In this document: piece after piece, positions 1-64,000 of the stretch
How positions within the stretch are numbered: position 1 is the stretch's first letter
Layout: the number at the start of each line of letters is the position of its first letter
From: Candidatus Poribacteria bacterium
GTDB lineage: Bacteria; Poribacteria; WGA-4E; WGA-3G
DNA length: 64,000 nucleotides
Reading direction: 5' to 3'
NCBI GenBank assembly: GCA_965214045.1
Contig: OZ243935.1
Span: 2,794,904-2,858,903, forward strand
Made by a program: the position numbers and the translations under genes
The notes under the pieces: model-generated
The model's database searches: none
The model's input: only the letters and a program-made list of their open reading frames with translations
Told to the model about the DNA's origin: nothing

Positions 1-129
1 TCGTGATAAAATTACTGATAGCAACACGCCAACCGAAAACCAAGTTCGGAATAAAATGGAGAACGGCTTGAACACGAAAACCGTTAAATTCACAGAACCT
101 ATGACTTATCCGTAAGGTAAATTAAAAAA

Positions 130-885
130 ATGGCATCCGAAAAGACAGGTTTGACTCCTGCACAAAAAACGTTTTATCAAGAAAATGGGTATCTCGTTCT
201 TGAAAGTGTCTTCTCACAAGTAGAGTGTCAACGTTTTGTTGAGCACATGGAAGACCTTCACACAGGACGTAAGCAGCTCGAAGGGTTCTTCCAGCAGGAT
301 AAATACGGGTCTCGAACCTTTAATCAGCATCTCTACGACCCCTTCGTATTGGATCTGCTAATCCATCCTCGCTTACATAAGCCACTCGCGGACTGTTTCG
401 GTGGCGAGCCGGAAGGCATTCAAACGATGCATTTTTATGAGGGATCGGAGCATCCGCTGCATCAAGACCAGTATTATCTACCCGATTGTATGTCGGCATG
501 GATGGCAATGGTAAGTGTTGATGAAAACAATGGACCGCTGATCGTCCAGCCCGGTTCCAATAGAGGTAGATTGATTACGAAAAGTGATGTGCCTATGGCG
601 TTGCTCCCTGGGGAAACATACGAGTTGCAACAACACAACCGCTATTTCCCAACCGTCAAACAGGTTTTCCTCGAAAATGGGACTGACGCGGTTCAGGTTA
701 TGGTCAACGCTGGAGATGTAATCCTATTTGACGGAAAGTTAATCCACGGCGGCGCGCAGATTTTAAAGCCTGGAACACGTAGGCACGCGTTGGCATGCCA
801 TTATATCCCTTACGCCTCCGAAAACTGGGAACGCGATTGGCCCAGATTCTCATTCAATGGCAGTCGTCGGGTTCATTATCATTGA
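130..885 (+). CDS. Phytanoyl-CoA dioxygenase (PhyH) family Fe(II)/2-oxoglutarate oxygenase
   Basis: 251-aa ORF with the PhyH-like fold pattern (FYQENGYLVLESV..., HQDQYY, H-x-D...H arrangement). Recognised by eye. Confidence 0.65.
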   Translation: MASEKTGLTPAQKTFYQENGYLVLESVFSQVECQRFVEHMEDLHTGRKQLEGFFQQDKYGSRTFNQHLYDPFVLDLLIHPRLHKPLADCFGGEPEGIQTMHFYEGSEHPLHQDQYYLPDCMSAWMAMVSVDENNGPLIVQPGSNRGRLITKSDVPMALLPGETYELQQHNRYFPTVKQVFLENGTDAVQVMVNAGDVILFDGKLIHGGAQILKPGTRRHALACHYIPYASENWERDWPRFSFNGSRRVHYH

Positions 886-1047
886 CCCAAGTTACCACCT
901 TTTCTTAAGTTTAGTCTGCTCCTTGATCTATTGGGCATAAGAAGACATAAATATTGAAGAAAATGTTGTGATGAATATAATGGTCTCTGTATGGTTTTTG
1001 ATTGCGTAACAGTTTAGTTTTTTAATTTAAAATAGGGAGAAAAGATA

Positions 1048-3672
1048 ATGCGATGCCAATTGATTTTTGGGATCTGTTTAATTCTAATGGGTGCTTATTG
1101 CTTTTCGGTATCTGCTCAGGAAGCGGCACAACCCGCAAAATCTGCGACGCAGGAAGCACCCGCAAAAAAGAAAAAAGAGTTTGAAGATTTTGCTAAAGTT
1201 ACTGAGGACAGTAAAAGCTACGAGGGCTTTTTCAAATTATACCAGAAAAAAGAGAACCTCTATTGCGAAATTCAACCCTCCCAATTGGACAAACCGTTTC
1301 TCTGCATGATGAGCGTTGCGCGCGGCATGGGGGAAGGGCGTCTACTTTCAGGGATGACGCTGGAAGAGTGGATGCTCGTCTGGCGGCGTGTCGGTGATAG
1401 GGTACATCTGGTGCGAAAAAATGTGCGTTTCCGTGCTGATAAAGGGACACCGATTGCAGAAGCGGTTGACTTGGGGCACAACGACTCCGTGCTGTTTTCG
1501 CTCAAGATTGAAAGCATCCATCCGCAACGGAAGAGTGTGCTGGTGAACATCTCTCCCGTTTTTATATCCGACCTGCCGCCGCTGGCACGCAGGATTGCCC
1601 CTGATGCCCGCTTCGACAAAACGCGTAGCACGTGGGGAGCGGTCAAGGCGTTTCCGAAAAACGTTGAGTTGAAAGTCAATGCTGTATACAGTTCAGAAAG
1701 GAGTATGAGCACCATTCCCGACAGTCGTGGTATCCAGTTGACCCTGCACTACAGTCTCGCGGGACTTCCAGAAAACAATTATCGTCCCCGATTGGCTGAT
1801 GATCGTCTCGGACATTTTATGACAGCGGTCAAAGACTATTCGTCTCGAACCAGCGATGCCCCTTTTATCCGGTATGTCAACCGCTGGCATTTGGAGAAAG
1901 CGGACAAAGATGCAAAATTCTCACCCCCAAAAGAACCGATCATCTTCTACATCGAAAAAACCGTGCCGCACCGCTACCGACCCTATGTCCGACAAGGGAT
2001 TCTGGAGTGGAACAAGGCGTTTAAAAAAATAGGATTTGCGGATGCCATTGAAGCACGTATTCAGCAAGACCATGAGGACTGGGACCCTGAAGATGCACGG
2101 TATAACACGATTCGTTGGATGGTTGGCGCAGGGTTCGCAATCGGTCCCTCTCGCGTGAACCCGTTGACGGGGCAAATCCTGGATGCCGATATCCTTATCG
2201 GTGAGAGTTGGATCCGGTACTGGCAACGAGAGTATATGACCTTCTTTGATGAAGTGGCGTATGAACGCGATCACCCGATGGACCACTCTTCACGATTCCA
2301 ATGTCAGATCGCCACCGGCTTGGCGCGACAGATGGGCTTTATGGCGAGCGTCTTGCAGGCGCGGGATTTGACTGACGAAGACGGCGAACTACCAGAGGAA
2401 TTCATTGGGCAGGCACTCAAGACTTTAACGATGCACGAAGTCGGACATACGTTGGGATTCCGCCACAACTTTAAAGCGAGCACGATTTTCTCTCTTGATG
2501 ACCTAAACAAAAAAAGGGACGAAGCTCTTATCGGTTCCGTTATGGAATACGATGCTGTGAATATCGCGCCTGAAGGTCAAGAACAAGGAGATTACTATAC
2601 AAAGACGATCGGACCCTGGGATTACTGGGTGGTCGAGTACGCCTATAAACCCATTGATGCCAGCAAACCCGAAGGTGAATTGAAAGCGTTAGGTGAAATC
2701 GCTTCCCGTGTTGCGACATCAGATCTCACTTATGGAACAGATGAGGATGCTTATGGGTACCGTTTCAGGGATCTGGATCCACTGGTAAATCGGTGGGATC
2801 TTGGTGATGACCCGCTCGCGTTTGCCAGGCAACGGCGTGAAGTCGTCGTAGGACTCTGGGATAAGATCGCCGACAAAGTTACGAAAGAGGGGATGGGCTA
2901 TCAGCGTGTCAGGCGCGCCTTCGGAAGTCTGCTGTTTGAACACGGCTTCACAATGTATCTCGCAAGCCGATATATTGGTGGACAGTATCACCATCGCGAT
3001 CACCGAGGCGATGAGAATGGTCGTCTCCCCTTCGTGCCTGTGCCAGCCGCAAAACAACGCGAGGCACTCCAATTCATCAAAGAGCATGCACTTTCGGATA
3101 AAGCCTTCAGTTTCTCGCCCGAATTACTCAATAGCTTGGCAATCACCCGTTGGAGTGATTGGGGCGGAGATAGTTGGAATTCCTTACGTTTCGATTATCC
3201 CGTGCATGATGTCATTCTCCGAAATCAAACCCTCATCTTGGAGCGGTTGCTTTATCCGTCGGTGCTGTCCCGCGTTCAAGACGCTGAACTGAAGTTCCCT
3301 AAGGGTGAAGATGCGTTCACACTGCCGGAACTCTTTTCAGGCATTACGGATGCGGTTTGGGTTGAACTCGAAAAGGATGCGGGTGCGAAGCAGTGGTCGA
3401 ACTCGGATGCGTTTATCTCCAGTTTCCGTCGCGGTTTACAGCGTGAACACCTGAAACAACTCATCAAACTGGTGTTGGAAGCTGACAGTGGCACACCTGA
3501 GGATGCCAGATCGCTTGCACGTCTCCACCTCGGACAAATCAGGAGTAAGATACAGCGCGCGCTTCAAAATGCCAGAGGCACTCTTGACGATTACAGTTTT
3601 GCGCACCTTGAAGAATCACAAATTCGAGTCGAGAAAGCGTTGGATGCCAGTTTCCGGGTCGAGAAACGTTAG
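1048..3672 (+). CDS. Secreted zinc-dependent metalloprotease (met-zincin, DUF5117/DUF4953-type)
   Basis: 874 aa. N-terminal signal peptide (MRCQLIFGICLILMGAYCFSVSAQE). HExxH-containing block HEVGHTLGFRHNF, typical of DUF4953 met-zincins. RBS GGGAGAAAAG upstream of the ATG. Confidence 0.65.
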   Translation: MRCQLIFGICLILMGAYCFSVSAQEAAQPAKSATQEAPAKKKKEFEDFAKVTEDSKSYEGFFKLYQKKENLYCEIQPSQLDKPFLCMMSVARGMGEGRLLSGMTLEEWMLVWRRVGDRVHLVRKNVRFRADKGTPIAEAVDLGHNDSVLFSLKIESIHPQRKSVLVNISPVFISDLPPLARRIAPDARFDKTRSTWGAVKAFPKNVELKVNAVYSSERSMSTIPDSRGIQLTLHYSLAGLPENNYRPRLADDRLGHFMTAVKDYSSRTSDAPFIRYVNRWHLEKADKDAKFSPPKEPIIFYIEKTVPHRYRPYVRQGILEWNKAFKKIGFADAIEARIQQDHEDWDPEDARYNTIRWMVGAGFAIGPSRVNPLTGQILDADILIGESWIRYWQREYMTFFDEVAYERDHPMDHSSRFQCQIATGLARQMGFMASVLQARDLTDEDGELPEEFIGQALKTLTMHEVGHTLGFRHNFKASTIFSLDDLNKKRDEALIGSVMEYDAVNIAPEGQEQGDYYTKTIGPWDYWVVEYAYKPIDASKPEGELKALGEIASRVATSDLTYGTDEDAYGYRFRDLDPLVNRWDLGDDPLAFARQRREVVVGLWDKIADKVTKEGMGYQRVRRAFGSLLFEHGFTMYLASRYIGGQYHHRDHRGDENGRLPFVPVPAAKQREALQFIKEHALSDKAFSFSPELLNSLAITRWSDWGGDSWNSLRFDYPVHDVILRNQTLILERLLYPSVLSRVQDAELKFPKGEDAFTLPELFSGITDAVWVELEKDAGAKQWSNSDAFISSFRRGLQREHLKQLIKLVLEADSGTPEDARSLARLHLGQIRSKIQRALQNARGTLDDYSFAHLEESQIRVEKALDASFRVEKR

Positions 3673-3680
3673 GAGAACAA

Positions 3681-4607
3681 ATGGAAATTTCCCAGTATAT
3701 ACCTGACATGCAAACACCGGTGCCCCAATTTTACAACCGTATGACCGTCAATGTCCCGCATTGCTATCCAGTAAGAGAGGAAGAATTTGCGATTGCAATG
3801 CACCGAATTACAGCCGACAAAGCCGATATAAAGGAGGATGGCCTCGATTCCGAAGCTGCCTTTATCGCGGTAGCGGACGGTGTTATACAGGCGTTTATTC
3901 ACGTTGGTATCAGTCGATCTGGAGAAAATAGGGAGCAAAAATTAGGTGTTATTCGGTTTTTCGCTTACGAACGCGGTGCCCGGCGCGCTGGACAAGCCGT
4001 ACTGGAAACGGCGGAGGCGTATCTGAAAACGTTTAACGTTTCCCAAATTTCCGCTTTCCCACAGGAATGTCAGTATCGTTTCTATCATTTTGAACACGCC
4101 TATCTATCGGATGCGCTCGATCAAGTTCAAGGGCTCCTCGGATTTAACGGATACCGACGTTCGAGTGGCGAGGTGTTTTTAGATTGGGAAGACTATTCCG
4201 TTACACCCATCCCTTCAAGCCTACCGGTAACGCTTTCTGTCGAGTGGAAGGACGGACGCGGACAATTCCCAAATTGCACTGTGCTCGCCCACCAAAACGG
4301 TGAACAGGTCGGTATCTGTGAATCTGTTTGCGGTGGGGAGTTCTCCAGCCACACGGATGCGCAAGCCTGGCTGCATACGACGTGGCTCGGTATTGAGGAC
4401 GATTTTCAGAGGCAAGGTTTAGGGCGTTACCTGCTCCAATACGCACTTCAAGAGATGAAGAAAATCGGATACCGGCACGCCGCGATTAGTACTGCTTGGG
4501 ATAACCACCGGGCGTTCCTCTTTTACAGCAACTGTGGGTATCGGACCGTAGATTGGACCTACGAATTCGTCAAAGATCTCTCCGAAGCACCGACACACAA
4601 GTGGTAG
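3681..4607 (+). CDS. GNAT-family N-acetyltransferase (two acyl-CoA N-acyltransferase-like halves)
   Basis: 308 aa. C-terminal Q/R-x-x-G-x-G/A motif QRQGLGRYLLQYALQEMKKIGYRHAAIS typical of GNAT motif A. Starts 9 bp after the metalloprotease stop. Confidence 0.5.
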   Translation: MEISQYIPDMQTPVPQFYNRMTVNVPHCYPVREEEFAIAMHRITADKADIKEDGLDSEAAFIAVADGVIQAFIHVGISRSGENREQKLGVIRFFAYERGARRAGQAVLETAEAYLKTFNVSQISAFPQECQYRFYHFEHAYLSDALDQVQGLLGFNGYRRSSGEVFLDWEDYSVTPIPSSLPVTLSVEWKDGRGQFPNCTVLAHQNGEQVGICESVCGGEFSSHTDAQAWLHTTWLGIEDDFQRQGLGRYLLQYALQEMKKIGYRHAAISTAWDNHRAFLFYSNCGYRTVDWTYEFVKDLSEAPTHKW

Positions 4608-4756
4608 TTTGTAATTCAGGCAATCAGCACGCCCTTAACCGCAGCATTTCATTCCCTGTTATCTGGAAGCGATGTCGTCCTCGGAGAGATTAAACATACC
4701 CAAGTATTCGTCAAACGATCTTCCCCAAGGGATAATGTCTTTGTAATGGAAATCCA

Positions 4757-5800
4757 TTATTGCGCAGTTCGGACATTTACTTCTTGCAGGACTGCAACTG
4801 CACGCTGTGCCAATTCGGTCGTGGCATCACGCTTGACTGATCGGTTTAAGTGTAGGATGGCGCGTTCGTCCCCACCTCTCGCCAGCTCCAACGCTTCCTC
4901 AAACCCTTTGTTCCCGTAACTGAGATCCCTTGGCAGGACAGTCAGGTCACGATCTTTCCAATAATACTTCAACGCATCGGATTCCCAATTGCGGTAGACG
5001 TGTTCCCACGTAAGGGAGTTGAAGATGTTCAAGTGCGGTTCAAGCATGTGCTCAGCAATCGGGGCATCGGCAGCCTGATAGCGGTTGTCCAACGACACAC
5101 GAAGTCGATCCTCGGTCAAATTCGGGAGTGCCTTGTGAATGGTCAACGCAGGGAAGATGAGCGTATCGCCAACCTCATAATTCGTGGAATGCCATTCACC
5201 CAACAACTCGTCCTCATTAACGCACAGACTCCCAGCACCGAGCGAAAAGTGATGCTCCATGACTTTGTTAATCTTATGCGAACCCGGTAGGACAGCCAGA
5301 CCTCCCAACTCAATTGGACAATCTCCGATGGGTGCCCAACACGTATAGGTCTGGAAATTCCCTTGAAAGTGGACGAAGTCTTGGTGTATCGGTGTGGTGT
5401 GCGCCGTGTACTTAGGAAACCAGAGACGCGCAATTTTCTGTGGATGCGGTAGCACCTCTCTACCGACAATTTTCTCCACCATATCGACGACTTCGTGCCA
5501 GTGTCCGGAACGGTGAAACGCTTCTAACTTATACACCTCATGGTATACGTCTGTGTATTCGGGGTCACCCTCGGTACACTGGGTAGATACATCAGCAATG
5601 CCGTCCATCGGGTCGGTCCCCGCGACGAGCCAACCGCCTTCCTGCATCGTCGTTAGCATTTCTCGCCGCAACGCCCAGAGTTTGTCGGGATCTTGCAGCC
5701 TCTTGAAGAAGACATACCCTTCTTCCGATATCCGGTGACGTAATTCTTCCGGATCATTCATCGCATCGTTGGATACGCGAAGTTCTTTTAATGCCTCCAT
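4757..5800 (-). CDS. Phytanoyl-CoA dioxygenase family protein
   Basis: 347 aa. HQDFVHFQG...LPGSHK...TIHKALPN pattern (2-His-1-carboxylate plus C-terminal His) of PhyH-type oxygenases. Confidence 0.55.
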   Translation of the reverse strand: MEALKELRVSNDAMNDPEELRHRISEEGYVFFKRLQDPDKLWALRREMLTTMQEGGWLVAGTDPMDGIADVSTQCTEGDPEYTDVYHEVYKLEAFHRSGHWHEVVDMVEKIVGREVLPHPQKIARLWFPKYTAHTTPIHQDFVHFQGNFQTYTCWAPIGDCPIELGGLAVLPGSHKINKVMEHHFSLGAGSLCVNEDELLGEWHSTNYEVGDTLIFPALTIHKALPNLTEDRLRVSLDNRYQAADAPIAEHMLEPHLNIFNSLTWEHVYRNWESDALKYYWKDRDLTVLPRDLSYGNKGFEEALELARGGDERAILHLNRSVKRDATTELAQRAVAVLQEVNVRTAQ

Positions 5801-5993
5801 CTGACTTTCTCCTTCGGTTTACTCATGTTTGAGACTCATTTTTTAGATTTTGTCCCTAACAAAGTGCCTCTTCAGTGTATCTATCTGTTATCATAACCCA
5901 AGTTGCCACTTTCAAATAAGCGAGGTTATTTTCATCAGGTTTTGGGTTCATCGGATTTCTATCAGTAATTAGGGTATAGAAATCAAGAGTTGT

Positions 5994-6086
5994 TTACTCC
6001 AAAGCCCCAGCGGGGTGACATGTGTGTAGAAACTCACCGAATCCCAGGCTTAAAGCCCCAGCGGGGCGATATGTGTATAGAAACTT
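5994..6086. repeat. Two tandem copies of a ~35-bp element AAAGCCCCAGCGGGG(Y)GA(Y)ATGTGTRTAGAAACT with a ~17-bp spacer. Core CCCC-AGC-GGGG is a hairpin.
   Basis: Copies at 6001-6034 and 6052-6085. Same family as the 4-copy array at 31309-31506. Intergenic between two minus-strand genes. Confidence 0.7.
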
Positions 6087-6141
6087 GCGTTATTATAGTA
6101 TAACACGGATATAACGAGAAATCAATTTTTTTAGATCGCGC

Positions 6142-6969
6142 CTACACCCTATTTTTCTCAAGCCAATCAACAGCAAAGTCAACTACGGCAGATTGCGGCA
6201 TCAGTTGGCAATTCGCGTTGCCGACCTTACCGTGCCGAACCACCTTTCCCGCATCAGACCGCACAAAATCTTCACCGATCCGATCAAAATCCGAAGCGTC
6301 TACATCGATATTATCAAAGGTTGTCCATGCGCTTGAACCCGCCTGCGAAATCGGGGCACCCTCTCGGACGATGCGTTTGGTTGGGAAGTCTGCCAGGTAT
6401 TCTGCGAGATGTATGGATGTATTGTTTGAGTGCCCAACGCCGAGGAGCAGAACAGAACCGTGCAAGTCATAGATTCTACCAAGTGGTGAGTTTTCACCAA
6501 AGCCGAATGCCAAGGCGTGGTTATCTGTAACATAAGAGGCTTCGGGTCCGCTTGCACAAAACGAATTCTGTGGATGCATGCTGCGAAGAACACCTTTTTG
6601 CCTTCGGAACGTTTCGACAATTTTGCCCATTGAACGGGTCGGTGTCAAATCGGGATCGTAGGCAGGCATCGTCTCCCGTATTATTTGCCACCACGACGCC
6701 GGCACGGGCGGATTCTCCCACTGACTCGGATCGCTGAGGTCAGTCGAGTGAGTCGGCATCACAAGCGTGCCAGTTTCCCCTAATACTTCCTGAAGTGCGA
6801 TAATAACGGCAACAGGACCACCACAGACCCATCCCATTGCACTCAAGGACGAATGAACAAGTAAGACCATCCCTTTTTCGATACCGAGTGCTTTAAAATC
6901 AGCCTGTAGCGACTCGACCGTGACAGGTGTTTCCGTTTTGTGAACTACTTGACCTTCAGGCATTATCAA
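6142..6969 (-). CDS. AAC(3)-family aminoglycoside 3-N-acetyltransferase-like protein
   Basis: 275 aa. LVHSSLSAMGWVCGGPVAVIIALQEVLGETGTLVMPTHS, LLLGVGHSNNTSIHLAEY and HGKVGNANCQL blocks match the Antibiotic_NAT (AAC(3)) fold pattern. Confidence 0.75.
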   Translation of the reverse strand: MIMPEGQVVHKTETPVTVESLQADFKALGIEKGMVLLVHSSLSAMGWVCGGPVAVIIALQEVLGETGTLVMPTHSTDLSDPSQWENPPVPASWWQIIRETMPAYDPDLTPTRSMGKIVETFRRQKGVLRSMHPQNSFCASGPEASYVTDNHALAFGFGENSPLGRIYDLHGSVLLLGVGHSNNTSIHLAEYLADFPTKRIVREGAPISQAGSSAWTTFDNIDVDASDFDRIGEDFVRSDAGKVVRHGKVGNANCQLMPQSAVVDFAVDWLEKNRV

Positions 6970-6976
6970 TCACCCT

Positions 6977-7849
6977 TTATTTCGTCCCTATCGCAAGAAT
7001 ATGCGCACTCATACCAAGGAGCGAAGGCTCTGTTTCGACTTTGCGAATCAGATCTAAAACGACAGAACGCAGATCCGGATCCGTCCAATAATTTTTAAAC
7101 GACTCAAAAAGCCATGCCGGTCCTTCCACAGCAAGTGTCGCCTGATGCTGAAAACCTGCTTCGATAACTTCGGAACCGAGTTCTTCCGGACGGTGAAGAT
7201 AGGCATCTGTAAAGTACTTGAGGGTGTCAGTGAGGTTACGATGGTAACCCGTTTCAAGGTCGTTTTGAACGATGTCTCTATGAACAGGATCCCTGAATCC
7301 TCCCTCAAAAAAACTGTCGAGTAGAGACGCAAAGCGTGAGATACCCGCGGCAACCATAACACCACCGTTTCGCAGGACACGATACGCTTCTTTGAGTGCC
7401 AACAACCGTTCACTTTTATCAATCAGATGATAGAGAGGTCCCAATAACAGAACGGTGTCCGCTGACATCGACGAAAAACGGAGTTCTCGTGCGTCGCCAA
7501 GCGATATGCTGGCGATCGGATGATCTATCTGTTGGTTTGAGGCTTCTTTCGCTTGTTCAATGTGTAAATCCACAGGATCTACGAGGTGGACCTCATAGCC
7601 TACTTTTGCTAACCAACAGGCATAGGGACCCGAACCGCCACCGATGTCCAAAACCACTGCCGGCGGTGGGGGCAAATAGCGTGTGGTGATCTCTTGGGTC
7701 CGTACAAATTCCAACTGACCTTCAGTATTAGTCGTAAGTCTTTCCGATTCTTGTGTCTGTCTATAGAATGAAAGAATCTCGTCTGAAGGTTGATACAATT
7801 TCTTATTCCTTCTGAAACCCATTATCGGGTCTGTTTCACCCATGCCCAC
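6977..7849 (-). CDS. Class I SAM-dependent methyltransferase
   Basis: 290 aa. Motif I VLDIGGGSGPYACWLAKVGYEVHLVDP. The start may be at an internal Met (overlaps the upstream gene by 28 nt as drawn). Confidence 0.6.
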   Translation of the reverse strand: MGMGETDPIMGFRRNKKLYQPSDEILSFYRQTQESERLTTNTEGQLEFVRTQEITTRYLPPPPAVVLDIGGGSGPYACWLAKVGYEVHLVDPVDLHIEQAKEASNQQIDHPIASISLGDARELRFSSMSADTVLLLGPLYHLIDKSERLLALKEAYRVLRNGGVMVAAGISRFASLLDSFFEGGFRDPVHRDIVQNDLETGYHRNLTDTLKYFTDAYLHRPEELGSEVIEAGFQHQATLAVEGPAWLFESFKNYWTDPDLRSVVLDLIRKVETEPSLLGMSAHILAIGTK

Positions 7850-8580
7850 GTAGTCGCCAGTTTATCTTCTGGGTCAACAGAAAGCGGTTCGAGATCTAAG
7901 ACGTTGGTAACATCAACGTAATTCGCCTTTCCAAACCCACCGTCACCATCGTTTCCGTTTTTGGTGTTATCGCTGGCATTGCCTTCATCGAAAGTGTAAT
8001 GTGCGTTTAAGCCCTGTTCATCGCCGTTGAGCACCTTCATCATGAACTCGTTGATTTCTTCTTCGGTCCGAGCGACTTCCCAGATACGGATTTCATCAAT
8101 CGACCCTGTACAAAACCAATTTTGACTATCACCGACACCGATATACAGTGAAGCGTCGGTTGCCGCTAATTCCTTTGCTCCAAAAGGTGCTGCACCCTTC
8201 TCTTCCCCATCAATATATGTTCGCATCTCTTTACCGTCCCAAACCCCAGCGACATGTTGCCATTTGTTGGGCTCCAATCCAGGGACATCAAGGATTTTTG
8301 TGCCAGGCCAGAGGACAAAACGTAATCCGTTTCCATTTTGGACAATCTCTGGAAAGATGTAATCCCTTTGACCGCCCCAGTCCTTTGCAAGACACTCACC
8401 GACGGGTTTGCTCATGTTCATCCATGCTTCTATCGTTATCGCTGTTTTCGGATTTAAGCTGTCACTGTTTGGGACTTCAATAGCCGTCGCCCCATCTAAC
8501 GCCAGTGCCATATTTTTCGCCCATAGTGTGCTGGGCACTGTCAGACTGATAACGAGGGTCATAAAAAATAAAACTCTCAT
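7822..8580 (-). CDS. Secreted LamG / concanavalin-A-like lectin domain protein with conserved C-terminal tail ...KLATTWAWVKQTR
   Basis: 252 aa. Signal peptide MRVLFFMTLVISLTVPSTLWA. LamG-like block (DEIRIWEVARTEEEINEF). C-terminal tail shared with 62249..63025 and 22503..25526. Confidence 0.5.
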   Translation of the reverse strand: MRVLFFMTLVISLTVPSTLWAKNMALALDGATAIEVPNSDSLNPKTAITIEAWMNMSKPVGECLAKDWGGQRDYIFPEIVQNGNGLRFVLWPGTKILDVPGLEPNKWQHVAGVWDGKEMRTYIDGEEKGAAPFGAKELAATDASLYIGVGDSQNWFCTGSIDEIRIWEVARTEEEINEFMMKVLNGDEQGLNAHYTFDEGNASDNTKNGNDGDGGFGKANYVDVTNVLDLEPLSVDPEDKLATTWAWVKQTR

Positions 8581-8629
8581 AGTTTTCCTCCTGAGTTGCC
8601 AATTTCATCGATTAGCAATTAGAAATTAT

Positions 8630-9400
8630 TTATTTCACTTCTAAGTTTGGTGTGCGTCCACCAAATATAGCATGTCCAGCCTTCATCCAGAACATATCAA
8701 CATTGGTGAACCCAGCCTGTTCAAGCCATTTGAGTTGATCAAATATCGACGATGGTTTGTCAATCGAATCTGGATCGGGTTTGGATTGTGCGTAATGATT
8801 CCAGCCGAGTTCACAGAAGTAATCATAACCGCGTAGATCCCCGTCCAGATCGAGTGAACGTTGACGCACCGATTCGTCCCATGTATCCGCCGCAAGCTTT
8901 TGTCCAAACCCATCCATGGGTTCAGTCAGATCGGCAATAATGAAACTTCCACCCGGTACGAGTATGGTTGCTATGTCTTTGAACAACGCTTGTTTTTCAG
9001 TATCGTCCAAATGATGGATTGCGAGAGACGATACGACAGCATGGACAGGAAAAGGGAACTCACGCCAATCACTTGCAGCTAAATCGAATTGCTTTGCCTT
9101 AAAACGATCTCCATAAGCGATGAGTGCCTTTTCTGTGTGCGCGATCATTGTCGACGAGCCGTCTAAACCGTAGACGTGGCATTCCGGAAATTTGTCTAAC
9201 AAAGCCCGCGTGAGAAGTCCTTCCCCGCAGCAGAGATCCAGAATATACACGGATTCCGATGGGGGCGGAATTACCTCGCACATACAATTAATTTGGATCT
9301 CCCGATCAGGAACGAAGTATTTTCCGTAGTCAATGAAATCTTGGGAATTTTCCTCTCCCCATTGAGGCGTGATGATTGAGTCTTGCATAAAATTTACCAT
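8630..9400 (-). CDS. Class I SAM-dependent methyltransferase
   Basis: 256 aa. Motif I VYILDLCCGEGLLTRALLDKFPECHVYGLDGS. Motif post-I/II present. Confidence 0.6.
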   Translation of the reverse strand: MVNFMQDSIITPQWGEENSQDFIDYGKYFVPDREIQINCMCEVIPPPSESVYILDLCCGEGLLTRALLDKFPECHVYGLDGSSTMIAHTEKALIAYGDRFKAKQFDLAASDWREFPFPVHAVVSSLAIHHLDDTEKQALFKDIATILVPGGSFIIADLTEPMDGFGQKLAADTWDESVRQRSLDLDGDLRGYDYFCELGWNHYAQSKPDPDSIDKPSSIFDQLKWLEQAGFTNVDMFWMKAGHAIFGGRTPNLEVK

Positions 9401-9436
9401 GCGATGTCACGCTGGTTTTCCGCGTTTCAGTTTTCT

Positions 9437-10327
9437 CTATGATGCCAGATCGTCAAGCATCTGGCGGATGTTGTGTTCGCCACTATCAATAAACAGAGGG
9501 GCTAAGGGACCTCTACCATGCAAAGTTTGAAGTAGGGCATCAATCTGTATCATACGCTGTTGCGGTGTGCGGCACCTGAGCCATTTTTTTACGAAGTCGC
9601 GCGCGGGTCTCGGATTGCCAGTTCTGAGTGAACGGGTGCTTTTACGCCATGCCTGCCATCTGAAGGTATATTGACAGTTCGGGCATTCGAGCTTTTCGTC
9701 CTTCTTTTTTAAACTTTTCCGGTAATCCCGCCACCTACGTTTGTAGCCGCAGACCGTGCACTCGATATTACCGTGCTGATGGAGGGCAATACCTTGACAT
9801 TTGGGGCAGTGCAATTCAGGGCTGCGTTGCCGATGTCTGACAGTTTGAACCGGAGGCTCCGGTCTGCGGACGAGATCAAAACAGTGAGGACACGGTAAGA
9901 GAACGCGGGTTCTCAGGGATTGTTTGTAAGCTTCCGGGGACCATGTTTTCCCACAGGCACATCGGAACATAACTTCTTTATGTAGAACAGCATGACAGTC
10001 GAAACATCGTGGGACGTTTCGGAGTGCCTGACGACAGTCGCGCCAAAGTAGTCGCTCAGCACAGTGTGGGCAGCGAAACCAGTGTTCGTGTGTGCCACCT
10101 TCGCCAGAACTGAAGAGTGGGTCAATCCGACGTGCCACCTTTGTGCTGCACTTCGGGCAAGGCACACGTCCCCCTCGGTAAACATCGGCGACTGTAGCGA
10201 TGTCCATACACCGGGCGTAGAGTTCCCAGCCGACATCGTGTAGCAACGTATCATCGTAGATACCGAGCCGAGCATACCGGTAGAGCCGACGAATTTTGAT
10301 GGGTTTTACACGAGGTGCCCAGTCCAT
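9437..10327 (-). CDS. Hypothetical cysteine-rich protein with about seven CxxC zinc-ribbon-like pairs
   Basis: 296 aa. CPKCS, CPHCAE, CFDCHA, CPHCFD, CPKCQG, CTVCGY, CPNCQY. I recognise no family. Confidence 0.3.
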   Translation of the reverse strand: MDWAPRVKPIKIRRLYRYARLGIYDDTLLHDVGWELYARCMDIATVADVYRGGRVPCPKCSTKVARRIDPLFSSGEGGTHEHWFRCPHCAERLLWRDCRQALRNVPRCFDCHAVLHKEVMFRCACGKTWSPEAYKQSLRTRVLLPCPHCFDLVRRPEPPVQTVRHRQRSPELHCPKCQGIALHQHGNIECTVCGYKRRWRDYRKSLKKKDEKLECPNCQYTFRWQAWRKSTRSLRTGNPRPARDFVKKWLRCRTPQQRMIQIDALLQTLHGRGPLAPLFIDSGEHNIRQMLDDLAS

Positions 10328-10390
10328 AGTATTTCCTTCATTTCCTTTTCTAAGACATTCCCTCTTGCCCTGAGATTCTCGGTAACCCGC

Positions 10391-10597
10391 TCATACGGCT
10401 AACAACAACGCCTCAAAATGTTCTTCAGGGACTGGTAGCTCATCTTCTTCAAGTGCAACAATATAGCCCTCAATTGCCTCTCGAATACTGCTGACCACCT
10501 GTTGTTTGGTTTCAGCTTGACTGATACAACCGGGCAAACTGGGACATTCAGCAATCCAATAGCCATCTTCACCCGGATAAATAACCACTTGTCTCAT
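10391..10597 (-). CDS. HicB-family antitoxin (UPF0150)
   Basis: 68 aa. MRQVVIYPGEDGYWIAECPSLPGCISQAETKQQVVSSIREAIEGYI matches the HicB N-domain pattern. No adjacent HicA ORF of >=60 aa. Confidence 0.6.
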   Translation of the reverse strand: MRQVVIYPGEDGYWIAECPSLPGCISQAETKQQVVSSIREAIEGYIVALEEDELPVPEEHFEALLLAV

Positions 10598-10672
10598 TGT
10601 TTACCTCCAATACAAAAATCTTGCTTAGAGATCAATATTATGAAAAAACTCAATCTCTATCTATGCTATGAG

Positions 10673-11692
10673 TTACGCAGGAATTTGAACGACTTCACCG
10701 GTTTCAATGCTACGGCTAATCGCTTCCAAAACGCGCATGTTCTGGTAGGAATCTTCGAGGCTGGCGTGCGGTTGTGTTCCCGCCTGTAGCGATGCTGCCC
10801 AGTGTTGCATCTCTTCAAGATAGCCGGGTCTACCGATGCCGTGATATGCGGTGTTGAGATCCCATTCTTCGGTCGGTGTATCCGCATAACCGCCCCCCGC
10901 GTCGAGCCATGTCGGCATACGGTAACGGCGCAATCTGCGCGTCTCCAACACTTGGATCGCCTGATTGCCGGTGCCTTTCGCGAAAACCATGGCTTCTAAA
11001 ACCGGACCAGTACCAAGCGTCATTGTGCCGATACCGCCGTTCTCGTAACGAAGGTTCACGGACATTGAAACCGTACTCGATCCGGCATCAATTGCGCCTG
11101 TGGCGTAGACTTCGCTGACCTGTCCCATAAAGAAACGCATGCAATCGGTCGGATGGATCACCTGATCAAGCATAAAGGACCACGCAAACGGGGATCCGGC
11201 TTCTTGAAGACGCGGACCCGGAGCGAGGTAGCGGGTATGGTATTGGCAGGCTTCACCGAACGCTGCTTCATCCATCAACTGTTTGGCAATCTGGTGCGCA
11301 GGAGCATGCCGCCACATTGTGCCTACCATCCCTGTTTTGCCGCTCTCAACTGACGCATCGACGAGCATCTTTGCACCCTCAGCAGTGGTCGCGGGTGGCT
11401 TTTCGGTGTAGATGTGATAGCCGCGCTGGAGGCACGCAATACCGATGTCCCGATGCAGTTTATCCTCCGGTCTACCGACGACAGCCACTGCGTAGAGATC
11501 TTCATTTTTGAACATCTCATTGTAATCGGTGTAGTGCCGGAGTGCTCCGAACCTTCGAGCGTTCGACGCTGCTTTCTCTTCCACGAGGTCACAGGTCGCA
11601 ACAAATTCAAACGCTGGCACCATCGGTATGCACTGTTGCAATTGCGATGACATGCCACCACAGCCAATAAAAGCAATTCGGATTTTGTCCAT
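10673..11692 (-). CDS. Gfo/Idh/MocA-family NAD(P)-dependent oxidoreductase
   Basis: 339 aa. N-terminal Rossmann IRIAFIGCGGMSS. Family-typical EKP motif (YTEKPPA). Confidence 0.65.
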   Translation of the reverse strand: MDKIRIAFIGCGGMSSQLQQCIPMVPAFEFVATCDLVEEKAASNARRFGALRHYTDYNEMFKNEDLYAVAVVGRPEDKLHRDIGIACLQRGYHIYTEKPPATTAEGAKMLVDASVESGKTGMVGTMWRHAPAHQIAKQLMDEAAFGEACQYHTRYLAPGPRLQEAGSPFAWSFMLDQVIHPTDCMRFFMGQVSEVYATGAIDAGSSTVSMSVNLRYENGGIGTMTLGTGPVLEAMVFAKGTGNQAIQVLETRRLRRYRMPTWLDAGGGYADTPTEEWDLNTAYHGIGRPGYLEEMQHWAASLQAGTQPHASLEDSYQNMRVLEAISRSIETGEVVQIPA

Positions 11693-11895
11693 AATGTATT
11701 CTCCAATTCGCTTGTAGGAGCGACTTCTTACTGTATCCTATAGGACTTACGCAGTTGACCCGTTTTCGGCAGTCTTTGGTTCGTAGTAGCGCAATTTTGC
11801 GGCGTACTCGCCCAAATGCGACGTGCATTATTGCGCTTTCTTCGGGAATATTCGCTCAATTTTGGCATGAGAGCCAATTTTGCGTAAGTCCTGTC

Positions 11896-12462
11896 CTATT
11901 CAAAAAGTTGTGCAACCCGACAGGAAAACCCCAGCACGACATCCTCACCCGTAAGCGTGTCGGCACCCGTAAACACCTTAATATCTGTTGTAGAACGATA
12001 CACTGTTACTGTTTTCATAACGGATTCAACGACCCATACCATTTGGGTTCCGGCATCCAAGTAGGCTTGGACCTTTTCAGTGACGCGCCACTGGACATCT
12101 GTTGGCGAGACGACTTCGACGGCAAGATCAGGTGGAATTGGGGAGCCCTTACTTTCATCTTCAGGCAGGCGCGCGGTTGAAATAAATGCAACATCGGGTT
12201 TCATCCCGCGTTCTCCCACTTTGAATCCTGCTTCTACAAACACATCACCCAACTGATTTTCGCTTACATAAGTAAATAGATAGTGCGTGATTCTGGCACT
12301 AATCTTAGCGTGTCCTAATGACGGAGACGACAGCGGTACTAATTCTCCTTTAACATATTCATACCCCTCTATATCGCGTGAGAGAAATTCTTCCACTGTC
12401 ATTGTGGTGTGTTCGGGCGGGTGCATTTCTTGCCCGGCTTCGGCAGCTTCTTGTAAATCCAT
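11896..12462 (-). CDS. Uma2-family (DUF820) endonuclease
   Basis: 188 aa. MTVEEFL...YEYVKGELVPLSSPSLGHAKISARI...PDLAVEVVSPTD pattern characteristic of Uma2. Confidence 0.7.
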   Translation of the reverse strand: MDLQEAAEAGQEMHPPEHTTMTVEEFLSRDIEGYEYVKGELVPLSSPSLGHAKISARITHYLFTYVSENQLGDVFVEAGFKVGERGMKPDVAFISTARLPEDESKGSPIPPDLAVEVVSPTDVQWRVTEKVQAYLDAGTQMVWVVESVMKTVTVYRSTTDIKVFTGADTLTGEDVVLGFSCRVAQLFE

Positions 12463-12482
12463 TTTTCGTTCCTCCTTGCAAA

Positions 12483-13202
12483 CTATGCTATTCCTAATAT
12501 ATCTGCTAACTCATTAAAATCACTGGCGACGAGGTCCGACGGATGTGCATTTACGCCTTGAACTCTACCGGGTCCGTACTCCAGAGGACGCGGCACCAAC
12601 GCTGTTTGAAAACCAACGGCTTGCGAGGCTCGAAGATCATCAGGATGTGCGGCGACCATCATAACTTCGTTCGGAGACAAACCGAGCAGCGCGGCAGCAG
12701 TTTGGTAGACTTCGGGGTCAGGCTTGTAATGCCCCGTTAACTCAGCAGACAGGATGCAATCCCACGGTAGACCCCCAAATTTTGCCATATTGGTTAGCAA
12801 GGCAACGTTGCCGTTAGAGAGGGTCGCAACAATATATCGCTTACGGAGTCGTGTCAACCCGCTGACTGCATCGGGCCACGGTTTCAGTCGATGCCAAACC
12901 CGATTCAGATAGTCTTTATCCGCTTCGCTCAAACCTACAATGTTAAATTCATCAAGGAGGCTATCCAAAATGAGTCGATGCAGTGCGTCAATGTTCTGCC
13001 ACGGCAATTCACCGCGCCGAACTCTGTTCATCGCGGGACCGTAACCGGCGCGCCATTTCAAGGCGAATTGCGACCAATCAATGTCAATACCATGGGTGCC
13101 CCCGAATTCTTCGCCTTCGGCAACAATTGAGCTATACCAATCTACGACCGTGCCGAAGACATCAAAGGTGAGTGCTTTGACTTGAGTACGTGCGTTTTCC
13201 AT
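12483..13202 (-). CDS. HAD-superfamily hydrolase, type II (haloacid dehalogenase-like)
   Basis: 239 aa. HAD motif I LTFDVFGTVVDW. Downstream motifs present. Confidence 0.6.
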   Translation of the reverse strand: MENARTQVKALTFDVFGTVVDWYSSIVAEGEEFGGTHGIDIDWSQFALKWRAGYGPAMNRVRRGELPWQNIDALHRLILDSLLDEFNIVGLSEADKDYLNRVWHRLKPWPDAVSGLTRLRKRYIVATLSNGNVALLTNMAKFGGLPWDCILSAELTGHYKPDPEVYQTAAALLGLSPNEVMMVAAHPDDLRASQAVGFQTALVPRPLEYGPGRVQGVNAHPSDLVASDFNELADILGIA

Positions 13203-13314
13203 TGTGTTACGCCCCTTTCTGTTATCTGAGATTTGCCAAGAAGGGAGGGGCTATTTCTTTTCCATCTGAATTCACATCATACATCAATCCGCCTCAATTG
13301 TCTATTGAATTATT

Positions 13315-13704
13315 TCACATAAACGGGTTGTGTGCGACTTCCCAATAGAAACCGTCAGGGTCCTTGAAATAGCCTGAGTAGCCACCCCAAAACGCTTCTT
13401 GTCCGGGCTTAACAAGCTCAGCACCCGCCGCGACCGCCTCTGCTAAGGTCATATCTACCTCCTCTGGAGAGGCAACGTTATGTGCAAGTGTAAACCCTTG
13501 AAAGCCTGTGCCCTCAGGCGCGATTGTAATGTCTTCAGCCAGTTCGTTTCTCGGATAGAGCGCGAGCATCGTTCCACCCATTTCAAAAAACGCGATGCTC
13601 TCCGATTCGTCTTTTCGGGGTAATCCTAATCCCTTTTGGTAGAAATCAATGGAGCGTTCCAAGTCTTCAACACCAAGTGTAATAATAGTAATATGTGGTT
13701 TCAT
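13315..13704 (-). CDS. VOC / glyoxalase-family protein
   Basis: 129 aa. ITLGVEDLERSIDFYQKGLGL typical of the VOC beta-alpha-beta-beta-beta module. Confidence 0.55.
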   Translation of the reverse strand: MKPHITIITLGVEDLERSIDFYQKGLGLPRKDESESIAFFEMGGTMLALYPRNELAEDITIAPEGTGFQGFTLAHNVASPEEVDMTLAEAVAAGAELVKPGQEAFWGGYSGYFKDPDGFYWEVAHNPFM

Positions 13705-13803
13705 CTCAATTTCCTTTGCGGGTTTTCCAATGTATGTTGTTATTCTTCAAAACGGAATATTGCGTTGGAGGTGAGGGGCGGCACTTTCATGGGTACTCCT
13801 CTA

Positions 13804-13842
13804 AAAAAAGCACCCTGGCGTGAAATCGGACGCCAGAGTGCT
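13804..13842 (-). terminator. Rho-independent terminator downstream of the ECF sigma gene
   Basis: On the minus strand: GC-rich hairpin AGCACTCTGGCGT-ccgatttc-ACGCCAGGGTGCT followed by TTTTTTT. Confidence 0.5.
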
Positions 13843-13878
13843 AAAAGGGTTTATATTTAAAACCTAAGAACCTATATA

Positions 13879-14469
13879 TCATAAGCGGGTCCTGTAGGGT
13901 GCCAAAAATTTCCGGAGTTGTCGAATCGCAGCGTTTTTACGTGAGGCAACAGTGCCAATCGGACATTGAACGATCTCGGCAACTTCCTGATAAGACAATC
14001 CTTGAACTTCTGTTAGCCGAAACACTAATTGGTGTTCTTGCGACAGTTTGTTGATTGCCGCCTGAATTGCCTCGTAAGTCTCCTTGGCGATAAGCAACGC
14101 CTCTGGAGAGTAGTTGCTGTCTGCGATAGCAACCGCAATGGGGTGAGAGTTTTCATCTTCATCGCTATAGGGTGCATCCAAAGATTCGATCTGCGGTGTT
14201 CTCTGATCCTTCGCCAACTGCTTCAAACATACGTTCTTGGCGATGTGATAAAGGAACGTTCTAAATTTCGCAATAGGGCGATACGTTGGCACACAACGCC
14301 ATACCCTTAGAAACGTCTCTTGACAAAGGTCTTCCGCAACCGTCCGGTTTTTGACAAATCGATAGATAAAATTTAAAGTGTTTGTATAGTGTCGCTCGGT
14401 TAAAATTCGGAATGCATCTCTGTTCCCGTCCTGCACAGAGAGCATCAACTGTTCGTCAGTGTGTAACAT
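13879..14469 (-). CDS. ECF-subfamily sigma-70 factor
   Basis: 196 aa. Region 2 (FLRVWRCVPTY) and region 4 HTH (LSYQEVAEIVQCPIGTVASRKNAAIRQLRK). Confidence 0.75.
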   Translation of the reverse strand: MLHTDEQLMLSVQDGNRDAFRILTERHYTNTLNFIYRFVKNRTVAEDLCQETFLRVWRCVPTYRPIAKFRTFLYHIAKNVCLKQLAKDQRTPQIESLDAPYSDEDENSHPIAVAIADSNYSPEALLIAKETYEAIQAAINKLSQEHQLVFRLTEVQGLSYQEVAEIVQCPIGTVASRKNAAIRQLRKFLAPYRTRL

Positions 14470-14939
14470 GCTTGTCTCCTCAAAAGAGGAGCGTAATCAA
14501 GCGAAGGCGCGTAACCCTCCTTCCATCCCGTAATGGAAGATGCCTGCTTGTTCACTCCTCGGTCTGTGCCTTCTCCATAAATAAATCTTGGTCCAACAAC
14601 GGAACACGTTGGCAATTTTAGATGCCCGTGTCTTCAACGAGGTCCGGTCTCCCGAAGTACAATCTCGCTCATTTCCTCCGGTTCCATTGTTCCAAATTCT
14701 GCTGCTAATCGCCCAAGCGTGAGGCATTGCCTCTGTTAAATACGAAACATACTGACGCATTCTGAAACTCCTTTCTAAGTTTATTCGTCAGGCAGGGACA
14801 GCGTTCGATGCCCCTTTTTCGGTCAATTAAAAAAGATCGTCTATAGGTTAACCCGTATATTCTGAAACAATTCATTTAAAATTCAAAAAATATTTTTCGC
14901 CTTTAATCTCGATTTTCCAAAACATGCAAAGATATTCCG

Positions 14940-16070
14940 TTAAACCCGTGTTGGCTGAAATGGTTCTAAGGGCAATGATGGCTGTCCTGTGGTGATGAGT
15001 TCAGCAATAAGTTGTCCTGTAATCGGGGCAAGGAGAATACCATTTTTGAAATGACCCGATGCCAAAACGACGTTGTCATACCCGGGCAGATACCCAAGAA
15101 GCGGTCCCTTTTTGGCGTAAGGACGTAGACCGACCCATGTTTGCACAAAAGTGCTATCGGCAAGTTGGGGCGCGATGGCGATTCCTGCGTCAATCATCTG
15201 TTTGGCACCGTCCACGGTTGCGGTCTTGTCATAGCCGACAAATTCGACCGTCGCCCCGAGTAAGATTTTACCGTCCGCTCTCGGTACAATGTAGATACCA
15301 AGTCCATCAATGGTTCGCTCGAAAAGTGGGGGCATCGCTTCAACGAGGACGATCTGTCCTTTCGCAGGTTCAACGTGAATCGGAACATCGAGTTGAGCCG
15401 TAAGCGTCCCTGTCCAGCATCCGGCAGCAATTATGAACGTGTCGGCGTAATAGGTTTCACCGTTCACAACGACACCTACGACGTGTTCCGCACCGTCCTC
15501 CCTCATTCGGATAAAATCGGTGACAGGATTGCCTACTTGGAATTTCGCACCCAGTTTCGCTGCAGCCTTGGCGAGTGCAGTCACCATCTTCGGATTACGG
15601 ACTTGTGCATCTTCAGGGAACAGAACGCCACCCGCGATAGATTTTGAGAGGGCAGGCTCCAATTCCCATGCTTGTTCTGCTGTTAGAACTTCCGCTGAGA
15701 AGCCGCGCTTCACACGCCGGTCCGCAAGACCTATTAATCCTGCCGCTTCAGCTGAATCGAAGAATACCGACAGCGTTCCAGATTGGATCAACTCAATATC
15801 TATCTGGGTCTCTACTCGGAGTTCTTCCGCCAACGCTGGATAAAGTGCAAGGCTCGAACGGCATAGGATTGGATACGGCTCATGTGTTGAGGCGTGTGAG
15901 GTTAAAATTCCCGCACCCGCCCATGAGGCTTCTGTACCAACAGCGGATGCTTTATCGATCACCAACGATTTTACGTTTCGTTTGGCGAGATCGTAAGCAA
16001 TATTACACCCGATAATGCCCGCACCGATAATGATGACATCGGCATGATTTTGGCTCAAGGTATCCTCCAT
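14940..16070 (-). CDS. FAD-dependent oxidoreductase (glycine oxidase ThiO / D-amino-acid-oxidase-like)
   Basis: 376 aa. N-terminal dinucleotide motif DVIIIGAGIIGCNIAYDLAK. DAO-family length and C-terminal pattern. Confidence 0.6.
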   Translation of the reverse strand: MEDTLSQNHADVIIIGAGIIGCNIAYDLAKRNVKSLVIDKASAVGTEASWAGAGILTSHASTHEPYPILCRSSLALYPALAEELRVETQIDIELIQSGTLSVFFDSAEAAGLIGLADRRVKRGFSAEVLTAEQAWELEPALSKSIAGGVLFPEDAQVRNPKMVTALAKAAAKLGAKFQVGNPVTDFIRMREDGAEHVVGVVVNGETYYADTFIIAAGCWTGTLTAQLDVPIHVEPAKGQIVLVEAMPPLFERTIDGLGIYIVPRADGKILLGATVEFVGYDKTATVDGAKQMIDAGIAIAPQLADSTFVQTWVGLRPYAKKGPLLGYLPGYDNVVLASGHFKNGILLAPITGQLIAELITTGQPSLPLEPFQPTRV

Positions 16071-16289
16071 TTTGCCAGAGAATCAAACAACAACCCTTCA
16101 AAAAGAAAACGCCGACACCCACGAAATCCGAGACGCACTCATTACCGCTATTGAAAAACTTCAAACACTTCAAGACACACAGCACACAGTTCACAGAGGC
16201 ACTCGTTTATTTCCTACAACTCATTCTTCAAGGGAATCCATGTTTCGGGATTGAACGGGTTCGGGAAGTTGGCAAACAACTGCGTCTTT

Positions 16290-17432
16290 TCAATCTCTTT
16301 GAGGATGCGTTAGAAGATGCGAATGAATATCCTCAAGGCTTTCCGCGGTGAGGCTCTTTTCAAAGAGGGCATCGAGCACGTCAGTGTTCTCGATGGCGGA
16401 AATCTCGATGCGTATCGCTTCGGGAACGTTCTGAAACTGGTGTTGTAGGAACTTCAGGAGTGCCGCCTGTTTGGCGCGGGTTTCCCCTTGTTCGATGCCT
16501 TGTTCGATGCCTTGTTGAAGTCCGCGTTGTTCGCTGAGCTCTATAATGGATTCAGCCATGTCTACAATCTCCCTATTTTGCGTATGCGCTTGGGTGAGGA
16601 TATCGAGTAAGTCTTGGTGTTCACCAGCACTTCTGCGGTGGAGGATGAAGAGAAAGAGATACAAGATCGCCCGTGTATACTGATCCGGCGTGTTCGCCTG
16701 CAAGTCGGCAAGCCCTCGTAACGCCTCAAGGAGTGCGGCTCGCATGACAGATGGATCGGAGTTCTCGTGCTTCAGGACAGCCAAAAGCCACCCCAAGGGG
16801 TCCCCCGTTTGGGTCAACGCGTCGGGGTGCGTGGCTTTGACATCAAGCAGCAATGTGTCGAAAGTGGGGACGAACCGATTCAGCACTTCAGGGATGTCCA
16901 TGACAGCGGTCAAAGAGATCGGGACGTTCCATTCTCCTGTCCCGGTGTAAAAGACGATCGGCAAGATCGGGGTCAACTGCCACTCCGTCTGTGGTTGCGA
17001 TGCCGCTATCCACTGCCGGCGCTCCTCCATCCATATCTGCGTCATGTAAGACAGCACCCGCAAGCCCATGGACGGGTCCACGGTGGATTGGTGCTCTATC
17101 AGCAGGTAGATGATCACTTCCGGATGCGTCTGCCTCGGCGACCGAAACGGCACGCTGAAGACCATATCGGATTCTTGGGTCCGCAGTTCATCGGAGATGA
17201 AACTCCGGTTGAGTTGCTCGACCCGCGCAAAGTCAAGTGCCTCGGCGACATCACCGGCAACCATTTTCAGCAACGCTTCGAGATGTTCGCGCTGCCGGAG
17301 CAACCATTTCGCACTTCTATCCGGGAAGTGGTGGCTCGACATCTCCGACAACTCCCGAAGGTCTCGTTCTCTGAACATTTCTTCGCCTCTTCTGAAACGG
17401 ATACACCCTGACACGGGGCGCACGCTTCTCAC
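16290..17432 (-). CDS. Rpn-family recombination-promoting nuclease / putative transposase (PD-(D/E)XK, C-terminal DUF4351)
   Basis: 380 aa. DMVFSVPF...EVIIYLLIEHQSTVDPSMGLRVLSYMTQIW core. C-terminal QQGIEQGIEQGETRAKQAALLKFL repeat typical of DUF4351. Confidence 0.65.
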   Translation of the reverse strand: MRSVRPVSGCIRFRRGEEMFRERDLRELSEMSSHHFPDRSAKWLLRQREHLEALLKMVAGDVAEALDFARVEQLNRSFISDELRTQESDMVFSVPFRSPRQTHPEVIIYLLIEHQSTVDPSMGLRVLSYMTQIWMEERRQWIAASQPQTEWQLTPILPIVFYTGTGEWNVPISLTAVMDIPEVLNRFVPTFDTLLLDVKATHPDALTQTGDPLGWLLAVLKHENSDPSVMRAALLEALRGLADLQANTPDQYTRAILYLFLFILHRRSAGEHQDLLDILTQAHTQNREIVDMAESIIELSEQRGLQQGIEQGIEQGETRAKQAALLKFLQHQFQNVPEAIRIEISAIENTDVLDALFEKSLTAESLEDIHSHLLTHPQRD

Positions 17433-17570
17433 TTATATCGTATAATCTAACACACTTCAAGAACCCTTGTCAAGAAAAATCCCACTGTCTGAATCAGGAT
17501 TTACAGGATAAGAGGCGTTAGGGAAGATAGGAAGTGGGGAGTTGTCTGAGTAAACGAACGATCGGGTACC

Positions 17571-18359
17571 TTATTCCCCTTTCGCTTCGGATACCTTCTT
17601 CGCACGATACCGTTTCTTCTCATAATCCGGGTGCTTCTTGCGCCATTCCCGCATATACGCAGCCTTGCGGTGTCTGTAGTTCGGATTCTCTTTTTTCCAG
17701 GCGTTCCAGCGTTCTTTCTGTTGCTCTCGGTATGCCGGGTCTCCAGCATACTTCTTCCGGCGTGCGGCTTTGCGGGCTTCAGCGTATGCCGGGTCATTGG
17801 CATACCGCTCTTTGTCGTAATCGGGGTTCTTCGCGCGCCACGCCTGCTGTCGCTGTTTCTGTTTCGCTTTATACGCAGGATCGTTTTTACGGCGTTTCCG
17901 CTGGTATTCGCGTTCGTATGCCCGCTGCTTCTCCGTGCGACCTGTGCGTTTCTGCCTGCGTTTCATGGCGCGCTTCTCTGAAGACCTGCGTTGATACTCG
18001 CGTTCCTGTTCACGACGGACAGGATCGTTCTGAAATAGTTCTTTGAAGGTGTCGAGGGTCGGCGGTTTTGAGAGGCACGCCGTCTTGACCCACTGATAGA
18101 CAGCATCGGTGAGATACACCCATGCCCTGCGTCCATCAACCCGTGGAAATGTTTCAAGGTGTTGCTGATAGGCGGTGCGAGCGGCGGCTTCTGTGCTGAA
18201 GGTTTCAATGCCGAGGAGTTCGATCTCCTGATGGGTCACGGACTTCGCGGCTTTGATACGTGCGTAAAACGTGCGAGCCGTGCTCACACCGAGTTTACAG
18301 GCAGTGTCGTCTTGATACCGCCATGCATAGACGAAATGTTGGTGAGGGGATAAATCCAT
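17571..18359 (-). CDS. Hypothetical protein: N-terminal T5orf172 / GIY-YIG-like domain plus C-terminal K/R/E-rich periodic repeats ((N/G)DPAY, NPDY, NPNY, HPDY)
   Basis: The track ORF (17571..18539) begins at a TTG 1 nt from the upstream stop. A more plausible start is the internal Met at MDLSPHQHFVYAWRY (~18359). FVYAW...CKLGVST...EIELLGIE resembles T5orf172. Confidence 0.35.
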   Translation of the reverse strand: MDLSPHQHFVYAWRYQDDTACKLGVSTARTFYARIKAAKSVTHQEIELLGIETFSTEAAARTAYQQHLETFPRVDGRRAWVYLTDAVYQWVKTACLSKPPTLDTFKELFQNDPVRREQEREYQRRSSEKRAMKRRQKRTGRTEKQRAYEREYQRKRRKNDPAYKAKQKQRQQAWRAKNPDYDKERYANDPAYAEARKAARRKKYAGDPAYREQQKERWNAWKKENPNYRHRKAAYMREWRKKHPDYEKKRYRAKKVSEAKGE

Positions 18360-18382
18360 GGAGGTATCGGTAGAAGGTAAGG

Positions 18383-18412
18383 AAAGGCGCGGTTTCAGAC
18401 CGCGCCTTTTCC
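18383..18412 (-). terminator. Palindromic GC hairpin (AAGGCGCGGT-ttcag-ACCGCGCCTT) with flanking T-runs; probable terminator of the giant surface-protein gene
   Basis: Perfect 10-bp stem located 130 bp downstream of the 18541..22257 stop. T-rich on both sides. Confidence 0.4.
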
Positions 18413-18511
18413 AAAGCGTTTCGTAGGGGTTGGGTTTCCCAACCCGTGTGATTGTGGGAGCGAGGGATACCCCGCGACTCCCACTCCTGCAAATCTCTAA
18501 ATCCTGTAAAT

Positions 18512-18539
18512 CTGCTGATTGCCGACTGCTGACAGCCAA
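18512..18539. repeat. Heptamer tandem repeat (CTGCTGA/TTGCCGA/CTGCTGA/CAGCCAA)
   Basis: Member of the CTGACTG-type 7-mer repeat family seen at 46573, 50513, 51523, 55476 and 60531. Confidence 0.5.
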
Positions 18540-18540
18540 T

Positions 18541-21500
18541 TTACTTCAATATTACCATCTTGCGCATCAACGACATCGCGTCGGTTTCCAACTGGTAGAA
18601 ATAAATTCCGCTCGCAACCTGTTCGCCGAGCGCATTCCGACCGTCCCAATACGCCGCACGATCCCGACCCACGTAGTAGCCAGCTGACTGATGACCCAAC
18701 TGCAACGTCCGGATCACAGCACCTTGGGCGTTGTATATCGTGAGACGCACATCGGTATCTGTCGCCAACTCGTAGGGAATCCACGTCTCGGGGTTGAACG
18801 GATTCGGATAGTTCGCCAGCAACTGCGTCTGCTCTGGACGTGCCGTCGCGATGAGCTGCTGCAGGTAAATCAGCGTCCGCATCGCCGCAGGGGACCGATC
18901 CCCCGTCGCAATCAACAGATCGATCTGTTCTTGGAGAACATCTACCTGCACGGCACTCAACTGCATGCCAAGAACCGTCGGCGCACTCGCGGCACCCTCG
19001 TCACGGTTATCGAAAACGAGGAGGAGATCCAGGAAGTTGACCGTGCCGTCGTTGTTGACATCGTATTTCGCGTTGCTCGTTCCCATCGCCTCTGAGACTA
19101 AACCTGCGTCCATGTTATCCACAGTGCCGTCGCCATTAACATCGTATTTTGCGTTATCAGCGGTCGTCGTCGTTGTGGTTGTCGTTGTCGCCGCAGGTGC
19201 CGCGATGCTGTTGCTCAGCACCATGTCACCCGGACTCCCTAACCCGTCAACGACATTCGAGACACCAGACCCGTCAACCGACGAACTCTGGATCCTGCCA
19301 CGCGAGTTCGTCCAGAACAACTTGCCACGCGAACTATCGAGACCGATACCGATCGGCACCGCAAAGATCGAAGCGACATCCGTGATACCGCTACCGTTGA
19401 GATTCGCAGACTTGATCCGACCGCCATTTTCACCCGTCTCTTCCGTCCAGTAGACTTTACCGCCACCGATCACGAGACTCCCCGCAGCATCGGCACCATT
19501 GGAGATATTACGCACCTGTTTTTGACCCTTGAGACTCGCAAACCCGATGCCACCGTTGCTATGCGTCCAATACACATTACCCCCCGCAAGTCCGATATCC
19601 AGGGGACTCGTCAGGTTCTGGAGAACGTTTTCGACGCGTCCGGAACCATCAGCGTTCAGGCTCTGGATTCTGCCCCGTGAGTTCGTCCAGTAGAGGAGAT
19701 TCGCGGTGGTGTCGACGGTAATCCCCATCGGGACCGCCATGATGGCTTTGAGTTCCTTGATGCCGGTGCCGTCGAGATGTGCGCTGTTGATCGTGCCAGC
19801 ACTGTCACCCGTTTTCTCCGTCCAATAGACCGTATCGCCACCGATCGCGAGGCTCAGCGCGTTATCCACAGTCGGTGCGAACCGTTGCACGTCTGTATCC
19901 ACGAGTGCGTAAATCGCGCCATTGTCTACCCAGAGCATCGGTGGACGTTTCGCGGCTGCGGTATGCACAACCGGGCTGATCGTGTCGGAGCCTGTGTCGG
20001 TATCGCGTGTCGTCGGGGTCGCAGCACCACCACTCGCTGTGATCGTAAACGTAACGCGCCGCGTCACACCGCTCGCTTCCGCTTCAACCGTGCTACTTGC
20101 GCTGATCGGGGTATACGGTGCGCGTGCATAGCCGTTAGTATCGGTTTGGAGCGCGATCGCACGTCCGTTGCCGCGTTCTGAAAGCCGTCCCTGTCCCGTG
20201 CGGACTCTGAAGATAACTCTCGTCTCAGCGACGGCATCCCCGTCATCATCAAGAACTCTGACGAGCAGCGGTGCGTCGAGAGCCGTATTCGCTGTGCCGC
20301 TGCGTGTCGATTGACCGGCGATCTGGAGACTACTCGGTTCACTAACAGTTGGTGTGGTTGTTGTCGGTGTTGTCGGTGTTGTCGGGTCCGGTGTGGTATC
20401 AGTTGTCGTGGTAGTTGTTGCACCCGCGGTGAATGTAACCTGCCGGGACGTATACCCCGTGGCACTGACCGTCAAGATATAGGTGCCCGTGGCGGGAACT
20501 GAGACGATTGCCCGACCGCTCCCGGTCGTCAATATCTCACCGCTACCGACGCGAACGCCGCCACGGGTCACTGTAAACGCTACGGTGCGACTCGGCGCAG
20601 AACTTGCCCTTACGAGAATCTGTTGCTGGAGACCTGTCTGGGCACCGTCTTTAGAGACAGTGAGCGTGCCGAGTGCCTGTGGTGCTTCGACAGTCACAGA
20701 AATCTGTCTATCGGTATATCCACTCGCACTGACAGTGAGAATATAATTGGCTGCTGTCCTCGGAAGCGTAATCGTCCGAACCGTGCCGGAACCCGAGACC
20801 GCGCCACCTGCCGATGTGAAACCGGAACTGCCTTGGACCCGAACTGTTGCGGTGCCTGCCCCGACGGTAATATCCTGTGCGGAACCAGGCGCGCCACTGA
20901 GACTCGTTGACGAAACCGAAATGGTGTTGGTTGGCGGTGGTGTGTCGTCCTCATTACCACTACCGCCACTGCCTGCGTTTCCACTGCGATCGCTTCCAGT
21001 ATAGGTAAAGGATATCTCTGCGCCTTTCTTATTCGGATCCTGACCGGAAACAGTAGCTCTCACGACGCTGACACCTTTGTTACTGAGAAATACTCGCGCA
21101 ACTTTGGATCTTGCGAGGAACTTACCGGGGGGAGTTTCGGCCCCATCCGATGTTCTTTCAAATACAGTTCCAGGACCTGAAATAACTTCATATTGAATCA
21201 GAACAGTGTCCGAAGTATCGGTCCCTGTCAGATCAAAAAAATGATCTATCCGATAAGGTTCTGTTCCATGATATTTATCATCGTCTGGAGCATCAATACC
21301 CGTAACATTCTTATTCTCGTCCACGACATAAAGCGTAAACTCAATATAAGCTCGTTGCGAAGGAACTGTAGTCCACGGTGTGTCTTCTAAAGGGGTAGCA
21401 TCTGTGATTCTGACCTTATACGTTCCTGTTGTATCAGCCCCACCTGGAGTACATACTAAAGTGACCGACCTTGGAAGACCGTTAGGGTCAATTATAGGAT

Positions 21501-22257
21501 CTTCCTTTAGGTCTGTAATGGGGGTCTGGAAACTTGAAGCCTTCAGTTTGAAGGTCATCGCAGAGTCTGCCGAACCATCCTTGTTAACACTAATCGTGAT
21601 TCGCTCTTGATTGTAATGGTATCGTTTAGCGTCGAGTACGCGGGGTGCAAATTCCTCTTGTTCTATTCTTACTCGACTCCCTGCCTGAGCAGTGACCGGT
21701 CTGACATCATTCTCATCATTAAAATCACCATCTGCGGGGCTACTATTATCTACCCCCTCAACAGCATCTCTGTAGTAGTAAAGGGCAAGTCCGCTATTGT
21801 CGTAAGCATACTTACTGCTATCAGCAAATATGGCTGTGCTGTCTGGGGTTATATAATCACTGCCACGCTTTGCTCGTATAGGAGAAGCGTGACTCGTCGG
21901 AGCACGATCCTGTAAGGCACTGATGGTGGCAGTAGTCTCAGTATTTCGACGATCTACACCGTTCTTTGATGTGACAAGATACCCTTGGGCATCAATTCGC
22001 CGTGCCTCACCAGTTGTACCATCATCAATTAGCTTGTTATCACTGTTCCTGATAGGCGTGGTATTCGACCGAGTTCCGACAGTAAATGATATCTCAAACG
22101 GCCCGTCTGTTGCTGATTTCGTCTGGAGATCGCCAGATGTCTTCCTTAAAGGTAAGTGTTCTGCTTCTGCAACACCCTGCACACCCAACGCCAATACAAA
22201 TGCCATCAGCAGTCCGATATATCCCTTCCGTGTCAAAAATTGTGTCTTCACAATCAT
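18541..22257 (-). CDS. Giant secreted multidomain surface protein: Ig-like (Big) repeats, T/P-rich linker, YWTD-type beta-propeller repeats, two dockerin-type Ca-binding repeats, T9SS/FlgD-Ig-type C-terminal sorting domain
   Basis: 1238 aa. Signal peptide. Repeated ~90-aa Ig-like units (TGTYILTVSATGYTSRQVTF). Repeated (K/N)(V/L)YWT(D/E/N) blades. AKYDVNGDGTVDNMD and AKYDVNNDGTVNFLD. C-terminus LANYPNPFNPETWIPYEL...IYFYQLE. Confidence 0.7.
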   Translation of the reverse strand: MIVKTQFLTRKGYIGLLMAFVLALGVQGVAEAEHLPLRKTSGDLQTKSATDGPFEISFTVGTRSNTTPIRNSDNKLIDDGTTGEARRIDAQGYLVTSKNGVDRRNTETTATISALQDRAPTSHASPIRAKRGSDYITPDSTAIFADSSKYAYDNSGLALYYYRDAVEGVDNSSPADGDFNDENDVRPVTAQAGSRVRIEQEEFAPRVLDAKRYHYNQERITISVNKDGSADSAMTFKLKASSFQTPITDLKEDPIIDPNGLPRSVTLVCTPGGADTTGTYKVRITDATPLEDTPWTTVPSQRAYIEFTLYVVDENKNVTGIDAPDDDKYHGTEPYRIDHFFDLTGTDTSDTVLIQYEVISGPGTVFERTSDGAETPPGKFLARSKVARVFLSNKGVSVVRATVSGQDPNKKGAEISFTYTGSDRSGNAGSGGSGNEDDTPPPTNTISVSSTSLSGAPGSAQDITVGAGTATVRVQGSSGFTSAGGAVSGSGTVRTITLPRTAANYILTVSASGYTDRQISVTVEAPQALGTLTVSKDGAQTGLQQQILVRASSAPSRTVAFTVTRGGVRVGSGEILTTGSGRAIVSVPATGTYILTVSATGYTSRQVTFTAGATTTTTTDTTPDPTTPTTPTTTTPTVSEPSSLQIAGQSTRSGTANTALDAPLLVRVLDDDGDAVAETRVIFRVRTGQGRLSERGNGRAIALQTDTNGYARAPYTPISASSTVEAEASGVTRRVTFTITASGGAATPTTRDTDTGSDTISPVVHTAAAKRPPMLWVDNGAIYALVDTDVQRFAPTVDNALSLAIGGDTVYWTEKTGDSAGTINSAHLDGTGIKELKAIMAVPMGITVDTTANLLYWTNSRGRIQSLNADGSGRVENVLQNLTSPLDIGLAGGNVYWTHSNGGIGFASLKGQKQVRNISNGADAAGSLVIGGGKVYWTEETGENGGRIKSANLNGSGITDVASIFAVPIGIGLDSSRGKLFWTNSRGRIQSSSVDGSGVSNVVDGLGSPGDMVLSNSIAAPAATTTTTTTTTADNAKYDVNGDGTVDNMDAGLVSEAMGTSNAKYDVNNDGTVNFLDLLLVFDNRDEGAASAPTVLGMQLSAVQVDVLQEQIDLLIATGDRSPAAMRTLIYLQQLIATARPEQTQLLANYPNPFNPETWIPYELATDTDVRLTIYNAQGAVIRTLQLGHQSAGYYVGRDRAAYWDGRNALGEQVASGIYFYQLETDAMSLMRKMVILK

Positions 22258-22403
22258 ATCTCCTCTTTGATCTGTGGTATTCAGTTGTTGTCTGTTCTAA
22301 CGTGTGTTACTTGACAGCATCACTTGGCATCAACCTGTCTCAAAGGTTTGGATAGGACTCGGAGTAGATCACCCCGAGTTGAGACCCTATCCGCCAAGTA
22401 TCA

Positions 22404-22443
22404 TGAAAACAAAAAAGGCGATGAAGTTCCCTCCACCGCCTTT
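22404..22443 (-). terminator. Rho-independent terminator downstream of the lamin-tail-domain protein gene
   Basis: Minus strand: AAGGCGGTGGAGGGAACTTCATCGCCTT hairpin followed by TTTTTTGTTTTC. Confidence 0.5.
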
Positions 22444-22502
22444 CTTGCTGGTTAAGGTTAGTTCAAACAAATTTTATCCCTGAAATAACCTCTTTGTTGC
22501 TA

Positions 22503-25500
22503 CTACTCATTGGACGTTTTGAGTTCACCCCACGTGGCGGTGAGTTTGCCAGCAGCACCGATATGCCCTCTGAGGCGTGTGCCGTGGGTCAGCGTCTGAC
22601 GATTCCCATCGAGGGACACGTCTTCAATTTGGTAGTAGTATACGACATTGGGTTGCGCAGTGCTATCCGTGTAGGTATAGAACTGCTTCTCTGATGTTGT
22701 GCCAGCACCGGCGACCATTGTGGCATTGATGACTTGGAACTGTCCGTCGCGTTGCTGTGAACGCTTGATGAAGAATCCAGCGTTGTTCAGCTCTGACTGT
22801 GTGGACCAGGTAATCACCACTTGACCGGTCTCTGCGTTGCGCACCGGACGGAAGTGTGAGAGTTCAACGGGGAGTGCGCCACCGGCTCTGAAGCCCGGTG
22901 TACCGACATCGTTCATCGCACCGTAGTAACTGCTCGCCCGGACGTGTGTCGCTTGTGCGAAACTCGTATCGGAGGCGAGTGCCCAACTCTCCATCATTGC
23001 GCCGTCTTCTGGCTCCGCAGGACCGATAGAGACCGGAATGTGTCTACGGATAATAGAACTCCGTCCACCTTCATCACTCATCGGCAATGCCCAAGTAGCA
23101 GCACCATCAGCACCGAGGTTGCCTGCCATATCCGTGGCGGCTGTGTGAGCTGCCATGGCTTTCAAGTCAGACGCTTTCGCTGCGGCTTTCTGTGCTGCCG
23201 TTGCGGTTGCGGCGACGACTGTTGCCTTCGGAGCGGGGGGTGCGAGGACGATTTCAAACGCCATATCACTCAAGAGCGAGTAGCGGCGTTTCGTCACACC
23301 TGCGAGAATCAGTTCCGTCTGACCGGCTTGCCAGAGATTCAGAACCTGACCGCTCGCCGCAGGGACGTTATTCCGACCGATTTCCGTGACAACGAGGAGC
23401 GTTGACGGCGACTCATTCTGAGCACTCGGCATAATCTTCGTGCCTTCGGGGATCGTGAACATGATAGACGCACCGACAGAAACATCAGCATCTGCGACTG
23501 CGTTATTCACGGTCAACGTCCATCCGGAGAGATTGACCTCTTCCGTGCGGGAACCGTTGGAAATCTCAATCCACTGTGGCAGTGTGCCACCACCTGCGAA
23601 CATCACTTCACTGACATAGATAGCACCGACTGCTGGGACCATGACAGACGTATCCGCGGCTTTTGCGGCTGCGGCTGCATCTGCAGCGGCTTTCGCTTTT
23701 GCGGCGGCTTCCATCGCTGCCATTTCAGCAGGAGTCGTCTGATGGGCGGCTCCTGGTGTTCCGACACGGATACCTTGGATACCTAACTTGAAGTTGGCAC
23801 CCGGCGGCGTAGACGCCGTCCAACTCGAAGCCATTGTGCCGTCCGCGTATGCGCTTGTCGTCGCATCCATCACACGGCGCATCGAGACAATCGGCGTAAC
23901 AGGACCTGGAGCAACAGTGATCTCAATGTCTTCTTTTACTTCGAGAGGCGTGCCACTCGTCCCGCTTTGACCTTTACCCAGGATAGACCAATAAACATCC
24001 CTTGCGACTGCTGGGGCTGTGCCACCCGCAGCGACTGCGGCTGCAGCTATTGATGCTGCTGATGTTTTCGTACCGACACGGTCCTGGAGAACACCATCGG
24101 TATAGGACGCAGGCGGTGTCTCATTCGCGGCATAGAACCACAACTTCCATTTATTTTCACCAACAGCGATGGCGGTCGCAGTGCTATTCGCGATCTCTAT
24201 CCATTGACTCTTGGTAACAGGATTCAGACTCGAATCCGTGCCCCACATAATCTCACTGATATGGGCACTGCCTGCCGCCGTGCCATCATAAGAAACGAGA
24301 TCAATCGTCCCATTATTCAGAAGGAACGACTCTAAGTTCGGAACACTTCCAGAACCTCTGACATTGAATAACAATTGCGCATCTGACTGCTTGGCAGCGA
24401 TGTTCTCATCGTCTTTTTCATGAGAGGCGTTGATACCCGACCCAGCTTTATCTCTCGTCAGCAAGTAATAGCCATTCGCAGGAATCATCGCAGCTTCTTC
24501 GTGCCGTAAGGAAAGCGGAGTTCCGGCTGGTTTCGCTGCTGCTGCTGCTGCTGGATTGTTGGTCTTGACCATCAGAACATCTCTGCCTGCGACGAGAGCA
24601 CTGTCAGCCGCCCGAATATACATTTCTTGAGCACTACCAGCAGGAGGTTTCTCCATACCCGCAAAATCCGTGACTTTGATGGTAACATCCTTGGCACCTT
24701 CTGCCTTTGTTTTCAGAGTGACGAGATAGAGATGGACCATACCATCTCGCCAACTCGGAACACTCGCTTCCATCTCAATTCCGGCCTGGTTCGCATCCTG
24801 GGTTCTGTTAATAACCATTGGTGGCGTTACTGGCGATGCTAACTTAACAACCGAAGCAACAGTTGCGTTATCTCCAACGTCAATGAGGTCTTTGACAGCC
24901 TCTTTCGGTTTTTCGCTCAACAGCACATGAACCATAAATTCAGCGGAAGTGACCTCTGCGTAGGGTTCACCAACCCTTGCGATCTTCAAAACATCTGGTA
25001 GCAATGTGGGAGGGGTATTTTCAGCACCTGGATTTGCTGGATATAGATTAATAGTCGCCTTTAATTCGTTGCTCTTCTTATCCTTCAGTCTAATCGTGTC
25101 AGTAGCACCAATAGCCTTATCGGCTATGAACAACTCTAGAGAAGTTGTGCCTGCGTCGATAGTGTTAGGTGCAAACGTAAGGCTAACCATCTTAGTTTTA
25201 GAACCATCAACAGTAGGGGCCAATTTCTCAATGAATCCATTTTCACCATAAGCATTGACCGTAATTTCATCCGTAACCGTCACTGCCTCGGCGAAGTTGA
25301 GCGTCAACTCAAGTTCTGCCGTTGCATCGAACTCAAGTTGCAAGCCATCGGCATTGCCTATATCATTCATCATGTCAAGTGACACGCCGAAGTCCCCCGC
25401 TATTGCGGAAGGGGCGACAAAAGCCAAAGCAAGTATAGTGATTAAACTCATTAACGAAACTGTCATTTTCTTCGACAACATTCGTTTAATCTCCTTGTTC

Positions 25501-25526
25501 TTATGTGGAATAAAATTTTGAAACAT
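22503..25526 (-). CDS. Large secreted protein with two lamin-tail-domain-like (LTD) modules and a C-terminal beta-sandwich domain ending ...KLTATWGELKTSNE
   Basis: 1007 aa. Signal peptide. LTD-like blocks AHISEIMWG...QWIEIANST and IYVSEVMFAGGGTLPQWIEISNGSRTEEVNLSGWTL. C-terminal LPVELSHF...VITWSTQSELNNAGFFIKRS module. Confidence 0.55.
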   Translation of the reverse strand: MFQNFIPHKNKEIKRMLSKKMTVSLMSLITILALAFVAPSAIAGDFGVSLDMMNDIGNADGLQLEFDATAELELTLNFAEAVTVTDEITVNAYGENGFIEKLAPTVDGSKTKMVSLTFAPNTIDAGTTSLELFIADKAIGATDTIRLKDKKSNELKATINLYPANPGAENTPPTLLPDVLKIARVGEPYAEVTSAEFMVHVLLSEKPKEAVKDLIDVGDNATVASVVKLASPVTPPMVINRTQDANQAGIEMEASVPSWRDGMVHLYLVTLKTKAEGAKDVTIKVTDFAGMEKPPAGSAQEMYIRAADSALVAGRDVLMVKTNNPAAAAAAKPAGTPLSLRHEEAAMIPANGYYLLTRDKAGSGINASHEKDDENIAAKQSDAQLLFNVRGSGSVPNLESFLLNNGTIDLVSYDGTAAGSAHISEIMWGTDSSLNPVTKSQWIEIANSTATAIAVGENKWKLWFYAANETPPASYTDGVLQDRVGTKTSAASIAAAAVAAGGTAPAVARDVYWSILGKGQSGTSGTPLEVKEDIEITVAPGPVTPIVSMRRVMDATTSAYADGTMASSWTASTPPGANFKLGIQGIRVGTPGAAHQTTPAEMAAMEAAAKAKAAADAAAAAKAADTSVMVPAVGAIYVSEVMFAGGGTLPQWIEISNGSRTEEVNLSGWTLTVNNAVADADVSVGASIMFTIPEGTKIMPSAQNESPSTLLVVTEIGRNNVPAASGQVLNLWQAGQTELILAGVTKRRYSLLSDMAFEIVLAPPAPKATVVAATATAAQKAAAKASDLKAMAAHTAATDMAGNLGADGAATWALPMSDEGGRSSIIRRHIPVSIGPAEPEDGAMMESWALASDTSFAQATHVRASSYYGAMNDVGTPGFRAGGALPVELSHFRPVRNAETGQVVITWSTQSELNNAGFFIKRSQQRDGQFQVINATMVAGAGTTSEKQFYTYTDSTAQPNVVYYYQIEDVSLDGNRQTLTHGTRLRGHIGAAGKLTATWGELKTSNE

Positions 25527-25931
25527 AAACCTAAAACCTGTAAGAGTTGTTAGTTCTTAACCGATGCCTAACACCTCTTCTGAAATGAAGAACGGATCCA
25601 GGGATTGTAAATCCATTCACATTTGAACTTAACCTTTTATACCTTTTGTTAATTTCGGCAGAAGATCGGTCAGATTTTAAGGCATCCGCAGGAGTCAGAA
25701 ATGTCGCGAGCGGGAGATATACCTTAATATATACAGGATTTACGCAAAATTACAGAATTACGCGTACCACCACGCGGAGGGCGCGGTTTGATGAAAGGCC
25801 CCCACCAGGGAATTACGTAAGTCTTATAGATGGAGCGGCAGGAAGTGTTGAAGTTTCAATGAATATTAGGAGTCCTGATGTAGAAGGATTTCGCGTTTTT
25901 TGGTGAGTTATACATTTTTTTGTATTTTAAT

Positions 25932-25960
25932 TTGACAAAATGCGTTAAAAAGTGTATAAT
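25932..25960 (+). promoter_or_regulatory. Consensus sigma70 promoter, copy 1 (TTGACA-17 bp-TATAAT)
   Basis: TTGACA at 25932-25937, 17-bp spacer, TATAAT at 25955-25960. Confidence 0.55.
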
Positions 25961-26053
25961 TAATAAAATAAAGGGTTGAAACGCGAGTTTTTCACAATTT
26001 TCACTGTAAATTTCGCGTTTTTTGGTGAGTTATACATTTTTTTGTATTTTAAT

Positions 26054-26082
26054 TTGACAAAATGCGTTAAAGAGTGTATAAT
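26054..26082 (+). promoter_or_regulatory. Consensus sigma70 promoter, copy 2 (TTGACA-17 bp-TATAAT), proximal to the small HTH gene
   Basis: TTGACA at 26054-26059, TATAAT at 26077-26082. AAGGA RBS 9 nt before the ATG at 26141. Confidence 0.6.
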
Positions 26083-26140
26083 TAATAGCATAAAGGGTTG
26101 AAGCGCGATGTTTTTCACACAATTACGTAAGGAATGCACG

Positions 26141-26434
26141 ATGCGCCGCTTAAACACAAAGACGATTTTGACTGCCTGTGAGATGTCCTTCAACGGGAAA
26201 CCTGACCATGAAATAGCGGCTGATTTAGGTGCCTCTGTTTCAGCAGTCTCCCGGTGGCGGAAGCATGAGATATGGCAAGAGTTTGAGAAAGAGCTCATAT
26301 CGACACATAAGCAGTCGTTGTTAGAAGCGCATCGGTCAACAACCCTTGAAGAGAGCACACCTTCAGGTGTGCGAAACATGCAAAAGGTATATTTTGTTAG
26401 GTTCGGCAGTCCCTTCCCTCTCTTGGCTGCGTAA
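26141..26434 (+). CDS. Small helix-turn-helix protein (terminase-small-subunit / HTH_23-like N-terminus)
   Basis: 97 aa from the ATG at 26141 (the track ORF starts at 26108). ILTACEMSFNGKPDHEIAADLGASVSAVSRWRK is a typical HTH. Good RBS. Confidence 0.4.
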   Translation: MRRLNTKTILTACEMSFNGKPDHEIAADLGASVSAVSRWRKHEIWQEFEKELISTHKQSLLEAHRSTTLEESTPSGVRNMQKVYFVRFGSPFPLLAA

Positions 26435-26742
26435 ATTTTTCGCTCTTTCCTTTTTCAACGGGGCCTCACCCCTGATTCCCCTAATTTTCCCAAATATCCG
26501 CGTTCTCTACGATTCTGACAATCACCAAAATATTTATAGTAAAACCCACGATTAAGTTTACACGCTGTAATGTGCCGACCGTAGGTTTTCATTAGAAATT
26601 GCGTAAGTCCTATCTAAAACGCGTTTGCGTAAATCTATTGAATATGCCATAATAGATGTATTTTATTACCTATCCCCCGTCAAAGCCCCATGCTTTAGCT
26701 TGCGGGATGTAGACGGCGTTTAGGGGTGTCGTAAAAATAAAC

Positions 26743-26772
26743 TTGACAAAAACTCTAAAAATCCGGTATAAT
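26743..26772 (+). promoter_or_regulatory. Near-consensus sigma70 promoter (TTGACA-18 bp-TATAAT) with no convincing ORF downstream
   Basis: TTGACA at 26743-26748, TATAAT at 26767-26772. Downstream are paired stems (GGATAGG...CCTATCC, AACGG...CCGTT). Confidence 0.5.
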
Positions 26773-27102
26773 TATATTAATCGTTGGATAGGAAAGCAAG
26801 CACCTGCAAACCTTGCGGGTGTCCTATCCGCCTACTTGCTTGGGTTGAACGATGAACGGTTATTCCCGTTAATACCACATTCGGATTATACATTTTGGGT
26901 TATGATCCCCAGTTCGTTTCGTGATGAGTTCTGCCTCGCTTTATAGGATTGTGGCGGTGTTCCCTCCACAACTGCGAAAATGTCAGAACACTATAGAATC
27001 AAAGTATCGGTATATCTTAGGGAGTTTATCAAGATATTCCGTAGTCGGACGTTGGCTGGTCCCACAATCCTTTTGCAGATTGTGTCACCCGAGAAGTTTC
27101 TA

Positions 27103-27145
27103 TTCACGAAAAAAGCCCGATGAAACTTCACAAAAATCGGGGAGC
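27103..27145 (-). terminator. Rho-independent terminator on the minus strand (CCCCGAT-loop-ATCGGG followed by CTTTTTTC)
   Basis: Read on the minus strand the hairpin is followed by a T6 run. It lies 370 bp downstream of the PhyH paralog, or it ends an unannotated minus-strand sRNA. Confidence 0.45.
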
Positions 27146-27511
27146 GTGCTATAAGCCGTAAAAGTGTACCCACCGACTGAAACAGGATCGGCAGTTGAAG
27201 AAACCCCCTTGCTTCAGCTGGGGGAGCAGTCATGTGATGTCTTCAGCGGTAAGGTTGAATGAAGATTAAAGAATCAGATAATCGACGGCAATAAATGGTT
27301 TCCCTACTACGAACAGTTCGCTTGTAGTAGTACTATTTATAGCATGTAGACTTACGCACGATGCTCTTTTGTAGCGCAAACTGTTAGTTTGCGTCTCTGC
27401 GCGTATTACTTTTTTAGGGGTTCGTAATCTAACAGATCGGATTACGCTCAAAACTGCGGAAGTCCTGTTCTTATTGTAAAATCTCATCTACCAATTAGGG
27501 GATAAAATTCC

Positions 27512-28249
27512 TTAATTTTCTTCAGCTATAACATAAGGACGGTTGCCGATGGATGGCGGCTTCAACATCCGTTTCTGTTGCTCCGTTAACCCGTCGTATT
27601 TACTGATGTCGTAGTAGTTACCCGCCCACGCGGAGTGTCCAGGACTATATTTATAGAGCAATGACCGGCGTTGATGTTTTGCTGTCCACGGCATCGTCCC
27701 GTGAACGAGTGCTTCCGTGAAGAAGAGCACGTCTCCTGCTTCCAGTGCCGGTTGGACGACGTAGTGCGTTGAACGTTCAAATCGACGGACTTCCGATGGG
27801 ATTTCCCGGAGAAAGTTGCTCTTATGACTTCCCGGAATACAAGCGAAACCGCCCGCGCCTTCCGGTGCATCTGCCAAATTATAGGTCATCACGCATAACC
27901 CATTCCGCATAACCCCGTCTCGGTATTTGTACCAGTGATCGCCTTCGGGACCACCCGGTCTACCGCCATCTTCACCGCCATGTAATCCACCGCGTCCTTG
28001 TCCCGCTTCCAAGAAGATGGCGTAGTCGTGGTCGAGACGAACGTGCGGACCCAATAAGTCTATGAGATACGGCAGGATCTTCGGATGATCGATCAATCTC
28101 CTAAACGGATCACCCCAGAGACTTGGCGGTCCTTGACGTTCTGTATTATCGATAATCTCGTTCATTTCAGCGACTTCATCATCGGTCAAGACGTTCTTTA
28201 TGATAAGGTAGCCTTCAAGGTCTACTGTAAATTTTTCTTCACCAGTCAT
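27512..28249 (-). CDS. Phytanoyl-CoA dioxygenase family protein (tandem paralog 1)
   Basis: 245 aa. PhyH pattern (HVRLDHDY...IPGSHK...HGTMPW). ~80% identical to 28445..29179. Confidence 0.65.
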   Translation of the reverse strand: MTGEEKFTVDLEGYLIIKNVLTDDEVAEMNEIIDNTERQGPPSLWGDPFRRLIDHPKILPYLIDLLGPHVRLDHDYAIFLEAGQGRGGLHGGEDGGRPGGPEGDHWYKYRDGVMRNGLCVMTYNLADAPEGAGGFACIPGSHKSNFLREIPSEVRRFERSTHYVVQPALEAGDVLFFTEALVHGTMPWTAKHQRRSLLYKYSPGHSAWAGNYYDISKYDGLTEQQKRMLKPPSIGNRPYVIAEEN

Positions 28250-28302
28250 TTGTAGAAACTCCTTCGTCAGTAATCAGCAGTATTTACAATAATGGTAGGT
28301 GC

Positions 28303-28345
28303 GGTTTGATGAAGTTTAAATAAATAGTTCGGTAATTCTATGTTT
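28303..28345. repeat. Dispersed ~43-bp element GGTTTGATGARTTTTAAATAAATAKTTCGGTAATTCYAT (copy 1)
   Basis: Near-identical copy at 31183-31225. Confidence 0.6.
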
Positions 28346-28444
28346 CCCCCAGGCCCGGTAGGGTCTTTCACGCAACCGCACCGGTCATCATTAGGAAATT
28401 ACCGAATTAAATTCTGAATCTTCATGTAACCGCACCGGATTTCT

Positions 28445-29179
28445 TCAATCTTCTTCTATCACGCGAGGACGGCGTCCGATGGATGGTGGCAACAACATCC
28501 GTTTCTGCTGCTCCGTCAACCCATTGTATTTGCTGATGTCGTAATAGTTCTCCGCCCATGAAGAGTGTCCGGGACTGTATTTATAGAGCACAGACCGACG
28601 TTCATGATCGGCTGTCCACGGCATCGTTCCGTGGATAAGTGCTTCTGTGAAAAAGATTACATCTCCCGCTTCAGCAGGCGGTTGGAGGACGTAGTGTGCC
28701 GGACGCTCGAATCGGCGGACTTCTGTAGGGATTTCCGGTCCAAAGTTGGTTTTATGGCTTCCGGGAATACAGGCGAACCCACCTGCACCTGCTGGCGCAT
28801 CTGCCAGATTATAGGTCATCACGGACAGTCCATTCCGCATAACCCCGTCTCGGTATTTGTACCAGTGATCGCCGACGTTTCCACCAGCGCGTCCACCGTC
28901 CTCACCACCGTGCAGTCCGCCGCGACCTTGCCCTTTCTCCATGAAGAGGGCATAGTCGTGGTCAAGTCGGACATACGGTCCGAGCAGTTCGATGAGATAG
29001 GGTAAGATTTTCGGGTGATCGATGAGCCGTTTGAACGGTTCACCCCAGAGACTCGGCGGTCCTTCGATATCTCCGTTGTCGATAATAGCGTTCATCTCAG
29101 CGATTTCATCGTCGGTCAGAACGTTCTTTATAACGAGATAGCCTTCGAGGTCTACCTGAAATTTTTCTTCACCAGTCAT
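28445..29179 (-). CDS. Phytanoyl-CoA dioxygenase family protein (tandem paralog 2)
   Basis: 244 aa. Collinear paralog of 27512..28249. Confidence 0.65.
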   Translation of the reverse strand: MTGEEKFQVDLEGYLVIKNVLTDDEIAEMNAIIDNGDIEGPPSLWGEPFKRLIDHPKILPYLIELLGPYVRLDHDYALFMEKGQGRGGLHGGEDGGRAGGNVGDHWYKYRDGVMRNGLSVMTYNLADAPAGAGGFACIPGSHKTNFGPEIPTEVRRFERPAHYVLQPPAEAGDVIFFTEALIHGTMPWTADHERRSVLYKYSPGHSSWAENYYDISKYNGLTEQQKRMLLPPSIGRRPRVIEED

Positions 29180-29655
29180 TATGTAGAAACTCCTTTGTCA
29201 ATAATCAGCAGAATAGCCATCAGATATCAGCAGTCAGTCTCCAGTGTTCGATTGTGATTGACGACAGTCCATTATAGCATTACCCAAATATTTCGTAAAC
29301 TTCATAAAACTGTAGAGTATGGGCATTTATAGTAAAACCTAAAAATATGTAGACAGTTTTCCAATAAACAAGCACCCACCACCGCTGGCGAGGGGGTTTT
29401 TGATAGGGCGTTTCCTCAATTTCCTCTTGTATCCTCGCCTCTTTGGAGTGTCTCATCGATTCTAAACTGTACTATAATTTTCCTGTAGGAGGGATCTCCG
29501 AATCCCGACTCCTGTTGTCCCCCTGATAAGGGGGATTGAGGGGGTTGGTTTCCCCTGTAGAAAGGGAGTTTTGCTTGGTTGTTTCTGTGGATTTCTACTG
29601 ACTCTTACGTGAACCGTGGAATGTGACGTTTTATGTTTTTTTAACGATTGCCCTT

Positions 29656-30888
29656 TCAACTCATTTTCCGATCTTTCGGTGCAGTCACTTCAAAATCGAA
29701 ACCGCCAAGCACATCGCCGTTCACCTCCACCTCGAAACGGTGCCAACCGAGACACGCCTTTCCGTCCGCGTGTTGCTTGAGCGATGGCAACGGAAACAAA
29801 GATTTTTCGTAAGCGACGCGTTGTCTCGGCTTCAACTTCCTCTGACTGAGACGATAACGTTTCCGCGTGATGTGTCCTGTCGGACGCTTGTAAGCGACTG
29901 CGTAGTACGTAAGAATCGTTTGCTCAACATCGGAGTCGCTCTGTAGACTGAACGAAAAATCGAAAACTTCATTGATTGGAAGGAGCTGACGTTCAGGTTT
30001 CAGTTCGGTGAGTGAGAGGTCTGCCTTACCTAACTTCGGGACGGCTCCCATACCGAGGAGTTTAAAAGCGCGTGCATCCCCAATCTTCACCTGATATTTC
30101 AGAGCCTGCCGGAGAATTTTCTTCATCTCTGACCGTCCGTCCTGATCCCAGCGTTCCAGTGTGGTATATCCTACTTCTGGATAGTCCTTGACGATGTCGC
30201 GTATATCAGTAGCGACCTGTTCCCGAACACGCGCATCTGAATCGTCTTTGAGTATTTCCAGAAGTGCCAAGATCGGTTGCGGATCTTGGATAAACGGACG
30301 CAGCCATTTTTGGTGTATGCCGCGTGTGCAGAGCGATGCCGCCACGAACAGACGAAGGTTTGCGTTGTCGTCCGTGACCCATTCACCGAAACGTTCAAAG
30401 CACCGATTCGGATCTTCGATGATAAACGCACGGATATCACCGCCACGGGTACACCGATGTTTTGAGAGTTCGCGGAAAGCGTCCAACGATGCATCGAAAT
30501 CCGCGGGTCCGTGAAGACTGACAAAGTGCGCAATCGGTCGCAGGCTCGTCTCGACTTCGGGAGTCGGGTGTCGCATCGGTTCCGGTGGAGCCTCGGTCTC
30601 GACAAACACCATCAAGATAGCGAGTGCATCGGAATAGTCCTCTGGTAGATACTGACGCAGGACGCGACCGATAGCTTTCGTCACGTTATAGATCGTCTGA
30701 CCTTCCATCTCCGTCTGGACATCCGAAACGAAGGCAGGCACATCGAACTCAGGATAGATCCGCTGAATCTTTTTACCGATGACCAAACCGTCCTGTGTAA
30801 GATCGAATAATATGCGTTGATCTCTCATGTTCAATAGATTTTTTTCTTTGGATGTCGGTGATTTCCGTGAATGTGAGAATGATAACAT
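29656..30888 (-). CDS. HEAT/ARM-repeat protein, possibly DNA-alkylation-repair-like (AlkD-like). Start uncertain; the internal Met at ~30828 is plausible.
   Basis: 410 aa. Helical repeat composition. Weak resemblance to DNA alkylation repair enzyme family proteins. No catalytic motif recognised. Confidence 0.3.
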   Translation of the reverse strand: MLSFSHSRKSPTSKEKNLLNMRDQRILFDLTQDGLVIGKKIQRIYPEFDVPAFVSDVQTEMEGQTIYNVTKAIGRVLRQYLPEDYSDALAILMVFVETEAPPEPMRHPTPEVETSLRPIAHFVSLHGPADFDASLDAFRELSKHRCTRGGDIRAFIIEDPNRCFERFGEWVTDDNANLRLFVAASLCTRGIHQKWLRPFIQDPQPILALLEILKDDSDARVREQVATDIRDIVKDYPEVGYTTLERWDQDGRSEMKKILRQALKYQVKIGDARAFKLLGMGAVPKLGKADLSLTELKPERQLLPINEVFDFSFSLQSDSDVEQTILTYYAVAYKRPTGHITRKRYRLSQRKLKPRQRVAYEKSLFPLPSLKQHADGKACLGWHRFEVEVNGDVLGGFDFEVTAPKDRKMS

Positions 30889-31182
30889 ATCCGACGAATG
30901 GGTGTCAATTATTAGTTAACGCCAGTTTGAAAATAAACCTGTAGGTGTTTTTGATAGGGTGTTTCCTACAGGTAGAGCGGTAAATACACACCAAAAGTCT
31001 TAGTATTGGGACGAATATGCCACTTTTCAAGACACTTTCTGCCTCAATACCGGTAGCGAAACCCGACAGTCCACTTTTATCAAACTCACGTTAGATAAAC
31101 AATTGGCAACTTAGGTTGTTATAGTAAAACTGAAAAACAAGGCGATCCTTTAGAGAGCAGCAACCTTCTGCTTCACTGGCGG

Positions 31183-31225
31183 GGTTTGATGAGTTTTAAT
31201 AAAATATTTCGGTAATTCCATTTGA
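31183..31225. repeat. Dispersed ~43-bp element GGGGTTTGATGAGTTTTAATAAAATATTTCGGTAATTCCAT (copy 2)
   Basis: Matches 28303-28345. Confidence 0.6.
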
Positions 31226-31308
31226 AAAAACGATTGTAGAGGGTTTTTGCTTGGGTGTTTCTTGGTTTTGTGCCTACCCGCACATTACTTCAGGTTTTCG
31301 TCAGCGAT

Positions 31309-31506
31309 TGTTGCTTATTCCCAAGCCCCAGCGGGGCAGCATGTCTGTAGCAACGCGTCCGACCGCACGTCTAAAGCCCCAGCGGGGCGACATGTCTGTA
31401 GCAGCGCGACCAGTCCTATTTTCCCAAGCCCCAGCGGGGCGGCATGTCTGTAGCAGCGCGATCAGTCCTATTTCCCAAGCCCCAGCGGGGCGACATGTCT
31501 GTAGCT
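31309..31506. repeat. Tandem array (3.5-4 units, period ~51-52 bp) of AAGCCCCAGCGGGGCGACATGTCTGTAGCAGCGCG with ~16-bp TCCTATTTCCC-type linkers
   Basis: Copies at 31323, 31374, 31426 and 31477. Linkers are nearly identical to each other, so this is not CRISPR-like. Same family as 5994-6086. Confidence 0.8.
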
Positions 31507-31806
31507 GTAAGGCTTCAGATGCGTTTATTTGTGAGTCTCCGTTGTGGAAAAAAATAATTTGGCGGAAAGTGTAACATTTTTCGTTGCAACGATTATTGGT
31601 TTTCTTTTTTCTGAAAACATAACATACTATAAGGGTAACATGTATAAAGGCAAAGAGTCAAGGGCACATTAGATTTTTGAATTGTCTAAATTCGGATTAC
31701 CATAGACTTTGGGGGGGATTTTTGCTGGAAGTTTTACATACAGGAAAAAGATGCTACGATTCTACAAACGGTGGCATCTTTTCTGTTGTGAGATTGGCTG
31801 CTGAGT

Positions 31807-32892
31807 TCAACTTAACGCTTGTTGTAGACTTGCTTCAACCCCTTCAGCTGGTAATAGGCGTATCATTTCATCTGCCATCGCTTTTCCACCTACTTCTCCT
31901 GTTCTTCCTTCGTATTCACCATCCTTGCGCCAATCTATTTCTGATGCAGCTTTTACTAAACGTCTGACGTTGTCCCAATTCATACCTATTTCCTCGTTGT
32001 AGCTCCGCGAGAAAATTTGTGCCCCGGTATACGACCAAGCTATCAGACCTGTGAGCTCAAGGAGTTTGTACTCAAAAGCGTTTCTGCGACTGCCCTTTAT
32101 TTCAGGATCATCGAGTTTTTCAATATCTGCCCATTCTTCATGAAGATGGTCAGCGATTATCGTCCAGAGCTCGGACATGTACTCGGTTTTCTGATCAACA
32201 TCTAAATCTTGAACTCCTCCGAGTCCAAATAGGCGCGTAACTTGCTTTGCCACACTATGGAGAGCAAATAGATGTGTACGCTGCATTGATGTCTTTGTAA
32301 TCCTTCCTTTAAAGGGACTGTCATCTCGTTCATTAAGTTCCCATCCGACTTGTGCTTCTGGTTTCCCTTCAAGGTAAGCTGTTAGAGGTTTGGGTACTCC
32401 TTTTTGGTTGTCGTTGACATTGATGAATTCTTTTGCTTCTTGTTCAGGAGTGAGATTTGGAAGCAGAATGAAGGAAACTTCGCGTACATCACTGTCAGAT
32501 TCATACAGCTCTACAAAGCCACCAAGACGATGTTGTCCATCAAGGATAGCGGCTTTTCCTCGAATGATAAGTTTTCCAGTATTTTGTCCTTCCCCATTTG
32601 GTTTGAATTGCCAGTTACCACGTCCGGAGAGCAGAACGGGTGGAACTATACTATCGGGGTATTCTGTGAGAAACTTCGCGACCTGTTTCATACGAGTTAG
32701 TGAACCAGGTCTCTGGTAACCCTCTTCCACGATTTCATTAAGACAAGTTTTACGACTGGATTCAATAACGGGGACAAATGTCACGTTCTTAACCTTATCA
32801 GATTTAATTGTTCCAAATAAGTACTTCTGATTGCCTTGAGTCTTCAGAATGACTCCTTTTATTTCCCCAATTGTATTCGTTTTATTAGTCAT
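31807..32892 (-). CDS. DGQHR-domain protein (DndB-like)
   Basis: 361 aa. Contains AILDGQHRLGG, the signature of the DndB/DGQHR family. Last gene of the minus-strand defense cluster. Confidence 0.7.
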   Translation of the reverse strand: MTNKTNTIGEIKGVILKTQGNQKYLFGTIKSDKVKNVTFVPVIESSRKTCLNEIVEEGYQRPGSLTRMKQVAKFLTEYPDSIVPPVLLSGRGNWQFKPNGEGQNTGKLIIRGKAAILDGQHRLGGFVELYESDSDVREVSFILLPNLTPEQEAKEFINVNDNQKGVPKPLTAYLEGKPEAQVGWELNERDDSPFKGRITKTSMQRTHLFALHSVAKQVTRLFGLGGVQDLDVDQKTEYMSELWTIIADHLHEEWADIEKLDDPEIKGSRRNAFEYKLLELTGLIAWSYTGAQIFSRSYNEEIGMNWDNVRRLVKAASEIDWRKDGEYEGRTGEVGGKAMADEMIRLLPAEGVEASLQQALS

Positions 32893-32936
32893 TGATTAAT
32901 TCTCCTCAATGCAAGTGCGGTGTCGGTTTAACGGAA

Positions 32937-33227
32937 TCATTCTAACGTTTCAACCTCGTAAGGTGCCATCTGTGTCGCATCCGTTTTGCGGACGCGAAAT
33001 TGGATGTCCTTAAAGAGTCCATCATTATTTTTTCTCAAGCTTTCAAGGGATTCCCCTAAGGAACGTGCTGATATGTAGAAGATATACTCAAGGTCATTGC
33101 TGATTTTTTTTACGTGAAGAATAGGGGCATACCCCTTAAATGTCAAAACAACATCCGGTTCAGAGATAATTTCCAATTCTATCCATCCGGTCCCGACTTT
33201 TAAAGGCGGTGGTAATTCTTGAGGCAT
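32937..33227 (-). CDS. Hypothetical small protein (96 aa) within the defense cluster
   Basis: ORF only. 8-bp gap to the upstream gene. No recognisable motif. Confidence 0.3.
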   Translation of the reverse strand: MPQELPPPLKVGTGWIELEIISEPDVVLTFKGYAPILHVKKISNDLEYIFYISARSLGESLESLRKNNDGLFKDIQFRVRKTDATQMAPYEVETLE

Positions 33228-33235
33228 AGTTTCTC

Positions 33236-33751
33236 CTATAGATCATGCAGTGCTTCGGCAAGCTGATTTTGAATCGCTTGTTCCTCTGTAACAGGTTCGG
33301 ATTGCAGTAGGTCGTCAAGGGCATCAGAAAGGTTCCATATCGGGCTTTCGGAGCCTTCGTTTAGCATTTTCACGATGTGGGGGACACCTGCAGCTGCCAG
33401 ACCGTTGGCGATGTCCATCATGCGACGCGGCTTAAGGACAACCTCTAAGTTTCCTTCAACGGCTATCGCAATTAACATGATCGCTTGCGCCTGCCAGCCA
33501 TCCGTGTCAAAAATATTACCGCTAATGATGCTAACAGTGTCCTTTTTCTTTTTTGTTAAATGCATCGGTTTAAGATTCTGACGCGCTGCCAGCGAGAGTC
33601 CGGCAAACCAGAGATCCACCTTTCGTGGAAACGGAGTCTTAGCGGCTTTCGCACCTGCTCCCGTTTGGCAGTAATGATCGTAGTCATCCCGCTGTATAGT
33701 AGGTGATATGATTTGCATATTGCGAAAAGGATTATCGTAGTGTTGTGCCAT
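33236..33751 (-). CDS. Hypothetical protein (171 aa) within the defense cluster
   Basis: ORF tightly packed between the DndD-like and the 96-aa gene (9-bp and 8-bp gaps). No recognisable motif. Confidence 0.35.
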   Translation of the reverse strand: MAQHYDNPFRNMQIISPTIQRDDYDHYCQTGAGAKAAKTPFPRKVDLWFAGLSLAARQNLKPMHLTKKKKDTVSIISGNIFDTDGWQAQAIMLIAIAVEGNLEVVLKPRRMMDIANGLAAAGVPHIVKMLNEGSESPIWNLSDALDDLLQSEPVTEEQAIQNQLAEALHDL

Positions 33752-33760
33752 AGTGATCTC

Positions 33761-35884
33761 CTAAGATTCCGGCTGGATTTCTACCTCAACATCCGTGCGT
33801 CGCTTGCAGCGTTCACATTCTCCGAGGTCCTGGCACTCACACCGGAGTGCCTGCGGTTCATTTATATGTGGATCGTTTACTAATATAGTGGGGTAGTGTG
33901 CCGAATTTGTAATGGTGATGATACGTCCTGCTTCATCTGCTATAATATCTTCACAGTCTTTAATTTCGGAACGCGTCAGAAAGAGGATCAGTTGTGCACT
34001 TTCTTGAACAGCTGTTTTGAGAACGGAACGTTTGACAAACCCGTCCATCATTCCGAGGGGTGTATCAATCACGTTTGGTGCTATAACTTCACTGACTTTG
34101 GTGAGGGCGAGAATAAACGCTACCGTCAATGCTCTCCGAGAGGCACCATTTAAATCTTCCCTGGGGTTCAAAGCGCGTTTATTGGGTCCATAGACGAGAA
34201 TATTAAAATCTGGACTGATTTCTGCTTTCTGGATGATTGCTCCCTGTTCAGCGTCCGCGCCGATCATTTCCAGAAAAAATGTGTTCATCAACCGACTCAC
34301 TTCTTGCAATTCTTCGTTTGTGATTCGTTCGTATGAATTTTCAAGGATTTGCTCTATATCGCGCGTGGCATCTAATCTGGCTAATATTCCTTCCCCTCTT
34401 CTCTGTTTACTTATAAGGTTATTATGTGTTGCTGTTAAGGATCTCTGACTTTTTTTCAGGCGGTCAAGTTCTATTTCGTGCTCTATATGGGTACCGTTCA
34501 AAGAATCGCGTTGAGCAATATAGTCTTGCTTAGTGGCGCGAAGTTCTTGAATGTCGGTATCCCCTATACTCTCAAGTTGGACTTCCAATACGCTGAGTTC
34601 TTTTTCCAATTCTACGCGTCGAGCTTCAAGTTCATCGCGAAGGATTGCGTTTCTCTTGTATTCAGCGATCCAGTGTTGCTCATGGCTAATCTCTATCGGT
34701 TTCAGCTCCAATGAACCGAAATAAAGACCGGTCAGACGTGTTTGAAGTTCATCTGTTTCCCGACTCTCGCTAATGAGTCGTTCGATATGCGCTCTGCGCC
34801 GCTGTCCGTCTTCCGAGTGTTGATCCAGGGACTCTCCACAAATGCAGGCAGGACCTGTGAGTCGTTCTTCAAGCACAGGAATCGTTGTTTTCGGCAGTTT
34901 ACCCTGGTTGCTGAGTTCATCCAATTTCTCAAAACTTTTTTCCAAAACCGGGGCGAGCAGATCTCGGAATAGCGGCGGCTTTCTGAAGAATTGTGACTGC
35001 TCAGAAACCAGTTTTTCCTCTTGATTTTTGATTCTTTTTAGTTCTGCTTCTGATTTTTGCAGTCCGCGATTAAGTTCTTCTTGGTCCCCCTTAAGCAACG
35101 CTGCTTCAATGTCTTTATCAATTTCCGTTAGACTGTGATTGACTGCATCAAATTGAAGTTTCGCATCATCTCTTTCCTTTTCAAGACGTTCAACCTTTTC
35201 ATCTATCTCCCCCAATTCTGTAGCGATTTCGACAAGTTCTGTATCGGTTCCGATATTCTTTGAATCTCTATTGAGTCCAGCCATTGTCTTTTTCAAGTGA
35301 TCGAGAGCAGTCTCAATCACATCAAGGCCTAACAATGATTGAATGGCTTCCTGAACCTGTTTACGCTTATCTGTTCGTGAGTCTGCTTCAATGAAACTCA
35401 GTGCCCTGTCTCCGTCGGTGAAAAATACTTCACGCAAATTAGAGGGGACCAGGAGTCTGGCGATCTGTGCATCTGGTGTAGGTATTGGGGTGCTCCCAGT
35501 TTCTGTCAGTTCAAACAATTCTATTTTCGGGTTTTGTCTGAGCCCCTCGGTTGTCTCCTCTACGGAACGAATGAGGCAGTAGCGACTTGTCTTATTTCTA
35601 TTTGCCTCTGATGCAGGTGTTTCAAAATCGACTTGCACAGATATCGGAATTGCTTGACCATCAGGGACATCCCAATCAATTGGAAATAGTCGGTGTCCTC
35701 TACCTTTATCCGGTAGGGCATCATCGCCGTAGAGAGCCCATTGTAGCGCGTTTAAAATGGTCGTTTTTCCGCTCTCATTGGAGGCGCGAATGACCGTGAG
35801 TTTTCTGTCGTCACTGGTCGAAAAATCTAATCTTAGGTCTCGTAGCAGTCGAAAGTTTTGAAATCTTGCCCTGATGAGTTTCAT
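33761..35884 (-). CDS. DndD-like SMC/ABC-type ATPase
   Basis: 707 aa. N-terminus MKLIRARFQNFRLLRDLRLDF...LTVIRASNESGKTTILNALQWALYGD matches the DndD/AAA_23 Walker A region. Long coiled-coil middle. C-terminal signature/D-loop region. Confidence 0.65.
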   Translation of the reverse strand: MKLIRARFQNFRLLRDLRLDFSTSDDRKLTVIRASNESGKTTILNALQWALYGDDALPDKGRGHRLFPIDWDVPDGQAIPISVQVDFETPASEANRNKTSRYCLIRSVEETTEGLRQNPKIELFELTETGSTPIPTPDAQIARLLVPSNLREVFFTDGDRALSFIEADSRTDKRKQVQEAIQSLLGLDVIETALDHLKKTMAGLNRDSKNIGTDTELVEIATELGEIDEKVERLEKERDDAKLQFDAVNHSLTEIDKDIEAALLKGDQEELNRGLQKSEAELKRIKNQEEKLVSEQSQFFRKPPLFRDLLAPVLEKSFEKLDELSNQGKLPKTTIPVLEERLTGPACICGESLDQHSEDGQRRRAHIERLISESRETDELQTRLTGLYFGSLELKPIEISHEQHWIAEYKRNAILRDELEARRVELEKELSVLEVQLESIGDTDIQELRATKQDYIAQRDSLNGTHIEHEIELDRLKKSQRSLTATHNNLISKQRRGEGILARLDATRDIEQILENSYERITNEELQEVSRLMNTFFLEMIGADAEQGAIIQKAEISPDFNILVYGPNKRALNPREDLNGASRRALTVAFILALTKVSEVIAPNVIDTPLGMMDGFVKRSVLKTAVQESAQLILFLTRSEIKDCEDIIADEAGRIITITNSAHYPTILVNDPHINEPQALRCECQDLGECERCKRRTDVEVEIQPES

Positions 35885-36126
35885 TGCGTAACCTCTGTCG
35901 TTGGGTTATCTGTATCACGTTTCCTCGCGAGAAAATCGCCAGCCTTATGGCATGCTTGGTTTACCTGTTTTTGAATGGTTGTTCTTTGTGCTTGATGTTC
36001 TCTCTCGGCACTGAGGATTTCAACGATTGCCTCAAGCACTTTTTTCCTGTAGCCGTCGCATCTTTCCTCAATAGATTCACATTCATTGAGAATCATCTTT
36101 ACCATTTTTTCCTTGTTATATGACAT
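35881..36126 (-). CDS. Hypothetical small protein (81 aa), translationally coupled (ATGA overlap) to the DndD-like ATPase
   Basis: ORF only. 4-bp overlap with the downstream gene start. Confidence 0.3.
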   Translation of the reverse strand: MSYNKEKMVKMILNECESIEERCDGYRKKVLEAIVEILSAEREHQAQRTTIQKQVNQACHKAGDFLARKRDTDNPTTEVTQ

Positions 36127-36137
36127 AATCTCCTCCG

Positions 36138-38282
36138 TTATACGTAAAGGGTTCTAACCAGTTGGTCGATGTGGCTTAAGGGTCCATCAGGTCTACCAAA
36201 GTTCTTCGCAAGGTAAGCGAACGCTTGAATCCGTTTGAGTTCGGACGCTATTAAGGCATGTGCGCGAGTGTCCAGATTATCCAAATCCGGGGGTAGCGCG
36301 ATAAAATCGTGGATTTCACTGTGCGTTTTGCTGGTCTTACTACACGTGCGGAGCAGCCTCCCGCGCCGCTGCGTCCACTGCCGTTCCACTGTGGTGCTCG
36401 CCAAAATAAAAGCCTTCTCAATTTCTGGGATATTCACGCCTTCATCAAGTACACGCTTTGCGGTTAAGACACGCAGCGTTCCTTCTTGAAAGGACTGAAT
36501 AATCTGTGCGGTTTTTTTACGGTCACCTGTTTCTTTGTAGGTCAGTTGATGAAACAGCACCCCGTGTCTGTTCAGTAAGGCGTTAACAGCTTTCAGCTGC
36601 TGCGGTGCCTTGTCAGAGGCGTAAATCAAGGTATGCTGGAGTTTGTTGAAATCTTCGCGTTGCGTTAAGACATCTTCTAACACGGCGACCTTATTTTCTG
36701 CGTTCTCCAAAAGTGCCCGACGGTCTCGGAGCAATTTCATAAGGTACACATTGTCCGCATCCTCGTTCTCCTGCATCCACGCATTTTTCCTGATCTCTTC
36801 CGTGAGAGCATACCACTCCTCCATTTCGTCCTCTGTGAGTTCTACCGGATGCACGTAGTATTCGTATTCAACGAGGCATCTGCCGATGGCTTCCTCAAGT
36901 GTGAACTCAAAAACAATAGGTCCGAAAAACGCAAATAACTGATCCGTGCCTTCTTCATCGTATTGACGGATCGGAGTTGCGGATAAACCTAATCGATAAT
37001 CGAAAAATTCAGGCGGATCGGTGATGAATCCTTCACTTCCGAGATTGTGGACTTCATCAGCAATGAGTAAGGTTTTACAATCGAATTTCTTCAGTTCCTC
37101 TTTAAAATTAGGACTGCAAAGGGTCTTATGAGAAACAATGGCGATCTCAATGTCGCTACTACCGAATCGAAGCCTCCGCTCAAGTTTCTTAAGTTCAGCT
37201 GCACGTCCCCTTGCTCCATTCACCTCAGTCAGATTAACTGGCTTCAGCCCAAAGGATGAAATTTCATCACACCACTGTTGGATGAGGGGTATATAGGGCG
37301 CGGCAACGACGATAAGCAGTGGTTTCTCCGTCTCATAGAGTCTATGTGCACAAATCATGGCAGCGATGGTTTTTCCTGAACCTGTTGCCATTTCTAATAT
37401 CCCTTGATGACCGCCTTCACACCACGCTTTCACAGCTCTCCCTTGATGTTCAAAGTCACCCTCCTCAAATTCCAGATATGATGGTATTGTAAATGAAGGA
37501 CGGGGCACCTTAAAGTCGTAAGTTGTAGAAGCTTCCTGTATAGCAGCAGCTTCCGCTTTGTAGAGTGTGTGAAAGTCGTCCTCTGTCGGTGGGATATCGG
37601 AGTTATAGGTTTTCAACAGATTTTCCTTAATTGCTTGTGGTATCGGAATCACAGTGCACGTCTCATCGTAATTCGTCCAAAATTGCTTGAACTGATCGCA
37701 CAATTTTTCTGTAATATAGTATTGGTTACCATCTTCCCACGATTTGGAGATGGACATCTGCTCAATATTTTTCTGAATACCGGCGTAGGTCATATTGCTG
37801 GAGCCGTGTGCTGCGATAACATCGTCACCCTCGTGAAAGAGCCAGACCTTGGGGTGGAAAAGCGCATCTTTCATCAAAGCGATTTTGATTTCCACGCGTC
37901 TGTGACGCAGCATCCATGAGAGGCATTTCAGCGTATGCTGCGCAATAGCGTTTTCGGTAACAACAAAATCTTCTAAAGCTGTGTTGACGATATCCTCTAC
38001 GGAGGCTACGCCTTCTGCTATTGCCGCTTTGTCTTCAGGGCGGAGCAGCGGACTGATAATCAGACGCAAACTTTCGTCTGCACAGTTTATGAACGTTGCT
38101 AATCCTGGCGCAAGGGACACCAGAATTTCACTCGAAAAGAAACCTATCATGCAATCAACATGCGTAGCAGACTGAAAGCACGGAATTAGGACATCTTCTG
38201 TCGCGGGATCCTTTGGCAACATGTAAAGGGGTCGAATATCGGGTATCGCCCGAAGTGTCATCCCATGATTTTTTCTTTTCAT
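36138..38282 (-). CDS. Phospholipase-D-family nuclease domain fused to an SF2 (DEAD/DEAH) helicase
   Basis: 714 aa. N-terminal HxK...GSxN (HPKVWLFHEG...GSSNMTYAG). Helicase motifs I MATGSGKTIAAM, II IADEVHN, VI QRRGRLLR. Confidence 0.65.
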   Translation of the reverse strand: MKRKNHGMTLRAIPDIRPLYMLPKDPATEDVLIPCFQSATHVDCMIGFFSSEILVSLAPGLATFINCADESLRLIISPLLRPEDKAAIAEGVASVEDIVNTALEDFVVTENAIAQHTLKCLSWMLRHRRVEIKIALMKDALFHPKVWLFHEGDDVIAAHGSSNMTYAGIQKNIEQMSISKSWEDGNQYYITEKLCDQFKQFWTNYDETCTVIPIPQAIKENLLKTYNSDIPPTEDDFHTLYKAEAAAIQEASTTYDFKVPRPSFTIPSYLEFEEGDFEHQGRAVKAWCEGGHQGILEMATGSGKTIAAMICAHRLYETEKPLLIVVAAPYIPLIQQWCDEISSFGLKPVNLTEVNGARGRAAELKKLERRLRFGSSDIEIAIVSHKTLCSPNFKEELKKFDCKTLLIADEVHNLGSEGFITDPPEFFDYRLGLSATPIRQYDEEGTDQLFAFFGPIVFEFTLEEAIGRCLVEYEYYVHPVELTEDEMEEWYALTEEIRKNAWMQENEDADNVYLMKLLRDRRALLENAENKVAVLEDVLTQREDFNKLQHTLIYASDKAPQQLKAVNALLNRHGVLFHQLTYKETGDRKKTAQIIQSFQEGTLRVLTAKRVLDEGVNIPEIEKAFILASTTVERQWTQRRGRLLRTCSKTSKTHSEIHDFIALPPDLDNLDTRAHALIASELKRIQAFAYLAKNFGRPDGPLSHIDQLVRTLYV

Positions 38283-38318
38283 ATTGGTTTACAGGTATAG
38301 AAATTGATGTGATTAAAA

Positions 38319-39572
38319 TCAGTGTTGGTTTGCCCCTTTGCGAGCGTTACATTGTCTGCAAAGTGTTTGGGCGTTTTCAAGAGTTGTTTTCCCACCATCC
38401 GCGTGAGGAGTTATGTGATCAGCTTCCATTTTATCAAATTCGATTTTTTGGTTGCATCCTTGACAAGTCTCATTGTCTCTACGCCAAATCACAATTCGTT
38501 CGTCACGAGAGAAAGCACGTTGTGAGTCTTTTCGCACTAAGTGCTGGATGTCTCGGAGGAATCGTCTTTTATATACTTCATGTCGCTTTTCGAGGTTAGG
38601 TTTTGTCCCACCTGAGCGGATGAAAGCTTCAATGTAATCATACATATCTCTATCCCAAAGACTTTTGCCTGCAGCAAGTAATTCACTGGGATCTGATATA
38701 ACTGACCGCCTCTCTTCTTCAAAGGCAACGTAAAAATCAGCGAAGTCAATCTCGTGATCTCGGATAACATAGGACTTATTCATTTCCGAAATTAGTAAAT
38801 ATAAGTCTACAAAGCCCCACTTAACGTCCATGTCGGGAGGACGATTTTCCAAAACTTTTTCCATATATCCTAAGTGCCGTCGAACTTTTTTGGCAACAGA
38901 TCCATTGTGGTCAAAATTCTGATTATTCCTGTACATTTTGGTGAGACTCGGTGCCTTGACATCCGTTGGTCCTTGTGCTATCTCCAGACGCGTTACTACA
39001 GCGGCCAGGTCATGCCACCCAAATCTCTTTTCTGAAAGGAAGGTTAATGGAAAAACACGATGGTTATCTCCTAAGTTTGCTATGAAATCTCGCATTTTAC
39101 CCGGCATAGCGTTTCGTTTTTCTACAGGATTCAAAGACAGTCCTTCTTGCAATCTTAGAAAAAGATCTCGTATATCTAAATCTGATGCATCCTCAACCTC
39201 AACTAAATTAAGCTCAAATATTGCAAATTGATCCTGAATATCGCTTGGCAATTCTGAGAATTTCTTACCTGATAAGTCCCCAAAATTAGGTATGTCTCTT
39301 GATGCTTCACCCAGGACATACTGATCATCATGGAAATCCCAAATAGCATTCAGCCTTTGCTGTCCATCAACAACCTCATGCTCATACTCAGAATCAGACG
39401 ATACTCGGAGGTAAAATTTGGGCATATCATATTGTCGAAGTATTGAGTCAATAAGCAATTGCTTTTTTGCCTCATTCCAAACTGGAGTCCGCTGATACTG
39501 AGGTCTTGGATTTATCTTTGGCTTCCTTCTGGCAATTGTTTCAATTGTCCAATGTCTTGGTCGAGTTTTCAT
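38319..39572 (-). CDS. DUF262 (ParB-like, DGQQR motif) plus C-terminal HNH nuclease; GmrSD / SspE-like
   Basis: 417 aa. N-terminal VVDGQQRLNAI. C-terminal CQGCNQKIEFDKMEADHITPHADGGKTTLENAQTLCRQCNARKG. Confidence 0.65.
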   Translation of the reverse strand: MKTRPRHWTIETIARRKPKINPRPQYQRTPVWNEAKKQLLIDSILRQYDMPKFYLRVSSDSEYEHEVVDGQQRLNAIWDFHDDQYVLGEASRDIPNFGDLSGKKFSELPSDIQDQFAIFELNLVEVEDASDLDIRDLFLRLQEGLSLNPVEKRNAMPGKMRDFIANLGDNHRVFPLTFLSEKRFGWHDLAAVVTRLEIAQGPTDVKAPSLTKMYRNNQNFDHNGSVAKKVRRHLGYMEKVLENRPPDMDVKWGFVDLYLLISEMNKSYVIRDHEIDFADFYVAFEEERRSVISDPSELLAAGKSLWDRDMYDYIEAFIRSGGTKPNLEKRHEVYKRRFLRDIQHLVRKDSQRAFSRDERIVIWRRDNETCQGCNQKIEFDKMEADHITPHADGGKTTLENAQTLCRQCNARKGANQH

Positions 39573-39621
39573 GGGTCAGCCCTACTCCGATTGCATAAAT
39601 AGATTCTGTGCAGTAGAAATA

Positions 39622-40473
39622 TCACTTATGGCACGCCAAACACGGTTCCTCATCATCCTCATCGTCAAGCACATCCGTGAAGATTTGCACCAAACGTTGA
39701 TTCGGTCTCTCGGATCGCTTGGCGGCAAGGGCTGCTGTAGCCTCCGCCTTAATCTGCGCGACACGCTCCGGTCGCGACAACTCCGCTAAACTCTCGCCTT
39801 GACACCACGTGAATTGTTGATCTGTCCTGGCATTTTCATTAGGCTCTTCTTCATATTTCCTCGCGAGCGCAAAGAGATCAGGATGCTTTTCTAATAAGCC
39901 GACCCACTCGGCTTTACGCTGGAAGAAACAGAAATAACACCCGGAACGCGTCCGCCACTCGTAATACGTCGGAAGCCCGAGCCCGCTCTCCTCCAGAATC
40001 CGATAGACATCCTCTTTCGTGATGCCGTCCTCTTTGAACGGATACTTCGGTTCAATGTTCCGTAAATCCGTGGTTCTCAGCGGTTTGTAACCCGTCCTGT
40101 CTTCGTCTGCACGGATGGCGATGTAGTGATACGCTTTGTCTGCGCCGATGTATTCCTCGAAAGGTATGATTTTCAGGTTAGCTGTGCACCAGCGGACTTG
40201 GGAGGACGGCAAGAGCCCCCCGTATAAGGCTAACCAGTGGTCAAAACTGCGGTCTTCATTCGGATCCGGATTCATATTGAGACGGACAATCGGTTTGCCG
40301 AGATGCGCTTCTAACCGATCCAGGTATTCATACGTCTCTGGAAGTTCCTTACCTGTATCCGAGAAAAAGTATTCCATCTCTATTTCCGGTTTTTCTCTAC
40401 GCATGTAAACCGCGAGGGCGGAACTGTCTTTGCCGCCAGAGAGTCCGAGGACGTGTCGGATATTTTCTGCCAT
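39622..40473 (-). CDS. PAPS-reductase-family ATP pyrophosphatase (SspD/DndC-like)
   Basis: 283 aa. PP-loop LSGGKDSSALAVYM. C-terminal CxxC (CLACHK). Confidence 0.65.
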   Translation of the reverse strand: MAENIRHVLGLSGGKDSSALAVYMRREKPEIEMEYFFSDTGKELPETYEYLDRLEAHLGKPIVRLNMNPDPNEDRSFDHWLALYGGLLPSSQVRWCTANLKIIPFEEYIGADKAYHYIAIRADEDRTGYKPLRTTDLRNIEPKYPFKEDGITKEDVYRILEESGLGLPTYYEWRTRSGCYFCFFQRKAEWVGLLEKHPDLFALARKYEEEPNENARTDQQFTWCQGESLAELSRPERVAQIKAEATAALAAKRSERPNQRLVQIFTDVLDDEDDEEPCLACHK

Positions 40474-40546
40474 GTCTCCTCCTACGAGTCAGTTGTGCAG
40501 AGGCGTATAAAACACGAGGCACAACCGAACAGGGTATGCTACGGTG

Positions 40547-43500
40547 TTAAATTGCCCTTTCGTTCTCAAATGCCTGCATCAGTTTTTGTGAGATACGCGC
40601 CAAAACAGCGAGTCGGAATCCGTGATTTTTCTCTGCGTCCAGTTCATCAAAAGCCGTCTCAATCGCGCGTTCCAATCCAACTGCCTGTGCCTCGGCAGTT
40701 GCGGGTAAAGTGACGACCTGTTCTTGTTCGGGTTGGTTTCGGGTTGTAATACCGATCCGAATCGCTTCACCTGTCGAGGTTTCAGTATGACCGGGTTGAT
40801 CGTAAGACACGGCTTCAAGGTGTCGGAACTTCCGTGCAAGATGTGAAAGATTATTTTGGAATTGGGCTTTATCTGTGTCTAACCATTTATCCGGCGGTTT
40901 TTTCGCGAGATAACTCGCGAGAGCGACAAGCCAGCTTTTGAAATCGTGTCCACCGCTATGGATGTTGATTAAGAATCCCTTGAGGTCGGTTTCGATCGCG
41001 ACCGGTAACAGGACTTCAGCTCTACAGACGAGGGCATCGCGGAGTGTCTCTGATGTGAGATCAAACGCTGTCGCTAACATCTCCTCAAGAGAATCCAATA
41101 GACGGTCGTATGCCTGATTTAACTCGGATAACGCCCCTTGCAGCGTCCCGAAAAATTGTGAAACGCCGTGGGGATCCGTTGCTGTCTCTGCCTTAAAAGC
41201 CGGGAACCCGAGTGCTGCTGGCAGCTGTTTAAAGAGGAGTTCATCAGGTTCGCGTGCATTTCCGAGGGTGGCACGGAGATTTTGAGCAGCTTCACTGAGT
41301 TCTTGCGTGGTCCGCGTGTACTGCGGGAGTTCGCTGATCGTCTGGACCAACGGCACGACAACCGTCAAGAGATCCGGTTTTTCAGAGGCTTCAGCGGTAT
41401 CGAGCGCGCCTAAAAATTGGGGGAACAGGTCGGCACGGATATCCGTCATCCGAAAACGTTTCAGTTCAAAGCGTTCTGGTCTTTTAATTAACCTTTCAAA
41501 GACGGGGATCGTCCAGTTCGGGATGAAGGATCCGTTTTCATAGAGGGCGATCTCTGTTTTGTAGTGAAGTATCACCGCACATAACAGGATAGGCAGCGGT
41601 CCCTCGCGGGCACCAATAGGCGGTTTCATCAGGTCTGTGTAGAGGTTAGGCAACGGCTGCCGTCTGTCTTCACACGTTTCAAGGAACTGCTCAATCGCTT
41701 CCCATATCGGTCGGACATCGTTTGTCGCGTCAGGTGAGGGCGGATGAAACCGCCACATATCCGATCCTGGAATTTGACGATGGATGCCTGTTTCTAAGAG
41801 AAGCGACCGGTAGATACTCATTTCAGCGGGGTAACCCTCTATACCGAGATTATCTTCGGCTTCCTTTTCAAGCATCGCTTGGATGAGTTTCCGCCTCGCG
41901 GTTGTAACAGCACCGGAGACTTTCCGTCTGTTAATGAGTTCGTGCCGAATCACAGGCGTTTTGGGGTAGACAGCATCGCAGATTTCTGAGAGATATCCAT
42001 TTCTCTCACGCAGCGACTTGATGGGGATCTCTTTTCCCTTATGATACCATTGACACGGATTGTCAGTACCGCCTTTACCTTTAAAGAGTGACGTTACTTC
42101 TTCAGATACACTGCGTTCCGCTTCTGAGGAACGGATTGCGAGTTCACGTCTGGCGGTTTTATCGCCTTCAAGTTCTTCCGTATTCTGCGAGACCCAGTGC
42201 AAACACGCAAGTTCTCTGACGGCACCGTATAGCGTATCTGTGGATGTTGGCATCGCAAGGAGTACCTCCTCGCGGCTTTCGAGGTTTTCACGTTTCGCTT
42301 TTTCGAGGATTTGCTTACCTTCGTTTTCATCCCCCGGCAATGCATAGAGCACAAGTCCATCTGCCGAATCAAGAGGTGCTGCGAGGGTATCCTCAAAGTT
42401 GTCAAGGTCTGTATAACGCACTGTGAAATAGCGGAGGGTGCCTTTCTCAAAAAGATGTCTGCGTGCGATGAGAGGGCGCGGCGGTATGAAATCTGACAAA
42501 TAGGTCATCAATCTTTCGTTTCGATTGAGCTGCCCTTCTGCATGCTGGAGCCGCTCTTCGATATTAATATCGCTGCCTTCCCAGAGCGCATAGGTCTTAT
42601 TATGCCGCCGATGGATCACAATTGAACGGGCTTGGATGTCTTCAAGTGTCCTGCTAAATTCCTCCTTAAATCCTGCCGTCTGATCGTCTAAAGCATAACG
42701 GAGGACCCCTTCTGAAGCGTTTAGGTTTCTACTGACTTCTCCGACAATCCCAAGCAGACCGATGGTTTTGATGAGTTTCACGAGCAGCGGCGATGGATCC
42801 GCCAATCGGTTGATAGCCATCTCAACTTCGAGCCACCGGTCCCCTTCGCGCGAGGTATAGAGTCGGTTTCCCAGACTGAGCTGGAGATAATCGTAGAGGT
42901 CGGGGATTGAAAACATCGGCAGCGTGTTCCCGTCATAAGACCGGTTTTCCAGAAAATCGCGGAGTCCATGCGGTTCAACTGCATTCAGGAAAGCAAAGAG
43001 AGAGCGTTCATTTTGTGCGAATTTTCGGAAAACGGGTCCGATGAGGAGTGCTACAGTTGGGTGAAGCGGTAGACAATTTCGGAGCAACTCGCGAAAGGCA
43101 GCCGCATCGCCGAATGGATTGAGATTGAGATCAGAGGCAGGCAGCAGCTGCAGGTCTCCGATACCTTCCGTGTCCTTGTTTTGGATAGCGGAGCCAATGA
43201 GTTGAAGGATTTGATCTGCCGGTTCCACGAAGGCGAGATCTTCAAACCGTCCTTGAACCTTTGCCCATTCCTCGCGTTGTGAGGCTGCTGCTCTGTTTGC
43301 ATAGTGTTCAAAAGCTTGATGCAAGATAGTCATGAAAAAGAGGGGTGTCTCTGCACTCCGTGTCGCAAATTCAGCGAGGGTTTGTAGCACAAACACATCG
43401 CCTTGCGCAGGATGTTGTGCGGCGTGTTCAAGGAACTTGCCAAGTTCGTCAACCACGAGTAACAAACCGCCACCGCCTTTTTTCTTGATTGTCAGTGTTG

Positions 43501-44056
43501 CAGATTCAAAAAGTGCTGTGACTTCAGTTGCTGACAAGGGATTGCCGTTTTTCTCTGTTTTCAAGAGTGCTTGGATGTCTTTTCGCAGGGAGTGTCTTGC
43601 GGTGATATGAAAGGTTTGAAGTCCGTGTTCTAATCCTTGCAAGAGGGCGTGTGTAATGGATGCGCGTTCGCCAGAGATAAGCACTGGACAAAAACCAACT
43701 GCCGTTTTTTCTCTGTTCCCGTTTAGGCTCAAAAAACGTTCGTATAATGGCGGATCGCTGTGTTTGAGTAATTTCAGAGCGTGTTTTGTTGTGGCGGTGT
43801 CAGTGTTTCCGAAGAGTTTTGCGGCGAAGAGTGCGAACGCAGATTTCCCCGCTCCGTAAGGACCCGTGAGGGACCACGCTTTTGATGTCGCCTCGTTCTC
43901 TCGTGCTGTGATAAGCCGAGCAAGGGTCTCCCGTGCTTTGACAGTCACAACGTAGCCATCTAAGGCGTTTTCGGTATAGAAATCGCGTGCCAGATGAACA
44001 GAACGTTGAAAGCGTTTGGTGATGTGAAAAATATCTGACAAGGGTGTGTTAGCCAT
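40547..44056 (-). CDS. Large P-loop ATPase (SspC/BrxC-like, DUF499-type)
   Basis: 1169 aa. Walker A LTGPYGAGKSAFALF (~aa 66). Walker B LLLVVDELGKF (~aa 210). 8-bp overlap with the upstream DUF4007 gene. Confidence 0.55.
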   Translation of the reverse strand: MANTPLSDIFHITKRFQRSVHLARDFYTENALDGYVVTVKARETLARLITARENEATSKAWSLTGPYGAGKSAFALFAAKLFGNTDTATTKHALKLLKHSDPPLYERFLSLNGNREKTAVGFCPVLISGERASITHALLQGLEHGLQTFHITARHSLRKDIQALLKTEKNGNPLSATEVTALFESATLTIKKKGGGGLLLVVDELGKFLEHAAQHPAQGDVFVLQTLAEFATRSAETPLFFMTILHQAFEHYANRAAASQREEWAKVQGRFEDLAFVEPADQILQLIGSAIQNKDTEGIGDLQLLPASDLNLNPFGDAAAFRELLRNCLPLHPTVALLIGPVFRKFAQNERSLFAFLNAVEPHGLRDFLENRSYDGNTLPMFSIPDLYDYLQLSLGNRLYTSREGDRWLEVEMAINRLADPSPLLVKLIKTIGLLGIVGEVSRNLNASEGVLRYALDDQTAGFKEEFSRTLEDIQARSIVIHRRHNKTYALWEGSDINIEERLQHAEGQLNRNERLMTYLSDFIPPRPLIARRHLFEKGTLRYFTVRYTDLDNFEDTLAAPLDSADGLVLYALPGDENEGKQILEKAKRENLESREEVLLAMPTSTDTLYGAVRELACLHWVSQNTEELEGDKTARRELAIRSSEAERSVSEEVTSLFKGKGGTDNPCQWYHKGKEIPIKSLRERNGYLSEICDAVYPKTPVIRHELINRRKVSGAVTTARRKLIQAMLEKEAEDNLGIEGYPAEMSIYRSLLLETGIHRQIPGSDMWRFHPPSPDATNDVRPIWEAIEQFLETCEDRRQPLPNLYTDLMKPPIGAREGPLPILLCAVILHYKTEIALYENGSFIPNWTIPVFERLIKRPERFELKRFRMTDIRADLFPQFLGALDTAEASEKPDLLTVVVPLVQTISELPQYTRTTQELSEAAQNLRATLGNAREPDELLFKQLPAALGFPAFKAETATDPHGVSQFFGTLQGALSELNQAYDRLLDSLEEMLATAFDLTSETLRDALVCRAEVLLPVAIETDLKGFLINIHSGGHDFKSWLVALASYLAKKPPDKWLDTDKAQFQNNLSHLARKFRHLEAVSYDQPGHTETSTGEAIRIGITTRNQPEQEQVVTLPATAEAQAVGLERAIETAFDELDAEKNHGFRLAVLARISQKLMQAFENERAI

Positions 44057-45032
44057 AACACCTCTCTAAAAGTTCCATTTCATTAAGATCTCTCTGTCGA
44101 TACAGTTGTTTCAGACCCGTCGTTTCATCGTATTCAAACGCGCCATCTGTGAGTTCTGCGAGGTCCTCAAGATAGACCGTCAGGGTATCCTCATCTAATC
44201 TGAAAACGCGTCCAGGACTCGATGGGGCATACATCAGTTCTGAGAACGCCAGTGAGTTTCTCTGGGAGAATTCGTTCGCCGAAAACGTGTCTTGTGCCCA
44301 AGGGTATGGATGTTTCCAAAATGTGTTCAATGCCCAGGCGACGACTGCCGTGGAAAGTGTTTCTTTTTCGCCACGCTGGAATTCATAACCATCTCCACCC
44401 ATTAATTCCGAGATCAGGTTCAACTCGACGAGCGGGCAGTCGAAGGTATCTTCAACGACAGCAGTGGTATCGCGTGATTGACAGTAAGTTCGGAGAAAAC
44501 AATTGACATCGCGCCGGAGTGTATTGTCGGAGACCAACCGCATCCCGGGTCTCTGTTGCTGTGCCCACCTGTAGACCTTTTGTGTAAATATATCCGGCAT
44601 AAACGGATTATCTGTTAAAATATTGAATGCCCAATACCAGGCTGTGGCTTGGGTGCCGCCTGTTGCGATCTGGTAGTGGATGATCCATAGCGTCGCCGGG
44701 TCTTCAAGGTATGGGTCGAATCCTTCTTCAGCAAAAATGTCTTTACCGAGTTGAGTCGGTGCAAATTGCCCGCGTCGGGACTGGGCGGTATCCTCTTTGA
44801 TGAGTCGAGTTGCCCGACACCAATGCCGAATGGAGTCCACCATGTTTTTTCCGACCCCTAAAGTAACGGAAGCATCCGCAGCTGAAAAAATGGTCGGATT
44901 TTCTATCACGGCATCAACGCCTTTCTTCAACCATGTATAGCGAAAAGGGAAGGTCTGGTGTCCTGAAAAAGAGGGGGAGATCGGTGGGATGTTACGCATA
45001 ACCTGCCCCCCTGGAGTATCTGGGCGGGTCAT
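44049..45032 (-). CDS. DUF4007-family protein (SspB-like)
   Basis: 327 aa. N-terminus SFSGHQTFPFRYTWLKKG matches the DUF4007 signature as I recall it. First gene of the operon. Confidence 0.5.
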   Translation of the reverse strand: MTRPDTPGGQVMRNIPPISPSFSGHQTFPFRYTWLKKGVDAVIENPTIFSAADASVTLGVGKNMVDSIRHWCRATRLIKEDTAQSRRGQFAPTQLGKDIFAEEGFDPYLEDPATLWIIHYQIATGGTQATAWYWAFNILTDNPFMPDIFTQKVYRWAQQQRPGMRLVSDNTLRRDVNCFLRTYCQSRDTTAVVEDTFDCPLVELNLISELMGGDGYEFQRGEKETLSTAVVAWALNTFWKHPYPWAQDTFSANEFSQRNSLAFSELMYAPSSPGRVFRLDEDTLTVYLEDLAELTDGAFEYDETTGLKQLYRQRDLNEMELLERCYG

Positions 45033-45159
45033 GCGAAAAGCAGGACGCGTCGAGCGTAACGCGGAACAATGAAAATAGCCCTTCGGTTAAGCGAGCGCGC
45101 GGGATAGCGGCAGCTGCAATAAAGGATTTATATTGTGTTTTACTTAATTTTTGTAAAGT

Positions 45160-45169
45160 GGGGGGGGGG
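45160..45169. repeat. G10 homopolymeric tract ~130 bp upstream of the defense operon start
   Basis: GTGGGGGGGGGGT read directly at 45160-45169 in the 460-bp intergenic region. Confidence 0.85.
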
Positions 45170-45491
45170 TAGATTGGCTTGTTAAATCAGGTGCCCAGAC
45201 GGCTTCCGGGGGTACGAATAACCTCTTGAGGCAAGGATTCTTATCAAGCATACGTGCTATTCTGATTATAGTGTTCATATCTCGATTTTTCATTCGCTTT
45301 ATTGATTAAGTACAGAGTGATGGGAATATTCAGATTTTTGTTCCTGATGTCAAGTTTACTTAAAATTTTAGCACGGATTCGTATTAAATGTCAAATTTTT
45401 TTGCTTTACTGCATCTATCATTAGTTTTTAGAATTTTATATGGATCGGATGTTCTAAAAGTTTAAGGGATATCGCAGGAAAAATTGGAGGG

Positions 45492-46385
45492 TTAGTAAAT
45501 TGAAAGTTCTCGGTAGTTTCCTTGAAACACTTCCCTAACATGCCAACCAATGAACTGTACCTCTGGATAATGGGATTGTCTTTGCGGGAGAAGAAGCGTT
45601 TTGCCGTGATACCGCTGCAGCCATTCCTTAAAGCCTTTTGTTCCGTGCGCGTCATCTGATACAAGGATTTGTCGTTGCTTGGATAGCGTAAAAGCTCCGC
45701 GATCAAATAATTCGTGATGTAACACGCATAAAGCAAGGCCATTCACTGCTTCACTGGGACCGCCATGCGATTTCCATTTGATATGTGCAGCTTCTAACGC
45801 GATAGGCGTATTTCCTAATTTCACATCGAAGCCGCATACTGCACATTTACGCTCGTAAGCTCTTAGGATGTTTTCTCGGAAATTGAGAGAGCGTCTTTTC
45901 GTCTCAAAAACTTGGAATGGTGGTTGAATGTTGACAGCTTGTAAAATTTCGCTGTGGCGTGTGAGAGGGAAGTGATCATCCAGCAAATCGTAGATTATTT
46001 CAAAGGCGAGTCTTGAATCGTTTTGAAGTTGATTTGCGATTGATTTAGGGAAACCACCGACTCCATGATGTCGTAAATCGGTTACGTAGGCATCTCCACT
46101 GGAAGTTTGTCGAATTCGATCGGTATTCCTTATCTCCCAGATTTCGTCGTTTTGCAGCCGCCAAAATGGGTGTTGAGGATGATAACTTTTGCGCCACGGT
46201 CCAAATTCTCTCAGCAAATTGCGAAGATCGTCCTCTGTAGCCTCAAATGAAATGTGTTTATCTTCACCGCTCAGCAATTTTCCGATTGCATACAATATTA
46301 ACAGTGGCTTGTGGGCTGCCCTTTGGTCGCCTCTTTTCCATACATTCAGATTCTGGAATTTATGAATGATTTCTTCTCGTGTCAT
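45492..46385 (-). CDS. HNH endonuclease with an N-terminal DNA-binding/sensor domain (type IV restriction-like)
   Basis: 297 aa. C-terminal CAVCGF...LEAAHIKWKSHGGPSEAVNGLALCVLHHELFDRGAF HNH motif. N-terminal HKPLLILYAIGKLL domain of unknown specificity. Confidence 0.6.
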   Translation of the reverse strand: MTREEIIHKFQNLNVWKRGDQRAAHKPLLILYAIGKLLSGEDKHISFEATEDDLRNLLREFGPWRKSYHPQHPFWRLQNDEIWEIRNTDRIRQTSSGDAYVTDLRHHGVGGFPKSIANQLQNDSRLAFEIIYDLLDDHFPLTRHSEILQAVNIQPPFQVFETKRRSLNFRENILRAYERKCAVCGFDVKLGNTPIALEAAHIKWKSHGGPSEAVNGLALCVLHHELFDRGAFTLSKQRQILVSDDAHGTKGFKEWLQRYHGKTLLLPQRQSHYPEVQFIGWHVREVFQGNYRELSIY

Positions 46386-46572
46386 TTGCAGTGGACCCCG
46401 TCGAGCAATTTACCAAGTTGCCTCCGCAATTCTGCCATAGAAACTTCTTCTCCGCTTGTTATCATCAATGGACCTGACGCAAACATATCTCAAAGTATAC
46501 CACAGACTTGGCGACACGTCAAAAGTTTTCGTTAGTTGTTCAGGGGTATTTATTGTTACGAGCCCCCTCTTA

Positions 46573-46607
46573 CCGACTGCCGACTGCCAACTGCTGATTG
46601 CCATTCT
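46573..46607. repeat. Heptamer tandem repeat (CCGACTG x2, CCAACTG, CTGATTG, CCATTCT)
   Basis: Read directly. Intergenic between divergent genes. Confidence 0.6.
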
Positions 46608-46754
46608 TGTAGGACGGAACTCCGATTCCCGACTTTTCGCAGCAATCGGACAAAAACCCGAAAACGAAATCGCGCTGCCTCGGCTCCGTTTCTTATGGAT
46701 TTTCATGTTGGAATCTGATATAATTGTCGGAGCCACTTAAAGGAGCGTAAAAAA

Positions 46755-48353
46755 ATGAGATGGTTTGAGACCCGCGGGCCTGTCTATCTTGAGGATAACT
46801 ACGTCGTCGCACGCGGAGCGGAACTCTCGGATTTTGTGAATCGACTCACAAAAGGGAGGTATATTGTCCTCTTTGCACCGCGCCAGACAGGCAAGACCAC
46901 ATTTTTCCAAAACGCGCTCAGCACGCTTGAAGACCAAGAGCGGCTCTATGTGCCGATACAGCTTAATTTTGAGGGGTATGTAGACAGTGACGCGACCCTT
47001 TTTTATCCATCCCTCTGTTATGAAATATGTAAGAAAATTAAAAACGTCTTTCACAAACGCCAAGAGAATCTGCCCGATAAGCTCAATCGTTTTTTAGCGA
47101 GTGCGGAGATTACCGAACACATTTCGATGCGAAAGTTTTTTGAGGACCTTGGGAGTCTATTGGAAAATCAGCGGTTTGTTATGGTGATTGATGAGTTTGA
47201 TGGTATCCCCCAAGACGCGATCAGAGGATTTCTGCATTCGCTTCGTCAAATTTACCTTTCCGGACGGACTCGCTGTCCGCATAGCATCGGCATCGTCGGG
47301 GTCAAGAACATCACACAACTCAACTATGATCGCTCTATCTCCCCCTTTAATATACAAGACGAATTCAAATTGCCTAATTTCACAATTGAACAGGTGCAAG
47401 AATTATTTTTACAATATACCGATGAAGTTGGGCAACCTATCACCCCTGACACTATTGAAGCGATTCACAAACAGACGGCTGGACAGCCTGTGCTGGTCAA
47501 TCGATTCGCACAAATTCTTACCGAGGAATTAGACATTCCGAAAAGCGAACCGATTACAACGGAACACTTCTCAGACGCATATATGCAGCTCCTTCGAGAA
47601 GGACACACGAATATTGATCACCTGATAACCAATATCCGTCGGGATCGACGGTTTGAGAGGCTCCTCATGGCAATTGCTTCCTATGATGAAGGTATAAGAT
47701 TTAACATTTACAATGAACGCATCAATGAACTCGCTACTTACGGTGTCATTGCGGAAGGTGCTGACGGTATGTGTGAAATTATCAATCCAATCTATCACTA
47801 TGGTATTATACATGCATTCAAACCGATAGTGAATGGACTCGAACGGGAGTATCTACCAGAAGGCAACCGCACCGGCTTTCAGGAGTATCTCACACCGGAC
47901 GGGCAGATTCAGATGGCAGCACTCCTTGATAACTTCCGGGACTTTATCGCCCGGGCAGGCTTCAAAATCTTACAAGTCCCGGATACGCCTCAGGAATATG
48001 TTGGACAGCATCTGCTCTTTGCCTATCTTGAGCAGTGTGTTCAAAGTGTCGGCGGAACGATGTACCTTGAGGTGCAAACCGGGCGTGGCAGAATGGATCT
48101 TCTCATCCATCATAACCATCGAAAATATATAGTTGAGACGAAAATATGGGGCGGGGATTCCCGGTATCAGGCGGGCAAAGCACAACTGGCAGCGTATGCA
48201 AAATTAGAGAGCGCAGCGGAAGGATATTATGTCGTGTTCGACCATTGCAGCACACCGGAACCGCGCGTGGAAACAGAAATATTAGATGGATTCGCAATTC
48301 GGAGTTACGTAATTCCTGTGACGCAAGAACGCCCTTCAGACGAACGATGTTAA
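46755..48353 (+). CDS. AAA-like (AAA_35-type, APRQTGKT P-loop) ATPase with C-terminal PD-(D/E)XK-like nuclease motif
   Basis: 532 aa. RYIVLFAPRQTGKTTFFQ. C-terminal MDLLIHHNHRKYIVETKIWG (D...ExK). Paralog of 52479..54125. Confidence 0.55.
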   Translation: MRWFETRGPVYLEDNYVVARGAELSDFVNRLTKGRYIVLFAPRQTGKTTFFQNALSTLEDQERLYVPIQLNFEGYVDSDATLFYPSLCYEICKKIKNVFHKRQENLPDKLNRFLASAEITEHISMRKFFEDLGSLLENQRFVMVIDEFDGIPQDAIRGFLHSLRQIYLSGRTRCPHSIGIVGVKNITQLNYDRSISPFNIQDEFKLPNFTIEQVQELFLQYTDEVGQPITPDTIEAIHKQTAGQPVLVNRFAQILTEELDIPKSEPITTEHFSDAYMQLLREGHTNIDHLITNIRRDRRFERLLMAIASYDEGIRFNIYNERINELATYGVIAEGADGMCEIINPIYHYGIIHAFKPIVNGLEREYLPEGNRTGFQEYLTPDGQIQMAALLDNFRDFIARAGFKILQVPDTPQEYVGQHLLFAYLEQCVQSVGGTMYLEVQTGRGRMDLLIHHNHRKYIVETKIWGGDSRYQAGKAQLAAYAKLESAAEGYYVVFDHCSTPEPRVETEILDGFAIRSYVIPVTQERPSDERC

Positions 48354-48413
48354 CCTACCCAAGCCCTTCAGTTTTTAGATTTACGATGCGTTAATTATAT
48401 TTTTACGCTTACT

Positions 48414-49133
48414 ATGCACATTGAAACACTCGATTACCCTTTCATCCATATCCCCGCTGGCGAATTCACGATGGGGACGATTCCGACCGGAATGCGGAAA
48501 ACCGATCCAGAGGAACCACAACGAAGCGTTCTGCTCGATGCTTACGCCATCGGGATGTATCAGGTCACGAACGCACAATACACGCGGTTTGTTGACGAAA
48601 CAGGGAACCCACAACCGCTGTTCTGGACGGAAGAACATCTCAACGCTCCCGATTTTCCTGTCGTCGGGGTGAGTTGGCAGGATGCGACGAATTTTTTGGA
48701 ATGGCTCAATGGACTTGAAAACATGGCGTATCGCTTGCCGTCGGAAGCAGAATGGGAGAAAGCGGCACGCGGCACGGATGCTCGGGAGTATCCGTGGGGC
48801 GATGTATGGGATGCGAGTCGAGCGAACACGTCGGAATCGGGGAATAAGCGGTTGGTGCCGGTTGGGAGTTATCCTGAAGGTGTGAGTCCTTACGGGTGCT
48901 ACGATATGGCGGGGAACGCCTACGATTGGTGTAGCGACTGGTTTCACATGGAGACGTATAAATACTCGCCTACAGAGAATCCGTTGGGGGCGAGTGAAGG
49001 TCGCCGTAAAGTGATTCGCGGCGGTTCGTGGATTGCGCGTGGGGAGTTCGCCTCGCGGTGTGCCAGCCGTGCGGCGTATGAACCGATCCAAGCGATCCAT
49101 AGCGTCAGTTTCCGGATTGCCATGGACCTTTAA
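48414..49133 (+). CDS. Formylglycine-generating-enzyme (SUMF1/FGE) family protein
   Basis: 239 aa. YRLPSEAEWEKAARG and RGGSW...FRIAMDL blocks typical of the FGE-sulfatase domain. Confidence 0.7.
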   Translation: MHIETLDYPFIHIPAGEFTMGTIPTGMRKTDPEEPQRSVLLDAYAIGMYQVTNAQYTRFVDETGNPQPLFWTEEHLNAPDFPVVGVSWQDATNFLEWLNGLENMAYRLPSEAEWEKAARGTDAREYPWGDVWDASRANTSESGNKRLVPVGSYPEGVSPYGCYDMAGNAYDWCSDWFHMETYKYSPTENPLGASEGRRKVIRGGSWIARGEFASRCASRAAYEPIQAIHSVSFRIAMDL

Positions 49134-49176
49134 ATTGGGCAACCCTATAAGGAAGATTTTCAACCAAGAAGTGTCT

Positions 49177-49279
49177 ATAATCCTGAGAATCCTTGAATCC
49201 TGAAAATCCTGATTCTGACAATAAATATACCAGATTACATCCGCGAAATCCGTATAATCCGCTACAATCCGCGATTCAG
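49177..49279. repeat. Two adjacent octamer-type tandem repeat blocks: (AATCCTGA)x4 then (AATCCGC-n)x4
   Basis: ataATCCTGAgAATCCTTGAATCCTGAaAATCCTGAttctgac ... ATCCGCGAAATCCGTATAATCCGCTACAATCCGCGATTC. Confidence 0.7.
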
Positions 49280-49282
49280 ATA

Positions 49283-50377
49283 AATATGCACAAAAAACCT
49301 TTACACAAACACTACCAAGATTTTCGGGATGCGTTGTTGGTATGGTTCAAGGATTATCAGCGCGATATGCCGTGGCGACGCACAGATGACCCTTACCGAA
49401 TTTGGGTCTCTGAAGTGATGCTCCAACAGACGCAAGTCAAGAAGGTTGTCGGATACTATGAGCGATTCATCGCACAGTTTCCAGATGTGCAGCACTTAGC
49501 CGCCGCACCGCTACAGGATGTCCTAAAGGTGTGGGAAGGTTTAGGGTATTACGCCAGGGCGCGGAATCTCCACAAAGCGGCGCAGCTTATCGTGGATGAA
49601 CTGGACGGGAAAATACCTGTGGATTATGCGACCTTTCGGAAGTTGCCGGGTGTCGGGGATTATAGTGCAGCGGCGGTACAGAGTATCGCTTTTAATGCAC
49701 CGTATGCCGCAGTAGACGGGAACATCAAACGCGTCCTGGCGCGTCTGTTTCTAATGGAGTCCCCGATTAACGACGCGAAGTCGGCGAAGGCGTTTCAGCA
49801 GAAAGCAGATGAACTCTTGGATCCGAATGCACCCGGATTTTTCAATCAGGCGATGATGGAGTTAGGGGCAATGGTGTGTCGTCCGCAATCGCCGACCTGC
49901 CTCGTCTGTCGGGTGAATTCGTTTTGTGAGGCGTTCCACACGGCACGACAAGATGAATTTCCGTATCGGCGCGAGACGAAACCTGTCCCGGAACACCATC
50001 TCGCTGTTGGGGTTATCTATAAGGATAACGAGGTTTTACTTACGCAGCGGCAATTGGACGGTCTGCTCGGTGGACTCTGGGAGTTTCCGGGTGGACAACT
50101 TACCGAAGGTGAGACCGCGGAGGCGGCTTGCATCCGACATATTGATGATGTCGTCAATCTCTCTGTCACCAATGTCCGGTATCTCGCGCAGGTCAGGCAC
50201 GCCTACACCCATTTCAAGGTTGTTGTGGACGTGTTTCGGTGCGATTATCAGGCGGGTGAAGTGGTTCTAAAGGGTCCGCGGGATGCAAAGTGGATCGAGG
50301 TTACGGCACTGCGGGAGTATCCGCTCCCACGTGTGACGCATAAGTTTTTGGAAAAATTAGTTGGGGGAGAAACGTAA
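49283..50377 (+). CDS. mutY: A/G-specific adenine DNA glycosylase MutY (HhH-GPD plus [4Fe-4S] plus C-terminal NUDIX-like domain)
   Basis: MutY N-terminus pattern (RDMPWRRTDDPYRIWVSEVMLQQTQV). VCRPQSPTCLVCRVNSFCEAF cluster loop. The start is chosen at the ATG at 49283 because upstream sequence is short tandem repeats. Confidence 0.75.
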   Translation, partial: NMHKKPLHKHYQDFRDALLVWFKDYQRDMPWRRTDDPYRIWVSEVMLQQTQVKKVVGYYERFIAQFPDVQHLAAAPLQDVLKVWEGLGYYARARNLHKAAQLIVDELDGKIPVDYATFRKLPGVGDYSAAAVQSIAFNAPYAAVDGNIKRVLARLFLMESPINDAKSAKAFQQKADELLDPNAPGFFNQAMMELGAMVCRPQSPTCLVCRVNSFCEAFHTARQDEFPYRRETKPVPEHHLAVGVIYKDNEVLLTQRQLDGLLGGLWEFPGGQLTEGETAEAACIRHIDDVVNLSVTNVRYLAQVRHAYTHFKVVVDVFRCDYQAGEVVLKGPRDAKWIEVTALREYPLPRVTHKFLEKLVGGET

Positions 50378-50512
50378 TTATTATTGTAGGAACGCAATTT
50401 ATTGCGCTTTGAAACAGGCGATGAAGGGTTCCCTACTATGAGCTTGTATATAGCCATCAGCTATCGGCTTTCAGCCATCAGAAAGAGATATGTCTTCATC
50501 AGAATCCTCTTA

Positions 50513-50553
50513 CTGACTGCTGACTACTGATAGCCGACTGCTAATTACTAATT
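50513..50553. repeat. Heptamer tandem repeat (CTGACTG, CTGACTA, CTGATAG, CCGACTG, CTAATTA, CTAATT)
   Basis: Read directly between convergent genes. Confidence 0.6.
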
Positions 50554-51516
50554 TGCGCCGAAACGTGCTTCGTATTTCTCCCAGACTTCATCGGGGAGCG
50601 GTGTGCTGGCGGCTCGGACGTTCGCTTCGAGTTGCTCGACGTTCAAACTCCCGATGTTGTTACCCTGAATCCGTTCTTCTTTCAGACAGAACTGAAGCGC
50701 GAGTTGAAGCAAACTTATGCCTTCTTCAACGCACCATTCCCAAATTGGGTATGCTGCTGCAACATCACCTTCTTTTTTCCAGCGCCCTCTTTCAATCTCA
50801 GCGTCGATATCCACACCTGTAAGGATACCGCGCAGGATCGACCAACCGTTCATGACCCCGATGTCTGCTTCAGCAGCAGCGGGAAGGATGTCGTCAGCGG
50901 CGTTCTGCCGGACGAGATTGTAGTCGTTGAAGCAGAGGATAAGGTCAACATCGCCTGTTGCCATCGCCTTGAGATGGAAATCATGGGGACGCATCCCGTA
51001 TCCGAGATGACGGACAAGTCCACGCGCTTTACACTGAAGCAAGCCGTCGAGCGTGCCGCCCTTCTCTAGCGTCGGATCGATCTCGCTTGGGTCGTGGATA
51101 AGCATGCCGTCGAAATAGTCCGTGCCGAGAAGTTCGAGTTGATCTTCGAGGTCGGCGATTGCGCGTTCGGCGGAATAGTTGGGTCTGCCATCTCCGTAGC
51201 CACCCCAATCGGCGGCAGAATGGCAGCAAAGCCTTCCGGTGATGATGACGTCCTCGCGTGGGATCTCCTTCAACGCCAAACCGAGTTTCCGCATTGAATC
51301 CCCATAACAGCGTGCGCAATCGAAGTGGTTCACACCGATGGACACCGAGTGTTTCACAAGTGCGACAGCCTCTTCGTCTGAGACGAAACCGAAGTTGTTT
51401 CCAAACCCTTGTGTGCCGAACGGAATAACAGGGATGCTGAGTTCCGTTCGTCCGAGTCGTCGCCTCGGAATTGTGGGAAGATCTTGATTGGTTTCCATAA
51501 AATTCCTTTCTGTCAA
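50548..51516 (-). CDS. Aldo/keto reductase family oxidoreductase
   Basis: 322 aa. AKR (beta/alpha)8 pattern with catalytic D-Y-K-H. FDCARCYGDSMRKLG. Confidence 0.65.
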   Translation of the reverse strand: MTERNFMETNQDLPTIPRRRLGRTELSIPVIPFGTQGFGNNFGFVSDEEAVALVKHSVSIGVNHFDCARCYGDSMRKLGLALKEIPREDVIITGRLCCHSAADWGGYGDGRPNYSAERAIADLEDQLELLGTDYFDGMLIHDPSEIDPTLEKGGTLDGLLQCKARGLVRHLGYGMRPHDFHLKAMATGDVDLILCFNDYNLVRQNAADDILPAAAEADIGVMNGWSILRGILTGVDIDAEIERGRWKKEGDVAAAYPIWEWCVEEGISLLQLALQFCLKEERIQGNNIGSLNVEQLEANVRAASTPLPDEVWEKYEARFGAN

Positions 51517-51522
51517 TTGGGT

Positions 51523-51550
51523 GTCAGCGGTCAGCAGTCAGCAGCCGGTA
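51523..51550. repeat. Heptamer tandem repeat (GTCAGCG, GTCAGCA x2, GCCGGTA; reverse complement of the CTGCTGA type)
   Basis: Read directly. Confidence 0.6.
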
Positions 51551-51619
51551 AGAGGATATCGTTAAACGAATACCTCTTAACTGATCACCGATCGCTGATG
51601 GTTTCCGATAGCCATGCCG

Positions 51620-52246
51620 CTAATATTGGTCTGAACCCTCAAGTGGGAGTGAGACTGCCCAGATGTTCCGGTACCGAACGTCATTGCCGTGGTCTTGCAG
51701 TTTGAGTGGACCCGGTGTAGAGGCTTCTGAATCGATACTCCCGCCGGTTGTGCCAGCGAGTTGTGCGTTGTTGATGATGACTAAGCCGTTCTGAATGACA
51801 GTTATCCGAGGACCTTCAGTCATTTCGCCTGCGTCGTTGAAACGCGGCGCGCGGAAGGTGATGTCGTAGGTCTGCCACTCAAGCGGTGGTTTGCAAGCGT
51901 TGACGAGCGGTGCAAATTGGTTGTAAATCGCGCCGCAGTCGCCCATCCCAGGGACTTCGATGCCGTAAGAATCCAAGACTTGAACTTCATATCTGCCTTG
52001 AAGGAAGACACCGCTGTTGCCTTTTGCCTGTCCGGTTGCTTCGGGCATATCGGGGCATCTGAATTCGACATGAACGAAATGATCCGTGAAGGTTTCCTTG
52101 CTGATGACATCACCGGAGCGCGGGACGACGAGCATTGCGTCGCCTTCGACTTGCCAACCCGGTTCGCTGCCATCTAAGCTGGTCCAGTTGCTGAGGTCTG
52201 TGCCGTCAAAGAGGATGACAGCGGATTCTGGAGGAGTTTGTGTCAT
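51620..52246 (-). CDS. DUF1080 (3-keto-disaccharide hydrolase-like) domain protein
   Basis: 208 aa. LFDGTDLSNWTSLDG...WQVEGDAMLVV...GNSGVFLQGRYEVQVLDS is the DUF1080 signature. Confidence 0.65.
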   Translation of the reverse strand: MTQTPPESAVILFDGTDLSNWTSLDGSEPGWQVEGDAMLVVPRSGDVISKETFTDHFVHVEFRCPDMPEATGQAKGNSGVFLQGRYEVQVLDSYGIEVPGMGDCGAIYNQFAPLVNACKPPLEWQTYDITFRAPRFNDAGEMTEGPRITVIQNGLVIINNAQLAGTTGGSIDSEASTPGPLKLQDHGNDVRYRNIWAVSLPLEGSDQY

Positions 52247-52478
52247 GAGGTTTCCTTTCGCATGCTGTGCATGGGTAAATTGATGTAGTGAAAAAACATT
52301 TTTTTATTTTAACGAAATTCGCTTTTTTGTCAAGGAATTATGGGTTTCACGGCAAGGCTATTTATGGTAAACCAGAAAAATAAGCAGACATTCTCCCCCC
52401 CGGGTAGGCGAGGTTTCTAACCTCGCCGATGCAGCGTGTCAAAGTAATTCTAAAATCTACCATAAATGACGCTGGGTT

Positions 52479-54125
52479 TCACGGTTGAGATGGGAGTGCC
52501 TGAAGGACAGGAATAACGTAACTGTGAATCGTCCGACCGTCTACTATATCCGTTTCCGTTCGGGGATCCGGATTTTCGCGGTAATCAAACACCACATAGT
52601 AGCCTTCTGTTACATTTTCGGACTTGAGATATCTTGCGAGTTGCTGTTTGCCTGCCTGGTAATTTCGTTCGCTGCGCCATACCTTCGTTTCGACAATGTA
52701 GGTCTGTCTGCTGTACGAAATGACAAGATCCGCTCTGCCTCTGCCGGTTGGGACTTCAAGGTACATAGCAGCACCAACGATTTTCACAAACTCGTTGAGA
52801 TAAGCGAAGAGGAGATATTGCCCTACGAATTCTTGGGGTGTATCCGGGACTTGGAGTATTCTGAATCCTGCGCGTGCGATGAAGTCCTTAAAATTTTCGA
52901 GGAGCCTTGGCATTTGAAGCTGCCCGGTCGAGGCGATATATTCTGAAAAGTCGATAGGACCGTCTTCAGGGAAGTATTCGTCCTCAAGTCCGTTTATCAA
53001 AGGCTTAAGTGCTTGAATGAGGCAATGGAGATAGATAGGGTTAAGGATCTCACATGTTTGGTCTTGTCCTCTCGTAATAACGCCGTAAGTTGCGAGTTCA
53101 CTAATCGTTTCGTTGTGAAGCGTGAAATCATATCTGCTCCCATAGAAAGCAATACGCATGAGCATTCTTTCAAAGCGTGGGTCTCTACGTACATTTGTAA
53201 TTAGGTGTTCAATGTTAGTGTTTCTCTCCTCGATGAGTCGTGTGTGTGCCTGTGAAAAGTGCGACGCATGAATCGTTTCGCTTTTGGGGATGCTGAGTTC
53301 CTCAGTGAGGATCTGAGCGAACCTATTTACGAGGAAAGGTTGCCCTGCTGTCTGTTTATGGATCGTTTCAATGACTTTGGGGGCGAATTGTTGTCCGACC
53401 TCGTCGGTGTACTGGGTAAGGAGTTCACGGATCTGTTCTAAAGTGAAGTTTGGGAGTGTGAACTCATCCTGTATGTTGAACGGCGAGATGGATCGATCGT
53501 AGTTGAGTTGTGTGATGTTTTTAACCCCGACAATGCCGACGCTATACGGAGAACGGGCTTCGCGTCCAGTGAGATATATCCGGCGGAGCGAACGGAGAAA
53601 TCCGTTGATAGCGTCCTGTGGGATACCGTCGAATTCGTCGATGATAAGGATGACCCGTTGGTTTGCCGCTAAGGCGGTGAACTCTTCAAAAAATTCACGC
53701 ATCGAAATGTGGTTGGTTATCTGGGCATTCGTCAGAAAGGTGTCCAGTGCTTGAAAAACTCGCTCACCGCGTTCTCGAAATACTTTTCGGATCTCTTTGC
53801 AAATTTCTTTACACAACGAATCGTAAAAATCGGCGGGTGTTATCTCTTCGTATTCCTCGAAGTTGAGTTGTATTGGAAAATGGTCCGTTCCTTCGACTGC
53901 GAGTGCCTTGAGTGCATCTTGGAAAAATGTGGTTTTACCGGTCTGTCGTGGTGCGAATAGGACGATGTATCGTCCCTGCTTAACGCGGTCGATGAAATCG
54001 GAAAGTTCCTCATGCCGAGCAACGACGTAATTATCTTTGGAATTAACGGGACCTTGGGTTCCAAATCGTCTCATGTTTTTCTCCTGTTGTCTTGGGTGCA
54101 AACATTGTATCAGATTTCCGCGCAA
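52479..54125 (-). CDS. AAA-like (AAA_35-type) ATPase with C-terminal PD-(D/E)XK-like motif; inverted paralog of 46755..48353
   Basis: 548 aa. RYIVLFAPRQTGKTTFFQ. C-terminal ADLVISYSRQTYIVETKVW. ~60% identity to its paralog over the full length. Confidence 0.55.
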   Translation of the reverse strand: MRGNLIQCLHPRQQEKNMRRFGTQGPVNSKDNYVVARHEELSDFIDRVKQGRYIVLFAPRQTGKTTFFQDALKALAVEGTDHFPIQLNFEEYEEITPADFYDSLCKEICKEIRKVFRERGERVFQALDTFLTNAQITNHISMREFFEEFTALAANQRVILIIDEFDGIPQDAINGFLRSLRRIYLTGREARSPYSVGIVGVKNITQLNYDRSISPFNIQDEFTLPNFTLEQIRELLTQYTDEVGQQFAPKVIETIHKQTAGQPFLVNRFAQILTEELSIPKSETIHASHFSQAHTRLIEERNTNIEHLITNVRRDPRFERMLMRIAFYGSRYDFTLHNETISELATYGVITRGQDQTCEILNPIYLHCLIQALKPLINGLEDEYFPEDGPIDFSEYIASTGQLQMPRLLENFKDFIARAGFRILQVPDTPQEFVGQYLLFAYLNEFVKIVGAAMYLEVPTGRGRADLVISYSRQTYIVETKVWRSERNYQAGKQQLARYLKSENVTEGYYVVFDYRENPDPRTETDIVDGRTIHSYVIPVLQALPSQP

Positions 54126-54347
54126 AAATCAATTATGGATGTTTTGGAATCAGGGCGATTCAATTTTCCGTTTTCTACGAGTGGCATGGGAGAAGTTAAG
54201 AATCGGAGATCGCTTTTGTGGGATAGCCGGAAACGGACAAAAAACTTTTCAAAAAAAGGAAGGTTGTGATATAATGGAATTGTATTTGGGCGTGTTCGGT
54301 AGACGCGCTGCAGTCATAGAGAAAAGGAAATTGAGAAGCGAAGCGTT

Positions 54348-55439
54348 ATGCTAAAACCGAAACCCAGCATTGACACGATTCAACCCTATCAGGGTGGTAA
54401 ACCGATTGAAGAGGTCCGACGCGAGTTGGGCATTACCGATATTATTAAACTGGCATCTAACGAGAATCCGTTAGGTCCCTCACCGTTGGCGATGCAGGCG
54501 ATCTCAGAGAGTGCCACACAGGTGCACCTCTACCCTGACGGGAACGCCTATTATCTTAAAGAAGATCTCGCAGAATCTCTCGGAATATCTGCTGAACATC
54601 TGATTTTAGGGAACGGCTCGAACGATGTACTACAACTCGTTGCCGAAGCTTATGTTGCACCGGGTGATGAGGTCATCTATGCCGCTGGAGCATTCGTTGT
54701 CTATAGTGTCGTGACAAAGTTGTGCAGTGCGACAGCAGTCGTCGTGCCGATGGTGGAGCATACACATAACCTGTCCGCTATGGCGGCAGCAATTACCGAT
54801 AAGACGAAAGTCATCTTCGTGGCGAATCCGAACAACCCTACTGGCACGATGGTCACAGCAGGCGGGACAGCGGCGTTTATGGAACAGGTACCTGACGATG
54901 TGCTCGTCGTTTTTGACGAAGCCTATTACGAATACGTTGACCGTTCAGACTATCCACAGACCCTCCCTTATGTGCTGGAGGGACGAAACTTCGTCATCAC
55001 ACGAACATTTTCCAAAATTTATGGGCTGGCTGGGCTTCGCATCGGATACGGTATCGCGCCACCACCGTTGGTTGAGACGTTAAATCGGATACGCCAACCC
55101 TTCAATTGTAGCTTAGTCGGACAAGCGGCGGCGCGAGCGGCACTCAAGGATACTGCCCACGTTACAAGGAGCCGAGAACAGAACGCTATCGGTAAAGCCT
55201 TTCTCTACGACGCGTTTGACGACATGGGACTCCGTTATGTGGAAACCGAAGGCAATTTCATCATGTTGCACCTCGAACAATCGGGAGCAGACATCGCCGA
55301 CGTTCTGCTAAAAGAAGGGGTCATCGTGCGTCCAATCGAGGGCTACGGTTACCCAAATGCAGTGCGTGTAACGATCGGCACACAACAGGAAAACGAAAAA
55401 TTTATTGACGCATTGACAAAATGTAAAGATTTAAAATAA
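54348..55439 (+). CDS. hisC: Histidinol-phosphate aminotransferase
   Basis: 363 aa. IKLASNENPLGPSP. PLP-lysine region FSKIYGLAGLRIGYGIA. Confidence 0.75.
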   Translation: MLKPKPSIDTIQPYQGGKPIEEVRRELGITDIIKLASNENPLGPSPLAMQAISESATQVHLYPDGNAYYLKEDLAESLGISAEHLILGNGSNDVLQLVAEAYVAPGDEVIYAAGAFVVYSVVTKLCSATAVVVPMVEHTHNLSAMAAAITDKTKVIFVANPNNPTGTMVTAGGTAAFMEQVPDDVLVVFDEAYYEYVDRSDYPQTLPYVLEGRNFVITRTFSKIYGLAGLRIGYGIAPPPLVETLNRIRQPFNCSLVGQAAARAALKDTAHVTRSREQNAIGKAFLYDAFDDMGLRYVETEGNFIMLHLEQSGADIADVLLKEGVIVRPIEGYGYPNAVRVTIGTQQENEKFIDALTKCKDLK

Positions 55440-55475
55440 TCCATGTAGGGTCAGGTCTTGTGCCTGCCCACGCAT

Positions 55476-55503
55476 TGCTGACTGACAACCGATAACTGAC
55501 AAC
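55476..55503. repeat. Heptamer tandem repeat (TGCTGAC, TGACAAC, CGATAAC, TGACAAC)
   Basis: Read directly between hisC and ispG. Confidence 0.55.
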
Positions 55504-55514
55504 TATTAAAAAAC

Positions 55515-56630
55515 ATGAAAGAATTGCTACAAATCAACAACAAGCGTCCGACGCGAAAAATTATGGTAGGAAACGTCCCGATTGGCGGTGGGAATCCCAT
55601 CTCCATCCAGACGATGACGACAACGCTGACGCGCGATGTCGATGCCACATTGGCACAAGTGGAGCGGTGTGCGGAGGCGGGTGCACAGATTGTCCGCGTC
55701 GCTGTTCCCGAAGAACCGGACGCCAAGGCACTCAGTACACTTGTAAAACGTGCCTCTGTGCCTATCGTTTCGGATATCCATTTCAACTACGGATACGCAC
55801 TCGTAGCAGTAGACGCAGGGGTCGCAAAGGTTCGCATTAATCCGGGTAACATCGGTAATGAGAAACGGATCGCTGAAGTCCTGTCTGCGGCGAAAGCGGC
55901 GAATATCCCTATCCGTATCGGGGTCAACGAAGGATCGCTGGAACGGGATCTTTTAGAGAAATATCCATCACCGACAGCAGAAGCGTTGGTAGAGAGCGCA
56001 ATGCGGCACGTCAAGATTTGTGAGGAACACGATTTCAGAGACATCGCCATCTCCGTGAAGTCGAGTGATCCGCTTCGGATGATAGCAGCGAACCGTCAGT
56101 TTGCCGCGAAAGTTCCCTACCCTTTACATCTCGGTGTGACGGAAGCCGGTACACCTCGGCGCTCGCATGTCAAATCGACACTCGGCATTGGAACGCTTTT
56201 GATGGACGGGATTGGGGACACCATCCGTATCTCAATTACCGGTGACCCAGTGGAGGAGGTTTTGACTGCTAAAGAACTCCTGCGGGCATTAGGAATGGCG
56301 GATGACATGTTAGACGTTGTTTCCTGTCCGTTCTGTGGGCGCGGCGACCCCACAGCGGATTATGAGAATATTGTGGCTGTCGCTGAGGAACTTTTAGAAA
56401 AACACGGCATCAAAATCCCTGTCGCTGTGATGGGGTGTGAAGTGAACGGACCCGGTGAGACGCGCAATGCTGAAGTCGGCATCCATTTGGGGGGCAAGGA
56501 GCTTGCGGTCCTAAAGGTTCGTGGTGAACGGGTACGCACCTTCCGAGGTAAAGACGAGGTCAACCCGGAATTTTTGGCAAATGCGTTGTTAGAAGCGGCA
56601 CAACAGTTAGAAGCGAGTGGTGAAAAATAG
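55515..56630 (+). CDS. ispG: 4-hydroxy-3-methylbut-2-en-1-yl diphosphate synthase (flavodoxin)
   Basis: 371 aa. RRPTRKIMVGNVPIGGGNPISIQTMTTT N-terminus. C-terminal CPFCGR [4Fe-4S] ligands. Confidence 0.8.
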   Translation: MKELLQINNKRPTRKIMVGNVPIGGGNPISIQTMTTTLTRDVDATLAQVERCAEAGAQIVRVAVPEEPDAKALSTLVKRASVPIVSDIHFNYGYALVAVDAGVAKVRINPGNIGNEKRIAEVLSAAKAANIPIRIGVNEGSLERDLLEKYPSPTAEALVESAMRHVKICEEHDFRDIAISVKSSDPLRMIAANRQFAAKVPYPLHLGVTEAGTPRRSHVKSTLGIGTLLMDGIGDTIRISITGDPVEEVLTAKELLRALGMADDMLDVVSCPFCGRGDPTADYENIVAVAEELLEKHGIKIPVAVMGCEVNGPGETRNAEVGIHLGGKELAVLKVRGERVRTFRGKDEVNPEFLANALLEAAQQLEASGEK

Positions 56631-56652
56631 TCATTTTATAATGACTTAGACC

Positions 56653-58182
56653 TTGATGGTGGACGGGGTTGGAACGATGCACAAAAACGCAATAATTAAA
56701 AAAATTCCTGTGCAGATTGGGTTGCTCGCGCTATTTTTCTGCGTTTACCATCTATTCTTGTATTACAGCATGCGCGAGAGGTCTATCAATCTGGGTGCGG
56801 TGCGATTTGAAAAACACATTTTGCCCCTTTATGCCGAACCGAGTTTTGACGTGAGTTGGTGGATATTGCCTGCCCTCGTGATATGTATCGGTTTTCTATA
56901 TATTTGTCAGAGGTGCCTGCTTTCGGGGACATCCACTCGTCGCTTACTCTGGATAGCGGTTGCTTGCTTCATTGCCATTAACATGAGTGTTGCCCAAATT
57001 GATGGCTACCGAGAGATTGAACGAGATGGCGAAACGGAGCGGGTCTTGACCCTTTTAGAGCCGTATACGCGGACTTCGTTGGAGTATTACGGCGATGTGC
57101 CGCGGGTTGACGAACTCGGGATCCGTAGGTTTCTCAGGGATTATAGTAAACCGGAAGTGTTTAACACACTCTCAGGACACACCCGCACCCATCCGCCGGG
57201 CGGTGTGCTTTTCTTATGGCATGTTAGCGGACTCTTCGGTTACAATCTCATATCGGCATCGTTGGTTACAATTTTCTTTACTGCCATCACAGTTATACCG
57301 ATCTACCACCTCGGCGAACATCTCTACGGTGAAAAGGTCGGTCGGTACGCGCTGCTCCTTTTTCTCATCACCCCCAACTTTGTGATGTTCACCGGCACGT
57401 CAATGGACGGTCCCTTCAGTGTCTTCCCGATCCTGAGTGTTTACCTGTTTTATAGAGCACGAGATCGGGAAACCATACCGGACCAAAGATGGCATGAATT
57501 CCGTCCTTATAGCTTACTAACGGGGCTTACGCTTGCGCTTGGGATGTTCATGACCTATGCGACGGTCGTTGTGGGGGTCTTTTTGTGTGTTGTCGCCTTA
57601 CTGGAACGGAAGCAATTCGTGCAGTATCTGAAGGTCTTGCTATTCGCGGCTTCGGGATTTATCGGATTTTACCTATTGCTTTTCGTCCTGACCGGATTCC
57701 GTCCAATCGATGCACTCTGGGCGGCTATCAAGAAAGATGAGATGGGTATGGGGACAGGTTATGAAAGCATTGAGCGTTATTTTCACCTGAGTTTCGCGAA
57801 CCTGTTTGCATTCCTCATCGGCGTGGGACTACCGATAACGACCCTCTGGCTGCGGGAACTCGTTGCATCAGTGAAAGAATGGCGGCAGAATACTCAGGCA
57901 TCAGTGCCGGAGCGAAATGGCAGTCGTATCCCTTGGATACTCCGCCATGATGACGCGTTGGACAGTTTCATCGTTGGTTTCCTAATCACGCTCCTCTTCT
58001 TCACATTCTCGACACTATTTACGATGGAGGTCGAGCGGATATGGATTTTCATGGTACCGTTTTTCGTCATTCCGGTCGCTAAACACCTCACAGCGCGTCC
58101 GATGTCGGATTTCTATTGGGCCGCCGGTATACTCGTTGGGCAACTGATCTTGGGAGAAGCCCTGCTTTATACGTATTGGTAG
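56653..58182 (+). CDS. Polytopic integral membrane protein, possibly a GT-C-fold glycosyltransferase (PMT/ArnT-like)
   Basis: 509 aa. ~11-13 hydrophobic helices. Located beside GT4, deacetylase and uppP genes. Family not confirmed. Confidence 0.35.
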   Translation: MMVDGVGTMHKNAIIKKIPVQIGLLALFFCVYHLFLYYSMRERSINLGAVRFEKHILPLYAEPSFDVSWWILPALVICIGFLYICQRCLLSGTSTRRLLWIAVACFIAINMSVAQIDGYREIERDGETERVLTLLEPYTRTSLEYYGDVPRVDELGIRRFLRDYSKPEVFNTLSGHTRTHPPGGVLFLWHVSGLFGYNLISASLVTIFFTAITVIPIYHLGEHLYGEKVGRYALLLFLITPNFVMFTGTSMDGPFSVFPILSVYLFYRARDRETIPDQRWHEFRPYSLLTGLTLALGMFMTYATVVVGVFLCVVALLERKQFVQYLKVLLFAASGFIGFYLLLFVLTGFRPIDALWAAIKKDEMGMGTGYESIERYFHLSFANLFAFLIGVGLPITTLWLRELVASVKEWRQNTQASVPERNGSRIPWILRHDDALDSFIVGFLITLLFFTFSTLFTMEVERIWIFMVPFFVIPVAKHLTARPMSDFYWAAGILVGQLILGEALLYTYW

Positions 58183-58464
58183 GAAGTGGTAGTCCGTCGC
58201 CAGTTCTCGGTTTTCACCTCACAAAGGGTGATTCTTCGTAGTGTAGGAAACTGTTGGTATCCTGCACACCCCTTGCTTACGGGCGGTAGCGGGTGGCACA
58301 ACCTAACAGATTATGCTACAATAGGTTCAAAACCGTTAGCCCGTAAGCGTAGCGGAGGGCGGATTTGAGGGGCGCACGTCAAAGTTGAGACGTCCGTTGT
58401 TCCCCCGCAAGGTAAAATTAAAAATCCGCAAGGTAAAATTAAAGTTCTTTATGTCATTGATTCC

Positions 58465-59538
58465 ATGACAAAGGACGGTGCCGAATCGCAACTGCTCAAG
58501 ACATTAGATCGATTGCCACCGGAGCAGTATGAAGTGTCCGTCGTATTAAGCCGCGCCGAAGGAGAACGCGTCAGAGAACTCGCCGCACTACCGTGTGTGC
58601 GGGAGGTCGCAACACTCACAAGTGACAGCAGACGCATGAAGTTACTCGAAAAAGCGTTTGCACTCGGTGGGATCATCAACGCTTTTGAACCCGACATTGT
58701 GCATAGCTGGTTATGGTATTCCAATTTCCTCTGCGGACTCTCCCGTAAATTCGGGTTGTGGCGACAGATTCCGTTCATCGCTTCACAGCGCGGCGACTAC
58801 CACGCCAGGTACGGCAAGTTTCGGCTCTATCTTACCGAAAAACTCATCTACAATACCGCCGATGTCCTTCTGACGAATTCAGCGCAGATCCAACGGCATC
58901 TCCACCAGCGGTATCCAAGCAAAAACATTGTGAGCATCCCGAATTTATTGGAATTACCCGCCGAGGAATGGTCTCAGCAACGCCGAGATCACACCAGAGA
59001 GAAGTTAATAATAAGCGTCGGACGGCTCGCACCGGAAAAGGGGCATCGGTATCTGATTGAGGCGTTAAATTTGTTGGACCGAGAAGATGTCGCATGGCGA
59101 TGCACGTTTCTCGGTGAGGGAGAGTTAGAAGCGGAACTCCGTGCGCTTGTGGCAGAATACGGACTCTCGGAACGGGTGACGTTTCCGGGGTTTTGTGAGG
59201 ATGTTTTTTCTCTGCTTTTGACGGTAGATGTCTTTGTGCTTCCGTCGCTGCACGAGAGTTCACCAAACGCATTGATTGAAGCGATGGGGATCGGAATGCC
59301 GTGCATCGCCTCGGATGTCGGGGGCATCGTGGATCTGATAGAAGATGAGAAGAACGGTATCCGGGTGCCGCCACAGGATCCGACGGCGTTAGCAGCTGCC
59401 CTGCATCGGGTGTTGACGGAACTGGACTTCGCGAGTGAATTGGGTAAAAATGCCCGCGCAACAATTCAGGAGAAGTTTGACAGTACGGTATCTGTTCGGA
59501 AATTGGAAGAAGTTTATGCAAAAGTTATCAGTTCGTAG
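58465..59538 (+). CDS. Glycosyltransferase family 4 (GT-B, group 1)
   Basis: 357 aa from the ATG. C-terminal E-x7-E region LPSLHESSPNALIEAMGIGMPCIASDVGGI. The in-frame upstream sequence encodes KIKVLYVIDS (conserved GT4 N-terminal strand) without a canonical start codon. Confidence 0.65.
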   Translation: MTKDGAESQLLKTLDRLPPEQYEVSVVLSRAEGERVRELAALPCVREVATLTSDSRRMKLLEKAFALGGIINAFEPDIVHSWLWYSNFLCGLSRKFGLWRQIPFIASQRGDYHARYGKFRLYLTEKLIYNTADVLLTNSAQIQRHLHQRYPSKNIVSIPNLLELPAEEWSQQRRDHTREKLIISVGRLAPEKGHRYLIEALNLLDREDVAWRCTFLGEGELEAELRALVAEYGLSERVTFPGFCEDVFSLLLTVDVFVLPSLHESSPNALIEAMGIGMPCIASDVGGIVDLIEDEKNGIRVPPQDPTALAAALHRVLTELDFASELGKNARATIQEKFDSTVSVRKLEEVYAKVISS

Positions 59539-59593
59539 GTCGGGTAGAACGACAGCAAAACCCGACAACTCTATCCTGAAAACCATAAAATAG

Positions 59594-60505
59594 ATGCGTA
59601 ATTTTATTAAGAATGTAATCGCAATTTTTATTTATGTGTCGTGGATACCGATTCTCATTCGGGAGTGGGTCTGTCGGCATCGGGTGGCGATCCTCCTGTA
59701 TCACGACCCGAAACCAGCGATTTTCCTGAAACATATATCCTACCTCTCGCGCCACTACACGATTATCTCACTGGATACCCTCGTCGCTGCTGTTCATCGA
59801 CAGGATTTCTCAGAGATCCCCGCAAAAAGCGTTGTGATTACGATCGACGATGGACACGCTGGCAATATCGCACTCCTGCCGATTTTCAAGCAGTACCGCA
59901 TTCATCCAACGCTCTACGTCTGCACGCAGATTATTGACACGCACCGACATTTCTGGTTCAAGATAGACGGACAATCTAAAGCAGAGAAGGAAAGACTGAA
60001 AAGGCTCCCAAATGCAGAACGGTTGATGCACCTCAAGCGGACATCTAACTTTGAACCTGAAAAGGTGTATCCAGACAGACAGGCACTCACCAGCGCAGAA
60101 ATGAAAGAGATGGCAGCGAGTGCCGATTTTCAACCGCATACTCGATTCCATCCGATCCTACCGCGCTGTACAGAAGCCGAATGTGAGAAAGAAATACTTG
60201 GAAGCAAAACGGACTTAGAAACGCTTTTCGGGGTTGCGTGTTCGCATTTCAGTTATCCGAACGGCGATTACACAGAACGCGAGATTGAGATGGTAAAAGC
60301 CGGTGGATTCCGTTCAGCACGCACGACGGATATCGGATGGAACACGTTGGAAACGTCGCCGTATCAACTAAAGGCGATTCCGATCACCGATGACGCTGGA
60401 CTGATTCTCTTCCGTTCAGAACTCACAACGATTCCGCAACGGCTCAGCAGATGGGTGAATTCTTTATTATATGGCAGTCAGCAATCAGTAAGAGAATCTT
60501 CTTAA
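59594..60505 (+). CDS. Polysaccharide deacetylase (CE4) family protein
   Basis: 303 aa. NodB-like motif VVITIDDGHAGN. TM anchor at the N-terminus. Confidence 0.6.
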   Translation: MRNFIKNVIAIFIYVSWIPILIREWVCRHRVAILLYHDPKPAIFLKHISYLSRHYTIISLDTLVAAVHRQDFSEIPAKSVVITIDDGHAGNIALLPIFKQYRIHPTLYVCTQIIDTHRHFWFKIDGQSKAEKERLKRLPNAERLMHLKRTSNFEPEKVYPDRQALTSAEMKEMAASADFQPHTRFHPILPRCTEAECEKEILGSKTDLETLFGVACSHFSYPNGDYTEREIEMVKAGGFRSARTTDIGWNTLETSPYQLKAIPITDDAGLILFRSELTTIPQRLSRWVNSLLYGSQQSVRESS

Positions 60506-60614
60506 ACGAAAACCTCTTACCTGACTGCTGAAAGGGTTTTCGTAGAAAACCCGACCCGACGGAAACCGACCGCCAAGTACCTGACGGCTAATTGCTATTA
60601 TACGGAGATGTCGC

Positions 60615-61298
60615 GTGACAGAATGGCACCGTGCCTACATCCAGAATGCTTACCGCGAATTAGAAAATGGCACAACGCGGAGGCAACTCGATACTTTGAA
60701 GATTAATACTGCCGGTAAGAGGGTATTGGATGTCGGGTGTGGACCGGGGAATCTGCTTGTTGCCCTCTCCACCGATGCTCCAGAACTCCTTGTCGGTATC
60801 GATGTGGATGCGATTTTCTTGGCGACCGGACGTTCTCAAATTGGGAAGTTCATGGAGCCGTCTTCTACAGAGCCTGCCTTGCTACATGCGGCACTTCCAA
60901 ACCTACCTTTTGCAGATGAATCTTTTGATCTCGTCACCTGTTTCCTCGTCATGCCGCATGTCCCTGACGATAGGATTGCCTTAACTGAGCTTGCACGGGT
61001 TTTGAAACCCGGAGGCACGCTCGCGATCTCTGGACACGGATTCGGGTTCCCGCTTCGGTATCTCAAACGTTTCAAGCTGAAACCGTTACAAATGTATCTC
61101 GCCAGTCTGATTTATGGATGCACTGGGAAAAAGTGGATTCGGAACACATTGCAAAACGATAGGAAAGTCTGTGAAACCTTAGAGAGTATCGGTGTGGTGC
61201 CAGAGATACGACACTACAACAGAAAGGTGCTTGGATGCGTCGCAACTTACTGGATCAAAGCGATTAAGAGTGAAGTTAACCCCAAAGCGACGCAATAG
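60615..61298 (+). CDS. Class I SAM-dependent methyltransferase
   Basis: 227 aa. Motif I VLDVGCGPGNLL. Motif III region VLKPGGTLAIS. Confidence 0.6.
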   Translation: MTEWHRAYIQNAYRELENGTTRRQLDTLKINTAGKRVLDVGCGPGNLLVALSTDAPELLVGIDVDAIFLATGRSQIGKFMEPSSTEPALLHAALPNLPFADESFDLVTCFLVMPHVPDDRIALTELARVLKPGGTLAISGHGFGFPLRYLKRFKLKPLQMYLASLIYGCTGKKWIRNTLQNDRKVCETLESIGVVPEIRHYNRKVLGCVATYWIKAIKSEVNPKATQ

Positions 61299-62086
61299 TA
61301 GGAGAAAGCTGAGAATTTGCCTCGGTTGAGTATGACTAACAGGAACCGCAACGCGATATAACCGACGATAAACGAGGCGAGCATTCCAGTTCCCACGATG
61401 TGAAACGGGATCTCGGTGTCTCCGATGTCCCGGATTTTGAGTGCAACCGCACCGAGTATCGCAGGAATTGAGAGGAGGAAGGAGTATTCCGCGGCAGTTT
61501 TTGCAGGAATCCCTAAAAATAGTGCCAACGAGATTGTCGTGCCGGAACGAGATATACCCGGTGTGATTGCGCATCCTTGTGCGATTCCGATGAGCGGTGC
61601 GTGCCACGTTTTCAACTTTTCGGCTGGGTCGTCAGGAGTATCCGTTTTCTTTCTGCGGAGTCGCGGTAATTGGAGGATAACACCGGTGAGGATTAGCATG
61701 ATGCTCACGAGGCGTACCTCATCGAAAAAAGACTCTAATTGGGTCTTGAAGACCACTGCGATGATTCCCGTTGGAATAGAGCCCAGAAGTATCAGCCATA
61801 TAAACTTCAGTTCTGCCGACGTGTTGAGCGTTGCCTTCGGTTGTTGCCAGAATTGTGTATTTCCCAGTGCAGAAAGTCCACCGATGACTAACCTCCCTAT
61901 TGCGGCACGATATACGACGAGCACAGCGGCTAATGTTCCAACGTGAAGCATCACATCGAAAAAGACGAGAGGTTCCTTTAATCCGAGAAATTGTTGCGCC
62001 AGGACAAGGTGTCCTGAACTACTGACGGGTAGGAATTCGGTTAAACCTTGTAAAATCCCAAGAAGGATTGCTTCAAGAAATGTCAT
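61247..62086 (-). CDS. uppP: Undecaprenyl-diphosphate phosphatase
   Basis: 279 aa. MTFLEAILLGILQGLTEFLPVSSSGHLVL N-terminus and PGISRSGTTIS motif are diagnostic of UppP/BacA. Confidence 0.8.
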   Translation of the reverse strand: MTFLEAILLGILQGLTEFLPVSSSGHLVLAQQFLGLKEPLVFFDVMLHVGTLAAVLVVYRAAIGRLVIGGLSALGNTQFWQQPKATLNTSAELKFIWLILLGSIPTGIIAVVFKTQLESFFDEVRLVSIMLILTGVILQLPRLRRKKTDTPDDPAEKLKTWHAPLIGIAQGCAITPGISRSGTTISLALFLGIPAKTAAEYSFLLSIPAILGAVALKIRDIGDTEIPFHIVGTGMLASFIVGYIALRFLLVILNRGKFSAFSYYCVALGLTSLLIALIQ

Positions 62087-62248
62087 GCCGTTATTGTAGC
62101 ACTAAAGACCTTGACTTTCAAGGTGAAATTGAAAACAGATTTCCACCATTCACCAACGGCTTGATATAATTCTGGGACTGTTGTATAATGGATTGACGGT
62201 GTTCCAGATTTATGTTAAAATGTTAAAAATGCTTAAGGAGGCACAAGG

Positions 62249-63025
62249 ATGCGTAGAAATTTATTCCTGTTGGGGCTGACAGCAATCTGTGTATTTGCAG
62301 TGAGTCTCTCAGATGCTTTCGAGGAAGAAGATATCCTCGTCTATTACTCTTTTGACAAGCTGAGCGGTAATAAGGTCACTGATGATTCTGGCAACGGAAA
62401 TGACGCTGAATTGGTCGGAAAGGGCTCGCCTGTTGATGGGGCATTCAATAAAGCCATCCAGCTCAACGGTGGTGTCGTTGTCATGGAACAGAATGACTTT
62501 ATCGTTCCAATCGGTGAGAAGACAGAGATTACAATGGAAGCGTGGTTTTACCTGAACCAGCACGCCTCGTATGATGGGATTATCTCGATTGAAGCCGCTG
62601 CCGGTGGCTGTTGTGAATTTCGGACGATGGTCAATCCCGCTTTCAACCCGTTTTGGGATGCTGGGCATCACGCCGATAAAAGTCTCGGCAACTTCAAATT
62701 TGAATTAAAAGAGTGGTACCACTACGTTTTGGTTGCCGATGGGAAAGATGGCAAAATCTATGTCAACGGTAAATTTATCGGTGAACAGCCAGAGAATTTT
62801 AAGTGGCCCAAGTTCAAAGAGGCAGCGATCTACATCGGTGCTGGCGAAAATCCAAACCTCCATAAAGTCGAAGATGCAATCATCGATGAGGTCGTCATAT
62901 ACGCGGCGGCGTTGACTGAAGAAGAGGTGAGGGAAAATATGGAACTGAGCATACCGGTGGTGCTCGCCGTTGAAGCCCGCGATAAGTTGGCGGTGACATG
63001 GGGAGAACTGAAAACCGATTTCTAA
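62249..63025 (+). CDS. Secreted LamG / concanavalin-A-like lectin domain protein ending ...KLAVTWGELKTDF
   Basis: 258 aa. Signal peptide MRRNLFLLGLTAICVFAVSLSDA. LamG-like block (EWYHYVLVADGKDGKIYVNGKFIGEQ). RBS AAGGAGG. Confidence 0.5.
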   Translation: MRRNLFLLGLTAICVFAVSLSDAFEEEDILVYYSFDKLSGNKVTDDSGNGNDAELVGKGSPVDGAFNKAIQLNGGVVVMEQNDFIVPIGEKTEITMEAWFYLNQHASYDGIISIEAAAGGCCEFRTMVNPAFNPFWDAGHHADKSLGNFKFELKEWYHYVLVADGKDGKIYVNGKFIGEQPENFKWPKFKEAAIYIGAGENPNLHKVEDAIIDEVVIYAAALTEEEVRENMELSIPVVLAVEARDKLAVTWGELKTDF

Positions 63026-63081
63026 AATAATTTGTAGGGTGAGGCACTTCCACCTCAGCCCTACACCCATTCGGAGACGCT

Positions 63082-63474
63082 ATGAAATTAGGATTCTTAT
63101 CAAAAATTTTTGAAGGTGCGCTGAGTATTGAAAAAACATATAACCAATGCGATCAGGCACTCGGCGAACTAAAAGCCTACAACGAAAAATGTAAAGAGGC
63201 GGATTTTCAGATCTCGACTGAGGACAAAGAGGCATTAGACGAGGTTGTCAACACGGCTATTACAAATGCTACCCGTATCATTGATAAAGAAGGCGATCGG
63301 AATTGGCCCGGTGTGTTTCGGGAAATGCGCACGAATTTGGCACACCTCTATTTGGAACTTGACGAACACGATAAAGTTCGAGAGGAATGTGAACGCCTCC
63401 AAGGCTATGGCGAAGCCGGTAGACTCGATGCCGATGAGGTACTGCAGAGCCTCAAGGAGAAAGAGGATTCTTAA
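63082..63474 (+). CDS. Hypothetical acidic alpha-helical protein (130 aa)
   Basis: ORF only. No recognisable motif. Confidence 0.3.
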   Translation: MKLGFLSKIFEGALSIEKTYNQCDQALGELKAYNEKCKEADFQISTEDKEALDEVVNTAITNATRIIDKEGDRNWPGVFREMRTNLAHLYLELDEHDKVREECERLQGYGEAGRLDADEVLQSLKEKEDS

Positions 63475-63581
63475 TGTTCTTTGCAGTATTGTAGTTCCAA
63501 GCAACACACCGGGACGGATATACGCCGAGGCACGTTTTTGCACAAGCGACCTCATCGAACCGCAAGGAAAATTAAAGAGGC

Positions 63582-64000
63582 ATGCAATTCCTGAACCCTG
63601 CCGCGTTTTATCTGCTGGGTGTTATTCCAATAGTGATGGCACTTCACTTTCTGAAATTACGTCGTCACACCCGTGTTGTTTCCAGCATTATGTTTTGGCT
63701 CTCCACTGACGAAGACCAGAGAGCAAATGTCCCTTTCCAACGAATCCGCAACCTACTTCTCCCACTCCTACAGGTGCTGTTTTTGTTACTCCTTGTGTGC
63801 AGCATCGCGCGCCCCGCCCTGCGTAGACCCGGATTTATGCCCGGCAAAGCAATTCTCATCGTTGATAATTCCGCAAGTATGTCGTCAAAAGAGATGGGAC
63901 AAACACGCCTCACACTCGCGAAACAGGAAGCACAGCAATACATTGAAAGGGTTTCCGCGAGCGGTGGGATGATGCTCATGGTGACGAACTCCCCTGAAAC
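63582..64000 (+). CDS. BatA/aerotolerance-type N-terminal TM plus VWA domain protein (5' fragment; runs off the window end)
   Basis: My own translation from the ATG at 63582 (RBS AAGGAAAATTAAAGAGG). MQFLNPAAFYLLGVIPIVMALHFLKLRRH...AILIVDNSASMS matches the BatA N-terminus plus VWA MIDAS start. The ORF is open to the window end. Confidence 0.5.
   Translation, partial: MQFLNPAAFYLLGVIPIVMALHFLKLRRHTRVVSSIMFWLSTDEDQRANVPFQRIRNLLLPLLQVLFLLLLVCSIARPALRRPGFMPGKAILIVDNSASMSSKEMGQTRLTLAKQEAQQYIERVSASGGMMLMVTNSPE

What the first reader, a model, noticed from the sequence alone, without database searches (positions are those of the whole stretch)
25888..26434. Tandemly duplicated perfect sigma70 promoter (TTGACA-17-TATAAT x2) driving a 97-aa HTH protein
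A ~122-bp unit (98-bp repeated core, 24-bp unique linker) carrying a textbook consensus promoter is duplicated head-to-tail with only 2-3 mismatches. Both copies point at a small HTH gene that has a good RBS.

Exact consensus promoters are rare in genomes and a recent duplication of one is rarer. This suggests strong selection for high expression of a small regulator (or Xis/terminase-small-subunit-like protein) at the edge of a 2-kb non-coding, repeat-dense tract.
Basis: seen in the sequence. Interest (0 to 1): 0.55.

Follow-up and report, generated by a model that had tools for sequence, protein, structure and literature searches.

The report
Invertible promoter switch in a sponge symbiont
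The duplicated textbook promoter is real, but it sits with a small DNA-binding gene on a 0.75-kb DNA segment that flips between inverted repeats, probably switching a large, highly variable surface-protein operon on and off in an uncultured sponge bacterium (Candidatus Poribacteria); in this window it points away from that operon.

Summary
A 122-bp unit is present 1.9 times (25888-26119) and carries two exact TTGACA-17-TATAAT promoters aimed at a 97-aa HTH ORF. The same two copies occur in two independent assemblies, so this is neither an artefact nor a recent event.

Promoters and HTH gene lie on a 732-bp segment (25649-26380) bounded by inverted recombination sites at 25630-25651 and 26378-26399. 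Each site has 8-bp half-sites around a 6-bp spacer, TATACC.

A related contig (L028) has the same locus with both flanks at 98-99% identity and exactly this segment inverted. There the promoters and an 83-aa HTH read into the LTD-domain gene (992 aa here) and a 1238-aa T9SS-sorted protein.

Two further locus pairs show the same flip at the same core. The spacer is identical in both arms within each intact locus.

In this window the switch points away from the operon (presumed OFF). The cassette is a multi-copy family found only in Candidatus Poribacteria.

No recombinase was identified, and the role of the HTH protein is unresolved. I rate it a new variant of the known invertible-promoter kind.

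The parts
18541..22257 (-). Second gene of the controlled operon: a 1238-aa secreted protein with Dockerin and FlgD_ig domains and a C-terminal T9SS type A sorting domain.
   Evidence: Pfam. NCBIfam TIGR04183 scores 37.3 bits against a cut-off of 23. In L028 it lies co-directional downstream of the HTH and LTD genes.
22503..25481 (-). First controlled gene: a 992-aa LTD-domain protein with the family-conserved signal peptide MLSKKMTVSL... The true start is the ATG at 25481, preceded by AAGGAG.
   Evidence: Pfam LTD E 4e-12. The leader, RBS and start are conserved in 30+ loci. The N-terminal ~600 aa are 26-50% identical to the L028 ortholog and the last ~330 aa are 98-100% identical.
25482..25629 (-). 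Flank A: the conserved 5' leader of the LTD gene. It contains a conserved terminator-like hairpin (25590-25618) followed by a U-rich run.
   Evidence: Terminator-like site. The hairpin is conserved in 29 distinct sequences. All 10 pairs are kept, with one-sided compatible changes only. MFE -14.7 kcal/mol, z -1.4.
25630..25651 (+). Left recombination site (IRL): TAACCTTT | TATACC | TTTTGTTA. The exact 11-bp core TATACCTTTTG is at 25638-25648.
   Evidence: IR pair I1. Crossover mapped against L028. Site table.
25649..26380 (.). The 732-bp segment that is inverted between this window and L028. It carries the conserved TATACCTTAATATATA box (25718), TTACGYAA motifs, both promoters and the HTH core.
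   Evidence: L028 5485-6264 matches window 25625-26404 in forward orientation at 98.3%, while both flanks match in reverse. Junctions.
25888..26119 (+). The 122-bp tandem duplication (1.9 copies) carrying the two promoters and their T-tract upstream regions.
   Evidence: Conserved in L001 and L028.
25932..25960 (+). Promoter P1, TTGACA-17-TATAAT (12 of 12).
26054..26082 (+). Promoter P2, TTGACA-17-TATAAT (12 of 12). It lies 87 nt upstream of the HTH ATG, the position that is conserved across the family.
26141..26434 (+). The HTH gene. It encodes 97 aa in this orientation, where the ORF reads through IRR into flank C. It encodes 83 aa when the segment is inverted.
   Evidence: P0123 (83 aa) equals residues 1-83 exactly. 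AF2 gives a three-helix HTH plus a long helix, with residues 71-97 disordered.
26355..26372 (+). Conserved palindrome GCACACCTTCAGGTGTGC at the 3' end of the HTH core, just inside IRR.
   Evidence: Hairpin -12.7 kcal/mol, z -2.6.
26378..26399 (+). Right recombination site (IRR): ATGCAAAA | GGTATA | TTTTGTTA, which is the reverse complement of TAACAAAA | TATACC | TTTTGCAT. The exact core CAAAAGGTATA is at 26381-26391. The site lies inside the ORF.
26392..26500 (+). Flank C: a conserved ~110-nt module found on the non-gene side of the cassette in many loci. It supplies the last 14 codons and the stop of the 97-aa form.
   Evidence: No significant fold.

Best explanation
The tandem consensus promoters and the small HTH gene are the cargo of a 732-bp invertible DNA segment (an inverton). 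It is bounded by two inverted recombination sites, each with two 8-bp half-sites around the asymmetric 6-bp spacer TATACC.

Recombination within the shared 11-bp core flips the segment. In one orientation, seen in the related contig L028, P1 and P2 transcribe the HTH gene (83 aa) and then read through a conserved leader hairpin. They continue into the LTD-domain surface-protein gene and the T9SS-sorted 1238-aa protein behind it. That is the presumed ON state.

In the orientation found in this window, the same promoters transcribe the HTH gene (97 aa, with an extra disordered tail) away from the operon and into a conserved non-coding module. No other promoter-like site faces the operon, so this is the presumed OFF state.

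The cassette is one of several copies per genome in Candidatus Poribacteria. Each copy sits in front of a large secreted protein with the same leader and signal peptide. In some loci it sits between two divergent genes of this kind, so there it would act as a toggle.

Shown here: the inverted repeats, the exact crossover, both orientations at the same locus in three locus groups, and the conserved promoter.

Inferred: flipping is ongoing and is catalysed by a site-specific recombinase encoded elsewhere; the orientation decides operon expression; and the HTH protein regulates its own strong promoter or assists the switch.
For: 1. Same locus, opposite orientation. L028 matches window 26381-27242 in reverse at 99.2%, window 25625-26404 forward at 98.3%, and window 25399-25648 and 22163-23729 in reverse at 87% and 98%. 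In L028 the gene order is HTH(+), LTD(+), 1238-aa protein(+).

2. The crossover maps inside an exact 11-bp core, TATACCTTTTG / CAAAAGGTATA.

3. A prediction was met. If the segment flips, the ORF should end after 83 aa. P0123 is exactly residues 1-83, and three of the four multi-member clusters at 90% identity that I inspected mix 83-aa and 97-aa forms.

4. Two more independent pairs flip at the same core: L029 against L030, and L003 and L036 against L037. In the second pair the outer flanks are swapped and the inner flanks unchanged.

5. The 6-bp spacer is always the same in both arms of a locus although it differs between loci. It is TATACC in the window, L028 and L005, TACACC in L001, and CATACC in L003, L036, L037, L029 and L030.

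6. Orientation does not follow relatedness. The window (OFF) and L028 (ON) share a derived right flank. L001 and L038 (both OFF) share a different right flank, which I take to be the ancestral one.

7. The promoter, leader hairpin, RBS and signal peptide are conserved across about 30 loci.

8. No promoter-like site faces the LTD gene in the present orientation.

9. The controlled proteins look like surface proteins and their N-terminal parts are hypervariable.
Against: - No recombinase gene lies among the ORFs checked in window 8.6-54 kb, and none is consistently next to the cassette in other loci.
- Both orientations were seen in different strains, not shown within one clonal population.
- No transcription data were available, so ON and OFF are inferred from anatomy.
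- Only 11 bp of the repeats are exact, and the 33-nt arms are 73% complementary.
- The leader hairpin shows no compensatory double changes.
Confidence: 0.75

Rival explanations
1. One reading: a fixed pair of very strong promoters, recently duplicated, whose only role is high expression of a small regulator or a phage Xis/TerS-like protein.
For: Both promoters do point at the HTH gene in either orientation, so the HTH protein is probably made constantly. There are weak TerS-like matches.
Against: The segment is inverted at the same locus in L028 and in two other locus pairs. The duplication is old and shared. No phage genes are nearby. All family-level matches are below their cut-offs.
Confidence: 0.08
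2. The inversions are rare, fixed evolutionary rearrangements between short inverted repeats, caused by illegitimate or RecA-dependent recombination. They are not a programmed, reversible switch.
For: Both orientations were seen only across strains or samples. No dedicated recombinase was found. Rpn/YhgA-like genes, a family described as recombination-promoting nucleases (my own knowledge), recur near cassettes.
Against: There are three independent locus groups with the crossover in the same 11-bp core. Spacer identity is kept between arms while it varies between loci. The sites have a dyad half-site layout. Eleven exact base pairs is, to my knowledge, too short for efficient RecA recombination. 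Orientation is uncoupled from strain relatedness.
Confidence: 0.12
3. The segment is a small non-autonomous transposon or MITE that carries a promoter and an HTH gene and has inserted in either orientation.
For: It has terminal inverted repeats, it is multi-copy, and copies often lie at contig ends.
Against: There is no target-site duplication. The sequences just outside the cores are inverted copies of each other (GAACYTAAC...), not direct repeats. The cassette always occupies the same position relative to the conserved leader of a secreted-protein gene. Independent insertion at an identical site in both orientations, in three locus groups, is implausible.
Confidence: 0.03
4. The duplication, the inversion or both are assembly artefacts.
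For: The sequences come from metagenome assemblies.
Against: The same two promoter copies occur in three assemblies. The inversions are seen in independent samples (ERZ25070917, ERZ21830300, ERZ28654153, ERZ922800, ERZ23491425) and one NCBI MAG. At 11-33 bp the repeats are, to my knowledge, much shorter than reads or assembly k-mers.
Confidence: 0.02

Closest known systems
Bacteroides fragilis invertible polysaccharide-locus promoters (fin sites, global invertase Mpi, first genes upxY/upxZ). From my own knowledge.
   Same: There are many copies per genome of a promoter-bearing invertible segment with related inverted repeats. Each copy sits in front of a surface-structure operon, the recombinase is not encoded at each locus, and a small regulator gene is linked to each locus.
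   Different: Here the regulator-like gene (HTH) lies inside the flipping segment and its C-terminus changes with orientation. The promoters are duplicated in tandem. The targets are large secreted proteins, not polysaccharide loci. The recombinase is unknown. The phylum is different.
Salmonella H segment (hixL-hin-promoter-hixR controlling fljBA). From my own knowledge.
   Same: A segment of about 1 kb carries both a promoter and a gene, is flanked by short imperfect inverted sites, and switches a downstream surface-protein operon.
   Different: The gene inside the H segment is the serine invertase itself. Here the only ORF is an 83/97-aa HTH protein with no catalytic domain. A resemblance between the half-site TTAACAAAA and hix half-sites is recalled from memory only and was not tested.
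E. coli fimS (FimB/FimE tyrosine recombinases, 9-bp inverted repeats, 314-bp promoter segment). From my own knowledge.
   Same: It is an ON/OFF promoter inversion with very short exact repeats. The half-site/spacer layout is compatible with a tyrosine recombinase.
   Different: The fim recombinase genes are adjacent, whereas none is adjacent here. fimS carries no gene.
Campylobacter fetus sap locus inversion. From my own knowledge.
   Same: A promoter-bearing segment lies between oppositely oriented surface-protein genes that share conserved 5' regions. This resembles the toggle-type cassettes L014 and L016, where the 195-nt arms are 96% complementary.
   Different: In this window only one target gene remains and the repeats are far too short for the mainly RecA-dependent sap mechanism.

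Membership tests
Invertible promoter switch (inverton) | Inverted repeats flank the segment | tested here: met
   Sites at 25630-25651 and 26378-26399. The 33-nt arms are 73% complementary with an 11-bp exact core.
Invertible promoter switch (inverton) | Both orientations of the segment occur at the same locus, with unchanged flanks | tested here: met
   Window and L001 against L028. L037 against L003 and L036. L030 against L029.
Invertible promoter switch (inverton) | A promoter inside the segment drives a flanking gene in one orientation only | tested here: inconclusive
   There are two 12-of-12 consensus promoters inside the segment and no promoter-like site facing the LTD gene. No transcription data were available.
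Invertible promoter switch (inverton) | Mixed orientations within one clonal population (reversibility) | not testable with these tools
   This needs raw reads. Only assembled contigs were available.
Invertible promoter switch (inverton) | A site-specific recombinase acts on the repeats | tested here: inconclusive
   None among the ORFs checked in window 8.6-54 kb. One 204-aa tyrosine recombinase lies 2.2 kb from the cassette in L029 only. The rest of the genome could not be read.
Hin/Gin-type invertible segment | The serine invertase gene is encoded within or next to the segment | tested here: not met
   The only ORF in the segment is the 83/97-aa HTH protein, which has no resolvase domain.
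Phage terminase small subunit / excisionase | A family HMM match above its cut-off, with phage packaging or integration genes adjacent | tested here: not met
   NCBIfam TerS scores 18 bits against a cut-off of 120. PHROG E-values are 1e-3 to 6e-3. The Foldseek best hit 2ao9 has E 0.2. The neighbours are surface-protein, PhyH and defence genes.
Transposon / MITE | Terminal inverted repeats plus a direct target-site duplication | tested here: not met
   The flanks outside the cores are inverted, not direct, copies.

The most novel reading that the evidence does not exclude
The cassettes form a genome-wide antigenic-variation system in an uncultured sponge-symbiont phylum. A portable module (tandem consensus promoters, a conserved HTH gene and recombination sites) is flipped by a shared trans-acting recombinase in front of several hypervariable secreted or T9SS-sorted proteins. 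The cassette-borne HTH protein acts on the switch itself, either as an accessory or directionality factor at the TAACAAAA half-sites or as a cross-regulator through the TTACGYAA boxes, so that the repertoire is expressed in a coordinated way.
Probability: 0.3. Interest if true: 0.8.

Novelty: new variant of a known kind. Interest (0 to 1): 0.68.

Why it matters
Poribacteria are uncultured sponge symbionts, and how they present their surface to the host and to phages is largely unknown. A conserved, multi-copy DNA switch in front of large hypervariable secreted proteins would mean that these symbionts vary their surface by phase variation, as gut Bacteroides and many pathogens do.

The idea is directly testable. 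Reads that span the two junctions in existing sponge metagenomes would show ON:OFF ratios.

The cassette also differs from known switches in carrying a conserved DNA-binding gene and duplicated consensus promoters inside the flipping segment. It therefore offers a compact natural part for studying or building orientation-dependent expression.

The full-text library I searched held no paper that combines Poribacteria with phase variation in a relevant way, or with invertible elements.

Tried and rejected
- Rfam found nothing, either at gathering threshold over the whole window or at E<=1 over 25400-27600. No tRNA or tmRNA genes were found.
- A JGI metagenome scan with a cassette-specific DNA pattern found nothing. 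The protein-based scan returned only 5 loci of the shorter HTH type.
- Look-ups of the three other 97-aa paralogs that appear to lie on the source genome (P0001, P0122, P0009) were not on record, so their neighbourhoods could not be seen.
- Phage or integrative-element origin: rejected. No phage genes are present and the TerS-like matches are only sub-threshold.
- Adjacent recombinase: none among the ORFs checked in the window. The L029 tyrosine recombinase belongs to a very abundant family (2948 hits) but is not next to any other cassette.
- TnpB remnant to the right of the cassette: none by tblastn. Only a 27-nt hairpin resembles the sequence just downstream of a TnpB gene in L001.
- Fold search of the HTH model gave only generic HTH hits and a weak TerS-like hit. 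The PDB sequence search was uninformative.
- The hairpin downstream of P1 (terminator-like) and flank C do not fold better than shuffled sequence.

Full report
**1. The observation**

The sequence at 25888-26119 is a head-to-tail duplication. The repeat finder reports two 105-nt copies, 25888-25992 and 26010-26114, 94% identical and 122 nt apart. TRF reports period 122, 1.9 copies and 95% matches.

Each copy holds an exact TTGACA-17-TATAAT, at 25932-25960 and 26054-26082. A third exact promoter with an 18-nt spacer lies at 26743-26772. Three exact matches in 64 kb compare with 0.02 expected.

The ORF 26141-26434 encodes 97 aa, has a ribosome-binding site and gives a weak HTH_23 match. Over the 105 nt that the repeat finder aligned the copies are 94% identical, about 6 differences rather than 2-3.

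**2. Origin and family**

The exact protein is also encoded on ENA contig L001. All 26 related loci found in GTDB species genomes are Candidatus Poribacteria MAGs.

The protein family is narrow. It has 216 close hits, and 328 representatives at E<=1e-3, 55 of them at E<=1e-10, among 1.84 billion representatives. Its core of about 74 aa is highly conserved.

The family is multi-copy. One MAG has 5 loci, several of them at contig ends. Four 97-aa forms are each recorded on a 4,821,388-bp contig, which I take to be the source genome.

A promoter 85-88 nt upstream of the start codon (-86 in most), matching 11 or 12 of 12 hexamer positions and with a conserved spacer, is present in 23 of the 28 loci tabulated. 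Tandem promoter copies occur in the clade that includes this window, with periods of 103, 122, 123 and 141 bp. L001 and L028 carry the same two 122-bp copies. The duplication is therefore old and is not an artefact.

**3. The key finding: the segment is invertible**

A blastn of the region against the related loci showed that the leader and signal-peptide region of the minus-strand LTD gene lies in most other loci downstream of the HTH gene, on the same strand. It also showed that a conserved flank C sits on the other side. The two junctions coincide with inverted repeat I1.

This led to a prediction. If the segment flips, the HTH ORF should stop after 83 aa. Cluster look-ups then found P0123, which is 83 aa and identical to residues 1-83. 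Three of the four multi-member clusters at 90% identity that I inspected mix 83-aa and 97-aa forms.

The contig encoding P0123 (L028) is the same locus:
- L028 4643-5508 matches window 27242-26381 in reverse at 99.2%.
- L028 5485-6264 matches window 25625-26404 forward at 98.3%.
- L028 6241-6490 matches window 25648-25399 in reverse.
- L028 8127-9693 matches window 23729-22163 in reverse at 98%.

In L028 the order is HTH(+), LTD(+), 1238-aa protein(+). Base-by-base comparison places the exchange inside an exact 11-bp core, TATACCTTTTG (25638-25648) / CAAAAGGTATA (26381-26391).

Two more locus groups show the same flip at the same core. They are L029 against L030 and L003 and L036 against L037, where the outer flanks are swapped and the inner flanks unchanged.

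L038, the orthologous locus in a circular 4.83-Mb genome, is in the same orientation as the window and shares its right flank with L001. The window and L028 share a different, derived right flank but differ in orientation. Orientation is therefore uncoupled from relatedness.

**4. Anatomy of the sites**

Each site reads as an 8-bp half-site, a 6-bp spacer and another 8-bp half-site. IRL is TAACCTTT|TATACC|TTTTGTTA. IRR, read as its reverse complement, is TAACAAAA|TATACC|TTTTGCAT. In L028 the C-side site becomes the perfect dyad TAACAAAA|TATACC|TTTTGTTA.

The spacer differs between loci (TATACC, TACACC, CATACC) but is always identical in the two arms of an intact locus. The one mismatched case, L015, looks decayed. 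I read this layout as fitting a classical site-specific recombinase. The class, tyrosine or serine, cannot be decided from these data.

IRR lies inside the HTH ORF, so inversion changes the protein's tail between 83 and 97 aa. AF2 predicts residues 71-97 to be disordered.

**5. What is controlled**

The LTD-domain protein really starts at 25481, with the conserved signal peptide. It is followed by a 1238-aa protein with a T9SS type A sorting domain.

Between strains, the N-terminal ~600 aa of the LTD protein are only 26-50% identical, while the last ~330 aa are 98-100% identical. I read this as expected for an exposed, diversifying surface protein.

The leader between the recombination site and the LTD start carries a hairpin followed by a U-rich run. 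It is conserved in 29 distinct sequences. All pairs are kept, with one-sided compatible changes only. It may attenuate read-through from the HTH gene into the operon, but this is an inference.

In the window's orientation no promoter-like site faces the LTD gene, so I call this state OFF.

Some family members (L014, L016) have the conserved leader and gene start on both sides in inverted orientation. In L016 the arms are 195 nt long and 96% complementary. There the cassette would toggle between two genes.

**6. The HTH protein**

AF2 gives a three-helix HTH (residues 6-40) followed by a long helix (43-71). The best fold match is 2ao9, which I recall as a phage TerS-like protein (probability 0.99 but E 0.2). 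Family HMM matches are all below their cut-offs.

Because the promoters drive it in both orientations, it is probably made constantly.

TTACGC is about 12-fold enriched, and TTACGYAA about 40-fold, in the 600 nt upstream of the HTH start across 22 loci. These loci are related, so they are not independent. One such box lies just downstream of the -10 hexamer in most family members.

My best guess is autoregulation of a very strong promoter. A role as an accessory factor of the switch is not excluded. Neither role was tested.

**7. The recombinase**

None was identified. The ORFs I checked between 8.6 and 54 kb of the window encode no recombinase, and L038 shows none within 10 kb.

L029 has a 204-aa tyrosine recombinase 2.2 kb from its cassette. 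It belongs to a very abundant family (2948 hits) that is not adjacent to any other cassette.

Rpn/YhgA-like genes (Transposase_31 and/or DUF4351) recur near cassettes in about six locus groups. In this window the copy is at 16290-17432. This is a lead only.

**8. Rival explanations**

- A static strong promoter for a regulator is contradicted as a full account.
- Fixed evolutionary inversions remain possible. Three independent flips at one core and the maintained spacers argue against it.
- A transposon is unlikely, because there is no target duplication and the position is fixed relative to the leader.
- Assembly error is unlikely, given independent samples and very short repeats.

**9. Comparison with what is known and novelty**

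It works like known invertible promoter switches: fimS, the Salmonella H segment, the Bacteroides polysaccharide promoters and the C. fetus sap locus (all from my own knowledge).

It differs in four ways. It carries a conserved non-recombinase HTH gene and duplicated consensus promoters inside the flipping segment. The site lies inside that gene. It has a conserved non-coding flank C. It forms a multi-copy family restricted to Poribacteria.

The full-text library held no relevant report. I rate it a new variant of a known kind, with interest 0.68.

Noticed in passing
window 26743-26860: A third exact consensus promoter (TTGACA-18-TATAAT, + strand) shares the AAyTTGACAAAA and GTATAATTA context of P1 and P2. 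It is followed by a non-coding stretch that folds well (-42.9 kcal/mol, z -2.4). It has no Rfam match and is conserved only in L028. Pieces of cassette sequence lie just upstream (window 26534-26578 matches L004 and L020; inverted repeat 25737-25748 / 26624-26635), so it may be a relic of a second cassette.
   Followed up: partly
window 27196-27242: The hairpin CCCCCTTGCTTCAGCTGGGGG resembles the sequence just downstream of a TnpB (IS605 OrfB) gene in L001. It lies exactly where similarity between the window and L028 ends, at 27242. There is no TnpB remnant in the window.
   Followed up: partly
window 26491 onward and 27243 onward: Four assemblies of this locus carry three different right flanks. 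L001 and L038 continue with EutN and 5-FTHF cyclo-ligase genes, L028 with other genes, and this window with PhyH genes and a defence island. The site looks like a rearrangement hot spot.
   Followed up: partly
window 31807-45032 (- strand): A defence-island-like gene run: DndB-like, AAA_23 ATPase (707 aa), helicase with a PLD domain (714 aa), GmrSD_N+HNH (417 aa), PAPS-reductase-like (283 aa), a 1169-aa protein with no Pfam match, and DUF4007 (327 aa). From memory it resembles a phosphorothioate (Ssp/Dnd-type) system.
   Followed up: no
window 31318-31505: A tandem repeat with a 51-nt period, 3.7 copies and 85% matches. Each unit contains the small palindrome CCCCAGCGGGG. It lies in the intergenic space before the DndB-like gene.
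   Followed up: no
window 22503-25481: The LTD-domain protein has a hypervariable N-terminal ~600 aa (26-50% identity to the L028 ortholog) and a nearly invariant C-terminal ~330 aa (98-100%).
   Followed up: partly
window 16290-17432; L037 5487-7743; L015 2019-2963: Rpn/YhgA-like genes (Transposase_31 and/or DUF4351) recur near cassettes, and next to flank C in several loci. L015 2019-2963 has no Pfam match and was linked by BLAST only. In L037 two such genes are present that the same locus in L036 lacks.
   Followed up: partly
L017 3896-4216 and 7642-7965; L014, L016: L017 carries two cassettes 3.7 kb apart on one strand. L014 and L016 have the conserved leader and gene start on both sides of the cassette in inverted orientation, with arms up to 195 nt at 96% complementarity. 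That suggests a two-gene toggle.
   Followed up: partly
window 27512-28249 and 28445-29179 (- strand): Two adjacent paralogous PhyH-like 2OG-Fe(II) dioxygenase genes (245 and 244 aa) lie immediately right of the non-coding tract.
   Followed up: no

What the first reader, a model, noticed from the sequence alone, without database searches (positions are those of the whole stretch)
26440..27510. ~1.1-kb gap without credible ORFs containing a consensus promoter, covarying stems and a minus-strand terminator: candidate ncRNA locus
A TTGACA-18-TATAAT promoter at 26743-26772 on the plus strand is followed by a GGATAGG...CCTATCC helix and an AACGG-ttattc-CCGTT hairpin. Only 67-80-aa ORFs with no RBS occur.

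On the minus strand, 27103-27145 is a clean intrinsic terminator. A CCCCC-loop-GGGGG hairpin lies at 27206-27230. The region also carries copies of the TTATAGTAAAAC and TGCGTAAGTCCTAT words.
Basis: seen in the sequence. Interest (0 to 1): 0.5.

Follow-up and report, generated by a model that had tools for sequence, protein, structure and literature searches.

The report
Transposon remnant with knotted leader RNA
The "empty" kilobase is debris of mobile elements in a sponge-symbiont (Poribacteria) genome. Its perfect promoter fires into a 74-nt pseudoknotted RNA that belongs to a recurring RNA motif found in no Rfam family.

Summary
The promoter, the GGATAGG/CCTATCC helix, the hairpins and the repeated words are all present. 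The minus-strand "clean terminator" is weak. No protein is encoded.

The helix is part of a 74-nt three-way junction with a 7-bp pseudoknot (26780-26853) that starts at the promoter's +1. I found 13 further distinct copies. They lie elsewhere in this window (22322-22399, minus strand), in other Poribacteria MAGs, in other metagenome contigs and in two viral contigs. Every variable helix covaries: 90.9% of cells pair against 72.7% in shuffles (0/500). Rfam 15 has no match.

In most lineages the motif begins 4-7 nt after the -10 box of a strong promoter. In one MAG it is the leader of a tnpB gene inside an IS200/IS605 element. The window copy shares that element's left-end hairpin box and has a similar right-end hairpin, but no tnpB.

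So about 26662-27235 is best read as a protein-less (PATE-like) IS605-family derivative that still makes a structured leader RNA. The rest of the gap is an IS630 transposase fragment, REP-like hairpins and the flank of an invertible promoter-HTH cassette.

The motif's function is inferred, not shown: a cis-acting 5' leader for RNA stability or translation gating.

The parts
26405..26477 (.). Conserved outer flank of the invertible promoter-HTH cassette. It lies just past the right inverted repeat (26372-26404). The homology-free part of the gap begins after it.
   Evidence: 26381-26448 matches L002 4332-4265, and 26381-26477 matches L003 4524-4427, both in reverse orientation. The inverted repeat is pair I1.
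26534..26545 (+). TTATAGTAAAAC word. It also occurs at 29327 and 31119, always in intergenic DNA. Its role is unknown.
   Evidence: 5 matches with at most 1 mismatch, against 0.11 expected.
26561..26656 (-). 5' fragment of an IS630-family transposase gene. Only the first 30 codons remain (MAYSIDLRKRVLD...), and it contains the TGCGTAAGTCCTAT and TGCGTAAATC words.
   Evidence: 26612-26656 is 93% identical to L008 3834-3878. The L008 ORFs match HTH_Tnp_IS630 (1.9e-26) and DDE_3 (1.2e-31). BLASTP gives 15/30 identities, E = 1e-7. tblastn finds only residues 1-30.
26662..27235 (+). Proposed protein-less (PATE-like) derivative of an IS200/IS605-family tnpB element. Both boundaries are approximate, +/- 10 nt.
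   Evidence: The left-end box and right-end hairpin resemble those of the tnpB element in L004. Similarity to L008 stops at 26656. No tnpB remnant is detectable.
26677..26716 (+). Left-end bipartite hairpin. Outer stem CCGTC/GACGG; inner imperfect palindrome CCCCATGC-TTTA-GCTTGCGGG.
   Evidence: The pattern GTCAAAR-N14-44-TAGACRSCG matches once in the window (0 expected) and otherwise only in L004, L005 and L122. Alignment to the L004 left end scores 25 against 14.8 +/- 2.5 in shuffles (1/500). Predicted fold is -15.0 kcal/mol.
26743..26772 (+). Consensus sigma-70 promoter TTGACA-18-TATAAT. The predicted start site is about 26779-26780.
   Evidence: The promoter is kept in the homologues L122 (TTGACT-17-TATCCT with TG) and L073 (TTGATT-17-TATCAT with TG).
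26780..26853 (+). 74-nt leader RNA motif: a three-way junction with a pseudoknot.
- P1: 26780-85 with 26848-53
- P2: 26786-92 with 26823-29
- X: 26794-26800, pairing with X' 26835-41 (the pseudoknot)
- P2a: 26801-09 with 26813-21
- P3: 26831-33 with 26842-44
   Evidence: A model built only from the other window copy and its L008 orthologue finds this copy at 22.9 bits, E = 3.5e-4. Model R2 gives 61.4 bits; that model includes this sequence, so the score is not independent. MFE z-score is -3.9.
26855..26870 (+). Hairpin 2 (AACGG-ttattc-CCGTT).
   Evidence: L073 and L122 carry a hairpin of different sequence at the same place (ATGA-taaaa-TCAT).
26871..26954 (+). Second conserved domain of the A-type transcript. 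AATACCACAUUCGG (26871-84) is predicted to pair with GGAUUGUGG (about 26946-54), enclosing a hairpin whose stem covaries with L122 (UGGG/CCCA against GCAAG/CUUGC).
   Evidence: Alignments A6 and A8. Both the L122 and L073 contigs end inside this region.
27103..27145 (-). Weak terminator-like hairpin: 6-bp stem, 14-nt loop, U-run.
   Evidence: Energy -8.8 kcal/mol, z = +0.38. Not listed by the terminator scan.
27204..27224 (+). Right-end-like imperfect palindrome CCCCCTTGC-TTCA-GCTGGGGG. It resembles this element's own left-end palindrome and the L004 right-end hairpin.
   Evidence: Alignment to the L004 right end scores 24 against 14.6 +/- 2.6 in shuffles (3/500).
27368..27393 (.). REP-like hairpin word (tgtagCGCAAACtgttaGTTTGCG), also found in other Poribacteria loci.
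   Evidence: Matches of 96% to L011 and L017 and about 83% to L002.
22322..22399 (-). Second copy of the motif in the window. It lies in the 5' UTR of the 1238-aa secreted protein gene (18541-22257, minus strand), just after the terminator of the LTD gene.
   Evidence: Orthologous copies occur in L008, L009 and L003.

Best explanation
The interval is a patchwork of mobile-element debris at a synteny breakpoint in a Candidatus Poribacteria genome.

Its core, about 26662-27235, is a protein-less derivative of an IS200/IS605-family (tnpB-type) insertion sequence. It keeps four things:
- the element's left-end hairpin box;
- a consensus sigma-70 promoter;
- a 74-nt leader RNA;
- a right-end-like hairpin.

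The leader folds from the first transcribed nucleotides into a three-way junction. P1 closes the fold. P2 is GGAUAGG/CCUAUCC and carries a variable apical hairpin, P2a. P3 is a short hairpin. The 7-nt loop of P3 pairs with the 7 nt between P2 and P2a, forming a pseudoknot.

This fold belongs to a recurrent RNA motif that matches no Rfam family. The motif sits at +1 of strong promoters in IS605-type elements, in phage- or plasmid-like contigs, and in some chromosomal 5' UTRs.

What is shown: the structure, its recurrence, its link to promoters, and its homology to the ends of a tnpB element.

What is inferred: the leader acts in cis on its own transcript. A compact knotted 5' end would protect the RNA from decay that starts at the 5' end. 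Where a start codon follows within 4-11 nt (L004 tnpB, L018), it would also limit ribosome access, as the IS200 5'-UTR stem-loop does. In the window copy no ORF follows, so the product is a structured non-coding transcript of at least about 175 nt.
For: ORGANISM AND CONTEXT
- The related loci are all Candidatus Poribacteria MAGs.
- Synteny with L001 ends at 26441, and synteny with L017 ends at 27479.

STRUCTURE
- 14 distinct copies in 5 lineages were found.
- Cognate X:X' pairs form 6.8 of 7 base pairs, against 3.4 of 7 for non-cognate combinations. Every pseudoknot, P1 and P2a position shows 2-5 pair types, apart from the invariant outermost P2a pair.
- The count of structure pairs on 10 sequences: 90.9% of cells paired against 72.7 +/- 1.7 in shuffles. 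18 pairs change on both sides. The covariation score is 0.473 against 0.150. No shuffle of 500 reaches any of these values. Sliding the 3' partners gives 31-49% paired.
- At one orthologous position the pseudoknot differs with full compensation: L003 has GUAUCAC/GUGAUAC, while the window, L008 and L009 have GUCUCAA/UUGAGAC.
- The P2a loop tolerates insertions of about 115 nt (L009) and about 250 nt (L003).
- The fold is strand-specific. The reverse strand scores 16 bits against 61, and G-U pairs are present.

PROMOTER LINK
- The motif starts 4-7 nt after the -10 box in the window copy, L004/L005, L018 and L030, and 3-4 nt after it in L073, L122, L121 and both L156 copies.

INSERTION-SEQUENCE LINK
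- In L004 the order is left-end hairpin, promoter, motif, tnpB, right-end hairpin. The tnpB protein matches OrfB_IS605 (2e-21) and Cas12f1-like_TNB (2e-16) and is 43% identical to annotated TnpB proteins.
- The window copy shares the left-end box and a right-end-like hairpin.
- The window copy is homologous to L122 and L073 from the left end to at least 26952. L122 carries Poribacteria REP words.

NEGATIVE RESULTS AND PUBLISHED PRECEDENT
- No protein homologue and no Rfam match were found.
- Protein-less PATE-like IS605 elements are described in PMC10055086.
- The IS200 left end, with a terminator hairpin followed by a 5'-UTR stem-loop that blocks translation, is described in PMC4513863.
Against: - No expression data exist, so the transcription start site is only predicted.
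- The window carries no tnpB or tnpA.
- No full-length element of the window's type was recovered, because both homologous contigs end inside it.
- The element boundaries, the target motif and any empty site are undefined.
- Similarity to the L004 left and right ends is modest (1/500 and 3/500 shuffles).
- The internal 350 nt shows no similarity to L004 beyond chance.
- The closest annotated TnpB elements (Geoalkalibacter, Trichormus, Nostoc; about 40% identity) lack the motif. The motif is therefore not a general feature of IS605 elements.
- The copy at 22322-22399 and its orthologues have no good promoter in the right register and lie 45-60 nt upstream of a normal ribosome-binding site. Translation gating cannot be the universal role.
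- The invariance of P2 is partly an artefact, because most copies were found with a pattern that contains P2.
Confidence: 0.5

Rival explanations
1. A free-standing, trans-acting small RNA gene. The promoter makes a stable structured sRNA that regulates other mRNAs or binds a protein, as the processed 5' end of the IS200 tnpA transcript does in Salmonella.
For: A perfect promoter is present, no ORF follows, and the structure is stable. An RNA domain conserved with L122 continues to about 26954. Precedent: the IS200 5'tnpA sRNA (bioRxiv 10.1101/2024.06.26.600842, listed).
Against: The same motif is the immediate leader of ORFs in L004 and L018 and a 5' UTR in four orthologous loci. That pattern fits a cis role. 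No conserved single-stranded seed region is shared across lineages. No intrinsic terminator defines a short sRNA.
Confidence: 0.2
2. An expression cassette for a guide RNA. The protein-less element uses its left-end promoter to transcribe through to the right end. This would produce an omega-RNA-like scaffold plus a guide taken from the flanking DNA (about 27236 onward), for a TnpB encoded elsewhere in the genome.
For: PATE-like elements are reported to often encode omega RNAs that a TnpB encoded elsewhere must act on in trans (PMC10055086). A right-end-like hairpin lies at 27204-27224, downstream of and in the same orientation as the promoter. No plus-strand terminator lies between them.
Against: No known omega-RNA family matches here or in L004. 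26854-27205 has no similarity to the 3' end of the L004 tnpB. The fold of 26779-27260 is not unusual (z = -1.46). No tnpB is present in the window.
Confidence: 0.15
3. An element that modifies RNA polymerase (processive antitermination, like HK022 put RNA or EAR). It would sit just after strong promoters so that transcription reads through downstream terminators.
For: The motif lies directly downstream of strong promoters at the head of operons in phage- or plasmid-like contigs and upstream of a 3.7-kb gene.
Against: The architecture does not resemble put or EAR. That comparison rests on my own knowledge, but Rfam, which holds EAR, gave no match. In the window the second copy lies after a terminator, not before one. 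No downstream terminators were identified.
Confidence: 0.08
4. A riboswitch or other ligand-sensing leader. The junction and pseudoknot would form a binding pocket, and P1 would be the switching helix next to the start codon.
For: The fold is a compact junction with a pseudoknot, like several riboswitch aptamers. P2 and the U before its 3' strand are invariant in 13 of 14 copies. P1 abuts the start codon in L004 and L018.
Against: The downstream genes have nothing in common: tnpB, small membrane proteins, a secreted dockerin protein, a CRISPR array, or nothing. Almost every nucleotide is base-paired, and few conserved unpaired positions remain. P2 invariance is biased by how the copies were found.
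Confidence: 0.06
5. A single-stranded DNA structure used in transposition (recognised by TnpA) rather than an RNA.
For: IS200/IS605 elements move as single-stranded DNA and use top-strand hairpins. The motif lies near the left end, and the fold is strand-specific.
Against: The fold starts at the predicted +1 of strong promoters in most lineages. It also occurs where no IS ends are seen: in orthologous 5' UTRs and at the head of viral operons. A separate left-end hairpin upstream already fits the TnpA-site role.
Confidence: 0.06

Closest known systems
IS200 left end: terminator hairpin plus a 5'-UTR stem-loop, and the processed 5'tnpA structured RNA
   Same: It belongs to the same transposon superfamily. 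The order is the same: an end hairpin, then a promoter, then a highly structured leader just before the element's gene. The IS200 leader represses translation (PMC4513863). Its 5' end also persists as a structured small RNA (bioRxiv 10.1101/2024.06.26.600842).
   Different: The IS200 promoter is weak, whereas this one is a perfect consensus. The IS200 leader is a simple stem-loop that hides a strong Shine-Dalgarno sequence. Here the fold is a three-way junction with a pseudoknot, and no clear Shine-Dalgarno sequence is hidden. The gene served in L004 is tnpB, not tnpA. There is no sequence or Rfam relationship.
PATEs (palindrome-associated transposable elements): protein-less IS200/IS605 derivatives
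   Same: It is about 570 bp long, has no ORF, and carries similar imperfect palindromes near both ends. It is related to a tnpB-carrying element and would depend on TnpA supplied in trans (PMC10055086).
   Different: Mobility is not shown. Boundaries, target motif and copy number in this genome are unknown. An internal consensus promoter with a structured 5' leader was not mentioned in the passages I read about PATEs.
TnpB omega RNA (reRNA) and the Rfam IS605-orfB / RAGATH-18 motifs
   Same: It is a structured non-coding RNA encoded by an IS605-family element.
   Different: Omega RNAs overlap the 3' end of tnpB and the right end. This motif is at the left end, 5' of tnpB. No Rfam match was found in the window or in L004.
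5'-terminal mRNA stabilisers and viral exoribonuclease-resistant RNAs (xrRNAs)
   Same: It is a compact three-way junction with a pseudoknot of about 75 nt at the extreme 5' end of a transcript. Flaviviral xrRNAs also block bacterial RNase J1 (PMC5760640, listed).
   Different: There is no sequence similarity, and the helix order differs. In xrRNAs the pseudoknots involve the 5' end and a 3' tail. Nuclease resistance has not been tested. This is an analogy, not a claim of membership.
Riboswitch aptamers with a junction plus a loop-to-internal-loop pseudoknot (e.g. THF-I, SAM-I)
   Same: The general design is shared: a closing P1, a multi-helix junction, and a hairpin loop that docks into an internal loop.
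   Different: Rfam gives no match. The downstream genes are not consistent. There are almost no conserved unpaired nucleotides.

Membership tests
Any Rfam 15 RNA family | Covariance-model score at or near the family's gathering threshold | tested here: not met
   The whole window gave 0 hits at gathering thresholds. 25900-27700 at E <= 10 gave only four chance-level hits elsewhere. L004 2300-4600 gave 0. Six loci carrying motif copies gave 0 hits over the motif.
The new leader motif (three-way junction with pseudoknot) defined here | P1, P2, P2a and P3 in this order, with the 7-nt segment after P2 complementary to the P3 loop | tested here: met
   26780-26853 has 6/6, 7/7, 9/9, 3/3 and 7/7 paired positions. 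A model built without this sequence finds it at E = 3.5e-4.
The new leader motif (three-way junction with pseudoknot) defined here | Starts within a few nucleotides of a promoter's predicted +1 | tested here: met
   The -10 box ends at 26772 and P1 starts at 26780. The same spacing is seen in the other lineages. The start site itself has not been measured.
IS200/IS605 family, non-autonomous (PATE-like) element | Subterminal imperfect palindromes at the left and right ends that resemble each other | tested here: met
   Left end CCCCATGC-TTTA-GCTTGCGGG (26686-26706) and right end CCCCCTTGC-TTCA-GCTGGGGG (27204-27224) share the apical TGC-TTNA-GCT and a T-T mismatch. This comparison was made by eye and has no significance test.
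IS200/IS605 family, non-autonomous (PATE-like) element | Ends homologous to those of an element that carries tnpB or tnpA | tested here: met
   The left-end box is shared with the L004/L005 tnpB element and with L122. Alignment scores exceed shuffles: left end 1/500, right end 3/500.
IS200/IS605 family, non-autonomous (PATE-like) element | No transposase or nuclease gene inside the element | tested here: met
   There are no ORF homologues and no TnpB similarity.
IS200/IS605 family, non-autonomous (PATE-like) element | Defined termini with a conserved target or cleavage motif next to the left end, and no target duplication | tested here: inconclusive
   Left-end conservation among the window copy, L122, L073 and L004 begins near a TTAT(C/T)T box at about 26663. 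The 4-5 nt before it differ between copies.
IS200/IS605 family, non-autonomous (PATE-like) element | Evidence of mobility: several copies, or filled and empty sites | tested here: inconclusive
   There is one copy in the window. L122, L073 and L068 carry it at contig ends, which suggests repeated DNA. No empty site was found.
TnpB omega RNA | Overlaps the 3' end of tnpB and the right end, with the guide taken from the flanking DNA | tested here: not met
   The motif lies at the left end, 5' of tnpB in L004. The right-end-proximal part of the window element could not be assessed.
Riboswitch | Consistent association with genes of one pathway | tested here: not met
   The downstream genes are unrelated to one another.
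Riboswitch | Specific ligand binding | not testable with these tools
   This needs in-line probing or calorimetry.
Intrinsic terminator (27103-27145, minus strand) | Stable G+C-rich stem, short loop and a U-run | tested here: inconclusive
   A U-run is present. The stem is only 6 bp with a 14-nt loop, at -8.8 kcal/mol and z = +0.38. The scan missed it.
Exoribonuclease-resistant RNA (xrRNA) | A ring-like fold around the 5' end that halts 5'-to-3' exonucleases | not testable with these tools
   Only the general topology (junction plus pseudoknot at a 5' end) is comparable. No 3D model or nuclease assay was made.

The most novel reading that the evidence does not exclude
The motif is a new, portable promoter-plus-leader cassette shared by IS605-type transposons, phage- or plasmid-like elements and some chromosomal genes. 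Its knotted 5' fold would act as a bacterial counterpart of viral exoribonuclease-resistant RNAs, or as another cap-like device at the 5' end. It would protect highly expressed mobile-element transcripts from decay that starts at the 5' end.
Probability: 0.15. Interest if true: 0.8.

Novelty: new variant of a known kind. Interest (0 to 1): 0.55.

Why it matters
The element itself, a decayed insertion sequence, is ordinary. The RNA is not catalogued. It is a 75-nt pseudoknotted three-way junction with very clean covariation, and it recurs at the first transcribed nucleotide of strong promoters. It is found in uncultured sponge symbionts, in other metagenome contigs and in viral contigs. In one case it is the leader of a tnpB gene.

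If the leader controls RNA stability or translation, it would be a compact natural 5' module. That would matter for understanding how TnpB-type elements and phages control expression, and it could be useful as an expression part.

The result also gives a concrete, testable model for how protein-less IS605 derivatives stay transcriptionally active.

Tried and rejected
SEARCHES THAT FOUND NOTHING USEFUL
- Rfam, at gathering thresholds and in permissive mode, on the window, on L004 and on six loci that carry the motif: no family matched.
- blastn of 25530-27511 against phage and plasmid collections: no match.
- Exact look-up of window proteins in the contig index: not on record, so the source genome is not in that collection. 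P0001, the closest HTH homologue, was also not on record.
- All six-frame fragments of the gap as one protein query: no hit. This rejects both a small protein and a decayed-gene reading. The exception is the 30-codon IS630 fragment, which was found through DNA similarity.
- tblastn of the L004 TnpB against the window: nothing.
- A paralogous copy of the gap elsewhere in the window: none.
- Viral-contig scans for copies of the window's type, for the left-end box and for a P3/X' word: none, or only chance hits.
- More Poribacteria DNA fetched through PhyH and HTH homologues (about 330 kb fetched; about 196 kb of it searched with the model): no further copies.
- Other perfect promoters in the fetched loci: none is followed by the motif.
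- The closest annotated TnpB elements: no motif upstream.

METHODS THAT DID NOT WORK WELL
- A first covariance model built from two near-identical sequences was too specific.
- MAFFT could not align the divergent L004 copy. That copy was therefore annotated by hand and counted only.

READINGS CONSIDERED AND DROPPED
- Twister, HDV-like, hammerhead and pistol ribozymes. The helix order differs, there are no conserved unpaired core nucleotides, and Rfam gives no hit.
- Retron RNA (no reverse transcriptase gene nearby).
- tRNA or tmRNA.
- IS110 bridge RNA or IscB omega RNA (no such gene nearby).
Full report
WHAT IS AT THE COORDINATES

The perfect promoter TTGACA-18-TATAAT is at 26743-26772 on the plus strand. 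Only three perfect TTGACA-N16-18-TATAAT sites exist in the 64-kb window. All three are on the plus strand within 25932-26772, against 0.02 expected.

The GGATAGG/CCTATCC helix, the AACGG/CCGTT hairpin (26855-26870) and the CCCCC/GGGGG hairpin (27204-27224) are present. So are the two repeated words, and both are over-represented in the window.

The minus-strand "clean terminator" is weak. It has a 6-bp stem, a 14-nt loop and a U-run, and it folds no better than shuffled sequence (z = +0.38).

Only short ORFs occur. I joined all six-frame fragments of at least 35 aa into one query and searched 5.8 billion protein clusters. Nothing scored at E <= 1. Rfam gives nothing at gathering or permissive thresholds.

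CONTEXT

The window comes from a Candidatus Poribacteria genome (locus titles). The gene-free stretch is really 25527-27511. It lies between a secreted lamin-tail-domain (LTD) protein gene and a PhyH-family dioxygenase gene.

It contains a real, strongly conserved small HTH gene at 26141-26434. That gene has 216 homologues, most of the listed ones 70-95% identical.

Synteny with L001 (LTD gene plus HTH gene) ends at 26441. Synteny with L017 (two PhyH genes plus a 390-aa gene) ends at 27479. The finding therefore sits in about 1 kb of DNA at a synteny breakpoint that neither of these related loci shares.

THE STRUCTURED RNA

In two other Poribacteria MAGs (L004 and L005), another perfect TTGACA-18-TATAAT promoter is followed by an RNA of the same architecture but different sequence. 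A descriptor scan then found a second copy in the window itself, at 22322-22399 on the minus strand, and its orthologue in L008.

A covariance model built only from those two sequences finds 26779-26854 as the next-best hit in 95 kb (22.9 bits, E = 3.5e-4).

Pattern scans added further copies:
- two viral contigs, L018 and L030;
- metagenome contigs L068/L121, L073, L122 and two copies in L156.

A second model separates these members (at least 57 bits) from the pattern-selected background (at most 28 bits).

L009 and L003 carry orthologues of the 22322-22399 copy with insertions of about 115 nt and about 250 nt in one apical loop.

The fold, in window coordinates:
- P1: 26780-85 with 26848-53
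- P2: 26786-92 with 26823-29
- P2a: 26801-09 with 26813-21
- P3: 26831-33 with 26842-44
- pseudoknot: X (26794-26800) with X' (26835-41), where X' is the loop of P3

EVIDENCE FOR THE FOLD

Hand-registered helices of 12 sequences pair almost perfectly. Cognate X:X' pairs form 6.8 of 7 base pairs. Non-cognate combinations form 3.4 of 7. All pseudoknot and P1 positions, and three of the four outer P2a positions, show 2-5 pair types.

The pair-counting tool, on a model-derived alignment of 10 sequences, gives:
- 90.9% of cells paired, against 72.7 +/- 1.7 in shuffles;
- 18 pairs with changes on both sides;
- a covariation score of 0.473, against 0.150;
- no shuffle of 500 reaching any observed value;
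- 31-49% paired when the 3' partners are slid by 1-3 columns.

This holds even though three rows are mis-registered by one column in the pseudoknot.

The clearest single case is at one orthologous position. L003 has GUAUCAC/GUGAUAC where the window, L008 and L009 have GUCUCAA/UUGAGAC, with the same P1 and P2.

The fold is specific to the sense strand. The window copy alone folds at -31.5 kcal/mol (z = -3.9), not counting the pseudoknot. No copy matches an Rfam family.

WHERE THE MOTIF SITS

In the window copy, L004/L005, L018 and L030, P1 begins 4-7 nt after the -10 box of a strong promoter. In L073, L122, L121 and both L156 copies it begins 3-4 nt after it. The promoters are consensus or TG-extended. 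The motif therefore starts at or within 1-2 nt of the predicted start site.

The exception is the copy at 22322-22399 and its orthologues. These follow the terminator of the upstream gene and have only a weak promoter in the wrong register.

What follows the motif varies:
- tnpB, 11 nt downstream (L004);
- an 82-aa membrane protein, 4 nt downstream (L018);
- tiny ORFs and then a CRISPR mini-array (L030);
- unrelated ORFs 90-140 nt downstream (L121, L156);
- a 1238-aa secreted protein with a normal ribosome-binding site about 50 nt downstream (second window copy);
- nothing coding (the finding's copy).

This argues against a riboswitch and for a generic module at the 5' end of transcripts.

THE LINK TO AN INSERTION SEQUENCE

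The L004 gene is a TnpB. It matches OrfB_IS605 and Cas12f1-like_TNB and is 43% identical to annotated TnpB proteins.

Around it lie typical IS200/IS605 ends. The left end is a bipartite hairpin, CGGTGTC-AAAA-CCCCCGAATTCATTCGGGGG-ATATA-GACACCG. A similar hairpin, CCCCCGACTTCAGTCGGGGG, follows the stop codon.

The window copy has the same left-end box at 26677-26716. The pattern is unique in the window and otherwise occurs only in L004, L005 and L122. It also has a matching imperfect palindrome at 27204-27224. Alignments to the L004 ends beat shuffles: left end 1/500, right end 3/500.

The window copy is homologous to L122 and L073 from the left-end box through the promoter, the motif, hairpin 2, a conserved AAUACCACAUUCGG and a further hairpin, to at least 26952. 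Both contigs end there. L122 carries Poribacteria REP words.

No tnpB remnant is detectable. I therefore read about 26662-27235 as a protein-less, PATE-like IS605-family derivative. Such elements are described in PMC10055086.

The closest annotated TnpB elements lack the motif. The leader is therefore a lineage-specific acquisition, not a family hallmark.

THE REST OF THE GAP

- 26405-26477 is the conserved flank of the HTH cassette.
- 26561-26656 (minus strand) is the first 30 codons of an IS630-family transposase.
- 27240-27511 holds REP-like hairpins shared with other Poribacteria loci.

HOW IT PROBABLY WORKS

What is shown: the fold, its recurrence, its position at +1 of strong promoters, and its place inside an IS605-type element.

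What is inferred: it acts in cis. A compact knotted 5' end with no single-stranded 5' tail should hinder entry of nucleases that start at the 5' end. This follows from general knowledge of bacterial mRNA decay (reviewed in PMC3997798, listed).

Where a start codon follows within 4-11 nt, the fold should also limit 30S binding. The IS200 5'-UTR stem-loop does this (PMC4513863).

In the window copy the output would be a non-coding RNA of at least about 175 nt. It may read through the right end, which leaves open an omega-RNA-like role. Trans-acting sRNA, antitermination, riboswitch and single-stranded-DNA readings are less well supported.

NOVELTY AND VERDICT

The transposon remnant is ordinary. 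The leader motif matches no Rfam 15 family, and four full-text searches on related topics turned up no description of it. It has unusually clean covariation for so few sequences.

It is wrong about the extent of the RNA and about its independence from a mobile element.

Noticed in passing
window 25625-26404 (inverted repeats 25625-25657 and 26372-26404): The promoter-plus-HTH cassette is inverted relative to its flanks when compared with L002-L010. The inside is collinear, and both flanks are swapped and reversed. L001 has the window's orientation. In the other orientation the perfect promoters and the HTH gene read straight into an LTD-type secreted protein gene (L004 5350-8793). This is a candidate invertible promoter switch. 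No recombinase gene is seen nearby.
   Followed up: partly
window 25888-26114: A 122-bp tandem duplication, 94-95% identical. Each copy carries a perfect TTGACA-17-TATAAT promoter. The first copy is followed by a terminator-like hairpin (25979-26020) and the second drives the HTH gene. The same doubled promoter is conserved in L001, L002 and L191-L200.
   Followed up: partly
L192-L200 (HTH loci): The small HTH gene family often lies about 1 kb downstream of Rep3-type plasmid replication initiator genes (PF01051) and among LTD protein genes. This suggests a plasmid-derived module.
   Followed up: no
window 25402-25540, and several places in L004, L007, L009 and L010: The 5' UTR and signal-peptide-coding start of the LTD gene recurs at 80-91% DNA identity at the starts of several different genes, within and between Poribacteria genomes.
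   Followed up: no
window 11740-11894; also 25733-25827, 26600 and 27455: TGCGTAAGTCCTAT occurs as 14-nt inverted termini of a MITE-like unit of about 155 bp, and as scattered solo copies. The word also overlaps the coding start of the IS630 transposase fragment.
   Followed up: partly
window 31320-31500: Four tandem copies, about 50-60 bp each, of a unit containing AGCCCCAGCGGGGCGACATGTCTGTAGCAGCGCG. They lie in the intergenic region upstream of a DndB-like gene.
   Followed up: no
window 31807-45032: A likely defence island: a DndB-like protein, an AAA_23 ATPase, a GmrSD_N+HNH nuclease, a helicase with a PLD-like domain, and large unannotated ORFs.
   Followed up: no
window 16290-17432 (-); L001 5592-6497; L008 about 3927-4520 (-): The window ORF is a YhgA/Rpn-like putative transposase (Transposase_31). 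An unannotated 301-aa protein follows the HTH gene in L001, where the window has the finding's gap. In L008 a homologue of it is driven by a perfect promoter.
   Followed up: no
L030 7830-7990 (-): The viral contig that carries a motif copy also has a mini CRISPR-like array: about four repeats of cttctaatcgaaccagtttggaattgaaac. It lies about 300 nt downstream of the motif and in the same orientation.
   Followed up: no
L003 8345-8605; L009 8440-8560: REP-rich insertions of about 250 nt (L003) and about 115 nt (L009) sit exactly in the apical loop of helix P2a of the motif. The rest of the fold is intact.
   Followed up: partly

What the first reader, a model, noticed from the sequence alone, without database searches (positions are those of the whole stretch)
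31309..31506. 51-bp tandem repeat family built around a CCCC-AGC-GGGG hairpin, present at two separate intergenic loci (5994-6086 and 31309-31506)
The 35-bp core AAGCCCCAGCGGGGCGACATGTCTGTAGCAGCGCG is repeated four times here and twice at about 6.0 kb. The ~16-bp linkers are themselves conserved (TCCTATTTCCC), so this is not a CRISPR array (the unit is too regular and the spacers too short).

It resembles REP/BIME-type or minisatellite elements. The two loci differ mainly in the tail (TAGAAAC versus TAGCAGC), which implies dispersal followed by local amplification. The array at 31.3 kb abuts the left edge of the defense island.
Basis: seen in the sequence. Interest (0 to 1): 0.5.

Follow-up and report, generated by a model that had tools for sequence, protein, structure and literature searches.

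The report
REP-like hairpin repeats of Poribacteria
The repeat is one member of a very abundant family of small hairpin-forming repeats, comparable to the REP elements of E. coli, that fills the gaps between genes in Poribacteria genomes; in many bacteria the same repeats tightly flank a small single-strand-DNA transposase gene that was previously reported to have no such repeats.

Summary
Six copies of AAGCCCCAGCGGGG lie at 6002/6053 and 31323/31374/31426/31477, all on the + strand (0.28 expected by chance), spaced 51-52 bp apart. There is no Rfam match.

It is not a local oddity. The same unit occurs in at least 119 8-kb blocks of Candidatus Poribacteria genomes (roughly 100 clusters per Mb) and in Bacteroidota, Verrucomicrobiota and Kuenenia. 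The unit is a 5-bp GC hairpin with a triloop and the tail CGRCATGTnT(A/G)TAG. The usual form is a head-to-tail doublet with 51-bp spacing. The window's four-copy array is an expanded doublet: five other Poribacteria lineages have a doublet, or what is left of one, at the same site.

80 metagenomic loci were chosen only because they encode a homologue of a small IS200-like Y1 HUH transposase (TnpAY1 subclass 1.2). 76 of them carry these units, typically as [A> B> gene <B <A], at 6.1 per kb near the gene against 0.05 per kb further away. The 2018 survey of this protein family lists subclass 1.2 as having no REPs.

Verdict: a REP/BIME-type element, probably moved in trans by that enzyme. It is a new variant of a known kind. 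It lies at the edge of a variable defence-gene slot. Mobilisation is inferred, not shown.

The parts
31322..31353 (+). Unit 1 of the array: hairpin GCCCC-AGC-GGGGC at 31325-31337, tail AGCATGTCTGTAGCAAC. This is the most diverged copy.
   Evidence: Model R1 scores it 37.7 bits, E 1e-8. Sequence.
31354..31372 (+). Linker 1 (GCGTCCGACCGCACGTCTA). It is unlike linkers 2 and 3.
   Evidence: Sequence; alignment A2.
31373..31404 (+). Unit 2: hairpin at 31376-31388, tail GACATGTCTGTAGCAGC.
   Evidence: R1 scores it 41.5 bits. It aligns to the intact copy at the orthologous site in L200.
31425..31456 (+). Unit 3: hairpin at 31428-31440. Together with its linker it is a near copy of unit 2 (2 substitutions and 1 indel in 52 nt), which indicates a recent tandem duplication.
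   Evidence: R1 scores it 40.8 bits. Sequence.
31476..31507 (+). Unit 4, the terminal copy: hairpin at 31479-31491. Similarity ends after ...CTGTAGC.
   Evidence: R1 scores it 40.6 bits. Homology with L200 ends about 20 bp beyond it.
6001..6032 (+). First unit of the 6-kb doublet: hairpin at 6004-6016, tail TGACATGTGTGTAGAAAC.
   Evidence: R1 scores it 34.2 bits. Sequence.
6052..6083 (+). Second unit of the 6-kb doublet: hairpin at 6055-6067, tail GATATGTGTATAGAAAC.
   Evidence: R1 scores it 43.4 bits.
5887..6000 (+). Left part of a roughly 200-bp mosaic element that includes the 6-kb doublet. It is 84% identical to a copy in another Poribacteria species where the flanking genes are unrelated.
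   Evidence: blastn against L078 6765-6955. The flanking proteins show no homology.
29656..30888 (-). Conserved Poribacteria core gene (homologues are about 390 aa). Its upstream intergenic region carries the array, and it anchors the orthology comparison.
   Evidence: 151 homologues, the best 91% identical; those that carry a source name are all from Candidatus Poribacteria. Synteny with the PhyH genes is kept in L200-L207.
31807..46385 (-). Phosphorothioate-type defence island to the right of the array: a DndB/DpdB-like gene, PbeC, PbeA, GmrSD-HNH, SspD, SspC, SspB and an HNH gene. This is context, not part of the repeat.
   Evidence: Pfam and PADLOC.

Best explanation
The two loci are copies of a high-copy, extragenic, REP-like repeat family of Candidatus Poribacteria.

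**The unit.** Each unit is a 5-bp GC-rich hairpin with a 3-nt loop, followed by a conserved single-stranded tail CG(A/G)CATGTnT(A/G)TAG. The standard module is a head-to-tail doublet of about 85 nt: copy A with the full tail, a variable linker of about 22 nt, then copy B, which usually ends 8 nt after its hairpin at ACATGTG. The hairpins are 51 bp apart.

**What is shown.**
- The family is dispersed through Poribacteria genomes and also occurs in other phyla.
- The hairpin is maintained by compensatory changes.
- The same doublets flank, in inverted orientation ([A> B> gene <B <A]), the gene of a small Y1 HUH enzyme of TnpAY1 subclass 1.2, the sister group of the IS200/IS605 transposases. Tail variants match on the two sides of each gene.
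- The 31.3-kb array lies at a site where related Poribacteria have a doublet or its remnant. It has grown to four units here by tandem duplication of unit plus linker.

**What is inferred.** The Y1 enzyme probably binds the folded hairpins on single-stranded DNA and cuts and rejoins next to them, as the IS608/ISDra2 TnpA and the E. coli TnpAREP enzymes do. That would spread doublets in trans while its own gene stays put. Once in place, arrays change length by slippage or unequal exchange. They may also act as break points for exchange of the neighbouring defence genes.

The copies in this window have no transposase nearby and are passive.
For: 92 of them are from Poribacteria MAGs of many species. 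That corresponds to about 100 clusters per Mb.

**Doublet form.** Hairpin-to-hairpin spacing is 48-55 bp with a mode of 51. Among same-strand chains there are 113 doublets, 97 singles, 2 triplets and one 4-copy chain, the window's.

**Hairpin under selection.** Compensatory stems occur within Poribacteria (GCACC/GGTGC five times, GTACC/GGTAC, GCGCC/GGCGC). Many more stem types carry the same tail in other lineages.

**Link to the enzyme.**
- Y1 genes lie next to the repeats in L032 (Poribacteria), L106 (Kuenenia) and L069 (Bacteroidales).
- The protein matches Pfam Y1_Tnp at 1e-28 and NCBIfam transpos_IS200 at 79.5 bits, above the cut-off of 55.
- In 80 metagenomic loci chosen only by Y1 homology, model R1 finds 294 hits in 236 kb.
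- In the same loci, 76 of 80 have at least one unit. A + copy lies within 160 bp upstream in 51 of 73, and a - copy within 160 bp downstream in 48 of 78. Both are present in 39 of 71.
- Positions peak at 20-40 and 60-100 bp on each side of the gene. Density is 6.1 per kb within 300 bp against 0.05 per kb beyond 1 kb.
- Lineage-specific tail variants are shared by the two flanks of a gene.
- The closest solved structures by sequence are the ISDra2 and IS608 TnpA transposases.

**Orthologous site.** A doublet or its remnant, in the same orientation, lies upstream of the conserved gene in L200-L207. The alignment with L200 shows the copy-number difference.
Against: - No Y1 gene lies in the window, and the source genome could not be retrieved. 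A cognate enzyme in this organism is therefore assumed from another Poribacteria genome (L032).
- In L032 the gene is flanked mainly by the GCTCC stem variant, with only one GCCCC copy nearby.
- No clean filled-versus-empty site pair was found, so the element's ends, its target and its movement are not demonstrated.
- Dispersed copies in one genome share longer mosaic flanks rather than sharp ends.
- Orientation shows no link to local GC skew. A bias might be expected for insertion into the lagging-strand template.
- The arrangement near Y1 genes is not uniform: 16 of 73 loci have an opposite-strand copy upstream.
- The loci from the first scan were chosen for carrying the repeat, so the three Y1 genes found there are an ascertained sample. 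The metagenome test does not share that bias.
Confidence: 0.75

Rival explanations
1. The repeats are host-function elements rather than mobile DNA. They could be binding sites for a DNA-binding protein (the tail contains the palindrome ACATGT, and GACATGTC in the window). Alternatively they could be RNA hairpins that stabilise or end transcripts, as described for E. coli REPs. On this view the Y1 association is secondary.
For: - Hairpin spacing is strictly 48-55 bp while the linker sequence is free, which suits a protein that reads two sites.
- A doublet has been kept at the same site across several Poribacteria lineages.
- REPs are known to bind IHF, gyrase and Pol I and to affect mRNA stability (background of PMC6006769).
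- This explanation is compatible with the main one.
Against: - There is no orientation preference relative to genes: 52 co-oriented, 34 anti-oriented, 16 convergent and 17 divergent.
- No terminator-like site is found at either locus, and no T run follows the hairpin.
- Folding energy of the array is no better than that of shuffles (z +0.4 and +0.6).
- It does not explain the 120-fold enrichment next to Y1 genes or the matched variants on both flanks.
Confidence: 0.12
2. The repeats are the ends of an ordinary IS200/IS605-type insertion sequence and its deleted derivatives, that is, an autonomous transposon family rather than a REP system.
For: - The enzyme passes the NCBIfam IS200 equivalog cut-off and is closest to the ISDra2 and IS608 TnpA.
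- The two hairpins of a doublet are in direct orientation, like the left and right ends of IS608.
- The right edge lies 8 nt after hairpin B, close to the 10 nt at the IS608 right end (the IS608 figure is from general knowledge of Barabas et al. 2008).
Against: - Around the gene the repeats are inverted, not direct, which is the REPtron layout.
- Subclass 1.2 genes are low copy (mean 1.7 per genome), and copies within a genome are only 36% identical. The survey found that they generally lack typical IS200 terminal structures (PMC6006769).
- No tnpB gene was seen beside them.
- The repeats far outnumber the gene.
Confidence: 0.08
3. The repeats form a CRISPR-like or other guide-RNA array, or a tandem antitoxin RNA, in which the ~22-nt linkers carry the information.
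For: The layout is regular, with a repeat of about 29 nt and a variable segment of about 22 nt. The 31.3-kb array lies beside defence genes.
Against: - There are no cas, tnpB or toxin genes beside the arrays.
- Most loci are doublets with a single linker.
- The same linker recurs at five places in one genome, and linkers 2 and 3 of the window array are duplicates.
- There are hundreds of loci per genome.
- Rfam gives nothing, even at E<=10.
Confidence: 0.03

Closest known systems
REP / BIME elements with their RAYT (TnpAREP) genes, arranged as REPtrons (E. coli, Pseudomonas, Stenotrophomonas)
   Same: - A short hairpin repeat that is extragenic and present in hundreds of copies.
- It occurs alone, in pairs and in clusters, and is mosaic with other short motifs.
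- A low-copy Y1 HUH gene is flanked by inverted copies.
- Repeat variants track the gene lineage.
- Head-to-tail dimers and tandem reiteration are also recorded for GTAG REPs (PMC3733652).
   Different: - The hairpin is only 5 bp.
- The conserved (A/G)TAG lies 3' of the hairpin after 9-10 nt, not as GT[AG]G at its 5' foot.
- The basic module is a direct doublet with fixed 51-bp spacing, not an inverted pair (REPIN).
- The enzyme belongs to class 1 (Y---Q--HH motif), not class 2 (Y---NP). It scores 35 bits against the NCBIfam REP_Tyr_transpos model, whose cut-off is 80.
- The hosts are Poribacteria, Bacteroidota, Planctomycetota and Verrucomicrobiota.
TnpAY1 subclass 1.2 (Quentin, Siguier, Chandler and Fichant 2018, PMC6006769)
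   Same: The enzyme next to the repeats has the subclass signature: HuH DHIH, W motif WQ, Y motif YIENQEKHH / YIQNQVEHH, about 150-157 aa, and a conserved C-terminal tail.
   Different: The paper's table gives 'REP: no' for this subclass and says its members generally lack typical IS200 terminal structures. It reports the subclass mostly from Cyanobacteria and Bacteroidetes. Here the genes are tightly flanked by hairpin doublets, and the set includes Poribacteria and Kuenenia.
IS200/IS605 family ends and their miniature derivatives (IS608, ISDra2)
   Same: - The enzyme is the nearest relative by sequence.
- Recognition is expected to be of a folded hairpin on one DNA strand, with cleavage a few nucleotides away.
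- The two hairpins of a doublet point the same way, like a left and a right end.
   Different: - The gene is not enclosed by directly oriented ends.
- No tnpB gene was seen beside it.
- The gene is low copy while the repeats are abundant.
- The left and right cleavage sites are unknown.

Membership tests
REP / BIME (canonical) | Short palindromic (hairpin) unit of 20-65 nt | tested here: met
   The 13-nt hairpin is paired in 99% of cells across 115 doublets, with compensatory changes.
REP / BIME (canonical) | High copy number, dispersed, mostly between genes | tested here: met
Density is about 100 clusters per Mb in Poribacteria blocks. Most copies are intergenic. The window's own genome could not be surveyed beyond 64 kb, where there are 2 loci.
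REP / BIME (canonical) | GT[AG]G tetranucleotide at the 5' foot of the hairpin | tested here: not met
   The bases 5' of the hairpin are (T/A)A. The conserved T(A/G)TAG lies 3' of the hairpin, 9-10 nt away.
REP / BIME (canonical) | Basic unit is two REPs in inverted orientation (BIME / REPIN) | tested here: not met
   Poribacteria copies are head-to-tail doublets. Inverted pairs of doublets occur in Hymenobacter (L103) and in Saprospirales (L112).
REPtron (Y1 gene plus cognate REPs) | A Y1 HUH gene flanked by copies of the genome's repeat in inverted orientation | tested here: met
   39 of 71 unbiased Y1 loci have + copies upstream and - copies downstream. 76 of 80 have at least one copy. L032 and L152 were read directly. 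This could not be tested in the window's own genome.
REPtron (Y1 gene plus cognate REPs) | The enzyme is a class 2 TnpAREP / RAYT (Y---NP motif; NCBIfam REP_Tyr_transpos) | tested here: not met
   REP_Tyr_transpos scores 35 bits against a cut-off of 80, while transpos_IS200 scores 79.5 against a cut-off of 55. The Y motif is YIENQEKHH. E. coli RAYT is absent from the PDB hits.
REPtron (Y1 gene plus cognate REPs) | The enzyme cleaves and rejoins its repeat on single-stranded DNA | not testable with these tools
   This needs biochemistry. The catalytic HuH and Y residues are present in all three genes that were aligned.
TnpAY1 subclass 1.2 | HuH DH[IV]H, W motif WQ, Y motif Y---Q--HH, about 148 aa | tested here: met
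   Alignment A3 compared with Table 1 of PMC6006769.
IS200/IS605 insertion sequence | tnpA enclosed by left and right subterminal hairpins in the same orientation; multiple near-identical copies | tested here: not met
   The flanks are inverted. Copy number per genome was not measured here; the literature gives a mean of 1.7 copies with 36% identity between them.
CRISPR array | Repeats of 24-48 bp separated by unique spacers of similar size, usually with cas genes | tested here: not met
   Linkers are about 22 nt. Linkers are duplicated within the array and between dispersed loci. There are no cas genes.
Any Rfam family | Match to a curated covariance model | tested here: not met
   There are no hits at gathering score over the whole window and none at E<=10 over 31250-31560.

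The most novel reading that the evidence does not exclude
The 51-bp-spaced doublet may be the minimal mobile unit of an unrecognised REP class: a left-end-like hairpin A plus a right-end-like hairpin B, bound together by a dimer of the enzyme. Its cognate enzyme would be TnpAY1 subclass 1.2, a group so far described as having no associated repeats and no known role. The system would span at least five phyla and would have expanded to the order of a thousand hairpins per genome in the sponge symbionts Poribacteria. There its copies mark the borders of exchangeable defence-gene slots.
Probability: 0.4. Interest if true: 0.65.

Novelty: new variant of a known kind. Interest (0 to 1): 0.55.

Why it matters
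- **A testable substrate for an orphan enzyme group.** Subclass 1.2 of the Y1 HUH family has no known substrate or role, and the reference survey lists it as lacking REPs. A conserved hairpin-plus-tail doublet abutting both ends of its gene gives a direct, testable candidate substrate.
- **Reach of the REP/RAYT relationship.** If confirmed, this relationship would extend to the sister group of the IS200 transposases and to phyla where it has not been described.
- **Practical value for Poribacteria genomics.** A repeat at roughly 100 clusters per Mb affects assembly, strain typing and the reading of intergenic regions.
- **A possible marker of gene exchange.** The repeat's position at the border of a defence-gene slot that differs between lineages makes it a candidate recombination break point.

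Tried and rejected
1. **Third hairpin.** I tested a possible helix between CATGTn and the start of the linker. Only 43% of cells were paired, no better than with slid partners, so I dropped it.
2. **Larger RNA or DNA fold of the array.** Energy is no better than that of shuffles.
3. **Intrinsic terminator.** No sites were found at either locus.
4. **Rfam.** No match at either threshold.
5. **Gene neighbours of the repeats.** Clustering 870 ORFs gave only PhyH, GFO/IDH/MocA, WD40, TPR, ABC and similar families. An IS5-type DDE transposase appears in 6 loci but is not consistently adjacent.
6. **Orientation against local GC skew.** No association: odds ratio 0.96, p = 1.
7. **Exact-match look-ups of four window proteins.** None are on record, so the source genome and read-level copy-number variation could not be examined.
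8. **Literature.** No paper in the library holds the hairpin string, none links Poribacteria with REPs, and there is no later work on subclass 1.2.
9. **First regex scan of the Y1 loci.** It was too strict (81 hits). I replaced it with the covariance model and a calibrated weight-matrix scan.
10. **Coding repeat.** The + strand ORF at 31251-31574 that spans the array is an artefact. Family spacings of 48-55 bp show no preference for multiples of three beyond the mode.

Full report
**1. The observation**

Reading the sequence shows four head-to-tail units at 31323-31507 and two at 6002-6083, all on the + strand.

- The 14-nt core AAGCCCCAGCGGGG occurs exactly six times, against 0.28 expected by chance.
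- Tandem Repeats Finder gives period 51, 3.7 copies and 85% matches for 31318-31505.
- Each unit is a hairpin GCCCC-AGC-GGGGC followed by G(A/G)CATGT(C/G)TGTAG.
However, the exact 35-nt core occurs only once, copy 4 stops matching after 29 nt, and only linkers 2 and 3 are alike.
- The window has no tRNA genes. It has no Rfam match at gathering score, and none at E<=10 over the array.

**2. It is a large dispersed family**

I scanned one genome per species for AAGCCCCAGCGGGGNNNNATGT. 92 of them come from Candidatus Poribacteria MAGs of many species, often with several blocks per genome. The rest come from Bacteroidota (Hymenobacter, Chitinophagaceae, Saprospirales and others), Verrucomicrobiota, Candidatus Kuenenia, an Acidobacteriota MAG and unclassified MAGs.

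- Same-strand neighbours are spaced 48-55 bp apart, with a mode of 51 (47 of 77 pairs).
- Allowing five mismatches, there are 113 doublets, 97 singles, two triplets and one four-copy chain, which is the window's.
- With a calibrated scan, Poribacteria blocks hold 314 units in 163 clusters. Counting clusters beyond the one that triggered each block gives about 100 clusters per Mb. This is a rough figure that assumes random placement.
- The window shares other short repeats with these genomes. The gene next to the array has 151 homologues, and every one that carries a source name is from Candidatus Poribacteria; the best is 91% identical. The window is therefore from a Poribacteria genome.

**3. 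Anatomy of the module**

I aligned 115 doublets (A2) and computed an information profile. Together they give the following layout:

| Part | Sequence |
|---|---|
| Before hairpin A | (T/A)A |
| Hairpin A | 5-bp stem, 3-nt loop |
| Tail of A | G(A/G)(C/T/A)ATGTnT(A/G)TAG(A/C)A |
| Linker | about 20 variable nt, pyrimidine-rich at its 3' end |
| Before hairpin B | AA |
| Hairpin B | 5-bp stem, 3-nt loop |
| Tail of B | GACATGTG |

Information drops to background after the tail of B. The right edge is thus 8 nt after hairpin B, and the left edge about 3-4 nt before hairpin A.

- Both hairpins are paired in more than 99% of cells. Compensatory changes occur at two stem positions: GCACC/GGTGC five times, GTACC/GGTAC and GCGCC/GGCGC.
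- A suspected third helix between the tail and the linker was not supported (43% of cells paired).
- The array as a whole folds no better than shuffled sequence, as DNA or as RNA (z +0.4 and +0.6).
- No terminator-like site is present at either locus.
- Orientation relative to flanking genes is nearly even: 52 co-oriented, 34 anti-oriented, 16 convergent and 17 divergent. Orientation is also unrelated to local GC skew.
- Spacings are not restricted to multiples of three, so the + strand ORF at 31251-31574 across the array is an artefact.

These results argue against a structured RNA, a terminator and a coding repeat.

**4. Mosaic structure and dispersal**

- The 6-kb doublet is part of a roughly 200-bp element (5887-6090). 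It is 84% identical to a copy in another species (L078), where the neighbouring genes are unrelated.
- In one genome (CBDBMC010000001.1), five doublets at positions from 0.13 to 2.75 Mb share the same linker and the same right-hand flank. Four of them also share a long left flank that contains a direct repeat of a ~35-nt motif.
- In other loci, a second hairpin motif that begins with GTAG (GTAGGTCGGGCATCTTGCCCGAC) abuts the left side of the doublet.

The doublet therefore travels with its linker, often inside larger composites. This is the 'mosaic' character of BIMEs. No sharp ends could be defined from these comparisons.

**5. The associated enzyme**

Clustering the ORFs that neighbour the repeats showed only the expanded metabolic and repeat-protein families of Poribacteria.

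I then searched all six-frame ORFs with IS608 TnpA and E. coli RAYT sequences written from memory. These served only as probes, and the hits were verified independently. The search found a Y1 gene at L032 7231-7701 on the minus strand.

- It matches Pfam Y1_Tnp at E 1e-28.
- It scores 79.5 bits against NCBIfam transpos_IS200 (cut-off 55) but only 35 bits against REP_Tyr_transpos (cut-off 80).
- Homologues lie beside the repeats in Candidatus Kuenenia (L106) and in a Bacteroidales MAG (L069).
- In L032 the gene is flanked on both sides by doublets of a stem variant (GCTCC...GGAGC), in inverted orientation, with one GCCCC copy further out.

Those loci had been chosen for carrying the repeat, so I ran the reverse test. 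A metagenome scan with the protein alignment found 574 relatives. 80 loci were kept purely on protein similarity of 52-71%.

- The covariance model R1, built from 101 units, found 294 hits in those 236 kb. In the window it found only the six known copies.
- A weight-matrix scan was calibrated so that shuffled sequence gives at most one hit. It found units in 76 of 80 loci.
- A + copy lies within 160 bp upstream in 51 of 73 loci, and a - copy within 160 bp downstream in 48 of 78. Both are present in 39 of 71.
- Positions peak at 20-40 and 60-100 bp on either side of the gene.
- Density is 6.1 per kb within 300 bp of the gene, against 0.05 per kb beyond 1 kb.

The typical layout is [A> B> gene <B <A]. 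I confirmed it by eye in L152, where hairpin B ends about 10 nt before the start codon.

Stems vary widely between lineages (GCTCC, GCGCC, GTCCC, ATCCC, GGCCC, ACCCC, GCTTC and others). The tail also varies by lineage (CATGT, CATAT, CCTGT, ACTGT, CATCT). The two flanks of a given gene nevertheless carry the same tail variant. This is the co-variation expected of an enzyme and its cognate repeat. Long head-to-tail arrays also occur beside these genes: five copies in L148, and eight at a 50-bp period in L186.

**6. Comparison with what is known**

By its motifs the enzyme belongs to TnpAY1 subclass 1.2 of Quentin et al. 2018. It has HuH DHIH, W motif WQ, Y motif YIENQEKHH and 157 aa (compared with Table 1).

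- That survey describes the subclass as low copy, mostly from Cyanobacteria and Bacteroidetes, and generally without typical IS200 terminal structures. Its table gives 'REP: no'.
- The automatic search in that paper looked for GT[AG]G at the 5' foot of a hairpin. The present elements lack this feature, which would explain why they were missed.
- I found no later paper on the subclass in the library, and no paper containing the hairpin sequence.
- By sequence the nearest solved structures are the ISDra2 and IS608 transposases. The E. coli RAYT is not among the hits.
- Head-to-tail REP dimers and tandem reiteration are already known for GTAG REPs.

The element therefore works like a REP with its REPtron but fails two defining features of the canonical family: the position of the tetranucleotide and the class of the enzyme. 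It also differs in that its basic unit is a direct rather than an inverted pair.

**7. The two loci in their setting**

Both lie between co-directional minus-strand genes.

- The 6-kb doublet lies 55 bp beyond the stop codon of an aminoglycoside 3-N-acetyltransferase gene.
- The 31.3-kb array lies 300 bp beyond the stop codon of a DndB/DpdB-like gene. That gene ends a phosphorothioate-type defence island made of PbeC, PbeA, GmrSD-HNH, SspD, SspC, SspB and an HNH gene.
- The array is also about 430 bp upstream of a conserved Poribacteria gene.

Orthologous loci from other Poribacteria keep that gene and the PhyH genes after it. Upstream of it they hold different genes:

| Locus | Genes in the upstream slot |
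|---|---|
| L200 | type ISP restriction-modification enzyme |
| L201 | PhD/PIN toxin-antitoxin pair |
| L202 | an HATPase protein |
| L203-205 | a PAPS-reductase-like gene and two SBD-HNH genes |
| L207 | a DUF2283 gene |

Every one of these loci has units in the same orientation between the conserved gene and the variable slot. L202, L203-205 and L207 have doublets. L200 has one intact copy plus one decayed copy interrupted by 40 bp. L201 has a single variant.

The alignment with L200 shows that its two copies correspond to units of the window array. Homology ends about 20 bp beyond the array on the defence side. The doublet at this site is therefore old and inherited. The window's four copies are an expansion, and the near identity of units 2 and 3 with their linkers points to a recent tandem duplication.

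At this one site different lineages carry different stem variants (GCCCC-AGC, GCTCC-AGC, ACCCC-GTA), yet the two copies of each doublet carry the same or nearly the same stem. This suggests homogenisation or replacement, and I cannot explain it further.

**8. Verdict**

- **Shown:** the repeat is real. It belongs to a high-copy hairpin repeat family. The family is tied to a subclass-1.2 Y1 gene in a REPtron-like layout across several phyla. The 31.3-kb array is an expanded copy of a conserved doublet at the border of a variable defence slot.
- **Inferred:** the enzyme moves the doublets on single-stranded DNA. The doublet may act as a left-end-plus-right-end unit for an enzyme dimer. The arrays may serve as exchange break points.
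- **Not established:** the ends, the target and any movement of the element; the presence of the enzyme in this organism; and any effect on transcripts.

Noticed in passing
window 25888-26119: A 122-bp unit is repeated 1.9 times at 95% identity. Each copy contains a perfect sigma-70-type promoter consensus (TTGACA, 17 nt, TATAAT) in AT-rich sequence, upstream of nothing obvious.
   Followed up: partly
window 28303-28426 and 31183-31224; also L019 425-480, L200 4420-4535: A second dispersed element of about 120 bp has inverted ends (..ATAGTTCGGTAATTC ... GAAATTACCGAATTAAATT) and looks like a miniature inverted-repeat element. A half copy lies between the array and the conserved gene.
   Followed up: partly
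window 11778-11834; 29442-29512; 49179-49232: Three further short stretches are 85-93% identical to unrelated Poribacteria loci (L063/L050, L087, L022), so more repeat families exist in this genome.
   Followed up: no
window 31807-46385: The window carries a phosphorothioate defence island that combines SspBCD with PbeA, PbeC, a DndB/DpdB-like gene, a GmrSD-HNH gene and a further HNH gene. The slot it occupies, upstream of the conserved 390-aa gene, holds different defence genes in each Poribacteria lineage examined.
   Followed up: partly
L020 700-1800: The same Poribacteria genome set has a second, different Y1 gene that scores below cut-off against the RAYT model (REP_Tyr_transpos E 4e-14, 52.7 bits against a cut-off of 80). 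It is flanked by canonical REPs with GTAG at the foot of the hairpin (AGTAGTAGGCACGCTCCGCGTGCC), so two repeat-enzyme systems coexist.
   Followed up: partly
L203 2585-2666, L207 2414-2494, L202 1780-1861, window 31322-31507: At one orthologous site, different lineages carry different stem and loop variants of the doublet, yet the two copies within each doublet carry the same or nearly the same stem. This points to homogenisation or replacement at a fixed site.
   Followed up: no
L152 1977-2003: The gene-proximal hairpin B ends about 10 nt before the Y1 start codon, where a ribosome-binding site would be. This could allow the enzyme to control its own expression.
   Followed up: no
L186 1415-1798; L148 2716-2951: Long head-to-tail arrays of the unit lie next to Y1 genes: eight copies at a 50-bp period in L186 and five at 51 bp in L148. 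The window's four-copy array is therefore not exceptional.
   Followed up: partly
L200 1019-1100 and 4602-4720: In the closest relative, the type ISP restriction-modification gene is bracketed on both sides by units in the same orientation. The window's island has a copy only on one side.
   Followed up: no
window 31251-31574 (+): A 107-codon open frame runs through the array. It results from the GC-rich repeat lacking stop codons and should not be annotated as a gene.
   Followed up: yes
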